Shown: piece after piece, positions 1-64,000 of the stretch
Position numbering within the stretch: position 1 is the first letter of the stretch
How the letters are laid out: every line of letters begins with the position of its first letter
Assembly: GCA_012295275.1 (NCBI GenBank)
Contig: CM022678.1
Location: forward strand, 16,368,001 to 16,432,000
Reading direction: 5' to 3'
DNA: 64,000 bases
From: Chrysomallon squamiferum
Taxonomy: Eukaryota > Animalia > Mollusca
Made by a program: the position numbers and the translations under genes
Notes under the pieces: generated by a model
Told to the model about the DNA's origin: nothing
The model's input: the letters and a program-made list of their open reading frames with translations, nothing else
Databases searched by the model: none

Positions 1-499
1 TTTTTTATTTGATTTGATTTTTGATTTTTTTTAGGGTTTGCTGATATAGTTTTAATGTTTATGTCATTTATTTTCTTTGTAAGTTAAAATCTTTTTAACT
101 GGCATTAGCAAAGAAACGTACCTCTATAGGTTTTTATTTTATATTATGTTGTGGTTCGGTTCTAAATGTATTTAGTAACCATCTTACCTCTGATATGCAG
201 GAGTAGAAAAGCTGTGATTTCATGATCAACATTTACAGATGTGCATTTATGTAGGTGTTTCCATAAAAAGGGCAGTGTATATGAAGATCTTTGACTAAGA
301 GCAGTACGAATAGGAAATTGCATAAATCACTGTTGCATAGCAATTAACATATTTGAGAAAATGGGAGTGTGGTCTTCTTTAGATTCAAAAATACTCACGT
401 ATTCTGTGATTTGTTATGTAATGTTAGTTTGTATTATATTATATATTTATATTATGTTATATATATATATATATACCATACTACCATATCATATCTTAT

Positions 500-795
500 T
501 TTATTTTAGTTTTGTTTACGTTACCTTAGTCTACTTTATTTTACTTCATTTTACTTCACTTTACCTCACTTTAGTCTACTCTGCTCTATTCTACTCTATT
601 CTACTCTACTCTACGTTATTTTACTTTATTTTAATCTGCTTTACTTTTCTTTATTTTACTTTAATCTACCTTTTTTTACTTTTGCTTTATTTTACTTTAA
701 TCTACTTTACTTTATTTTAATTTACTTTACTTTACTTTATTTTACTTTACTTTACTTTACTTTACTTTATATTACTTCACTTCACTTCACTTCAG
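500..795. repeat. Pentanucleotide microsatellite (TTTAC/CTATT/TTCAC)
   Basis: Visible degenerate 5-mer runs. Confidence 0.8.
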
Positions 796-845
796 TGTGT
801 TATGTATTTGCAGATTTTACACACTGAAGACTGTCAACTAGAGCT

Positions 846-1032
846 ATGGAGCTGGCTGTTTTACACACATCACTGTTTTGGCTGCTGCTGGCAGCAGTGC
901 TTCAGCCTGGCTCATCGGCCGCGACATCAGAGAAACACAAGTACTTCAAGCGCATGCCTCGCCAACAGAGGCATCGCAGTGAAAAACCAAACATCGTTTT
1001 AATCCTGACAGATGACCAGGATTTGTTGTTAG
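846..1032 (+). CDS. Sulf1: Sulf coding exon 1 (signal peptide, [17 protein letters not shown])
   Basis: ATG 846; acceptor TTTGCAG ending 813 implies an upstream non-coding exon; donor G|GTTAGT. Confidence 0.93.
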
Positions 1033-1179
1033 GTTAGTGTGTGTGTGTGTGTCTGTGTGTGTATAGCCGTTTGTGTAGCAGTGTGTGTGTGTCTGTGTGT
1101 GTGTCTGTGTGTGTATAGCCGTTTGTGTAGCAGTGTGTGTGTGTGTGTGTGTGTCTGTGTGTGTATAGCCGTTTGTGTA

Positions 1180-1213
<34 letters not shown>

Positions 1214-1333
1214 TGTCTGTGTGTGTATAGCCGTTTGTGTAGCAGTGTGTGTGTGTGTGTGTGTGTATAGCCGTTTGTGTAGCAGTGTGTGTGTGTGTGT
1301 GTGTGTGTCTGTGTGTGTATAGCCGTTTGTGTA

Positions 1334-1367
<34 letters not shown>

Positions 1368-1391
1368 TGTGTGTGTATAGCCGTTTGTGTA

Positions 1392-1429
<38 letters not shown>

Positions 1430-1441
1430 GCCGTTTGTGTA

Positions 1442-1492
<51 letters not shown>

Positions 1493-1504
1493 CCGCTTTG
1501 TGTA

Positions 1505-1540
<36 letters not shown>

Positions 1541-1674
1541 TGTGTGTATAGCCGTTTGTGTAGCAGTGTGTGTGTGTGTGTGTGTGTGTGTTTGTGTGTG
1601 TCTGTGTGTATAGCCGTTTGTGTAGCAGTGTGTGTGTGTGTGTGTTTGTCTGTGTGTGTATAGCCGTTTGTGTA

Positions 1675-1744
<70 letters not shown>

Positions 1745-1790
1745 GCCGTTTGTGTAGCAGTGTGTGTGTGTGTGTATAGCCGTTTGTGTA

Positions 1791-1832
<42 letters not shown>

Positions 1833-2154
1833 GCAGTGAGGGGTAAAGGTTGTAGATTTTTTTTTTTTTTTATCTATGTTTAATTAGGCAAGGGTTTTTA
1901 ATTTTTTTTAACTCAATTTAATTTCACTTTTTTAAATTGTATTTTATGTAACTATATCCTTTACCTATGTTTGTCTTTTTAGCTATATTTTATTTTAAGT
2001 TTTTTTTAAGATCTATTTCATAACTTTGTTTTATTTCATTATATTTTATTTAATTATATTCTATTTACTTTTATTTAACTGTATTTTATTTTATTTTAAA
2101 GCATTATACTTCAGTATATTGTTTTTTAACTACATCTCACTTGTTTAGTGTATG

Positions 2155-2185
<31 letters not shown>

Positions 2186-2188
2186 ATA

Positions 2189-2224
<36 letters not shown>

Positions 2225-5200
2225 ATTTAACTATACTTCAATTACTGAATTTTTTTTTTATACTGTTCCTTTTTAAACTATATTTTATTTAACTTTTTCA
2301 TTTTAAATTATTTTTAAACTGAGGTTTATTTAATTAAAACGTATCTATCTACACTCTGAAACTTCAGGATCTTTAAAAGTAATGCCAAAGCTGCGTCGAC
2401 TTCTGATTGACGAAGGTGTGACGATGAACAACTCCTTCGTCACCACGCCCATGTGCTGCCCCTCCCGCAGCTCCATTCTGACAGGAATGTACCCTCACAA
2501 CCACAACGTCTACACCAACAACGACAACTGTTCATCGGTGATGTGGCGCAAAGAGCACGAACCTCATGTGTTCTCCACCTACCTCAGCGACGCTGGCTAC
2601 CGCACAGGTACGTCCTGGCTTTTTCTTTCAAGTTCTGGATCTTGTTGATGTGTGTGTGTTGTGTGTATTATGTGCATTTTAATTGAAAATGTGTAAATTA
2701 CAAAATTAAAGATGTGTATTAACACACAAAACAAAAAAAAATACCCATCTCGTTTACATATGCACACGTACTGGTCCAGATCGATTCACACACGCATGCA
2801 TGCGCACATGCAGGTACACAAACCCATGCATAGTTTTTACTGTATTTTTCAATTTCATCATATTTATCAGAATAATTCTGTTGCTGTGGCATATAAATAT
2901 ATAACAGTATAACAACAGTAACACATTTTTTATATAGATAGATAGATAGACATAGAGACACAGACAGACAGACAGACATATATATATAGATTGACAGAAA
3001 AACAAAAATTCATTTCAAGATTTATTTTTCTTTATTATTAGTATTATTAATATTATTATTATTATTATTATTTTTTTTTTTTTGATGTAAATTTGATTTT
3101 TGTTTTGTTTTACCTGTTTCAGGGTTTTTTGGCAAATATTTGAATGAATATGATGGATCGTACATCCCACCAGGGTGGAAGGAGTGGGTGGGACTTATCA
3201 GAAACTCCCGCTTCTACAACTACACCGTCAACTTCAATGGAATGAAGGTAAAACACGGCGACAACTACTACAAAGACTACCTAACCGATCTCATCGCCAA
3301 CGACAGCGTTACCTTTCTAAAACAAAGCAAACAGTATTACCCAAGCCGGTATGTCTGAAATTCAGTTTAGTAATGAGTCATAATTTGTATTTGTAAACAG
3401 ATTATATAATTATATGTATATATATATATAAATGTATATTTTTTTATATATTTTTAAACACAACAGTATTATTATAATCAAAATTATTTTGTTATTTTTT
3501 TATCAATTTAATTTCATTTTATGATCAGTATTTTATGTTATAAAAAAGATATATATCTATATATAATCATCTGAATTTCTGTTTTAAAGGAAATTAAGAT
3601 TTCCTAGCATTTTCAGAACTTTTAAATTTTATATTTTGTTAGTTTGCATTTAGTTTTTGATCTTGATGAAGGTAATTTATTTGTGTCAATTTGAAAAATA
3701 AAACATAACCTTCATCAGCAAAGTTAAATATGATAGAGGAAAAAAATAAAATCATTATTATTTTCAGTGGACAGTTCAACTAGAGCTCTTCAACTGTTTT
3801 ATCAAATACTATTTTTTAAATGAGCAAGGTTTATTATTAATTTTTATGCAATTTATTCTTGATACTATTTATAGACCTGTGTTAATGGTATTAAGTACAC
3901 CAGCACCCCATGGCCCAGAGGATGCAGCACCCCAGTATCAACACATGTTTGTCAACAATACTGACCATCAGTAAGTCTAGTTCAAAAGATAAATAAGTAA
4001 GTCTAGTTCAAAAGATACAGTAAGTAAGTCTAGTTCAAAAGATAAATAAGTAAGTCTGGTTCAAACGATAAATCAGTAAGTCTGGTTCAAAAGATAATTA
4101 AATAAGTCTAGTTCAAAAGATACAGTAAATCCAGTTCAAAGGGTAAATCAGTAAGTCTAGGTCAAAGGATAAATCAGCAAGTCTAGATCAAAGGGTAAAT
4201 CAGTAAGCCTAGTACAAAAGGTAAATCAGTAAGTCTAGTACAAAAGGTAAACCATTAAGTCTAGTATAAAAGATAAATCAGTAAGTCTAGTCCAAAAGGT
4301 AAATTAGTAAGGCTAGTATTAAAGGTAAAGCAGTAAGTCTAGTTCAAATGGTAAATCAGTAAGTCTAGTTCAAAAGGTAAATCAGTAAGTCTAGTTCAAA
4401 AGGTAAATCAGTAAGTCTAGTTCAAAAGGTAAATCAGTAAGTCTAGTTCAAAAGGTAAATCAGTAAGTCTAGTCCAACAGGTAAATAAGCAAGTCTGGTT
4501 CAAAAGATAAATAATGTCTAGTTCAAAAGGTAAATCAGTAAGTCTAGTCAGTAAGTAGTACAAAAGGTAAATCAGCAAGTCTAGTCCAAAAGGTAAATAA
4601 GTAAGTCTGGTTCAAAAGATAAATAGTAAGTCTAGTACAAAAGTAAATCAGTAAGTAGTACAAAAGTTAAATCAGTAAGTCTAGTTCAAAAGGCAAATCA
4701 GTAAGTCTAGTTCAAAAGGTAATTGAGTATGTGTGATTCAGAAAATAAATAGCAAACCAAATAACAACTTTCCCAAAACCTGAGTAAGTTTCCGTTTTTA
4801 ATTATAGATTTGTTATTATTATTATTATCACTAATTTGTGATTAGTGTTCTAGCTGAAGCGATAGATAAAACATAATATTATAAACAACACTGAATTATT
4901 AAATAATGCGAGTAATTAATATGAAAATTTTTTAATAATCAGGTAAGTCAGGTTTTAAAAATTGTTTAATCGGGATAAATTAAAAATAAAGTTTATAAGC
5001 CTCTGTTAACACAATGTGTTCTGAGATAATCAGATATTAAATCTAGTATTAAACGAGAGATAACAATGGTTCCTGGTTTAAAGTTTCTGTAGCTGAGCCA
5101 TGAAATACATGTAAGGCAAGTAAAGTGGGTATTAAAATAAAATTGGTGTAGAGACTGATTATTTGTGCAGTATTGTTGAAACCCATCCATCAGGTTTTAT

Positions 5201-5430
5201 AAGGTGGACTGAATTTCTTACTTTAAATAGGTTTAATGATGCGTATTATGTAAGGAAATACTAGATGAAGTAACAACATTAATGACAATAACAGGGGTGT
5301 TGTAGGAATTAATTCAACTAGAAAAATAATCTGTAGAAAATGTTGATGCAAAAATTTCAGGGCTTGGGAATATGTTTAAAGTTGTCTGTTACAATAGTAA
5401 CAACAGTGATAATAATGATTATAATAATAA

Positions 5431-5481
<51 letters not shown>

Positions 5482-6067
5482 TAATAATAATATTCAATAA
5501 TAATAATAATAATAATAACAATAACAGTAATACAACTACTAATAATAGTAATAATAGTAGTAATAACTAGCTAATAATAATGATTATGATGATGATAATA
5601 ATAAGAATATATATATAATAATAGAACATTAATAGAATACTGACAAAGTTACAGTGATAATTTTAAACATTTAAACAGTATGACTAAGGAAATACCAACA
5701 CCATACACATTCAAATATTCATTTATTTATAAAAAAAAAAAAAAAAAATTAAATTTTTTTTTTGTCCTTTCATAGCACTCCATCCTGGAATTACGCTCCA
5801 AACCCAGACAAGCAGTGGTTGCTGCAGATAACAGACCCAATGGCGCCATTGCACAAGAAATTCACCAACCTGCTGCAGCGGCGCCGACTACAGACCCTGC
5901 AGTCTGTGGATGACCTCGTTGAAAAGGTGTTGATTTTATAGACGTCATTAAAAACATTTTGTTTATTTAGAAAAAGACATCTCGTGACGCTGTATTTTCA
6001 CAGTGGTGAAAGACCTTTTTAGATTCTTTATTATTATTTTTTTTCAATAATATTTGTTAATATGTAT

Positions 6068-6115
<48 letters not shown>

Positions 6116-6223
6116 CTCGTCTAATGATGAAAAACAATATGATATAATTAAAATTTAACATTAAAAAAGATCAGCTGAAACTGTTTTATCAGTATTTTTT
6201 ATAATTACCAAATTTGTTTATTT

Positions 6224-6281
<58 letters not shown>

Positions 6282-7663
6282 CTCTCTTCCACATAATATT
6301 TTTCACTTCAGGTGTACAATGAGCTGAAATTACTGGGAGAACTAGACAACACTTACATAATCTACACATCAGATCACGGCTACCATCTTGGTCAGTATGG
6401 ACTTGTAAAAGGAAAAGCGATGCCGTACGAGTTCGATGTTCACGTTCCACTCATAATCAGAGGTCCAAACATCCAGCCGAAAAGTTTGTAAGTCATACAA
6501 AATAGTTCGAATAATTTAATTAAAATCTGCCTAATATAATTAGTGAAAATAAATCTTTGTTGAATGAGTTACTCAGTAAAAGAACCGATTTAAGTACTGG
6601 GATTTGTAACAATTTAAACATTTTAAAACAATAACATTTGTCACTCAGTGAGAATTAAGTAGTGGCATTAGTCTCGCATAAAGATTTCAGTTAAAATGAG
6701 TTGACAATGAAACAGTTTAAATAATGGAATTTGTCATGCATAAAGCAACAACAGAATTAGTCTGATACAGTTTTAAATAACAGGTTTAGCAAAGAATAAA
6801 GCTTTTAAAATTGTGGATCATTCATTCATAAAGATTTATAATAACGGAATTCCGATTCAATTAAAGATTTAAATCCTGGTATAAAGAATTCTGTAGCTAT
6901 GTTGAATTTATCGAAACCGTTTCTTTGTACTACCAAAATGTATCCTTTGAATTTTTGTTTGTGTTAGAAAACAGCACAATAAAAATTGTTGCTTGTTTCA
7001 TTGAGTATATTGCAGATTAAACAACATCGTCATCAATGTCGACCTGGCAGCAACAATCCTCGACATTGCTGGCCTGGACATCCCAACACATGTAGATGGA
7101 CGCTCGATTCTTAAACTGATCAAAGCTTCCAAAGACCCTGCCAAGTAATACCTTTTCTTTTTGTGTTTTTACTCTTTTGTTATGCATGAATAGGTTTTAC
7201 ATCTTTGTATTTTCTGTGTGAGAGAACGTCCATTAGTTTTGAATTATTATATGTATATATATATATATACATATATACATATACGTATGTATGTATTTGA
7301 TGATGCCAGTATGCTGTGAACAGTTTTACTTTTTACACGCTGTTTATATCACAGGTCCATCTGTGTCACTTCTCTGGTCGTAGTAATCAAAACAGATTCA
7401 CCCATTTTTAATGTCCCTTAAAAAAATATTTCGTTTAAATAATCATCAAAAATCATAAATTTCATAATAATGTCTGGTTATATAGTGACGACCTTAAAAA
7501 CAATAAAAATAACAAGAAGAAGAACAAGAACAGTAACCACAAAAAACAAAAACAAACCCACATCAACAACAAAATGCAGTTATCCTTGCGTTCTTAATAT
7601 TTCAAACACACACACACACAAAGAAAAATGTGTGTGTATGTATATATGTATACACGTGTGTGA

Positions 7664-7705
<42 letters not shown>

Positions 7706-10700
7706 GCTGCTTGTGTGTGTCTATATGATTTTCTTTTGGGTTTTTTCAGTGTGGACAGTAATCATTTTGTGAAGACTAAAAAGGTTATGAGGGATACAGT
7801 GCTGTTGGAAAGAGGGTTTGATATGAATTTACTTACATTTATAAAAAATACATAAACTTACAATTCATTTGTTACAAATTACATTCAGTATTTATTTACA
7901 TAGTTAAAGAAATCTGTTTAAAATACCTATCTTAATTTCATTGTGTGTTAGTACCTAGCAAGCTAATACCTATACGACCTATCAAAATTTATTTATTTTC
8001 TTCTATACTCTAAATGTATATCTGTCTGTATGTCTACCTACCTACCTACCACCTGGGTTTTTTTGGATAAATTATTTATTTATTTCAGTAACATTTGCAA
8101 CAAACGTTGAAATATTTCTTCTTAATAAATGAAAGCTTTTTCTTTTTTTTTTCAAACGTGTCTCTACAATAACAAATATTTAAAATAAGTATTAATATAT
8201 ATTTACCCACATTTTTGCAGTCGTAGTATTACTGTTTTGACGTGAGAGAGAATAGGTAAATGGTAAAATGTTTTTCAGAAAAGTGACGTCGAAACAGCTG
8301 AAGGTGCAGATGCGCAAAGAAAAGAATCAGTTCTGGTTGACAGGCGGCCTCGACTGGTACATGCCGAAGATGGTGAGAAAACGGGAGGAATGCAAGAAAA
8401 CAGATTTCCAGCTTCCTTGTAAACCACGCCAAGTAAGAGACACCGAACTGTGGGTCACGTGACGTGTGTTTATTTAAACAAATATCGTCAAGTTGTTTTT
8501 TACCAGAGCCCTTCTGGCCTCGTTTAAAGACCAATGCAGAAATGTTAAAATATTTATCGGTGTTTTATTTTTTTTTGTTATAAAAATTATAAAAATTATA
8601 AAAAAAGAGTGAATTATATTTTTTGTTATTAAATTATATTAACGTGAATTATATTTTTTATTATTAAATTATATTGGAGTGAATTAAATTTATTATTAAA
8701 TTATATTAGTGTGAATTATATATTTATTTATTAAATTATATTACAGAGAATTACATTGTTATTATTAAATTATATTAGAGTGAATTATATTTTTGTTTAT
8801 TAAATTATATTAGAATTAATTATAATTTTTATTACTAAATTATATTAGAGTGAATTACATTTTTTATTACTAAATTATGTTAGCCCTTTTTTCAGTTGCA
8901 TAAGATGTATTAAATTAAAAGATTTATCAAATATTTTATATCTTATGTCTGTCTGTATGTTAAATCATACATACAATGTTCAGTGATAAATCACCATGTA
9001 ACAGACAAATAGGCATGGTTATAAATCATATTAAAATGGAATGTAAAAATAATGTTGAAACTAATTATTAGTATTAGTATTAATTCACACCAGATATACA
9101 TTTAAATTTAAAAAAAAGAAAAATTAATAATAATAATAATAATAATAAAGTGAAAAAAAAACATTTCTACCAAATTTTTAGTTTTAAATATAAAAAAATA
9201 TATGCAGTTATTAAAGATAATTAAATCTGTAATAGGTATAGATTTCTGAAATGGCTGAAAGCACTTTATGCTCATAATTAAGTTGTGTTTTTAAAAAAAA
9301 ACTCATATTTTTTATTTATCAAAAAATCTAAAGAGTATGTGTGTCTGCGTGTGTGTGTGTGTGTGTGTTAGCCATGTTAATATTTAAATATAACATAAAT
9401 GTCACGTTTTATTTACATCAGCATATTATTTTATTTTTACTTTTATTTATGATAATTGTATTTATATATATATACACACACACACACAGACACACACACA
9501 CACACATACACACATATATATATAAAGTAAACAAAAACTATTTTATCTTCAGAAATGGTTTTGCACTATGCAGAGTGGAGGAAGATACAAGAAACAAAAA
9601 TGTAGAGGCAAATCAAACCCCAAACCTGTTGTCCAGCAGGATGAGCCCTCCCCATGTGACTGTAACAACCAATCAAAAAAAATCAACAGACAGGAGAGGA
9701 AGAAACAAAGAAAATTCATACGAGATCATGTGAAAAACGGTAAAGGTGAGAAGTATAATATTTCAGGTAGAAATGTTGTCTCTCGCTCTCTCTGATGAGT
9801 AGAAAACACAAAGTTACCTGAATCAGTTTCTCACATTTGTTTATTTATTTATTTATTCAGTTATTTACATTTCTATTTTATTTTATATATTACATTATTC
9901 ATTATTATTGGTGTTACTGTTATTACAGCTACTATTACTACTTCTGCTACTGCTGCAACTATTACTACTGCTAATTATGCTGCTAAGCAATATCACTGTT
10001 ATTATTATTATTAACATTTATTATAGTTAATAATTATAAAATGTCTATTTAATTTTTCCTTTTATCACAAACATTTTAATTTTAATTTTATATATTTCAA
10101 AAATTACTATTTGTTGTTTTATTCACTTCTGCTTACTTGCTGTTAATTAAGACATAACTCTAAAATAAGCAGAACTAAATGGAGGTACATGCCAGGTTGT
10201 ATGGGTCTTTATTTTCATTGTATATGCTTACATATTTGAATTTTTTTAATTATTAATTCGGTATTGTTTTTGTTGGTTTCAGATATAAGCATAAAGTTTC
10301 TGCGAAACAAGAGATCGATAAGTGCATTAGGGTATGATAACACTGATGCTATTCATTTAAAAATGTCCTCAACAAACACTGGATTTGGAGGTAAAGGCAG
10401 TGGTAACAGCTTGGTGGTTAAATCCTTCAGTCACTCTCGTACATAGACTCCTGTATACATAAACACATGCACATGTATGGCCATACTACAGACACACACG
10501 CAAAACAAACAGAGATAAATAGACACAGACACACACACATGCAGACGCACACACCCAAACATACTCATTAAAGGAGTTAGATTATTAATTTATGATCAAA
10601 CTTAAGATTAATTATTGAGTTTTTTAAAATGTGAAATATTTAAATAAATCCATATTTTTTCACACTTTGATACATTTTTAACAGAAGACGATACTAAACA

Positions 10701-13700
10701 TTAATTATCAATTTATTTATTTTTTTGTGTGTGAAATTATATCTTTAAATAAATATTTATTTTCAGTATTTGACAATTACGATCGACGTTGTCGAGTTCT
10801 ACCAAATGGCACAATATCCTGCGACCAACAGCTGTATAAAGATCCTTTTGCTTGGAAAAACCATAAAGAAGTTTTAGATGACATGATTCTAGAATACAGA
10901 AAATTTCTAGAGGATCTGAGGGTAAATTTCTTTTCTATTCTAATAAAAACATACTTATTTACTTTATTCTGATTAAAAAACATTACTTGTTGGTGATATA
11001 AATAATTTTTTTTACAATGGAACCTTGGGTTAAGAACGCCTCAAAGCAAAAACAAATCGGATTACGAACTGAGATCAGGGCAATTTTTGTCTGTGTTTAC
11101 GAATAATGTCCCGAGTTATGAACTACAGTGATGCATCATGACAAGCTTTCTCTTAACCTAAGTTTAGATGTAAACATCTAGTAAAGAAAAGAATAGATGC
11201 TTACGTCAAAACCAAGGACAGAGTAAGGATTATAGGCATGCCCTATAGCAAATACATATCATGAATTAAGGCCTTTAGTCTTCGATACGCAGTTGCAGCT
11301 CAATAGCTTTTGCACTGAGATTGTGCGCTCGCATTTTCAAGTGTTGCTGGTTTTATGTTTATATATTTTTTTCATAAACTATCCAATATGGCACCCAACA
11401 AAAGAAAAAGTGAAAGTGACAATGCTGGTGGAAAGTGTAAACGTATCGCAGTGGACTCTACTACTGAGTAGAGGTTAAGAAAGAAGTAACATGAGAGTAG
11501 TGTTCGTGTGTCTTACGTCGCTTCGGTTTACGAACCGAATTCTGTAACAAACTTAAGTTCATAACCCGCGGTTTCACTGTACTTCCACTTTATTATTTTA
11601 TTGCTTTAAACGATTTTGTCATCACACATAACATGTAATTTGAATGTAGCTATTTTATATTACCCATGGGGAAAAAAATGGCGTTGTGATTTCATCACAT
11701 ATCTGACTGGCTGATAGCTTTATTTTATTTTATTTTTTACTGAAAACACTGGAAGAAGCTTTGCAGCACTGGTCCATCCTAAAGAATAGGGGCAGAGAAA
11801 AATGGCAGCAACTAATTATTAAACTGTATTTTTTCATCTTATATGTCATTTAAATTTTCTGAGGGAGTTGTTTGAGCGCATCCTCATTTCATCGGCATGA
11901 AAGTTGTTGAAGAAGAGAAGGAAATGTGCAATATTAAGTGAGAAAATTAGCAGCAGAGATTTCTTTTATAATGTTTGTTTTCAGACACAATCATTACAAT
12001 TCAAAATTCCTTGAAAATGTAAGCTGCTTTGTCTTAAAAACTTTTATTTTACATAAACTACAAATTTTAATTTTCAGCAACCCATGTTCCTTTTTTGCCA
12101 TCACTTAAAACTTTAAAAAAATAAAAAATAAAATATATTTTACAGTGCTCATCAAGAGAAAGACAGAAAGAACAACAATTATATCTTGGTTAATTCTAAA
12201 ATAGGATTTGACTTTTTGCTTCAAAGTTAAGATGAATTAGTATTTGAAACTGACCCAAAAATCAGTTTGAAATATTGTAAGAATCTAAAGAAAGATATTA
12301 AATGGTTATCTGCCCTTGTTTGAATCGGGTAAAAGAAAAACATTAACACTCTTGCTCAAGCTCACCTTTTCTCTAGTTCTTCATTAATTGCAGTTACCTC
12401 CCCTGCAGCTATTTTAATAATACTTTCTAGTTAAAGAATTTGTTAAATAATTTTCAGTGTTTTGCTTACAGTTAAGTCAAACAATCACAGATTAATATCT
12501 GAAATGTTTTGTTACATTTCCATGATATTCTAAATTCATTCTACAGGATTTTTTCTTTTTTTTCTTGTTTTTTTTTCTCAGATTTCACTCTGTAATAAAA
12601 AAAAAAAAAAAAAAAAAAAAAGGTGCATTTCACTAAGATTCTTTATAGTTTTAATTTAATTTAAAATTTTTCTTTCTCTTGATATGGATGAAATTTATAA
12701 TTTCAGGACATCAGACGCCATTTAAAAAAGAAGAAACCAAGTGAGACGGTGGAAATAGACGGTTTCAGAATAGACAGAAATGAAAACAGAGACTGCAACT
12801 GTGATAAAAATAATGTTATAAGGTAAAAATCATCACTAACTGTTCTAGTCTTTCTGTTAATATATAAATAGTACACAAGTCAATAGTGATGTTAAAAATC
12901 CATTGATTTTGTAACCAGATAATAGTAAAATATTGAGATATAATTTACACAGATGTTTTTTTTTTTACTTTGCCACTCTTTTACATTACCATTCATTGAA
13001 TATTCAGCTGATTTTTATATTCAGTACATAACTGATTTTAAACTTTTATTAAAGATTTTCTTTTTTAATAACACGTTTTATAAAATGTTACCTGTTTAAA
13101 GCAGCATAATGTACTGTATTTTAATGAATATCTTTTTATTAATTTACCTTGCTAACTACAATTCATAATTTTGCATAGCCATAAACCTTTTAATTTAAAC
13201 TGTATATGTGTGTGTGTGTGTGTGGGTGTGTGGGTGGGTGTGGGTGTGTTCACTTATTTATGCTAAATAACACAAGTAACAAATATAATTGTTTTCTGAG
13301 GCAATGCAGTTGTGTACTGTGATGTCATAAAATTCACTTTTCATACAATTTACGTTAATATGACACATGATACAAATATAACTCTATACTGAGATATCCT
13401 AAAACAAATACATTTCTTATCATGAGAAATTATTTTATCATTTTTGAATTTTTTTATATTTTTTATTATTATTATTATTTGCAGTAGAAAATATAGTGTT
13501 ATAAAAGCCTTTTCTTACAATAACATAATAATTTATCATTTATAATTATATCCTTTTGTTTTTCTCAGTAGAAATACAGCCATGATTAAAAACCCTTTTC
13601 TTATCAAAATGTTAATTTGTTATTTATTCTTATTTTTCGATCGTTCTCCGCAGAAAACACAGTGTGATAAAACCAGCCAAGATAGAGAGGATGAGGAAAC

Positions 13701-16313
13701 GGGAGAAAAGAAAAAGGAAGAAAATGCGTAAAAAAGGTCGGGGGTCAACGTGCAATGCTCCGAGTATGAAATGTTTCACACACAATGATGACCACTGGCG
13801 CACTCCTCCACTGTGGAAAGGCAAGTTGAAGAGTTTTATTTTAATAATAAATGAAGATGAAGAAGAAGAAGAGCATTTTGCTTCATTTTGATCTCCTTTA
13901 TTTAAAGAGAAGCAAAAAAAAAAGAAATCTTACATATATATATAATTCCCTATGTCAGAGGTCATGAATGATAAAGAACTAAGTGAAGTAAATAATGTAT
14001 ATTCATTTTGGTCAAAATCATAATAGTAAAGGTCAAGATGCATTGCATAAGGTCATTGTAAAGGTCAAAAGAAAAAGGTCGGTGTGAAATGGCAGTGATG
14101 GTCATGGAGAGGTCAAGGTGAAAAGACATCCAAAATGAAAACATTTTGTAGATAGGTCTAATTCTGATAGCAGGTGTTTTTCATGATATATCCATTGTCT
14201 ATGTCAAATTTTAAACTTTTTATTTTTCTGTTCGATGTTAACTCTGGTGTTTTAGGGCTGCATTTCTTTTCTTTTTTTTTAGAAATATTTCTTTGCTGTT
14301 GCAGTTTTATGTTGTACGTAGTAATGACATTGTGTTGTTATGTTTTGAAATCTGTTAATGCTAATGAATGTTTTTGTTCATGGTGTAAGGGGCTTGCCTG
14401 TGTCTCACTGCTGTGGGATTTTTTTTCTGTTTAGCAATAACATACTTTTTTAAGAAGACTATTTTTATATTGTTGTGCTTTTACTTCTTTTTTTTTTAAT
14501 TTACTAATTTTTATTGTTTTTATTTTTATTTTTATTTTTTGTGATGTTGTAATCAGTTTTACTGTTACGGTTGTGATGAATTGGTGTATTGTATAGCGGT
14601 AACCATTAGAATGGAAACTGTTCTCTCTTATCTTCTCTTCCCTCTTCCTTTTTCCTTTCTTGATTCCCTGAGTTGTTTTTCTTCATAGAAAATGACCATT
14701 CTTCCCTGTAAATTGTGGGATATATTCCTTGTGCATGAATCAAAATATTTATTAGAAGAAAAAAGAAAAAAACCAAGAAATTTTTTAATTTGCATGGCAT
14801 ATAGTTGCAGATGCATGTTTTTAGATATCATATTTTTGGATAATGTGTAAAATAATATTAGTAAATTCCAAAAACACACAGCAAACAAAAAAGATACAAA
14901 AGAAAAAAGAAAATTCTTTCCAACTTTTCAGATTCCTTTCCCAAATTTTGAAAATGAAAAAAAAAGAATAAAGAGAAAACCAACATAAAAAAAAAAAAAA
15001 AAAAAGCACACAATTAATTATAATTTGTATTAAAAAAATTAAAAGAAAACAGAAAAAAACAACAACAGAACCATCCAGTGTAGATGTGCATGCCATGTTT
15101 GTACCTAGCTGTTTGCGACTTGCCAAACAAATTTGTTTTCTGTCTCCATTTTTAAGGTCAGCGAAGCTTTAACAACGAGCTGTGTAAAATTAAAGGAATG
15201 GAATGTACGTTGATGATGGATGAACACTGGCGAACGCCACCCCAGTGGACATGTAAGGCAGAAAACCCCACCCACCTCACCTCCCTTCCTTCCTTCCTCT
15301 CTGTTATTTACCCCTCTTCTTTCATTCTCGTTTTATTCATTTTGTGTTCTGTGGAAAAAAACAAAAACATCTCGACGTTATTTTTGGGATATTCGCTGTT
15401 TTTAGGTGGTTTTTAACTTGTTTATTTCTTCTTTTTTTTGTAGTTGTTTTTTTATGTTTGTTACAGTAGATGTGTTTCTGATTTGTCTTACTAGAAGAAG
15501 ATGGTGTTATAAAGAAATGTTATTGACATTATTTGCATTTAAGAAAAAAAAAAAGAAAAGAAAAGACTGAAAGAACAAAATAAAACCAGCTTTTTCAAAT
15601 GCAGTAATGTTTATTAGATGGGTTTACATATGAACATATGTGGACACACACCCATACAAACACATACATACACAAGGAAGACATACACATACACACAAAT
15701 ATATACATACATAAACACACACATAAACACACATACACACTCATACCCAAATACATACACCTACACACACACACACATAAAAATACTTTTCTAACTCCAC
15801 GTTTTTCTTTTTCAACTTTTTAAACATTTATTAAGTATAAAAAGAGAAGTCTTTGCATTTTTATAGCTATAACTGACATTTGTTTTAGAAGTAAAGTTAA
15901 GATTTATATTTTCAACCAATGACTCAGTCATTTTCATCCTTTATACTTTCGTAATTTATATTTATTGTTATTATGATTATCATACCTATTATTACCATTA
16001 TTTGTACAAAATATTAAAATTACTACAGCTAATATACATTCATATAATTTTTATTATTACTTTTTGGAATTTATTTTATATGTTATTTTGATTGTTGCAT
16101 ATTATTATAATTATTGTTATGGAATTTTAAATATTTTTTTTATTGTTTGTTGATTATGCATTCTCATCATTATCATCGTATCACCAGTATTATCATTACT
16201 TTTATTATGTTCATTATAATGAGCTTTGTCATTACAATTATTACTATCATCATCATCATCATCATCATCATCAACATTGTTATTATTATTATTGTTGTTA
16301 TTGGTGTTGTTGA

Positions 16314-16352
<39 letters not shown>

Positions 16353-16576
16353 CAACATCGTTATTGTTATTATTATTATTATTACTATTATTATTTTATC
16401 ATTATTATTATTGATTATTATTATTATTATTAATATTATGATTATCAAGATCATTGTGACTGTTATTATTATTATTATTTTATCATCATTATTATTGATT
16501 ATTATCATTATTTTAAGTATAACAGCATCATTGTTATTAATACTGCTATTATTCTTATTATTATTATTACTGCTGC

Positions 16577-16616
<40 letters not shown>

Positions 16617-16704
16617 GATTATTATCATTATTTTTATTATAATAGCATAATTGTTATTAATACTGCTATTATTCTTATTATTAATATTACTGCTGCTATT
16701 ATTA

Positions 16705-16735
<31 letters not shown>

Positions 16736-18583
16736 TCTTAAAAAAGAAATATTAATTTTTTTTCAGACGGTCCTTTCTGCTTCTGTCCGAACGCTAACAA
16801 CAACACGTACTGGTGTTTGAGGACAGTAAACCAGACGCACAACTTCTTGTACTGCGAGTTCATCACCAACTTCATCAGCTACTACGACCTCAATCAGGAC
16901 CCGCATCAGGTGAGTTCATTTAGCAGGGGTGTACATATTAGCAGGCTAAATCAGTCACCTACCCTTGTTTTGCCATTGGCATAGTTGAAATGGTGGGAGG
17001 CACAGACTGAAAAAGGTAAGCAGGGGCATATCTGAGTGTTTGTTTGTTTTCTGTTTTTGTTTTATAAAGGGCTCTGGAGTCTTGGCTGTGGCCAAAATAC
17101 AGTTGGTTAGGAATGCCCCATCTGAATTAATATCCGAACCATACTAAATACAAACTAGAGTTAATATATTTTAAATTAACATCCAAACCATCCTAGACAA
17201 AAACTTGAGTTATCATAATCTAAACAAAGATGCAAGTTAATACATTTAATAAATTTACAATTTATTATCTAAATTAACATTGAAACCAAGAACAGTATTT
17301 ACAAGCTTGAATTATTATTATCTTAATAACAACCAACAAGAAATTAGTTGTGTTTTTTTCATGTTTGTCTGTGTTTGTTCATGCATGTTTTTTAAATTCA
17401 TAATAAAAAACTAAGGAAGAAAGAAACAATAAACACAAAATTATTGATTTATTAACTGGATCAAGATCATTAACAGAAGATGAGACCTAACGTTATACAG
17501 TAGTGTTTCTCTGTTTGGTTCCAGCTCAACAACGCTGTGCAGGATTTAAATTATGGAGTTTTACAACAACTACACGAGCACTTGGCCTACATGAAAGCTT
17601 GCAAAGGAAGTCGTGGGTGCACACTTGGTCAAGGAAATCATAGAAGTAAAAGTAATATTTTTAAAATACTTAACCTTTAGTCTGTGTAATTCATCTGATG
17701 TACAGGGAAATCATAGAAGTAAAAGTAATATTTTTAAAATACTTAACCTTTAGTCTGTGTAATTCATCTGATGTACAGAGAAATCATAGAAGTAAAAGTA
17801 ATATTTTTAAAATACTTAACCTTTGGTCTGTGTAATTCATCTGATGTACAGGGAAATCATAGAAGTAAAAGTAATATTTTTAAAATACTTAACCTTTAGT
17901 CTGTGTAATTCATCTGATGTACAGAGAAATCGTAGAAGTAAAAGTAATATTTTTAAAATACTTAACCTTTAGTCTGTGTAATTCATCTGATGTACAGGGA
18001 AATCGTAGAAGTAAAAGTAATATTTTTAAAATACTTAACCTTTAGTCTGTGTAATTCATCTGATGTACAGGGAAATCATAGAAGTAAAAGTAATATTTTA
18101 AAAATACTTAACCTTTAGTCTGTGTAATTCATCTGATGTACAGAGAAATCATAGAAGTAAAAGTAATATTTTTAAAATACTTAACCTTTAGTCTGTGTAA
18201 TTCATCTGATGTACAGGGAAATCATAGAAGTAAAAGTAATATTTTTAAAATAGTTAACCTTTAATCTGATTATGTCACTTCAAATTTATATATCTAAATT
18301 AATACTAATTCTTTAGTTTTACCTCATTGTATGGAAAATGTAATTTACCTATGACTGCGTTAATCTTTTAAATTATTTATCGTAATTTTTTTCTTTTTTT
18401 TTTCATTTTCATTCTCATTTATATTCATTATCACAGTATTCATGATTTTACTTGTACATCAGTTTTAATTTTTAATTTTTTTTTTCAGAAACTTCAGATT
18501 CAGGAAGAAAGAAAGAGTTGAGAAAACAAGAACCCCTCAAAGAACGACACTTACCAATCGAAGATGTGGAAACTTTAGGTTGA
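846..18583 (+). CDS. Sulf1: Extracellular sulfatase Sulf-1-like gene, 17 constitutive coding exons (about 840 aa) plus one optional cassette exon
   Basis: Exons join in frame: 846-1032, 2368-2607, 3123-3348, 3875-3970, 5776-5926, 6312-6487, 7016-7144, 7750-7815, 8279-8432, 9553-9739, 10283-10390, 10767-10921, 12707-12822, 13654-13820, [15157-15252], 16767-16909, 17525-17651, 18489-18583. Signal peptide, [18 protein letters not shown] formylglycine motif, [16 protein letters not shown], basic hydrophilic domain with RNKR furin-type site, C-terminal [10 protein letters not shown]. Confidence 0.95.
1037..1830. repeat. Composite satellite: (GT)n spaced by TATAGCCGTTTGTGTAGCA
   Basis: About 14 copies of a near-invariant spacer separated by variable GT runs. 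Confidence 0.92.
2368..2607 (+). CDS. Sulf1: Sulf exon 2 with catalytic CCPSR motif
   Basis: TTCAG|GA...ACAG|GTACGT; [19 protein letters not shown]; catalytic Cys codon 2457-2459. Confidence 0.95.
3123..3348 (+). CDS. Sulf1: Sulf exon 3
   Basis: [33 protein letters not shown]; AG/GT boundaries. Confidence 0.95.
3875..3970 (+). CDS. Sulf1: Sulf exon 4
   Basis: [31 protein letters not shown]; donor CA|GTAAGT. Confidence 0.93.
3969..4730. repeat. 26-bp minisatellite CAGTAAGTCTAGTTCAAAAGGTAAAT, about 29 copies
   Basis: First unit overlaps the Sulf exon 4 donor. Confidence 0.92.
5400..5605. repeat. (TAA)n microsatellite
   Basis: Direct reading. Confidence 0.85.
5776..5926 (+). CDS. Sulf1: Sulf exon 5
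   Basis: [16 protein letters not shown]...[16 protein letters not shown]. Confidence 0.94.
6312..6487 (+). CDS. Sulf1: Sulf exon 6
   Basis: [45 protein letters not shown]. Confidence 0.95.
7016..7144 (+). CDS. Sulf1: Sulf exon 7
   Basis: [32 protein letters not shown]. Confidence 0.93.
7750..7815 (+). CDS. Sulf1: Sulf exon 8
   Basis: [22 protein letters not shown], matching the Sulf WRD.FLVERG-type motif; phase 2-2. Confidence 0.88.
8279..8432 (+). CDS. Sulf1: Sulf exon 9 (hydrophilic domain start)
   Basis: KVTSKQLK...[16 protein letters not shown]; CAA|GTAAGA. Confidence 0.88.
8588..8882. repeat. Degenerate ~35-bp AT-rich tandem repeat (ATTAAATTATATTAGAGTGAATTATATTTT)
   Basis: About 8 imperfect copies. 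Confidence 0.75.
9553..9739 (+). CDS. Sulf1: Sulf exon 10 (alternative in-frame donor after 9745)
   Basis: [19 protein letters not shown]...PCDC...[11 protein letters not shown]. Confidence 0.88.
10283..10390 (+). CDS. Sulf1: Sulf exon 11 with RNKR furin-type site
   Basis: [18 protein letters not shown]...; phase 1-1. Confidence 0.82.
10767..10921 (+). CDS. Sulf1: Sulf exon 12
   Basis: [45 protein letters not shown]. Confidence 0.92.
11015..11579. mobile_element. Degenerate Tc1/mariner-pogo (Tigger-like) MITE in Sulf intron 12
   Basis: TA|CAATGGAACCTTGGGTTAAGAAC ... GTTCATAACCCGCGGTTTCACTG|TA: imperfect terminal inverted repeats flanked by TA. Confidence 0.65.
12707..12822 (+). CDS. Sulf1: Sulf exon 13
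   Basis: [13 protein letters not shown]...[11 protein letters not shown]; AG|GTAAAA. Confidence 0.9.
13654..13820 (+). CDS. Sulf1: Sulf exon 14 (basic cluster plus [23 protein letters not shown]), GC donor
   Basis: Ends AAG|GCAAGT, a typical GC-AG donor in phase 1 that matches the next exons. Confidence 0.9.
15157..15252 (+). CDS. Sulf1: Sulf alternative cassette exon, paralogous to the 3' half of exon 14
   Basis: TTTTAAG|GT CAG...TGG ACA T|GTAAGG, 96 nt, phase 1-1; [31 protein letters not shown]. Confidence 0.78.
15960..16735. repeat. (TAT/CAT)n low-complexity tract
   Basis: Direct reading; source of spurious poly-Ile ORFs. Confidence 0.85.
16767..16909 (+). CDS. Sulf1: Sulf exon 15
   Basis: [47 protein letters not shown]. 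Confidence 0.95.
17525..17651 (+). CDS. Sulf1: Sulf exon 16 (donor after 17645 or 17651)
   Basis: [35 protein letters not shown]. Confidence 0.9.
17633..18265. repeat. 73-bp minisatellite, about 8.7 copies
   Basis: Units start 17633, 17706, 17779 and so on; the first unit includes the last 19 nt of Sulf exon 16. Confidence 0.95.
18489..18583 (+). CDS. Sulf1: Sulf terminal coding exon
   Basis: Poly-T tract plus CAG acceptor, phase 1; [33 protein letters not shown]. Confidence 0.75.
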
Positions 18584-18694
18584 ATGACGATTTAAGTCAA
18601 ACAACAGTGTCATTGCTTCTGTTGTGCATTTATCAATTTGGTGCTGGATTATGTTAACTTTCAAAGCATAACAAACACAACTCTGGTTACAAAC

Positions 18695-19015
18695 TGATGG
18701 TGCTTTTCAAATAGTCTCTTTTAAACTTCAAATCAAAGAAAAAAGATTTTAATTAATCAGAGGAAAAAAAAAAAGAAAACTTTTACTTAACAGTTATGAT
18801 GGAAAGAAGTATTATGGTGCTTTTCAAATAGTCTTAAACTTCAAATCAAAAGAAAAAAGATTTTAATCAAAGGAAAAATAAGAAAGATTTTACTTAACAT
18901 TTATGATGGTGCTTTTCAAATAGTCTTTTAAACTTCAAATTCAAATCAAAAGAAAAAAAGATTTTAATCAAAGGAAAAAAGAAAAAGTTTATTTAACATT
19001 TTGATGAAAGAAATG
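18695..19015. repeat. Degenerate ~100-bp tandem repeat in the Sulf 3' UTR
   Basis: Three copies of ATGGTGCTTTTCAAATAGTC...AAACTTCAAAT...AAGATTTTAAT. Confidence 0.7.
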
Positions 19016-21457
19016 TAACGAAGATAATGCTGGTCAAAAATTGACAGTGATTTTTACATTTTTTGTTTTCCTTTAAACCAGGCAAGAAAAACAGATTATT
19101 AATTTGCATTTTGATGTCATGAACAAAGCATTTGTCATCCATTGGAAGTGTTTTTGAAAGATTTTTATTTTGGTGAAAAGGAACTACTCTTTTCTAAATT
19201 GACATATATCTTCTGTATTTTGATATTGGTTATTATGTGTAAGAAAAAACAAAAACAGTTGGATTCGATCTCACAGAAGATGGATGTTTATAAGAATATG
19301 ATTCATGTGTAATTTATGTTACTGGATGAAATGCAGAAAGAATGTATTGTAATATTTTCCTGTACAGGCATTATGAGCCTTTTGTGTTCAGCTGATTTGA
19401 TTACTTAAGAAATATGTGAATCTTTGCTTTTGGTAAAAAGATGTGAAATGTTTAGTTTAGGTAAAACAGGGCATAAATATTTTTTTAGTATATACAAATA
19501 ATGTGTGAAAGGTGTACATTATTTTTGTGTCTCTAAAAATCATAAAATTGCATTAATAACTTTTAAAATGTTTAAAAATGTGAGAGAAGACATACATTTT
19601 TAGTTCATTTAAAATAAAATAAAAATATACTGAGAACGTTTAATTATATAAAAAATATGAATTTCTAGTTTTAAAAAACATTAAAAGCTGACAGTAGGAA
19701 AAAGACTTAAAACATTTCAATATTTTTGAAATAAGAATTAGATAATTTTCATATAAAAATCTAAAAAGGATATTAAAAAATAATATTTATAAATGATTTC
19801 ACTGTAGGTAAAAAAGAAAAAGACATTAATAATTTTTATTGTATGTAAAAACTTAAACCTTTTTAGTGTCCCTGAAATCCAAATAACATTAACAGACTTA
19901 AGTTTCCTTTTGTATCTATATGAACTAATGTGTAAGATTGATGTGACTGAATGTTCATAGATATCATGATGAAAATTCTAAGCAATCGGTCAATATATTG
20001 TTTAATGATTATATTCATTAAATGAATGAATACTGAGCAGAAATATACAAAATTCGATTTTTGTTTTAATTTTAAACTGATCAGATATTATTTAATTAAT
20101 CGCATAAGAATTTGCTTAATGCATATTGAGGAAAGTTAACAAGAAATAATACTAATTTACAATAAGTTTTAAAAATCACCTTTTAGTATTTATATTCTTT
20201 TTAAATGTTAATAAATATTCAAGACACTTCATCCTATCTACAATAGTCAAATATGAAAGTCAAAAGAAGTATTATTGGTATTTTTAAAACGGTCACATTT
20301 TCGAAGTAATTCTTTATTAAAATTTGGTTGTGAAATTTCTGTTTCTTATTAAGAATTTCTTACAGTGAAAACGAGCATACTGAGACAAAGTTAATGAATA
20401 TTCAAAGTCTTAATGAATATTCATGTAGTTGTGTAGTAAGATGTATTTTATGAGATACTGCCCTATTGATGTGCTTGTTGCTTGATATTACAAAGTGTTC
20501 AGATTAATAGTTCAGCATCCATCCTATCTACATGATCTCTTTGTCATATGAACTAAGTGTATTGTTGTTATTATGTATTATAATTGCTGTATATTTGTTT
20601 TGCTTTGTATAGAAAACATGTTTGTTAGATCTTCAAAATGCTGTCATGTAATTCATTTTTCAAAACGAAAAAGAAGACTTAAAATAACCCAGGGTATTAA
20701 AAAAGATGGCTAATGTTAATTACAGCAAAGTGTTTATAAATAAATAAATTGTTTTTAGTCTGAACAATACTTCTCATCATTATTCATAGTTATTCATTTA
20801 TCTTTCATTCAGTATTTTATTAATTGCTGAAGATAATGTGATAAACAAATAATATTAATTAGAAATTTTGATATTCATGTTTTATATTATGATTTCAGTT
20901 ACAACTTTTTTGTTCGTATTTATTTTTTTTCTAATGCCATTAATTTTCATATTGTTTTCATTTAAAAGAGTTGATATTGTTTTTGTAAACTGGAAATATT
21001 ATTCTCTCTCCATTATTCATTTTCAACCATTCAGTGATTGATTCTGTAAGCTTGGTAATTGCTTTCAGTTATTATTTTTTGGCTAATACACTTTCATTAA
21101 TGCACAGGTTTTCAGTTTTTAAATATTTATTAAAAAAAAAAAAAAAAAAATGATGCGTTTTTGTTATTCATTGCATGTTGGGTATTTTGAATCATTAAAA
21201 TATAGTTGTTTTTTTTAGTTTTTTATTTTTTTAGTTTTTTCACACGTCATTCAGTTTTAGTTCTGTTCTTGGCAATGCAAAGTGTTTTCACTTGCTTGTT
21301 CTAAGAATGATTATAACTATTTTCTGTAGAAGACTGCTCTGTATTTTGTATGTGTGAAAATGTAAAACACTCAACATTTGAAGTGAAATAGATTGTTTAA
21401 TGATATTTGGCTTTTGTGTAAATAATATTGCAGGACAGTAGGAGACATTAGACATTA

Positions 21458-22157
21458 CAGTATTCCCTCGCTATTCGCGGGGGTTACGTTCTTTACCCCC
21501 CCGCAAATAGCGAAAAACCGCGAATATTGGATGCAGTTTTAAAACGTCTATTATGAGATTATATATGGTACTAAATGCTTCCCAAACACTTTCTAAAGAC
21601 ACTCTTACTCATTAATACAGTAATAATGTAGTAATATTGCATGCAGTTACGTATTTCACTAATGTAGTAATGATAATGTAAACACATTTTAATTTTGTAC
21701 TGAAACAATATTTTAATCAGAAAGAAACGTAAGTGCAGGAGGACAGTAACACCGCATAGCATAGTTACCCATACTGTATTACTGTACCGTAAAGTAATTT
21801 TCTATGCGTAGAACATATGTATTAGAATTGACAGAAAGTGGAACAAATTTAAAGGCAAACAGACAGATAAATACAGTACGCACAGTTCAGGTAATAATAA
21901 TACAATTCAGTAATAATATGCAGTCAGCCAATAGCAGCCCAGCCATTGTTCGATGAAGACGTCAATCGATAAAAACTGCTCGAGAGAGTAAATACAGACA
22001 TACCCTCGAAAAGTCTCTATGACCTACAAAAACCCGGTTTTTCCGAGCATTTGTTTTTATGGCGTTATGACGCTAGCCTGGTATCCCAGCATTCGATGCG
22101 ATAGGGTTAAGAGCCTAACCAGCGAATAGGGAACCGCGAACAGGTGAGGGTATACTG
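21458..22157. mobile_element. Tigger/pogo-like MITE with TA target-site duplication
   Basis: TA|CAGTATTCCCTCGCTATTCGCGG ... CCGCGAACAGGTGAGGGTATACTG|TA; the empty site with a single TA is seen in paralogous copies at 43220 and 60068. Confidence 0.9.
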
Positions 22158-22191
22158 TACATGTCTTTTCATTTTATTTCTTTTGTTGTCC

Positions 22192-22236
<45 letters not shown>

Positions 22237-22255
22237 TTTTTTAATTATTATGCTA

Positions 22256-22305
<50 letters not shown>

Positions 22306-22583
22306 GGTAAATAATGGGAAAAAAATTGGTTTACCGTATCAGACTTCTACAGGCAAATTCTTTCTTTTTTACATTATTGTTTTCATTATTAGTGTTACAG
22401 ATTTGAATATATTAATCTTTCTTCTTATTATTATATCCACTATTTTTATAATTTTAATAAATTTGTATGGATATACAAAATGCTTATTTAGAATTATAGA
22501 AGAAAAAAATAATTTGAATAATTAGACATTTTTATATTTAATATTCACTTTAAACTTTCAATTATCACTTTCTTACATACTTC

Positions 22584-22634
<51 letters not shown>

Positions 22635-23064
22635 TTAAATGTTGTTGCTGTCATTCATATTTCTTTCTTCTAATAACTTAATTTTCATTATACTTCAGGA
22701 TCTGTATTAGATATTATTTGTTTCTGCATTCATATATAAAGATCTAAGCGTAGAGACGTAATAATAAAAATGATCTGATCTGTGGAAACCTTTGCCTAAA
22801 ATTTTAACCGTAAAGATATTGCATCTTGCTGCTGTGTTTGCGACTAACACGTAAAAAACATCTGACCTTTGTCATTTACATATCCGGGTTCAGACTTCCG
22901 ACTGCCAGCCAAACACCGAATATTCACTCAACAATCGGCCGGTTCCGCAATGTAATTATTTAGAGTTATCTTACCATTCGGCGAATCATCCTCACTTCCG
23001 ATGACTCGATTCAATAATTCATTGCACTAAATAAATTATTCATATAAAAAGACTGCATTCAAAA

Positions 23065-23574
23065 ATGTAAAGGACAACATGAAGGTAAGTTCTGCTTGAA
23101 TACATGTAAAGTGAAGATACTTGAAACTAGGCGAAGTCTACATTACAAGCTCGGGCGGGCAGAACTAAATCGTAAAATTATTCTTTATGGTTATTAAGTA
23201 ATTTTTATCAAACCAGAAAGCATAAAATTAAAATTCTTTTATTTTTCTAGTATTAGTGTTAAATATAGAAAAGTAATTCTTATCTTCTTCGTTGGTTCTC
23301 AAACAATTTGTTTTATAATAGTTTTTCCTTTTTCATTTCTTACATCCTTGTTTTTAAAAAATATAACTGTCACTATTTCAGAGAGCACAACTTAGCATAA
23401 ACAATAAATATAATGAAACACTCATTATACTTCTAATAACAAACCAACTTAGATCAATAAACATTAGTGAAAACTCGTCAGCGTGACATTTAACAGAAAC
23501 AGACAATTTATAACCCGGCACTGTCATAAGGAAAAGTTTAGTTATTAAGTATAAACAATAAACAGAAACAAAAA

Positions 23575-23609
<35 letters not shown>

Positions 23610-26037
23610 TTTAATTTCCGATGACCCGCCCTATTCTGCTACAGGACCTCGAGCACTCGAGCATGAATATCCAAGTAGGTTTTAAAATAATTTCGAACTG
23701 GAGAACTATTCATTTTTTTTTATATACCTCCTGCAAGAAGAGAATAAATCTGAAGACGCTTGAAACTTGGCGAAGTCGCCATTAATAAAACGTTTATTAA
23801 AAGCTCGGGCAGGCAGAACTAAATCGTGAAATTATTGTTATTTGTTTTAACCTTTTATCGAACCAGAAAGCACATAATCAAACTTCGTTTATTTTTCTAG
23901 TATTTAGTGTCAAATAAAGAAAATTCACTTTTATCTTTTTGTTTTTTTCTCGAACATTCATTTTCTTTTCTTTTTTTCTTAACTTTCTTACTTCCCTGTT
24001 TTTATAGAAATTTATCTGCTATGAAATTAGTTGTTTTCATTTATTTTATCTACGTTCGTCTTCATGATTTCGTAATTTACATATTTTGTCATTGATACCT
24101 CTATCGACAAAAGAATTTGTAAACACAATGTAGTGAATATCTTTAGCTTCAGATGTAATTGTTTAAACACAAAATTAATAATAATAATAATAATAATACA
24201 TTTTTAGTTACTTCAGACTTGCGACCATCCAGTCCTCGTGTTCCAGTAGACAACACATCAGATAAACCAAACCCACCCCGACCAGAAGACCCGTGTTTTG
24301 TTTCACCAGGTATCAAAGTTTTATGCTTCTGTGAGTTGACACGGACTATTTTATTTCTTCATGGGCAAATGCAATTTTCTGTGGAGCAAAGACATCGTAC
24401 TAATTATAAAAATAATTTAAATTATTGTTGTTGTTGTTCTTTCTTGTTGCTGTTTCTCCTTTGGGTTTTTACAGGTTTTTTGTTTTGATGTTTTTTGTTG
24501 GGTTTTTTGTTGTTGGTTTTTTTTTTGGTTGTTTTTTGTATTATTTTGTAAATGAATTCATTGTACTTCATCAACTTACTCTTCTTTTCTGTTCATTTTT
24601 GAAATTAGTTCTTTTCATCTACTTCCGTCTTCATTATTTCGTAATTTACGCTTTTTGACATTGTTATATCTATCGACAAAACAATTTTTAAACTAAACGT
24701 AGCGAATGCCTTTAGATTAAAATATATTCCTTTGTCTTGTGTGAAAAGCATATTTATTACAATTGTGATAGAATTTTTTTTAGTATAAGCAATAAACATA
24801 ATGAAACATTCATTACACGTTAAAGAACAAACAAACTTAGCTAAATACACACTTGTGTAACTTGTCAATGTGATAATTAACAGAACGATACAGTTTATAA
24901 TCTGGTAATATCACAAGAGAAAATTTTGTATGTTAAGTATAAACAAAAATATAAATAAACACAAAATTAATAATAATAATAGCACATGTTTAATTTCAGA
25001 TATTGAATGCAAAATGGCAGATGAAGAAGGTAAGTATGAATCTATCATAGGTAGGTTTTAAAGTAATTTCGATCTGGATAAATATTCATTTCTCATCTAC
25101 GTAACAAACGTAAACTGAAGACACTTGAAACTTGGTGAAGTCGCTATTAATAAAACCTCTATTAAATGCTCGGGCAGGCAGAACTAAATCGTGAAATTCT
25201 AGGTTATGGTTTTAAGTAATTTTTTATCGAACCAGAAAGCACATAATCAAAATTCATTTATTTTTCTAGTTTTAGTGTCAAATAAAGAAAATTCACTTTT
25301 ATCTTTTTGTTTTTTTCTCGAACATTCTTTATCTTTCCATTTTCTTTCGTAAATTTATTACTTCCCTGTTTTTACAAAAATGTATCTGATATGAAATTAG
25401 TTGTTTTCCTTGATTTTATCTACGTCCGTCTTCATGATTTCGTAAATTACACATTTTCTCATTGGTATATCCATCGACAAAATAATTTGTAAATAAAAGT
25501 AAGTGAATTCCTTTAGCTTAAGATGTAACTGTTTAAACACAAAATTAATAATAATAATAATAATAATAATAATGATACATTTTTAGTTACTTCAGACTTG
25601 CGACCATCCAGTCCTCTTGTTGCAGTAGAGAACACATCAAATAAACGAAACCCACCCCGACCAGAAGACCTGCGTGTTGTTTCACCAGGTATCTAAGTTT
25701 TATTGCTTCTGTGAGTTGACACAGACTATTTTATTTCTTCATAGGCATATTAGCGTAAATGCAATTTTCTGTGCAGCAAAGGCATTGTACTAATTATATA
25801 AATAAGTATGTCATATAAACTAGTTTTATTTCCAGTTCATCAGCTTTCTTTTCTTTTCGATTCATTTTCAATTTACTTTTCACTTATTTTATCTACTTCC
25901 GAAATTTTGTAATTTACTCTTTTTGATATTTTTCTATCTACCGTAAAGTGATTTATAAACTAAACTTCGTGAATGCCTTTAGATTAAAATATATTCGTTT
26001 ATCCTCTGTGAAAAGCATAATTATTACAATTGTAATA

Positions 26038-26068
<31 letters not shown>

Positions 26069-27101
26069 CCATTATGAAGTTCTCATTACACTTTAAAAAA
26101 GAAACCAGCTTAGTTAATTAAATATTAGTTAATATTTGTCAACTTGATAATTAATATACAATTTATAATCCGGTACTCTCATAGAAAAGGTTTAGTTTAT
26201 TAAGTATAAACAATAAAGATGAATAAGTATTACTTAGAACCTGTCATCTTACAGTTAACAGAAACAGACGTTTCATAAGGAAAAATGTAGTTATAAAAAG
26301 ACACATTAATAAACATAAAATTAAGAATAATAATTACAATAAATACTACAGGACCAGTTTCCAGACGATCAGGCAAGCATAAACGTAAACGTAGGTTTTG
26401 AAATAATTTTGATCTGGAGAAATATTTACTGTTTATGTACATCCTGCAGGAAGAGAGGTAGTCTGAAGAGATTTGAAACTCGGCGAAGTCGCCATTAATA
26501 AAACTTTTACTAAAAGCCCGGGCAGGCAGAACTAAATCGTGAAATTATTGCTTTTGGTTTTAAGTAATTTTTATCCACCAAAAAGCACATAAATAAAAAT
26601 TCATTTATTTTTCTACTATTAGTTTCAAATAAAGAAAATTCATTTTTATCTTTTTGTTTTTTTCTCGAACGTTCTCTTTTTTTTCCTTTTTTCTTAACTG
26701 GTTTACTTTCTTGCTTTTATATGAAATTGGTTGTTTTCATGAATTTTATCTACTTCGGTCTTCATGATTTCGTAATTTACACATTTTATCATTGATACAT
26801 GTATCGACAAAAGAGTTTGAAAACGTCCTAAATTTTTTACGTCCTTGTATTTTTAAAAAAGCTGTCTCCTATGAAAAATGTAACTGTCACTATTTCAGAG
26901 AGCAAAAGTTAGCATAAACCATAAATATAATGAAAGATTCTTTACACTTTCATTCAATAAAAAACCAACTTAGATAAATAAACATTAGTCAAAACTCGTC
27001 AACGTGACATTTAACAGAAACAGACAATTTATAACCCGGTACTGTCATAAGGAAAAATATTGTGATATTAAGTATAAACAATAAACACAAATAAACACAA
27101 A

Positions 27102-27134
<33 letters not shown>

Positions 27135-30100
27135 CGTTTAATTTCAGGTGACCCGCCTTATTCTGCTACAGGACCAGTTTCCCGACGATCACGCAAGCCC
27201 AAACGTAAAGGTAGGTTTTAAAATAATTTTCATCTGGAGAAATATCAAATTTTTTTTATATACGTCCTGCCGGAAGAGAGGTAGTCTGAAGATACTTGAA
27301 ACTCGGCGAAGTCGCCATTAATAAAACATTTATTAAAAGCTCGGGCAGGTAGAACTAAATCGTGAAATTATAGTTTATGGTTTTAAGTAATTTTTATCTA
27401 ACCAGAAAGCACATAAATTAAAATTCATATATTTTTCTAGTATTTAGTGTCAAATAAGAAAAATTCATTAGTACTAGGCATCGTACTAATTATACAAATA
27501 AATATGTTATTTAAATTAGTTTTATTTCCAGTTCATCAGTTTTCTTTTCTTTTCGATTCATTTTTGATTTAGTTTTCATTTATTTCATCTATTTCTGTCT
27601 TCATTATTTTGTAATCTACGCTTTTTGATATTGTTATATCTATCGTAAAATGATTTTTAAACTAAACATAGTGAATGCCTTTAGATTAAAATATATTCGT
27701 TTATCCTGCGTGAAAAGCATAGTTATTATAATTGTAATAAGTTTGTATAAACAATAAACATAACGAAGTACTCATTACACTTTAAACAAGAAACCAGCTT
27801 AGTAAATTAATTATTAGTTAAAATCCGTCAACGTGATAATTAATAAACAATTTATAATCCGGTAGCTTAGTAAATTAATTATTAGTTAAAATCCGTCAAC
27901 GTGATAATTAATATACAATTTATAATCCGGTACTGTCATAGAAAATATTTAGTTTATTAAGTATAAAAACAAACATGATTAAATATTGCTTAGAGCCTGT
28001 CATCTTACAGTTAACAGAAACAGACAATGCCTAAAGAAATTTTTTATTAAAAGCTTGGGCAGGCAGAACTATATCGTGAAATTATTGTTTTTGGTTTTAA
28101 GTAATTTTTATCCAACCAGAAAGCCCGTAATCAAAATGCATTTATTTTTCTAGTATTTTGTGTCCAAAAAGAGAAGAAAATTCACTTTTATCTTCTCGTT
28201 TAGTTACGAACGTTATTTTCCCCTTAATATTTGACCTCCTTGTTTTTATAAAAAGGTATGTGCTATCAGAGTTTTGTGCTCCTGTGTTTTGACGCAGCCT
28301 ATCGTATTTCTTCATGGGCCAGATTAGCGCAAATGCAATTTTCTGTGGAGCAAAGGCATCGTATTAATTACAAAAATAATTTAAAGTATTATTACTATTA
28401 TTATTATTGTTATTGTTGTTGTTGTTGTTGTTGTTGTTTTTCCTTTGATTTTTTGGTTTTTTATTTATTTATTTTTTTTATTTTTTTTTTTGGTTATTTT
28501 TTGTATGTTTTTGCAAATGAATTTATTGTAGTTCATGAACTTACTCTTCTTTTCAGTTCATTTTTGAAATTAGTTGTTTTCATTTACTTCCGTCTTCATT
28601 ATTTCGTAATTTAAACTTTTTGATATTGTTTTATCTATGGACAAAATAATGTTTAAACTAAACGTAGTGATTGCCTTTACATTAAAATGTATTCCTTTAT
28701 CCTGTGTGAAAAGCATAGTTATTACAATTGTGATACAAAATTTAGTATAAGCAATAAACATAATGAAACACTCATTACAAGTTAAAGAACAAACCAACTT
28801 AGATAAATAAACATTTGTGAAAACTTGTCAGTGTGATAATTAAGAGAACGATACAGTTTATAATCTGGTAATATTACAAGAAACTTTGTTGTCTATTAAG
28901 TCTAAACAAAAATATAAATAAACACAAAATTAACAATAATAATACCACATGTCTAATTTCAGATATTGAATGGAAAATTGCCGATGAACAAAGTAAGTAT
29001 CAATCTGTAATAGGTAGGTTTAAAGTAATTTCGATCTGGATAAATATTCATTTTTATCTACGTAAGATATGTAAACTGAAGACACTTGAAACTTGGTGAA
29101 GTCGCTATTAATAAAACTTTATTAAATGCCCTGGCAGGCAGAACTAAATCGTGAAATTATTGTTTTTGATTTTAAGTAATTTTTATCCAACCAGAAAGCA
29201 CATAATCAAAATGCATTTATTTTTCTAGTATTTAGTGTCAAATAAGGAAAATTCACTTTTATTTTCTTGTTTATTTCGGGAACGTTATTTTTTCCCCTTA
29301 ATATTTTACCTCCTTGTTTTTATAAAAGGTATGTGCTATCAGAGTTTTATGCTTCTGTGAGCTGACACAGACTATTGTATTTCTTCATGGGCCAGATTAG
29401 CGCAAATACAATTTTCTGTGTAGCAAAGGCATCGTACTAATTACATAAATAAATACGTCATTTGAATTAGTTTTATTTCCAGTTCATCAGCTTTCTTTTC
29501 TTCTCGATTCATTCTTAATTTAGTTGTTTTCAGTGATTTTATCTACTTCGGTCTTCATCATTTTGTAGTTTCGCTTTTTGATATTATTATATCTATCGTA
29601 AAATGATGTTTAAACCAAACGTAGTGAATGCCTTTACATTAATATATATTCGTTTATCCTGCATTAAAAGCATAGTTATTACAATTGTAATAAGTTTGCA
29701 TAAACAATAAACATAATGAAGTACTCATATTACTTTAAACAAGAAACCAGCTTAGTTAATTAAATATTAGTTAAAATCCGTCAACGTGAAAATTCGGTAC
29801 AGTCATAGAAAAAAATTAGTTTATTAAGTATAAACAATAAACATGAATAAATATTACTTAGAACCTGTCATCTTGACAGTTAACAGAAGCAGACAATACC
29901 TAAGAAAAATGTTGTATTATGTATTATTATGTATAAAAAGACACATTAATAAACATAAAATTAAGAATAATAATTATAATAAATTCTGCAGGATCAGTTT
30001 CCCGACGATCAGGCAAGTATAAACGTAAACGTAGGTTTTGAAATAATTTTGATCTGGAGAAATATTCACTGTTTATCTAAGTCCTGCAGGAAGAGAGGTA

Positions 30101-30394
30101 GTCTGAAGAGATTTGAAACTCGGCGAAGTCGCCATTAATAACTTTTATTAAAATCTCGGGCAGGCAGAACTATATCGTGAAATTATTGTTTTTGGTTTTA
30201 AGTAATTTTTATCGAACCAGAAAGCACATAATCAAAATCCATTTATTTTTCTAGTATTTAGTGTCAAAAAAAAAAGAGAATAAAGTTCACTTTTATCTTC
30301 TTAATTTCGACATGGATATATCTACTGACAAAATAATTTGTAAACAAAACGTAGTGAATGCCTTTAGCTTAGGATGTAATCATTTAAACACAAA

Positions 30395-30428
<34 letters not shown>

Positions 30429-30597
30429 TAACAATAATAATACATTTTTAGTTGGGTCGGGTTTGCGACCATTCAGACCTCCTGCGGTTCCAGTAGTGAG
30501 CACATCAGATAACCCGAACCCACCCCGACCAGAAGACCCGGAGATTCCAGACCCGGAATATAAACTTGACAGTCTTCAGGATATAAACAACTTGTAG
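23065..30597 (+). CDS. Putative micro-exon gene A (Pro-rich and basic modules); first exon frameshifted, in-frame ATG at 25014
   Basis: Candidate exons 23065-23084, 23645-23674, 24208-24309, 25000-25029(or 25050), 25587-25688, 26352-26390, 27148-27210, 28963-28992(or 29013), 29992-30030, 30452-30597 (TAG). All internal exons are AG/GT-bounded, phase 1-1, multiples of 3 and stop-free. Confidence 0.6.
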
Positions 30598-30982
30598 ATG
30601 ATGATTTTATGACGTCATACGTTATAAAAGTATGTTCTGTCATAATAATTATATGTAAAGAGTTTGCTTGATTATTAAAATGTTGTTAAACAGTAAAGTG
30701 AATGACGTGGTAATGTTGTTATTGATTAATCAGTTTTAATATTAATAGTGGCAGTAAATTGTTTTTTTTAAAAATGAAATTGAATAAGAAATTGAAAAAC
30801 AAATTGAAATATGGTAATAGACTAATTTGTTAATGAATAAACTTTTGTATGATAATTTTTGAATGCTTCATTTACAACTTTGCGTTTCGTGCATTCGTGT
30901 TTGTGTGTGTATGTATGTGTGTCCGGGTGCGGTCTAATGTAATCCTAAAAGCTGAAAAAATGTAAAACACTTAAGCATGTTA

Positions 30983-32572
30983 GACCGTCTTGTTTCAGTC
31001 TGTATTTATCTGTGTCGTCTGATATAGAAAATAAATCATATTTGATTACCGCCGTTTTACCATCAGAGTCCTCAACATTTATCTCAATTTCAAATGGTCT
31101 CTCACGAGTCAGCAGGTGTATGTACTTGTTTCCTGGAATGGGAAAAACAGAACACAAATCAAATTGACTCAAATCAGCAGAATAAAATATAGGAAATAGC
31201 CAACCCACTAACACAGATTATTAGATTATAATGATTAAGACGATGATGATGATTATGATGACGATGGTGATGAGATAAGGAAAGAAGCACATGATTTAAA
31301 GGCAAATTCTCTTTATTGATGAGTGTATTGGCCCATCAGCTCAGATAATGACTGAAGTAACCCGCTTACTTCACTTTATGGGCTACTCCTTCCTACTTGC
31401 AGCAACATAACTTTACAGCTACCATGAGCACTGATTGGAACGAGAAGCAGCTCAGTGGGTCAGAAAAACGAGCTTGATCACATCCAGTGATTCTGAAAGG
31501 GTGTGGTTAGACATGGTTAGGTGTGCCCCACGAAATTCTAGGGTCAGAAAAACGAGATTGATCAGACAATACAGTGATTCTGAAAGGGTGTGGTTAGACA
31601 TGGTTAGGTGTGCCCCACGAAATTCTAGGGTCAGAAAAACGAGATTGATCAGACAATACAGTGATTCTGAAAGGGTGTGGTTAGACATGGTTAGGTGTGC
31701 CCCACGAAATTCTAGGGTCAGAAAAACAAGATTGATAAGACAATACAGTGATTCTGAAAGGGTGTGGTTAGACAAGGTTAGGTGTGCCCCACGAAATTCT
31801 AGGGTCAGAAAAACGAGATTGATCAGTCAATACAGTGATTCTGAAAGGGTGTGGTTAGACATGGTTAGGTGTGCCCCACGAAATTCTAGGTTCAGAAAAA
31901 CGAGATTGATCAGACAATACAGTGATTCTGAAAGGGTGTGGTTAGTCATGGTTAGGTGTGCCCCACGAAATTCTAGGGTCAGAAAAACGAGATTGATCAG
32001 ACAATACAGTGATTCTGAAAGGGTGTGGTTAGACATGGTTAGGTGTGCCCCACGAAATCCTAGGGTCAGAAAAACGAGATTGATCAGACAATACAGTGAT
32101 TCTGAAAGGGTGTGGTTAGACATGGTTAGGTGTGCCCCACGAAATTCTAGGTTCACAAAAACGAGATTGATCAGACAATACAGTGATTCTGAAAGGGTGT
32201 GGTTAGACATGGTTAGGTGTGCCCCACGAAATTCTAGGGTCAGAAAAACGAGATTGATAAGAGAATCCAACGCTCCAAAAACAACCCGTAAACTGCATTC
32301 CCGTTCCATGATAATAACAGTAATAAAATAATCATAACGATAATGATATTGATAATGATAAAGATATCGATAACGATAATGATTAAGATATCGATAATGA
32401 TAATGATAATGATACTTATAATGATATTAGTAATGATAATTCACAGGCAGAAAAGTGTATGCACAAATTCATATTAATTAATTGTACTTACTACCTCACC
32501 TAACCAAAATTCATTTGTCAGATTTCCAAAACCATTTTCATACTCTGACCAAGTTCTATCAAAATCTTCAAA
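30983..32572 (-). pseudogene. Fibrinogen-related domain (FReD) gene fragment, two exons
   Basis: About 32572-32500 DFDRTWSEYENGFGNLTNEFWLG|GTGAGG; 31132-about 30983 CCAG|GNKYIHLLTRERPFEIEINVEDSDGKTAVIKYDLFSISDDTDKYRL. No flanking exons recognised. Confidence 0.8.
31458..32262. repeat. 87-bp tandem repeat, about 9.2 near-identical copies
   Basis: Unit GGTCAGAAAAACGAGATTGATCAGACAATACAGTGATTCTGAAAGGGTGTGGTTAGACATGGTTAGGTGTGCCCCACGAAATTCTAG; lies in the FReD intron. Confidence 0.95.
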
Positions 32573-33018
32573 ATCGGAAAGAAATATTAGGAAATAGTAT
32601 AAATATTTACAAAAACAGTTAAAACACATATTTTCTTTTTTAATCTATTTACACACAACACACGCACGGACAAATACATATACATACATATATACATACT
32701 TACACAAATACATATAAAATTAAAAAAATAATAACTAAACTACTTCATGAAAGATCACTAACCACTGAGTATGACCTATCTAAATAAAGAAAGATATTTT
32801 CAATAAAGAGAGATATTTTCACCACATCAAAGGAAAAAAGAAACATTTTACTTAACATTTATGATGGAAAGAAGTATGATGGTACTTTTCAAATAGTCTT
32901 TTAAACTTCACATCAAAAGAAAAACGATTTTAATTACAATAAAAGATGTCATAAATACCTGCAGCTAAGAATAAGAACATGAACTTATTTACATTTATTA
33001 TGTTCATTTAAAAAAATG

Positions 33019-33049
<31 letters not shown>

Positions 33050-36000
33050 CGTCAGTATGGTCTGAAAGTAGGTACCTATAGTAGGTATAGTTTTGTTTTT
33101 AATTATTAATTTAATTGGCCATTCCAATTGATCCGTCAATCAGCCGATCCATCCATAGATCCATCAGCTGTTCAACCAATCAATCTGTAAGTCAGTAGAT
33201 TCATACAATTGCTGTTTGTTTTTGTGTCATAAAAAAAAAGGAAAAAAAAAGAGTCTAAAGTTTGTGTTTTGTGTTCAGAATGTGTGTTGTTACTGCAGCG
33301 AGGACTAACTCTGTGTCTTTCGTGTTTGGTGCCAAGATGTGTTGGAGCGTGAACTCGATTTTTAGCTCCTCCAGTGTATTGCGTAGTGCTTGTCTTTCCT
33401 TGGCGAAATTTTGACAGTGAAACAAGAAGTGTTTCATGGTTTTGGAGAGTCCACAGCTGCAGTTGGGTGATGTAGTGTTGTGATATTTGTATCGGATTGC
33501 ATTTAAGTTGGTCGAGTAACCAATTCTGGCTTTGGTGAGTTTGTTGTTGTGCAGTTTGTTGGCGAGTGTGATTTTGGGTGTTTTGGTGAGTGGTTTGATG
33601 TTCAAGTGCCATTTGTTTTTGGTGTTGTTCCATTCGTTTTGCCATTGTTTGTCGTAATGTTTGGCTGCGATGGAGACAATTTCGTTTACTCCGTAGTGTA
33701 TGTCTGTGCAGATGCCTTCCTCTTCAATGCTGAGTGACTCTTTGGCGTAATGGTCGGCAAGTTCGTTGCCGATGATGCCGACGTGTGCTCGGAGCCACTC
33801 GATTATTAATTGTTTCTTGTTGTGTTGTATGTCCTCGTGTAGTTGTTGTATTCTGCTGAGTAGGGCTGGTCTGCTGGAATGTCCAGATTGTATTGCGATG
33901 ACGGAACTTAGACTGTCCGAGAATATGACTTTGTGTTTGTTGTTGTTGTTTTTCACCCACAGCATGGCTCTGATGATGGCGACCAATTCGGCCGTGTATA
34001 CCGAAAGGTGATTTCTGATACGGCTGAATTGTATGCATGTGGGTTTGCTTGTGTGATCTTCGGCTATGAAGGCGAATCCTACTCTCCCGTTGTCTGGGTT
34101 TTTGGATCCGCCGGTGTAGATGTGCGTGTGTTGCTTGTAATGGTCGTTTGCTGCTGCTAGAAATATGGCTTTTTTGAAGGTTGTATTTCAGTCGCTGCAG
34201 CTTTCTTCTGTATTTTAGTGGTTGGATGCTGTATTCTGACAGGAGGTTGTTGGATGGTGTGTTTGGCAGGTGGCTGATCACTCTGAGGGCGCTGGATGTA
34301 ATTACGTCTAGTTTTTTTAAAGACTGTTCGGGAGCATTCGAGTAAGCCGTGGCTCCGTAGTCGAGACTAGAGAGAATACGCGCTTTGTGTATCAAAATTA
34401 GCGTTGACTCGTTTGCTCCCCAACTGGTTCCAGAACTTAGCTTTAGAAGATTGAGTGTTTTTTGCAGGATGTAATTATGTTGTGTATATGGCATAGGTAG
34501 TTGAGTTGAATGTTTTGGATTGTGTTATGATGTTGTTGTCGATGTTTAGTGTGATTTTGTTGTTGTCTGTTGTTTTTTTTGTTGAAAAGGAGGCATGTCG
34601 TTTTCGAAAGAGAAATCTTTATGCCCCATTTCAATGCCCAGTCGTTTATGTTAAGTCTTTTTGTATTTCTTTCTGTATTGCTGCGGTCCATCTGCCTGCA
34701 CACCAAAAGGCGCAGTCGCCAGCAAAGAGTGCTGTGTTTATTGGTTCGGTTGGTGGATTTTAGGCGTTGTCTTGTTTGTCGAGTGCTGTGACGATGTCGT
34801 TGATGTAGATGTTGAAGAGTGTTGGCGAGATCACGGATCTTTGTGGGATTGCGTTTTCGATTGTCGTTTTCTCTGAGGTGTGACCGTTTACTTTGATTGC
34901 TGTGGTTCTGTTGTTAATGAAGTCTTTGATGAAGTTGAACATGTTGCTTTTGATGTTGTTGTTGATTAATTTGGCGAGCAGTCCTTCCTTCCAAACCATG
35001 TCGAATGCTTTTTCAATGTCTAGGAATACTGCGATGGCTTTTTCTGATCTCCTAAAAGACTGGTTGACTGATGTTTGCAGACAGGTGATCTGGTCGTTTG
35101 TGCTTGTTTCTTCCTGAAGTCGTGTTGGTGAGTGATGTGCAGTAGGTGTCGATGTCGTTGAGGTTTTGTGTGGTGATATTTCTGCATGCTTTGAAAAAGC
35201 CTTCCCAGTCCGCTTTGTTGAAGTTCCATTTGGGTGTGAAAATGGACCTACCGAGAAGGTGTTCTTGCTGTTGTAGTTGTTGAGTATTGGGTGGTGGTCG
35301 CTGTTTAGTTCATTGAGCACTTGTCATTCGGAGAGCGCTGCGATGTCCTTACTTGTGAATGTCAGGTCAATGGCGGATTGGCCACCATTGATGTCGCTAG
35401 TGTATGTGAATGTTCCGTCGTTCAGACTGACCAGCTGGTTTTGCTCTAGGACAATTTCGAGGACGATTCCAGTGCTGTTGTCTATCGAGCCACCCCATAA
35501 GGTGTTGTGACAGTTGAAATCGCCCATTATAATGAGCTTGTTGTTTGTTGTTATCATTTTGTTTAAGTCGTGGGTTTGGATGGTGTGCAGTGCGGGAGTG
35601 GGTGGGCTGTATATGTTAATTATGTCGATGTTTTGATTGTTGTGTATTCTGATGCTTAATATTTCTATGTTGGCGTGAACTTTGGCTTGGTTCAGCTTGG
35701 TGAGTGGAATGTCTTGTTTGACGAGTGTCATGATGCCTCCCCGGGTGCTGTTGAATCTGTTAAAGGTTACTATGATACCCGGGGACCTGAAATGTTTTTG
35801 TTGTTTTGTTGTTTTGTTGTTTTTGTTGTAATGTCCTAGCCATGTTTCTTGTATGCATATTACGCCTGGTGTGTTTCTAGTGGAGGCCAGGAAGTGTGTG
35901 AGTTTGTCTCCGTGGCCTGCTGAGTGGAGGCGTTTAGCGTTCCACTGAAGAGTGGAGAGGTCTGTGTTATTAGTGTGCTTGTTGTGAAGAGTGGAGAGGC

Positions 36001-36940
36001 CTGTGTTATTGTGTGCTTCTTGTGAAGAGTGGAGAGGCCTGTGTTATTGTGAGTTTGTTGTGAAGAGTGGAGAGGTCTGTGTTATTGGTGTGCTTGTTGT
36101 AAAGAGTGGAGAGGTCTGTGTTATTGTGAGTTTGTTGTGAAGAGTGGAGAGGTCTGTGTTATTGTGAGTTTGTTGTGAAGAGTGGAGAGTCTGTGTTATT
36201 GTGTGATTGTTGTGAAGAGTGGAGAGGTCTGTGTTATTTTGTGCTTGTTGTGTAGAGTGGAGAGGCCTGTGTTACTGTGTGCTTGTTGTGAAGAGTAGAG
36301 AGGTCTGTGTTATTAGTGTGCTTGTTGTGTAGAGTGGAGAGGTCTGTTATTAGTGTGCTTGTTGTGTAGAGTGGTGAGGTCTGTGTTATTAGTGTGCTTG
36401 TCGTGAAGAGTGGAGAGGTCTGTGTTATTAGTGTGCTTGTTGTGTAGAGTGGTGAGGTCTGTGTTATTAGCGTGCTTGTTGTGAAGAGTGGAGAGGTCTG
36501 TGTTATTGTGTGCTTGTCGTGAAGAGTGTGTAAATGGTTGTTACTGTTTGTTTTGTTTTGTTTTGTTCTGTTTTTGTTTGTTTTTTTCACTGTTGTTTTG
36601 TGTTTGTGGGATTTCTCCTGTCTGTGTGTAGTTTAAGTCTTTTGTCGTCTGTGGGTAGCTTGAAGCCCAGCTGTCTTCAATTATTTGTATACTCCAACTT
36701 AGAGTCGTCATTGGTGTTTCCTTGGTTGTTTCTAAACAAACACTAATTACACAACAACAGCAGCCAAATGTTTTGAAGTTCTATGAGGAGTTCTGCCAGT
36801 GTGTATCTGTATCCATCAATGGTGATGGTTGTGTTTGTTAATTTGCTGCTAAACGTCAGGGTGGTGCAGTAGCTTGGATTTCATAGAAATCATACTCGTC
36901 TGCATCCGGGTAGTAAAAACCCAGATCTTTCGAGATGTAT
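33050..36940 (-). mobile_element. Decayed non-LTR retrotransposon with APE endonuclease, RT and RNase H (I-group)
   Basis: LSTLQWNA...ICIQETWL, IMGDFNCHNTLWG, SAIDLTF, SDHHPI (EN); FLDIEKAFDMVW, PQ.SVISPTLFNIYINDI, FAGD in place of FADD (RT); AELVAI, FSDSLS, HVGIIGNELAD (RNase H). Multiple frameshifts and an internal deletion. Confidence 0.92.
35946..36530. repeat. 33-36-bp minisatellite GTGAAGAGTGGAGAGGTCTGTGTTATT(A)GTGTGCTTGTT
   Basis: About 17 copies; the unit contains the first codons of the LINE endonuclease domain. Confidence 0.9.
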
Positions 36941-36944
36941 TTGT

Positions 36945-38516
36945 CTATTGTTGTTTGTTTGGTTTTTGTTGTTTGTTGTTGTTGTGTAATGAGTGTTTGT
37001 TCGGGTTGTTGTTGTTGTGTAATGAGTGTTTGTTTTGGTTGTTGTTGTGTAATGAGTGTTTGTTTTGGTTGTTGTTGTCTAATGAGTGTTTGTTTTCGTT
37101 GTTGTTGTGTAATGAGTGTTTGTTTTGGATGCTGTTGTGTAATGAGTTTTTTTTGGCTGCTGTTGTGTAATGAGTGTTTGCTTTGGCTGCTGTTGTTCTG
37201 TAATGAGAGTTTGTTTTGGCTGCTGTTGTTGTGTAATGAGTGTTTGTTTTGGCTGCTGTTGTATAATGAGTGTTTGTTTTGGCTCCTGTTGTTCTGTATT
37301 GAGTGTTTGTTTTGGTTGTTGTTGTGTAATGAGTGTTTGCTTTGGCTGCTGTTGTTGTGTAATGACTGTTTGTTTTGGCTGCTGTTGTGTCATGAGTGTT
37401 TTTTTTTTTGGCTGCTGTTGTGTAATGAGTGTTTGTTTTGGCTGCTGTTGTGTAATGAGTGTTTGTTTCGGCTGCTGTTGTGTAATGAGTGTTTGTTTCG
37501 GCTGCTGTTGTGTAATGAGTGTTTGTTTTGGCTGTTGTTGTGTAATGAGTGTTTGTTTTGGCTGCTGTTGTTGTGTAATGAGTGTTTGTTTTGGCTGTTG
37601 TGTAATGAGCGTTTTTTTGGGTTGTTGTTGTGTAATGAGTGTTTTTTTGGCTGCTGTTGTTGTGTAATTAGTGTTTGTTTTCGCTGTTGTTGTTGTGTAA
37701 TGAGTGTTTGTTTTGGCTGTTTTTGTTGTGTAATGAGTGTTTGTTTTGGCTGTTGTTGTTGTGTAATGAGGGTTTGTTTTGGCTGCTGTTGTTGTGTAAT
37801 GAGGGTTTGTTTGGGTTGTTGTTGTGTAATTAGTGTTTGTTTTGGCTGTTGTTGTTGTGTAATGAGGGTTTGTTTTGGCTGCTGTTGTTGTGTAATGAGG
37901 GTTTGTTTGGGTTGTTGTTGTGTAATGAGTGTTTGCTTTGGCTGCTGTTGTTGTGTAATGGGTGTTTGTTTGGGTTGTTGTTGTGTAATGAGTGTTTGCT
38001 TTGGCTGCTGTTGTTGTGTAATGAGTGTTTGTTTTGGTTGTTGTTGTGTAATGAGTGTTTGCTTTGGCTGCTGTTGTTGTGTAATCAGTGTTTGTTTTCG
38101 CTGTTGTTGTTGTGTAATCAGTGTTTGTTTTGGCTGTTTTTCTTGTGTAATGAGTGTTTGTTTTGGCTGCTGTTGTTGTGTAATGAGTGTTTGTTTGGGT
38201 TTTTGTTGTTGTGTAATGAGTGTTTGTTTTCGCTGCTGTTGTTGTGTAATTAGTGTTTGTTTGGGTTTTTGTTGTTGTGTAATGAGTGTTTGTTTTGGCT
38301 GCTGTTGTTGTGTAATTAGTGTATTCTTTTGGCTGCTGTTGTTGTGTAATGACTTTGCTTTGGTTGTTGTGTAATGAGTGTTTGTTTTGGCTAGCGTTGT
38401 TGTGTAATGAGTGTTTCCTTTGGTTGTTGTGTAATGAGTGTTTGTTTTGGTTGTTGTTGTTTAATGGGTGTTTGTTTTGGCTGCTGTTGTGTAATGAGTG
38501 TTTGCTTTGGTTGTTG
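36945..38516. repeat. 30-33-bp satellite TGTAATGAGTGTTTGTTTTGGCTGCTGTTGTTG
   Basis: About 50 copies; the minus strand reads KQTLITQQQP-like, possibly an expanded part of LINE ORF1. Confidence 0.92.
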
Positions 38517-41063
38517 CCAGATAACGAACCACGACCACCACGAGCGCCGCCGCCGCCGCCAGATAACGAACCACCATCACTACGACTGCCGCCACCGCCA
38601 GATAACGAACCACCACCACCACCACGACCACCGCCGCCAGATAACGAACAACCACCACTACGACTGCCGCCGCCGCCAAATAACGAACAACCACCACCAC
38701 GACCACCACCGCCAGATAACGAACCACCACCACCACGACCGCCGCCGCCGCCAGATAACGTACCACAACCACCACGACCGCCGCCGCCGCCAAATAACGA
38801 ACCACCACCACCACGACCGCCGCCGCCGCCAGATTACGTACCACCACCACCACGACCGCCGCCGCCGCCAGATAACGAACCACCACCACTCCGATCGCCG
38901 CCGCCGCCAGATAACGAACTACCACCACTACGACTGCCGCCGCCGCCAAATAACGAACAACCACCACCACGACCACCACCGCCAGATAACGAACCACCAC
39001 CACCACGACCGCCGCCGCCGCCAGATAACGAACCACCACCACCACCGCCAGATAACGAACAAGCACCACCACGACCGCCGCCGCCGCCAGATAACGTACC
39101 ACAACCACCACGACCGCCGCCGCCGCCAGATAACGAACCACCACCACTACGACTGCCGCCGCCGCCAAATAACGAACCACCACCACTCCGACCGCCGCCG
39201 CCGCCAGATAACGAACCACCACCACTACGACTGCCGCCGCCGCCAAATAACGAACCACCACCACCACGACCACCGCCGCCAGATAACGAACAACCACCAC
39301 CACCGCCAGATAACGAACAACCACCACCACGAGCGCCGCCGCCAAATAACGAACCACCACCACCACGACCACCGCCGCCAGATAACGAACCACCACCACC
39401 ACGACCGCTGCAGCCGCCAGATAACGAACCACCACCACCAAGAGCGCCGCCTCCGCCGCCAGATTACGTACCACCATCACCACGAGCGCCGCCGCCGCCG
39501 CCAGATAACGAACCACCATCACCACGAGCGCCGCCGCCGCCGCCAGATAACGAACCACCACCAAGACGACTGCCGCCGCCGCCAGATAACGAACCACCAC
39601 CACCACGAGCGCCGCCGCCGCCGCCAGATAACGAACCACCACCACCACCGCCAGATAACGAACAACCACCACCACGACCGCCGCCGCCGCCAGATAACGT
39701 ACCACCACCACCACGACCGCCGCCGCCGCCAGATAACGAACCACCACCACCACCGCCAGATAACGAACAACCACCACCACGACCGCCGCCGCCGCCAGAT
39801 AACGTACCACAACCACCACGACCGCCGCCAGATAACGAACCACGATCAAGACGACTGCCGCCGCCGCTAGATAACGAACCACCACCACCACCTCCAGATA
39901 ACGAACAACCATCACCACCACGACCGCCGCCGCCGCCAGATAACGAACCACCACCACTACGACCGCCGCCGCCGCCAGATAACGAACCACCACCACTCCG
40001 ACCGCCGCCGCCGCCAGATAACGAACCACCACCACTACGACTGCCGCCGCCGCCAAATAACGAACCACCACCACCACGACCACCGCCGCCAGATAACGAA
40101 CAACCACCACCACGACCACCGCCGCCAGATAACGAACCACCACCAACACGACCGCCGCCGCCGCCAGATAACGAACCACCACCACCAAGAGCGCCGCCGC
40201 CGCCGCCAGATTACGTACCACCACCACCACGACCGCCGCCGCCGCCAGATAACGAACCACCACCACTCCGACCGCCGCCGCCGCCAGATAACGAACCACC
40301 ACCACTACGACTGCCGCCGACGCCAAATAACGAACCACCACCACTCCGACCGCCGCCGCCGCCAGATAACGAACCACCACCACTACGACCGCCGCCGCCG
40401 CCGCCAGATAACGAACCACCACCACTCCGACCGCCGCCGCCGCCAGATAACGAACCACCACCACTACGACCGCCGCCGCCGCCAGATAACGAACCACCAC
40501 CACTACGACTGCCGCCGCCGCCAAATAATGAACCACCACCACCACGACCACCGCCGCCAGATAACGAACCACCACCACCACGACCGCCGCGAGATAACGA
40601 AGCACCACCACGACCGCCTCCGCCGCCACATAACGTACCACCACCGCCGCCAGATAATGTACCACCACAACAACCACCACCACAACCGCCTCCGCCGCCA
40701 GATAACGTACCACAACAACCACGAGCACCACCGCCGCCAGATAACGAACCACCACCACCACGACCGCCGCGAGATAACGAAGCACCACCACGACCGCCTC
40801 CGCCGCCACATAACGTACCACCACCGCCGCCAGATAATGTACCACCACAACAACCACCACCACAACCGCCTCCGCCGCCAGATAACGTACCACAACAACC
40901 ACGAGCACCACCGCCGCCAGATAACGTACCACCACCACCGCCGCCAGATAACGTACCACCACAACAACCACAACCACCACCACCGTCGTCGCCAGATAAC
41001 GTACCACAACAACCACGACCGCCTCCGCCGCCAGATAACGTACCACCACAACAACCACATCTT
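38517..41063 (+). repeat. GC-rich tandem array CCAGATAACGAA(CCA)nCGA(CCG)n encoding poly-(PDNEPPPPRPPP); expanded terminal exon of the Pro-rich family (copy F)
   Basis: Open about 850 codons; ends in PHL like genes B and C and is followed by family 3' UTR sequence; exact 180-bp duplication 40561-40740/40741-40920. Confidence 0.75.
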
Positions 41064-41120
41064 AGAAAAGCAACCTCGGTCATAATAATTATATATCTTA
41101 ATATTAATTTATTAATTACT

Positions 41121-41227
<107 letters not shown>

Positions 41228-41517
41228 CTCATTATTATTCATAGTTACTCATTTAGCTTTCGGTGATTAATTTCTTAAAATAATGTGATTAAGGAAAATT
41301 AAGATTTATTATAAATTTTGATATTTATGTTTTACGTTATGCTTTTAGATATTTGATCATATTTATCTTCCAGACACCAAAAGCCAACTAATGATTCGAC
41401 AAAATAAACAACTTGGAGACAAAAATTTGTTGGTGTGATGCATCTTATAAAAGCAGCTTGAGTCATAATAATTATATATACAAACTTTGCTTGATTATTT
41501 AACTTTGTTGTCAAACG

Positions 41518-43500
41518 GTACTCAGTATAAATTCTACATACGAAACAAAAAGGAAAGGAAATGTTTTATTTACTATTTACATTTGTGTGTGTGTCTCTCT
41601 GTGTTAAAAACCAGCAAGAAACTAGAGATGGAATCTGTTTCGCAAGTGATCTTTTATATTCATCATTCCACTGGCCGAACTATATAATCTGTTTCCTTTG
41701 TGCTATAACATAACGGAGTCATTTACCTGAATCGAAAATACTTTATTACGAAATCGGATACCCCGTTCCTAAATATTTAAACAGCAACGAAACACGCCAT
41801 TGTCAGTTATTTATTTATAGAAACACTAGGCGTACTGAAATACAAATACGTACATATATACAGTAAAAAATAATAAATAAATAATTGTTAAAAAAATATA
41901 TTGAAATAATGTTAAAAATAAAAATAATATTTCTTTAATTACAAAGCATGCATTTAAGTAAAATAAATATCTTTTTAAAACAACATATTCAAAAACAAGA
42001 AACATGAAGAAATATAATATATATTATATCAGTTGTATAACAGAATATTAATGACAAATTTCTTATGCCCAGAACAATAACTACCATAATCCACACTGGT
42101 GTTTATTGACCCCTTTTGCCCTCTATGCAGTTAGTTACTCACCACGTGGATAGTCCCATCATCAACACATTTACTAACACCTAGGAGATATTTTTCACCT
42201 ACAGACATGCCTTTATCAAAAAGTAAATGAACAAAAAAGCAGAAAAAGGTATCACTATGATGTATGTATGTGTGTGTTGACAAAGTTCAACAATTTTCAA
42301 CAACAAGAAAACAGATACAAAAAAAAAAAAAAAAAAAAAAAAATAGAACAAGTTATATTTAGTTTATCGAGTGTCAGTGTAAATGGTCCGTGGATCTCTA
42401 TGGGGCAATGTGTGGGAGTGGGCGGAAGGGCGTGTTGATATGGGTTTATATTTAACAAAAGGAAAATAAATTTTCAAAGGCTTAGCTATCCTCTATAATC
42501 ATTTAGGTCAACTTTTTTTCTCTTCACAAACAGTGAGCATGATGCAATGTCTGTATGATTAAAATTTCAGGTAAAGGTTTTTTTCGGGTCAAATTTTTAT
42601 GAAGTCATGGAGACCTGAAATGAAAGAGTTTGACAGCTGCTGGATGAAGCAAATTTTAATTATTACATCTCTGCGCTTTGCTCTTTATATATGATAACAG
42701 AAACAAATAACTGAGAAAAAATATATCTAATACAGATCCCGAAGTATAAAGAAAATTAATGGTATTAGAAAAAGCAAATATGAACAACAGCAAAGTCAAT
42801 AAAATTTAAAATAAAAAATAAATAAATAAATAAAAAACTGATAATTGAAAGCTTAATATAAATGTTAAATATCAAATAGTATAATAATTTTACAAAAGCA
42901 TTTTCTATATCTATAGAAATTTGTTAAAAATATAAAAAATATCATGTATAATAATGACAAGAAAACTGATATATTCAAATCTGTAACAATAATAATAATA
43001 ATATTAAAGGGAAACACAATTTTTTCCTTTATTTAAAATGGAAAAAAAGTAAGAAGACAATTGTGCCATAATCATTCAAAAATTAGTAATAGTAAAAGAT
43101 TATAATAATAAGAAGAAGAAGAACAACAACAACAACAAGGAGAAGAAGAAGAAGAAAAAGATGAAGAAAAAGAAGAAGAAAAATAAAAGACAACAAAAGA
43201 AATAAAATGAAAAGACATGTAATGTCTAATGTCTCCTACTGTCCTGCAATATTATTTACGCAAAAGCCAAATATCATTAAACAAACCATTTCACTTCAAA
43301 TGTTGAGTGTTTTACATTTTCACACATACAGAATACAGAGCAGACTTCTTCTACATAAAATAGTTATAATCATTCTTAGAACAAGCAAGTGAAATCACTT
43401 TGCATTGCCAAGAACAGAAACAAATAATTAAAACTGAATGACCTTTGAAAAAATCAAAAATCAAAAATAAAAAACACAACTATATTTTAATGATTATATA
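41518..43500 (-). repeat. Inverted segmental duplicate of the family upstream region (Sulf 3' flank)
   Basis: Reverse complement matches about 21200-21457 plus 22158-22860, 50660-51990 and (same strand) 58870-60350. Confidence 0.85.
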
Positions 43501-43955
43501 TATATATATATATATAGACGGTGAAATGTATGTAAACAGGTCAACATATTCCGGACGATTAGATGGAACTGAACTGAAAATAAAACCAAGAGGACTGTAG
43601 AGAGCAAATCGAGTTGAAAAACAAATAAACATATAAAGGGGAATAACTCTTCTCATAACGATATCTTTGCAGACTGATTTTTAAGGTACATTTAAAGAAT
43701 GCTAATAAATACAGTAACACTTTACATGCTTTCTTTTTGTCTTTGCTTCTGAGTAACTGTTTATCCAAAAGTGTTAATTACCAAGCAAAGTAGATACATA
43801 CATACATACATACGTACGCACGTACCTTTTATCTCTGTTTCTGTATAACTGTTTGTTTATCTAAAAGTGTTAGTTACTATAACACACAGTCCAGCGTAAA
43901 ATAAGAGGAAAAAGGTTTAGTAGTTCATTTTATTTTGTTAAAGAGTATTATTTAT

Positions 43956-44029
<74 letters not shown>

Positions 44030-44629
44030 GTGTATGTGTGAGTGTATATATATATATATATATACAATAATAAAAAATGGAAAAATACAAATAATGACAG
44101 TATCATAAAAAAAAAGATAAACCATTTGGAGAATATAAATAATATAGCACATGAATTATTAACTAATCAAAACTTTTCAACACTGAAATGCTTTAAACAA
44201 ATATTTTCCTAAATTACACAGTGATTTAGTATTTTCAATCTCACCACTGTTACATAATATAATATACATATTCTTTCTGCTCTTTCTGTATTCCTATACC
44301 TGGGAGTCTCAGCTGTCAGCTGATGTGCAGATAGCTTCACTTTTATTAAGTATCTTTTATAAATCATTGGTTTTAGATTCATCTAAATAAAACTGAATTG
44401 TAACAGCATGTATTTAGCTGAATTGAAAGATTCTGCCTTGCTTGGTCATATATTCTTTGCTTAATTATGCACAAATAATTTGTTATATTTTCATTAATCT
44501 GGGTAATAGGGTAAAACCCGATCACATTCAGTACACTTATATGCACCATGGAGTTCCTGTAGAAGATCGCTTTAAGAGAGAATGTTTAAGAAGTATGTAG
44601 CCTGCAAAACAATGTAGATTCGAATGAAA

Positions 44630-45110
44630 GAGTGCTTCTTGATTATGGATCATGGTTTACTAGCACTATTGGACCAAGTTCTATATTCTTGTACCCCTTT
44701 CTTCGAAGCGTGCCTTCGAAGTTCCCTATCACTTGAAATGTGGAGTTCCCAGTGTCTTGCAGAGTGACGGATCTGAGTTTACAGCTGTTGTGTCAACGAA
44801 CTGGTGGAATTGTGGACGGAATTTGCTGTTGTGCACAGGAAACCAAGACAACCCCAAAGCCAGCGCTCTGTACAGCGGGCAAACTCAGACATTAAGGACT
44901 GGTTAGTAGCCCAACTCAGAACTTGACCAGTTGCTTTCGAACGCTTTTATCTTTCATCAGCGCCAGAGGGTGCTATTGTTTGATGATCTGAACAGAGAAG
45001 GCACGATGTCTCTTAAAGCAGCAGTGTCAAAGAGTCATCCGCAGGAGGGACAAAGGGATGTCAAAACAAAACGTAAATGTTTCAAGAACAATCGAGTTTA
45101 TTTAAAACTG
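44630..45110 (+). mobile_element. Decayed Ginger/KRBA2-type DDE integrase fragment
   Basis: GVPSVLQSD-GSEFTAV / VNELVELWTEFAVVHRKPRQPQSQRSVQRANSDIKDWL, resembling LQSDNG.EF...HGKPRHPQSQGSVERAN; frameshifted. Confidence 0.75.
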
Positions 45111-45510
45111 AAAACATGGACGTTAATTAATAAATAAATCAAGTTAGTTGTATAGTTTTAAAGAATTAAGAGTTTATTAATAAAAATAAAAAAATAAAAC
45201 ATTAACTTTTTAAAGTTTATTCAATAATTAATAAAACAGTATTGAGAAGTTTAATTATTAGTATTATTATTAATGTTACTTTCAGTATTAATATTAAAAT
45301 TTAATAATTGAAGCAGTCAAATATTATCATTTAAAAGTTAGTTCATTAAATTATCAGTGACAACATTACCACGTCATTCACTTTACTGTTCAACAACATT
45401 TTAATAACCAAGCGAAGTCTTTATGTATAATTATTACTGCAGAACCTGCTTTTATAAGATATATGACGTCATAAAAACAAGTTGTTTATATCCTGAAGAC
45501 ATTCAAGTTT

Positions 45511-45622
45511 TCATTCCGGGTCTGGAATAACCGGGTCTGCTGAACGAGGTAGGGCGGATTTGTTTGGTCTGATCAGTTCAGAAACTGCAGGATAGTGATA
45601 AGAATAAAACAAACCAAAAAAT

Positions 45623-45666
<44 letters not shown>

Positions 45667-48216
45667 TTTGTGTTTAAACGATTACATTTTAAACTAAAGG
45701 ATTCATTCCGTTTCGTTTAAAATTCATTTCATAGATAGATATATTAATGTCAAAAAGCGTAAATTACGAAATCATGACGACGGAATTAGAAAAAAACAAA
45801 TGAGAACAACTAATTTAAAAATAAACAGAAAAGAAAAACAAAACAAATAAATAAATAAATAAATAAATAATAAAATAAAATAAAATAATAATAATAATTT
45901 AAATGACATATTTATTTATATAATTAGTACGATGCCTTAGCTCAGCAGAAAACGCTAGTCTGGCCCATCAAAAAATACAATAGCCTGTATCACAGAAATA
46001 TAAAACTTTGAAAGCACATACCTTTTTATAAAAACAAGGAAGTAAAAAATTAAGGGAAATAATAACATTCGAGAACTAAACAAGAAGATAAAAGTTAATT
46101 TTCTTTATTTCACACTAGAAAAATAATGAATTTTAAATATGTGATTTCTGCTTCGACAATATTTACTAAAAACCGTAAACTATAATTTCACCCGAGCTTT
46201 TAATGGCGACTTCGCCGAGTTTCAAGTATCTTCAGACTATGTCTGTTCTTGCAGGACGTATACAAAAAGTGAATATTTCTCCAGTTCGAGATTATAAACT
46301 GTCTGTTTCTGTTAAATACTACATTGACGAGTTTTGATTAATGTTTATTAATCTAAGTTGGTTTGTTATTTAAAGTGTAAAGTTTTTCAGTATTGTCTAT
46401 ACTAAATTTTGCTCTATCATAACAGCTCTATTTTTCATAGCAGATATCTTTTTATAAGAAAAGGAAATAAAAATGTAAGGAAAAACAACAAAACATTCGA
46501 GAACTAAACAGGAAGTAAAAGTGAATTTTCTTTATTTGACACTAATACTAGAAAAATAAATGAATGCTTCGATAAAAATTACTTAAAACCATAAACTACA
46601 ATTTCACGATTTAGTTCTGCCCGCCAAGTTTCAAGTATTAAGTCTCTTCCTGCAGGACGTATATAAAAAGTAAATATTTCTCCAGATTTTAAAACCTACC
46701 TCTAAATGCAGGCTTGCATAGTCGTGTGACAAAATAGGGTGGATCGACTGAAAGTAAACTTTTATTTATGTTCATTTATGTTTATTGTTTATACTTAAAT
46801 TTTCCTTATGACAGTACTGGATTATAAACTGTTTCTGTTAAATAACACGCTGACAGGTTTTTAACTAATGTTTATTTATCTAAGTTTTTAGCTAATTATG
46901 GGGAATGTAGCTAGGGAGCAAGAAAATAACAACGTCAGGCTGGAATTATTTTATCATCAATGTACATCAATAATATTAATCTATTATAAACCGGTTAATG
47001 ACCTATGTGGATATATATTTGATATTTTTAACTGCTCTTATTTTTTATTTTATTACTTCTTTTTTTTCTCTTTTTTTTTTGTGCCATAATAATTTATGAA
47101 GCTTTTGCATATTAACTTGCTAATTGTGTTGGTAGATCGGATTATAAAGTTTCTGTTTCCGTTAACTGTCAAGTTGGCAAGTTCTAACCAATGTTTATTT
47201 ATGTATGTTGTTTATACTAAATTTTTCTACTTTCATTTCAGTTTTTATAAACTTGTTCAACTCTTCTTCTGTGTCTTCCTAAAGATTAAATTGTCACACA
47301 TGAAGTGAGTTTGTAGGTCATTGTGTTTTTCTCTTAAGTTTCCAAACTTTTAATTCTCATATTTGTTGTTTATTATTATCTCTAGAACTGTTCATATGTG
47401 ACACAACAGTTTCAAAATTCCGAGAAGTTTTTTATTCATTTCAAAATGTTCGTTAATGTAAATTCATACCCGTTTCCAATTTTTACTTTTTTTTTTATAT
47501 CAATCATTTTACCACTAATGTCTTGTACAGCTACATCCATACTGTTCAGTCGTTTCTCAATCATGTCCAGTTTTTCCAATTTATCGCACATCATATCTAA
47601 CTTTCTAGTCAAAGTATCTGATTTTATACTGACATCTTGACTGTGCACAACTGGTGAAATTAAACCAGAATACTCACCGTGGAATCATTAGGTTTGTCCA
47701 TATTGTCCATACTGTGACTGCTGAGACTGTTGGTTGGCTGTTTACTGTTGAATTGGTTTTGACTGATAAAATGGTGCAGATGAACAACTCTTTATTCTGT
47801 GTATTTGACGTCCTTATAATAGCGAGTTCTTGACCAGCTTGGCTACTGCTTACCCTTACTTTCTGTTCACTTTCTCCACATATATTTTTTTCTCTATTTA
47901 CCTGTTTTATTTTCATGTTGCGTACTCATGTATCCTGAGCAACAATATTGACTGATAAAGCAGATACAGCAACTTTTAAAACCAATAAACATTATATATT
48001 TCATTTTAGAAACGAGAAACACGACTTTCATTTCCACGAATAGTTTTCAGATAATTTAGTTCTGCTCGCCCTAGCTTTTTTAATGTAGACTTTGCCCAGC
48101 TTCAACTGTCTTCAGATTAAAGCAGGATGAAGATAAAAAATAATTAATATTTCTCTAGATCGAAATTGCTTTAAAACCTGCCTTTAGGTCGTCCTTTTCT
48201 GTGTATCTTCTGTCAT
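45511..48216 (-). pseudogene. Pro-rich family copy D (probably broken)
   Basis: Exon 1 48216-48182 (35 nt, in-frame TAA, donor GCAGGT); micro-exon 46747-46700 (48 nt, DPPYFVTRLCKPAFR); last exon 45584-45511 (SELIRPNKSALPRSADPVIPDPE-TGA). Confidence 0.6.
47270..47950 (-). mobile_element. Possible decayed LINE ORF1-type coiled-coil fragment inserted in the copy D intron
   Basis: Heptad-like LTRKLDMMCDKLEKLDMIEKRLNSMDVAVQDISGKMIDIKKKV; broken frames; absent from paralogous introns. Confidence 0.4.
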
Positions 48217-50019
48217 TTTTTTACATCAGTAACTTGTTTAGTCCAGCGAATTATTGAGTGAATATTCGGTGTTTGTTTGGCTTGGAATCGAAAGTCTGTA
48301 CATAATATATAAATATATTTTAAATTTATTGTAATTTCTTTTCATATTGTCAATATATAAAACATGTAATTAGTTCATGAAGGTTTTCTTTTAAAGTACA
48401 TAGAGAAAACTCATAAAAAGATTCTAACAACCTTAAACGTTTTATTTTCATCTTTGTATGCATAAATTCTACATACGAAACAAATAGGAAAGGAAATGTT
48501 TTACTTACTATTCACATCTGAATGTGCGTGTGTGGGTGTGTGTGTGTGTGTGTGTGTCCGGAAGAAGTTGTTTTCAACTGGGAAACAATTGCTATTCTCA
48601 AAAGATAGTATTAAACCTTCAAACTTTGAAAACTGTGAAAAATGAGACGTAATAAAAAGTAAATAAGCAGGAATACAAACTGATACCCAGTACAAACCAG
48701 GGTACATCTAATCTTTAAATTATCGATCTATTTATGGAATCCATGATCTCCTTTCAAACCTGAAACCAATAAAATATAATAAAATAAAATAATATTTAAT
48801 GTTTTTGTGTTGTTGGTAAGGATTTATTTTTAATAAACGAAAAGGCTCAAGTTAGGCTTGGGTGTCCTCTACGGTCATCTAGGTCAACCTTTTTTATTTT
48901 GTTATTCAGAAAAATAGCAGTGTTGTTGGGTTCAAATTTTAGGTCAAAGTTATCACAGGTGAGATAATTTTTATAAGGTCATAGAGCCCTGAACTAAAAA
49001 GAGTTTGACAGCTAATGGATAAGACGCTTGGTTATTCATACATGATAACAGAAACAAATAATTTTAAATATGTATACAAACACAGATCAGGAAGTATAAT
49101 GAAAATTAACAGTATTAGAAAAAAAAAAGAAAAAAACAACAGTTGTTTAATTGCTATTATTTCTTTGTGCCGTAATAATTTATTTGCATATTAAATTGCT
49201 TATCGTTTTAGTAGATCGGATTATAAATTGTCTCTTTCTGTTAACTGTCTGTTTACAGGTCTAACCAATGTTTATTTATGTTTATTGTTTATACTTATTG
49301 TAAAAGTACCGTATAGTAGTTGTAGTAGCAGTAGTAGTAGTAATAGTATAAGTAGTAGTATAACAAGTACATCATAAAACAATTGTAGCAGCAGAGGTAA
49401 TAGAAACAATAAAAGCATGACGTAGTTGTTATGATAATGGCACAAGTTGTACAATAGTAATAGTAATGATACGAGCAGTTTAAAATATTTTTAATTACTT
49501 GAAAAAAAAGTATGAATTAATTTATATAATTATATAATGAATACAAGTTATTTAAAACCATCAGCAAAGGAAAGAATGTTAGTAAACTGGTATGCATATA
49601 AGGAATTAAAGTAAAATAAAAACAAATGAAACAAACTCATTTATTTATATACATTTATATAATGAAAACTGAAAACTCTCGTCAGTCGCTTTGATTTGCG
49701 TTAATCTCGCCGTGACGTAATAACCTGCGTGACTTTGTAAGATCTCCCACCCAGGTAATAATTAGAAAGAATTTAAAAGTAATCATAAGAGATAAATCAG
49801 TAAGCAAGCAGTACTAATAATAGTAAAGGTACTTTAAGTGTTTAAAAACGAAATGTGAAACATATATAGATAGTCATTTAAAATTATCATTTAAAAGTTA
49901 ATAAATCATTCAATATTACCATATTAAAATTAATAATTCACGACATTGTTAATGAAACATTCAAAGCGTATCATTTAAAAGTTAATTCATTAATAAAAGT
50001 TAATTTATTAAAGATACTT

Positions 50020-50147
50020 TTAAGCTTGTAAATAGCATATTTCATTTTTAATATTAAAACTGATTAACATCACTGACACGTCATTCACTGGAACTGAAGG
50101 TGGATTGGACGGTCGTTGGCCTACTTTGTCTACAAAATCAGAACTAA

Positions 50148-50202
<55 letters not shown>

Positions 50203-50584
50203 GGTCAATAGATAGGTCAATGTCAAAAATCGTAAATTAAGAAACGAGGAAGACGGAAGTAGATTAATAAAAAAAAATGAAAACAACTGATTTAAAAATG
50301 AACTGAAAAGAAAAGAAAGCTGATGACCTGGTACAATGAATTCATTTAAAATAAAACTATTCTAAATGACGTATTTATTTATATAATTAGTACGATGCCT
50401 TTGCTCCACAGAAAACTGTATTTGCGCTAATCTGGCCCATGAAGAAATAAAATAGTCTGTGTCAACTCACAGAAACATAAAACTTTGATACCTGGTGAAA
50501 CAACACGCGGGTCTTCTGGTCGGGGTGGGTTTGGTTTATCTGATGTGTTGTCTACTGGAACTGGAGGACTGGATGGTCGCAAGT
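50020..50584 (-). pseudogene. Pro-rich family copy E (5'-truncated)
   Basis: Exon 50584-50492 (93 nt, LRPSSPPVPVDNTSDKPNPPRPEDPRVVSP); last exon from 50129 (KVGQRPSNPPSVPV) fused by deletion to 3' UTR sequence; no exon 1. Confidence 0.6.
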
Positions 50585-51809
50585 CTGAAATATCCAAAAA
50601 TGTATTATTATTATTATCTTTTATTGTTACTAATTTTAGAATGATTATATAACAATATTCTTCTTTTTTCTAATGTTAAATAAAGGAAAAATGTGTGTTT
50701 CCCTTTATTATTATTGTTATAGATTTGAATATATCAGTTTTTCTTGTCATTATTATGTATGATATTTTTTTATTTTTAACAAATTTGTATAGATATACCA
50801 AAATGCTGTTGTAGAATTATAGAAGAAAACATAATTATAATTTTTGATATTTAACATTTATTTTCAGCTTACAGTTATCACTTTTTTATTTATTTATTTA
50901 TTTTAAATTTTACTGACGTTGCTCTTGTTCATATTTGCTTTCTCTAAATTTCTGTATTAGATATATTTTTTTTTTAGTTATTTGTTTCTGTTATCATATA
51001 TAAAGAGCAAAGCGCAGAGATGTAATAATTAAAATTTGCTTCATCCAGCAGCTGTCAAACTCTTTCATTTCAGGACTCTGAAAAAAACGTTTACCTGAAA
51101 TGTTTACCAAACAAACTTTATGCTGCTGTGTTTGTGAGTAACAGGTAAAAATAATATTAATAAAAATAAATAAAACAAACATATTTGACCTAGATGATTG
51201 TAGAGGATAGCTAATCGTAACTTGAGTCTTTAGAAATGTATTTTCCTTTGTTAAATATAAACCCATATCAATATGCCACCCACTCACCCACCCCTGCACT
51301 TTGCCCATGGAGATCGACGGACTATTTACACTGACACTCAATAAACTAAATATAACTTGTCCTATTTTTTTTCTTTCTGTTTTCTTGTTGTTGAAAATTG
51401 TTGAACTTTGTCAACATTATTTATTCTGAGCATGCATGAACATGCACACACGCTCACACGCACACTCAAGCTCACGCACACATATATAATAATAATAATT
51501 ATATAACTTTTTTCCTTCTTTTTTGTTTATTTACTTTTTTGATAAAGACATGTCTGTATGTAATTGTCATCAGCTATGTGTGTGAAAAATATTTCCTAGG
51601 TAAGGAGAGGTTGGCAAATGATGGGACTATCCACGTGGTGAGTAACTAACTGTATAGAGGTCAAAAGGGGTCAATAAACACCAGTGTGATTTATGGTAGT
51701 TTTTGTACTGAGTATAAGAAATTTGTGATTAAGATACACTCATAGCAGGGGCGATTTATTGGGCAGGTTCTCATTGTACGTAACTCCTCCCGGCACTGCA
51801 CAGACACAG

Positions 51810-51930
<121 letters not shown>

Positions 51931-52448
51931 TAAATACTAAATAAAACATTTCCTTTCCTATTTGTTTCGTATATAGAATTTATACTGAGTACGAACTAAA
52001 CTGTTTGTTAGCGGGGTATTTTTTGTTTTTTCTTTTGTAACTATGACAGAATGAGTTTTGTATGTGTATGCTTTAAAAGGAAATATCCTGGAAATAATTC
52101 AGTCTTAATGACATTTCCTACTAAATAAAATTATTATATTTTTGTGTATTATGACAAACATCCTGCAATATTTACTTTCGAACTGGTAAATTACCTCCCC
52201 TTAAACTCCACCTCAAAACCACACCACCATTCCGTTTCCGATTCGTGTACTGATTTCTTGGAAGATTTCCAAAATAAATAAATATAAGTATTTATAACTT
52301 TAAGAAGCCATTTTGTGTCTGTGTCGTTTGGATACCTGCATTTAGTCTCGATTCCCAGTCTAATTTTTAACAGTTAAATAGTTTCATTCAATAATTCATT
52401 GGACTAAACGAATCATTCTTATAGAAAAAACTGAAGTAAAATTTCAAA

Positions 52449-53086
52449 ATGTTTTCAGGAAAACTGCCTACAGGTAGGTTTTAAAGTAAATTCGATCTGG
52501 AGACACATTCATTTTTTATCTACATCCTGCTTGAATAGGCGTAGTCTGAAGATACTTGAAACTTGGCGAAGTCACCATTAAAAGCTCGGGCGGGCAAAAC
52601 TTAGTTATGAAATTATAGTATACGGTTTTTAGAAATTTTTATCGAACCAGAAAGCACCTATATTATCTTCAAGAAATTATTACTGATACTAAAATTAGTT
52701 TTAAGGCACTCTCTTTGTTACTACAACTATATAACTTTTTTCTGTATTGATTCCTTAATTTTTCTAATTATTACAAGAACATTGATGGTTCCGCGATTTG
52801 ACTCAGTGCGAAATTAACGCAAATGCAATTTTCTGTGGAGCAAAGTCATCGTACTAATTACATAAATAAATACGTCGTTTAAATTATTTGTATTTTAAAT
52901 GAATTCATTGTATTAGTTCATCAGCACAAAGTTAATAATAATAATAATACATTTTTGGTTTTAGTTAGTCTACCCATCGTCGGGACACGACCGTCCAAAC
53001 CTCCTTCAGTTCCAATCCGGAACGTACCGATAGACAGACCACCATCACCACATCTTCCAGGTGCAACCGACTCTAAAAAGTCCTAA
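52449..53086 (+). CDS. Putative two-exon Pro-rich micropeptide gene B, 48 aa
   Basis: 52449-52473 (CAAAATG...ACA G|GTAGGT) plus 52965-53086 (TTTTAG|TT...TAA): MFSGKLPTVSLPIVGTRPSKPPSVPIRNVPIDRPPSPHLPGATDSKKS. Confidence 0.68.
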
Positions 53087-53792
53087 TGACGTCAGTTTCT
53101 AAACAACTTGGAGACGTCATGCATCTTATAAAACGCGGCTTCAGTATGTCATGATAATTACGTAATAAACACTTTGTCGTCAAATGTGTGTGAGAGACGT
53201 CCTGTTATTATTCATAGTTATTCATTAGTCTTTGATTAATTTCTACAAATATTATGATTAAAGAAAGTTAATATTTATTATAAATTTTGATATTTAAGTT
53301 TTACATTATGCTTTGTCAGTGTTGTTAATCAGTTTTAATACTAAAATGAAATATGCTATTTACAAGCTTAAAAGTAGCTTTATTAAATTCACTTTTATTT
53401 GATACTGTTTGACTGTTCATTAACAATGTCGTGAATTATTAAATTTTAATAGGGTAATATTGAATGATTTATTAATAAATTAACTTTTAAATGATCATTT
53501 TTAACTGCTTCATTAATAATGTTGTCAATTATTAAATTTTAATATTAATACTTGAAAGTAACATTAACACTAATACTAATAATTAAACATCTTAATACTT
53601 TTTTTTATTAATTACTAATAAACTTTTAAAGGGTAATGTTTTATTGTTTTATTAATAAACTTTAAATTCTTGAAAGTAATGATACTTGATTTATTTATTA
53701 ATTAACATCTAATGTTGGGTTTTTTAAAAATTAATCTCGATTTATGCCATAATTTTCAGTATGCAGTTTAGAATTGCTATGTGCGGTCAACA

Positions 53793-53884
<92 letters not shown>

Positions 53885-54108
53885 GTCAGTATGTAATGTT
53901 TTTTATCATTCAGATATTTCGTATATAATGGTATTTTCTGCTTTACAAGTCCACTCTGTAATGTTAAATTCAACCTTTTTTTCGGGGGTGCAAACGTATC
54001 TATTAAAAAACAACAAAAGAACAAAACAAAAAACCCCAGGAATATAAACGGTAAATTGACAGCAATTTTTATAAATCAATAACTGAATAAGTCTGTCTAT
54101 CCACTAGA

Positions 54109-55030
54109 TCAGTGGCTCTCAACCTTTTTTTGCCAATGGCACACCTATGAAAAAATAGCGCACATTTGGCTAAATATATATGAACAATATCTGAATTTTG
54201 TAAAATAAAAACGTGGTACATCATAGACGTCATACAACCGTAGATACAGACACATAGAATGACTCAAACTAAATAAAGAAAAACACAGCTATAAACTCAC
54301 TTCATTGCAGTGTTTCGAATTTCATCAGCCAAATAGCTGGCTTCTTTAGTCTGAAATTTGTGCCTGGCTTTTATTCATAATTTCCTCAATGTCTGGTCGA
54401 ATATGAAACACCCTCATTTCTTCTTCCATTGTACGTAATCTCTTGCACTTCTTGTTTTTGATGTTGTTTAATGCTGAGAAGTCTAATTCACATATATAAG
54501 AAGTTGAAAATTAAAATAAAATTTCTAAAGCTCTTTTACATAATATGGGAAACACCTCTGGAACTGAAATCCAAAATGAATCAATGGGCAGAGTCGAATA
54601 TTTTAATTTTAACCCTCGGTCATTAGAAAGGGTGGCCAATTCTTCTTCTTCCTGTAACTCTAGTTCAATGTTGGAAAAATGATTTATGAAAGGATCTCTA
54701 ATCCAATCATACTTTTCTGTCTTTAATGACGGAAAGTAATTGTTGATGCTTTCGACCAGGGCTGTCAGATGAGTAAACACAATAGAGATAATTTGTCTAA
54801 CGCAGGTAGAACGCAATAAAGGGAACATATCAAGATTGCCAGTGATTGCACTTTTTTTTCCAAATCACTATTTTCTTTTTGAGGGCAACTAACTTGTCTG
54901 CTGAAGTGAGAATATTTTCGTTTTTACCTTGCATGCTACAGTTTGTTTTATTTTGGGATCATGTGGTTTTTCCCTTTTTTTTAGTGTGCCACTCAAAATT
55001 TCGCGGCACACTTAGGAAGATCTTATGGCA
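54109..55030 (-). mobile_element. hAT (Charlie/Buster-type) transposon remnant
   Basis: Terminus CAGTGGCTCTCAACCTTTTT; transposase C-terminus DWIRDPF...FWISV...P.LCKRAL...FSTSYICE..FS with stops; GGCACAC subterminal motifs at both ends; other terminus lost. Confidence 0.85.
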
Positions 55031-55600
55031 CTTGGGATTAGTTTTGGGATTAGTTTTGGTATTTCCCTTACGAGAAATACTTCATTCCAGATCGTTAGAC
55101 TGGTGCCTACCGTTTTTAAAGATCTAGAGTCGACTTCAGAATATATTTCTTTTGAATTTTGGTTATTGTTGATTTTCATGGTGTTGTCAGTAATGTTAAT
55201 GTGTGGTTTCTATGAGATTTTTTTTTTTTTTCGATATCTGTGCGGGTTTTTTTTTTTTTTTTTTTTTTTTTTTGTGCCTCTATGGTAGCGCGGCGTTGAT
55301 TCTGTTTGTGTTCTTTTTTTCCTCCTTACGGTTTCCCAGATACTGTTTGTCGCTATCGTTCTCAGCTTCTGTGTCGGAGTCGCGTAGGTATGCAAGTATG
55401 TGAAGGTTTCTGTTAATGATTTTTTGCTCAGCTGTTTTGTCGGAGTCAGAGTGTTTTCTCGTTTTTCTTTTGTCGCCAATTGTTTTTGTTTATTTCCTCT
55501 GAATTCGGGCTTTGCTCCATTGGCCGTTTCGAAACTCTAGTTTCCATTTCTGAATCGTCAGAAACGGCGTTGTTTGTGTTGGTGAGTATATTTGCCATTA
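55031..55600 (-). mobile_element. Possible decayed retroelement 5'/ORF1 fragment
   Basis: A/C-rich sense strand like the LINE at 33-37 kb; broken Lys/Thr-rich frames; interrupts the hAT end. No diagnostic motif. Confidence 0.3.
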
Positions 55601-56072
55601 TGTTAGTTATTTAAGACAGGGGAAAATAAATACAGAGAGAATGTGTTGAAAAAAAAAAAAACGGAGAAAAGAACAAACCGCAAATATAAGTAAAATAGTA
55701 AGGATGACAATAAAACAAATAGATAAAAATAATAGAAATAAGAATATAAATCTCAGAATATATATATATATATATATATATATAATAAATAAAATAAAAT
55801 AAAATAAAAATAATAAACAAAGTAAATGGGACTATAGCTTTTTGTGTGAGCATTCCAATCAGAGGACAACAATCACAACTTATGTTCCGAGTTAACATCA
55901 TCTCGGAGTCGAGCTCTGTCGTTATTTACCAAATGCCAGCCTTTTTATAACAACGCCACGGAGTTGAAAAATTAGCGGAAACAATAAAAAGAGCGGATCT
56001 GACTGAAGTAACAAATTTGGTTATGAAATCTGAATTCCGTGACAATGTGTGTATGTGTTTGTTTCTCGTATA

Positions 56073-56103
<31 letters not shown>

Positions 56104-57217
56104 ATATACACATACACATACACACACATACATATATGTTTGTTAAGAGTTTATTTCTTGTTTTGGTAAATCGGATTAAAAGAAAAAAAGTTGTTTTGGT
56201 AATGTCTATATTTATCAAAGGACATGACATTTTTAAACGCTCGAGTATCCTCCACACATATCTGGGTCAAATCTGAGTTACATGTATTTAAATTCACTTT
56301 TATTTATTTTTATTTTTTATTTTTTTTTTTACATTTTATTCACAAGAGAAGCACAAATAAATATGAACAAAAAACGTATATCTAAAAGCAACTTAAATAT
56401 CAAAATTTATAATAAATATTAACTTTCTTTAATAATAATATTTTTAGAAATTAATCAAAGACTAATGAATGCTAAATGAATAACTATGAATAATAGCATG
56501 ACGTCTCTCATACACATGCGCAAACATACACAAATACAAAAACTGGCGTATATGTTCACCGGTCAAACACACACACACACACACACACACATACACACAC
56601 ACGTGCACATAGCAGTTCTAAATTGCGTACTGAAAATTATAGATAAATCGAGTTTATTTATACCTGAAAAGATTAGACGTTAATTAATAAATAAATCAAG
56701 TTAGTATTATTGTGTTAAAAAATTTAAAGTTTATTAATAAAACAAACAAACATTAGCTTTTAAAAGTTTATTCAGTAATTAATAAAACAAGCAAAGAATT
56801 TTAATTATTAATATTATTGTTAATATTACTTTCAGTATTAATCTTAATATTTACTAACTGACAACATTATTATTAAAGCAGTCAAACATTATCATTTAAA
56901 AGTTAATTCATTAATAAATCATTCAGTATTACCATATCTTTTTTCTTTTTTTCTGTCAATATTAATATTTAATAATTGACATTATTAATGAAACCGTCAA
57001 ACATTATCATTTAAAAGTTAATTCATTAAAGATACTTTTAAGCTTGTAAATAGCATTTCTAATATTAAAACTGATTAATAATTAGCAACACTTGTCTAGT
57101 TGATAAAATTTTAATAACTAAGCGAAGTCTTTATATATAATTATTATGACAGAAGCTGCTTTTATAAGATGTATGACGTCTTAAAGTTTTGATCTCCAAG
57201 TTGTTTATATTCTGAAG

Positions 57218-58686
57218 TTATTTAGGTTTATATTCCGCCTCTGGAAGATGCGGGGGTGCTGGTCGGGGTGGGAATGGGTTATTTGGTGTGCTTGGTACTG
57301 GAACTGAAGGAGGTTTGAACGGTCGTGTACCGACAATGGGAAGATCAACTAAAAAATAAAAATTAATTAATTAATTAATTAGGTTTTTAAAAGAATACAT
57401 TTTAAGCTAAAGGCATTCATTACGCTTCGTTTAAAAATTATTTTGTCGATAGATACATCAATGTCAAAAATCGGAAATTACGAATAAGGAAGACGGAAGT
57501 AGAAAAACGAAATTAAAAAAAATAAATTAAAAATTAATCGAAAAGAAAAGAAAGCTGATGAACTGGAAAAATGAATTCATTTAAAATAAAAATAATTTAA
57601 ATGACATATTTATTTATATAATTATTTTGCTCCATAGAAAATTGCACTTGCGTTAATCTCTCACATGAAGAAATACAACAGCCTCTGTGAAAACGCGGAA
57701 ACATCAACTTTCTTGTAATAATTAGAAAATTAAATAATAAATAAATAAAAATAATATAGTAGCAGTATAAAAAAGAGAGTGCCTTAAAACGAATTTTAAT
57801 ATCAGTAATAATTTCTTGAAGATATGACAGTGAAAATCTTTTATTCTGTTATTTGTTTTATAATTTTGCTTTTGAGCTAATTCTGGGGAATGTATCTAGG
57901 GAACAAGACTAACAACGTCAGGCTGGTATTATTTTATCATCAATTTTTTAAACTATTTTGAATCGGTTACGTAACCACTTATGTGGATATTTAATTGCTA
58001 TTATTTCATTGTGCCGTAATAATTTATGCACCTTTTGTTTATTAAATTGCTTGTTGTGTTGGTAAATCGGATTTAAAGCCTGTTTCTATTAACACTGACG
58101 TTGGTTAACCAATATTTAATGTTTATTGTTTATATTGAATATAAATTTTTCCTTATGACAGTTCCGGATAATAAATTGTCTGTTTCTATTAATTGTTACT
58201 TTAACAATTTTTAAGTAATGTTTATTTATCTTAAATTTATCTTATGTTTAATGTGTAATGAGTGTTTCATTATGTTTATTGCTTACATAAACTTTTTTTC
58301 TATCACAATAGCTTTATTTTTCATAAAAGATACTTTTGTAAAACCCAGTAACTGAGTAAGTAAAAATTCTAAAACAAAACGTTTGAGAACTAAGCAAGAA
58401 GAAAAAATGAATTTCTTTATTTGACTAAATACTAATTTGACTAATACTACAAAAATAAATGAATTTTAATATTATGTGCTTTCTTTTTCCATAAAAGTGA
58501 CGTAAAACCATATACAATAATTTCACGTTTTAGTTCTGCCCGCCCGAACTTTTTAATGGCGACTTCGCCAAGTTTCAAGTATCTTCAGACTATCCTCTAT
58601 TCAAGCAGGACGTAGATTAAAAATGAATATTTCTCCAGATCGAAATTACTTTAAAACCTACCTTTAGGTTTTCCCGTTGGTAACAT
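57218..58686 (-). CDS. Putative two-exon Pro-rich micropeptide gene C, 51 aa
   Basis: 58686-58662 (CAAAATG...AAA G|GTAGGT) plus 57348-57218 (TTTTAG|TT...TAA): MLPTGKPKVDLPIVGTRPFKPPSVPVPSTPNNPFPPRPAPPHLPEAEYKPK. Confidence 0.7.
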
Positions 58687-59449
58687 TTTGAAATTTTCTT
58701 CAGTCAAAATATGAATAATTGGTTTATTCGAAAGAATTATTCAGTGAATACTCGGTGTTTGAAAGTTTATACTCGGATATGTAAATGACTCAGACACAAA
58801 ATGGCCCTTAAGGCTAAAAATACTTGTTTATATATTTAGCATGCTGACAGAATATGTCCTTGAACATTTTAGTTTCGTACATAAATTCTGCATACGAAAC
58901 AAAGAGAAAAGGAAATGTTTTATTTATTATTTACATCAGTGAGTGTGTGTGTGTGTTGGCGGGAGTAACCGTTCAACTGAGAACCTCACCCCATTTAAAC
59001 ATGACTTTTCAATAATTATTACTAAAAGATAGTATTAAATCCTAAAGCTTTGTAAACAGTGAAAGGCGAGATATAATAATAAATAAATACGCCGGAATAC
59101 AAACTGATACTCAGTTCAAACCAGAAACTATCAAATCTTTTACACTATCGACCTGTTAATGGAATCCTGTTAAAATAAAATAATATATTTCTTTATTTAA
59201 TGGTAAATATACTTATAACATGGAATTTTTTTTTTTTTTAAATCAAAAATTAAAAAAATATAAAATAAAACAAAACATAGTACTAATTAGACATTTCCAG
59301 TACAGTAGATACCATAATACATCCTGGTGTTTATTGACCCCTTTTGACCTTTGTACAGTTAGTTACCCAGCCCTTAGATAGTCCCATCAACTCCTTTGCC
59401 AAACCCCTTTATCTAAAAAATACTTTTGATATATATAGATAATAATGAT

Positions 59450-60268
59450 CATTTATGATACAGATCAGGAAGTACAATGAAAATAATCATATTAGAAAAA
59501 ACAAACATGACAACAACAACAACAAAAAGAAGGAGAAAAAAAGAAGTGGTAAATGAAGCTTAAAATAAATGTCAAATAACAAAAATTCTAATTATTATAA
59601 TTATGTTTTCTTCTATAACTCTACAAAGGTATTTTGTTTATCCAAACAAATGACAAAATAATGACTAAATAAGGAAAAACAGATCTAGTGAAATCTGTAA
59701 CAATAATAATAATAATTATAAAAAAATAAAAAAATATAAAATTAAGAACTTAAAGAAAGAATTTGCCTATTGAAGTCTAATAAGGTAAACATAATTTATT
59801 CCTTTATTTACTGTTTAATTTTCTTTTTTAATCTTTTTGTTAAAGCGTATTCATTCAAAAATTTAAAATAACAAATAATAATAATAATAATAATAAATAA
59901 CATCGTAATCTTAAATATATATAAATGAAGCATCAAATTTCAAAAAGATTTAGACAGATAAAACATAAAAAGGGACATAATTTATCTGAATTTACTTATT
60001 TATCCTTATTTTTTTTTATGTTTGAAATGTAAGAGGGATGTTAGTTATTTATGAATGAAAAGACATGTAATGTCTAATGTCTTCTACTGTCCTGCAATAT
60101 TATTTAAGCTTATTATCATTAAATATTCCATTTCACTTCAATAAAATGTTTAACATCTTCACATATACAAAATATAGAGCAGGCTTTTCTACATGACATA
60201 GTTATAATCATTCTTAGAACAAAAATAAAAATTTAAAACTGAAAGACATTTGGAAAAAAAACCCACTA

Positions 60269-60316
<48 letters not shown>

Positions 60317-61810
60317 GAAAAACTATATTTTAATGCTTAATATATATATATATATATTTGAATGATCTTCAACAATCCCATGCAGTGAATAATAGCTTAA
60401 TTTATTTTCTTCAATAAATATGAAAAGCCTGAGCATAAATAACTGAAGGTGTATTAGCCAAAAAAATAATAATTAAAAGAAAAATAACAAGGTAACAGAA
60501 TCAATCATTGAATAGTTGAAAATGAATAATGGAGAGAGAATAATGATTCCATTTTACAACAACAATATCAACAATCCTTTAAATGAAAATTATCAACTAA
60601 ATTATAATAAAGAATTAATTTGAAAATTGAAAGTTTTAAACAAATATTAATAAAACTTCTTTAGTCTTGATTATTTATTAATATTTAAAAAGACGACAAT
60701 TTAAAAATGATTGTAAATTAATATTATTTCTTGTTAACTTTCCTTAATATTCATTAGGCAAATTCTTATATAATTAATTAATAATATCTAGCCAGTTTAA
60801 AATTAAAAACAAAAGGTAGTTTTGTATATTTCTGCTCAGTAATTCAGTTCTTCTAATAACTATGAATGTTCATTTACATCAGTCATACACGTTTCCTTTT
60901 GTAATCTACATGAACTAAAGTCTCTTAATGTTATCTGGATTTCATGGACACTAAAAAGGTTTATGGTTTTACACAACCCAAAATTTATTAATATATTTTT
61001 ATTAGTTTTTAAGTACAGCAAAAATTAATAAAGTCATTTTTATTTTTACCTGCAGTGAAATCATTTGTGATTTGTTTATTTTATTATTATTATTATTGTT
61101 GTTGTTGTTGTTGTAATGTTCCTTTTAGACGTTACATAAAATAATCTAGTTTTTATTTCAAAAATATTAAAATGTTCTCAAAGCCCTTTCTATTATATTC
61201 ATAAAAGCTATTAATACTTTCTGAACTTGGTGCTCTAGAAGTTCCTATTTTTAATAATTTCTATTGCATATACAGTAAAAGTTATTAATTTAGCTGCACT
61301 AAAAATTCATTATTCTTTTTTATTTATATATGTAAAATTGTTTTAAAGTATAAATCCATATTTTCTTTTATCATTTGTATAATTAAAAGTTCTCAGCATA
61401 ATTTTATTTTATTATAAATGCATTCAAAAAGGTACATCTTCTCATACATTTTTATGCATATATTAGAAGTTCTTAATGCAGTTTTTATTATTTTATACCT
61501 GTTACACTTTATACATACTAAACAATATTTACATCCTGTTTTACCTAAACAAAAAATTTCATATCTTTTCACCAACACAAAAGGTTCATCATGTCTGTAC
61601 TGAAAAATACTATACAATACATTCATTCTGCACTGCAGCCAATGACATAAACTAGACATGAAACATATTCTTATAAACAGCCATCGTCTGAGAGATCGAA
61701 TTCAGCTCTTTTTTATACATAACAAATATAAAGATACTGAAGATATCATTTTAGAAAAGTGTTACCCTTCCATCAAAATGCAAGACTCTCTTCAAATTAT
61801 TATTTTCCAT
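59450..61810 (-). repeat. Inverted diverged duplicate of the Sulf 3' UTR/3' flank (about 19090-22720, without the MITE)
   Basis: For example 61660-61705 is the reverse complement of 19260-19310, and 60055-60215 of 21295-21457 plus 22158-22172. Confidence 0.85.
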
Positions 61811-62946
61811 TCAGAATTATTTTCCATTTGTTATCATTCTTTCACATAATTTATATTTTCAAGCGTATGACAATCACGATTAAATATTAACAAATGTATT
61901 TAGAGCAGTCTTGGTCTAAGTGCACAAAATCGCCTGGGATGAGCCATATCTCATATGGCCCGCTTCTTGAAAAGGATTGCCCATGCCTGATTTAGAGAAA
62001 CTTAAAATTTGTTTTAATTACCTTGACAACCAACGAATTGTTTCTTTTCGCAATACTTAGGGAAACTATATATTTTAGTAAATATTTCCATTTATTTAAT
62101 CCAGTTATTATAATTAGATAAAACAGCGGTGTTTAAAATGACAAAACGTTCTTATCTGAGATGTCTAACATCGAGTTCGCTAGATTTTTTTATTAAGAAT
62201 CTAGTGTTAAACAACATTCCTTCAGTCCTTTGCTTGGCATGCGTTTCGTTACAAAGTTCATTTCTACTTTTGTAACAACTAGATCACCCCACGTTTGAGC
62301 TTCCAGTCATGTTTGCCTGAATTCGTGACGCATGCGAATCTCATGAATTGAAAAATAGTTTATCAGTGTTGTTTGTTGCTGGTTAGCATCGCCTAGCGTT
62401 GATTTGAATTCAGTTTAATGACTATGTCTCGCTGGCGATCCAGGATTTCTATTTTTCTCTTGCTTATTTATGGAATAATTTCCATGGTAAGTCATTTAAT
62501 GATTTAATGATGTAGGAATTTTTTAATTTTTAATTTAATTTTTCTTTTTAAATGATACGCATTCGTATTTTTTGACATTTGTTCATATAAATATTCGCCA
62601 TATATAAAACGAAATAAAAGTTAAACTTAAAGTCACTAAAAAATAAATAAAAAATCATCATTTACGTTTCATATCTGATTTATCTCAGTAAAAGAATTCA
62701 ATGACTCCATTTCCTGCGGCTTGGAAACGGAAGAACTCATTGTAGGAAATACGATTACAATTAGTTTATTATGTTTGTTATATCTATTTTTGATACAAAC
62801 AATTATTTAATTAGATCATTGAATATTTATTAGGTATTCTTTAGACACAAATACAAACACTCATGCATACCCACATCAGTGAAGAAGTTAAAACAAGCTA
62901 CTGAAAATACTAAACAAGTAATATTTAATATTGGAATAATATTAAT

Positions 62947-63146
62947 NNNNNNNNNNNNNNNNNNNNNNNNNNNNNNNNNNNNNNNNNNNNNNNNNNNNNN
63001 NNNNNNNNNNNNNNNNNNNNNNNNNNNNNNNNNNNNNNNNNNNNNNNNNNNNNNNNNNNNNNNNNNNNNNNNNNNNNNNNNNNNNNNNNNNNNNNNNNNN
63101 NNNNNNNNNNNNNNNNNNNNNNNNNNNNNNNNNNNNNNNNNNNNNN
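62947..63146. other. Assembly gap (200 N)
   Basis: Run of N; sequence on the two sides need not be contiguous. Confidence 1.
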
Positions 63147-64000
63147 TAACAAATGTTTCAGAAACGACGACCTTTTGATTAACGCAGTAACATTGCTGCA
63201 GTTGCTTTCATTATTATTATTTTATTATTATTATTATTACTTAATAAATATTGAAATTCTAGACAAAAGCAAAGATCATTAAATTACGTGTCTTCATAAA
63301 AAGATTCACATTGGTTACCGTGAAAAGAAACATAATATTAAACACACACACACATAAACACACTATTATTACACAAGTTTAGATACACAAACATTACACA
63401 CGCATACACATACAGTGTACACATTCACACACAGATTTATAAACACACCCATACTTGCACGATTTTGTTAATAAAAACATTATTCACATTACCATCATAC
63501 AGTTTTCATTGCGACAACACCTTCGAACACGCCTGATACATTACTTAAACACACACACTTTCATACATTACCACCACAGCCAATTCAGGTTTACGTGCAA
63601 AACAGTGCCACTTACAATGAAAAGCGATTTTACACAGACTTGTACAAACATGACAGCTAAATGCATACACACGTTAATGAACATGCACTTAAATACGCGA
63701 CGGTTACGCCACATTTAAATAGCGCCATCAGAGCACACACCCACATAAAGGGTTCAACCCAAAATACATCACTTCATCGGGAAAATGCACAATGCGCCAC
63801 CAGACGCTTATTTAAATATGCGCCACTTGCACTTTTACAAACATAAATTTACTGACACACACTTAGAATACGTTTAAAACAATTAATCATTTTCAGGTCA
63901 TCGGACCATAGCAGCGTTCCAGACGAACCTACGCGATACAAACACCGTTTCCGTCATAGATGCAACGACCGATCATTGCGAATATTCAGATCTGTTCGCG

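Follow-up and report, generated by a model that had tools for sequence, protein, structure and literature searches.

The window, that is, the whole stretch of DNA analysed here, comprises 64,000 nt of AT-rich sequence from the mollusc Chrysomallon squamiferum. The upstream neighbour of the gene under study, gene A, is an extracellular sulfatase homologous to Sulf-1 (2334-18600, plus strand; Pfam Sulfatase), and the best of 31 matches to one of its exons is a Sulf-1 homologue from Gigantopelta aegis, a vent gastropod, with 82% identity, the others ranging from 60-72%. Pieces of the region downstream of the sulfatase recur at approximately 43.2, 60.1 and 61.7 kb; therefore, the duplicated units began near the 3' end of the sulfatase gene. 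Directly upstream of gene A, at 21459-22160, lies an element that is flanked by TA and ends in short inverted sequences, which we take to resemble a MITE of the Tc1/mariner type. Minisatellites with units of 26, 73 and 87 nt and 85-97% unit identity are located at 3967-4729, 17633-18268 and 31457-32266, and a fragment at 54200-54950 on the minus strand resembles the decayed C-terminus of a hAT-type transposase.

Gene A has ten exons in all, including eight successive internal exons of phase 1-1. Its features, deduced from the sequence unless other evidence is named, are the following:

22895..23084, plus strand, homologue of exon 1, placed by alignment to the first exons of the paralogues, with an approximate 5' edge
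23645..23674, plus strand, exon candidate of 30 nt, a shortened basic-type module with an internal AG as acceptor
24208..24309, plus strand, P1, a proline-rich exon of 102 nt, copied from the last exon of the family and provided with a new donor, supported in addition by an RNA junction to 25000
25000..25050, plus strand, A1, an acidic exon with donors after 25029 and 25050 and the likely start codon ATG at 25014; in RNA its first 30 nt follow directly on P1
25587..25688, plus strand, P2, a proline-rich exon of 102 nt
26352..26390, plus strand, B1, a basic exon of 39 nt
27148..27210, plus strand, B2, a basic exon of 63 nt, with an in-frame internal acceptor at 27172 that yields 39 nt
28963..29013, plus strand, A2, an acidic exon with donors after 28992 and 29013, in which the ATG of A1 is not retained
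29992..30030, plus strand, B3, a basic exon of 39 nt
30452..30597, plus strand, the last coding exon, proline-rich, 146 nt
30674, 30836 and 31030, plus strand, candidate polyadenylation hexamers

The original prediction described gene A as a chain of symmetric micro-exons of three module types, and the core of this description was borne out, since AG and GT ends, a length divisible by three and a stop-free phase-1 frame were found in all eight internal exons. The term micro-exon proved less apt: only three of the eight measure 30 nt and the others 39-102 nt, and 350 of the 581 exon bases reside in the two 102-nt exons and the 146-nt last exon. The exons differ clearly from the surrounding DNA, with a GC content of 47.5% versus 26.1% in the introns, where merely three of the 68 spans of 27-105 nt between a YAG and a GT are divisible by three and stop-free in phase 1. 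Two donors 21 nt apart, both in frame, are indeed present in the acidic exons, but the downstream one, previously regarded as the second, is the ancestral donor common to all exons outside the proline-rich class; the 30-nt donor arose later and agrees with the donor consensus at seven and six of seven positions, versus five of seven for the ancestral one. The 63-nt exon contains in its interior an AG in frame, homologous to the acceptor used by the 39-nt exons and by the exon at 23645, the latter being a shortened basic-type module that has lost the ancestral AG and not a type of its own. The three module types collapse into re-used halves of one ancestral intron. Furthermore, none of the 75 possible ordered junctions among the 13 exon forms creates a stop codon. 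This compatibility and the presence of alternative in-frame donors and acceptors speak for a reading in which gene A is a convergent generator of diversity similar to the Schistosoma micro-exon genes (MEGs), with many skip combinations, positive selection and a role in immune, symbiont or sperm-egg recognition. In view of the evidence presented below, we regard this reading as improbable.

Self-comparison of the window detected paralogues of gene A at 41.4-58.8 kb. The members and fragments of this local family are:

57218..58686, minus strand, paralogue D, intact, two exons, 51 amino acids including 17 prolines, pI 10.0, phase-1 intron
52449..53086, plus strand, paralogue E, intact, two exons, 48 amino acids including 11 prolines, pI 11.1, phase-1 intron of 491 nt
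50000..50593, minus strand, paralogue F, a P-type exon (93 nt, counted from an AG in frame within it) and a truncated last exon
45500..48220, minus strand, paralogue C, with the ATG of exon 1 out of frame and a shortened last exon
46700-46747, minus strand, middle exon of paralogue C, 48 nt, phase 1-1
38517..41270, plus strand, paralogue B, an open frame with a tandem array of 849 amino acids, 59% of them proline

Paralogues D and E share a layout of eight codons, a single phase-1 intron and a proline-rich exon, with in-frame stop codons upstream. In the array of paralogue B a unit of 39 nt is repeated about 68 times, and the same peptide family has thus been expanded within one exon; its 3' end matches the last exon and 3' untranslated region of the family, and on its 5' side it abuts a LINE, with no start exon evident. 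This LINE-type retrotransposon (33172-38516, minus strand) is broken, encodes endonuclease and RNase H domains according to Pfam and carries long tandem arrays on its 5' side, where it adjoins the proline array. An additional remnant of the last exon and 3' untranslated region of the family is located at 41340-41520 on the plus strand. An exon 1 homologue adjoining paralogue F was not found. Paralogues B, C and F appear damaged, which is consistent with gene A itself being a decaying pseudogene or a non-coding RNA that is transcribed and still spliced, its open exons being leftovers of a former coding stage. We consider this rather unlikely, and the arguments on both sides are given with the respective data.

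To trace the origin of the exon chain, paralogue E served as ancestral model for mapping the introns of gene A. All eight introns carry matches to the single 491-nt intron of paralogue E. Six of them, following the 30-nt, basic and 51-nt acidic exons, begin at the donor of this intron (position -4 to +1; 66-77% identity), the match of the first gene A intron starting at position 54, and the introns after the proline-rich exons show their first match at about position 340. The ancestral acceptor region of the E intron is retained in three introns, those ahead of P1, P2 and the last exon, and the upstream stretch of these proline-type acceptors is also present ahead of the 63-nt basic exon and the acidic exons. 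At the exon level, pairs within gene A are 83-92% identical, and the P exons turned out to be copies of the last exon that gained a new donor. The 48-nt middle exon of paralogue C matches the start of exon 2 (shuffle p 0.0005 for D and 0.001 for E), and the 63-nt exon of gene A matches the end of exon 1 of paralogue D (p 0.003), its similarity to exon 2 being not significant (p 0.26-0.38). For the bodies of the 39-nt, 30-nt and acidic exons no convincing match was obtained, the best value among 35 uncorrected tests being p 0.04 for A2 against exon 2 of paralogue E, a similarity that A1 does not share. A derivation of the acidic exon from exon 1 found no support, as the similarity was not significant (p 0.5-0.9).

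Intron pieces and exon homologies agree, in line with the proposal that gene A originated by duplication of exon-plus-intron modules. On sequence comparison, its exons can confidently be taken to have been made by tandem duplication across the single phase-1 intron of a two-exon family. The accompanying caveat that the shared phase is inherited was also well founded, since the introns derive from one ancestral intron: the internal exons are of phase 1-1 because they are bounded by the inherited ancestral acceptor and donor. Exon symmetry is accordingly accounted for by inheritance, which argues against a MEG-like diversity generator.

Public sequencing data provided information on transcription and on the integrity of the assembly. 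The stretch is contained in nine public runs, one of which is recorded as RNA, and four runs were aligned over the region 22640-24440. Splicing of gene A was verified for one junction, that of the exon at 24208-24309 to 25000-25029, by contig 31 of the RNA run X9, which has a length of 134 nt and a depth of 5.3 and consists of P1 and, directly after it, 25000-25029, the GT..AG intron between the two being absent. The contig agrees with P1 except at one position, the donor G, and the 26 letters of its loose end correspond to 25004-25029. It is specific to P1 and A1, as P2, paralogue F and A2 differ by eight, five and several bases, respectively, and the loose end was absent among the loose ends listed for the DNA runs. 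Contig 31 extends from the acceptor AG of P1 exactly to the 30-nt donor, limits that branches of an assembly graph would produce. This is a weak hint at alternatives in splicing and, to that extent, at a MEG-like system; against the latter stands that the sole junction seen joins neighbouring exons. A skipped isoform was not seen at this one examinable junction, and RNA contigs on the exon at 23645-23674 were likewise missing, which is not evidence of skipping since a 30-nt exon is hard to align. Run X9 also yielded unspliced and intronic contigs with depths of 3-10, and the similar depth of the spliced contig resembles intronic background, as might be expected of a decaying locus. Among the aligned runs, two haplotypes that differ at about 17 sites, both in exon 1 and upstream of it, were distinguished at 22661-22966, and the runs differ at just 0-2 sites at 22943-23511.

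As predicted, the ATG at 23065 lies outside the coding frame and has a TAA directly after it, and of the four ATGs of exon 1 (22950, 23001, 23065 and 23079) none is in the phase-1 coding frame. The suspicion of an indel error at 23061-23070 was not confirmed: no indel was present in any of the four aligned runs, which excludes an assembly error as the cause of the ATG-TAA at 23065. The loss of the in-frame start in exon 1 is fixed. A high-copy repeat fragment with a depth spike of up to about 60-fold is inserted in exon 1 at around 22930-23000 and brings extra upstream ATGs into this exon. A search between 18600 and 24207 for an exon that supplies an upstream ATG and a convincing donor of phase 1 yielded one three-codon candidate only, and a scan of phase-1 donors for an upstream exon encoding a signal peptide was negative. 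The fixed loss in exon 1 and the lack of an upstream ATG exon with a convincing donor in that interval weigh in favour of decay. On the other side of the balance, the ATG at 25014 is in frame and has a strong context (CAAAATG) that is identical in paralogues D and E. In a transcript of exon 1, P1 and A1 it would be preceded by five ATGs, an arrangement unfavourable for translation.

The chain from ATG 25014 translates to the 144 amino acids that had been predicted. This putative product has a pI of 10.3 and a GRAVY of -1.3 and contains 22 prolines and 31 lysine and arginine residues, the latter balanced in part by 20 aspartate and glutamate residues. The original prediction saw NLS-like or protamine-like basic blocks here; nuclear proteins of the protamine-like or NLS-bearing kind bind DNA and are very rich in arginine and lysine, which in the putative product make up 31 of 144 residues. 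It is likely a basic, proline-rich, disordered and intracellular protein, the disorder being read from composition in conjunction with the lack of a Pfam family for the two exons scanned, the last exon and P1. No hydrophobic leader was detected in A, D or E by a hydropathy scan, the best eight-residue hydropathy within the first 25 amino acids amounting to 1.15, 1.31 and 1.65, respectively. Without a signal peptide the usual secretion route is not available, which further counts against a MEG-like function.

Homology searches with the 47-residue sequence of the last exon gave no relatives: none of 13 candidates from a word-indexed search of longer proteins was retained at E<=10, a search of proteins of near length returned no candidates, and phmmer found nothing at E<=0.001 among 1.84 billion representatives. 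Exon 2 of paralogue D had no usable match in the ESM Atlas. As the query is short and of low complexity, these negative protein searches are weak evidence of absence. One metagenome locus with 40% identity (L001), obtained from the part of the metagenomes scanned, lies within bacterial kinase DNA of high GC content and was dismissed as a chance match. A search of the openly accessible literature found nothing on such a family or on similar molluscan cases.

With respect to selection, the reading frame and the residues it encodes have to be considered separately. Where homologous splice sites leave no freedom of choice, the lengths differ by or equal multiples of three in all four cases (63/48, 63/51, 39/30 and the RNA-confirmed 102), for which the chance is 1/3 to the fourth power or 0.012, and only four of 26 indels in the flanking introns are divisible by three. 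Three further in-frame site shifts exist, the choice of which rested in part on their being in frame. In neutral simulations the frame stays open in about 2.6% of trials for the three recent exon pairs, in 0.6% for the comparison of A with D and in 0.1% for that of D with E, values whose significance is overstated since the indel rate was taken from AT-rich introns and the copies used are those that survived. The lengths divisible by three and the absence of stops are not inherited from the duplications and, as far as sequence comparison allows, we infer that they point to selection on the reading frame. That the eight internal exons and the last exon are all open in spite of such low neutral expectations, and that shifted splice sites remain in frame, speaks against a decaying pseudogene.

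The residues themselves tell a different story. The three pairs pooled yielded a pN of 0.116 and a pS of 0.067, with introns diverging by 0.07-0.15, and thus no sign of amino-acid purifying selection in the modules of gene A; pN is about equal to pS also in the older pairs among 15 paralogue comparisons. This near equality is what decay would produce. The comparison of P1 with P2, with eight non-synonymous and no synonymous changes, could be taken as support for a MEG-like diversity generator, but with a Fisher p of 0.10, and of 0.41 when pooled, the evidence for positive selection does not reach significance.

Taken together, we favour the view that gene A is probably a spliced member of a two-exon family that was lengthened by intron-spanning duplications and likely encodes a disordered, basic, proline-rich intracellular protein of 144 residues. 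Each duplication would have carried the ancestral acceptor together with the ancestral donor and would thereby have generated, as the sequence comparison indicates, a new internal exon of phase 1-1 without selection. Exons that were still divisible by three and stop-free would then have been retained by selection on the frame, and the residues appear to drift at a roughly neutral rate, as measured. After loss of the start in exon 1, translation probably begins at ATG 25014. This codon would be reached by re-initiation, by leaky scanning across the short frames ahead of it or from an internal start site that escaped observation, and the leader sequence would in this case consist of exon 1 and P1. 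Some in-frame skipping and alternative use of donors are likely by-products of this structure. As to function, we tentatively suggest that the product may act by composition and not by exact sequence, with proline tracts of the RPxxP type spaced by acidic and Lys/Arg patches serving in protein or nucleic-acid binding of low specificity. A bolder proposal, which we consider doubtful at best, is that of a hitherto undescribed gastropod family of 50-residue intracellular proline-rich peptides that diversifies in two ways, with A as a MEG-like gene of skipped cassettes derived from an ancestor with one intron and B as a proline polymer of 850 residues, the frame being kept and the residues being driven apart as in proteins of immunity, symbiosis or fertilisation.

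The favoured view of gene A makes the locus informative in several respects. Ancestor-like copies, a three-exon intermediate and a ten-exon copy reside within 40 kb and provide an unusually complete snapshot of the transition from one intron to many exons. The locus separates the free gift of duplication, that is, the phase, from what selection keeps, that is, lengths divisible by three and the absence of stops. It also advises caution, since chains of symmetric exons by themselves do not show a MEG-like system; if many isoforms were in fact to arise, gene A would represent a convergent diversity generator outside the flatworms.

Several known systems can be compared with gene A. The polymorphic mucins of Schistosoma (SmPoMucs) are secreted proteins with near-identical short repeats, the repeat region of which originated from duplicated exon-plus-intron units; the modules of gene A differ from these in being heterogeneous and lacking a leader. 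Paralogues D and E recall, by composition only, the proline-rich antimicrobial peptides of invertebrates, being about 50 residues long, cationic and 23-33% proline, but they start eight codons ahead of the intron with neither a secretory signal nor a pro-peptide and have no database match. The internal growth of genes, including the gain of introns through tandem duplication of genomic DNA, was reportedly treated by Gao and Lynch in 2009; most introns of gene A copy a pre-existing intron and are not new introns derived from an AGGT. According to a review, duplications inside a gene give rise to additional introns and exons and recruit latent splice sites (PMC3443670), and the donor of the P exons of gene A is such a new site.

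The likeness to the Schistosoma MEGs that had been suggested was not supported. MEGs comprise 10-20 exons, which range from 6-81 nt and mostly measure 15 nt (10.1101/2023.06.21.545858), and their products all possess a signal peptide, the genes appearing to be restricted to flatworms (PMC4350168). Gene A shares with them a chain of short symmetric exons divisible by three that are potentially skippable, a fast evolution of the protein and the location in a gene cluster, but it has eight internal exons of 30-102 nt, encodes a product without a signal peptide (hydropathy 1.15) and lies in a mollusc, and no sequence similarity of gene A to MEG families was found. Were skipping to prove common, gene A might nonetheless function in the manner of a MEG.

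A closer match is the class of genes described by Schad et al., in which symmetric exons and internal tandem duplication build disordered proteins, for example MAP2 from 1,1 exons (PMC3632108). Gene A resembles this class in its runs of same-phase, mutually homologous exons and its low-complexity proline-rich regions: where at least three successive exons of the same phase define the class, gene A has eight, and homology extends to exons and introns alike, as seen from the intron mosaic and the exon pairs of 83-92% identity. It differs from the class in that a one-intron copy of the ancestral type survives next door, in that the splice sites are traceable and in that the product is an orphan without an ordered domain. 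A hypervariable system is not established at this locus, and gene A is a case of a known process of gene growth that gave rise to an orphan product.
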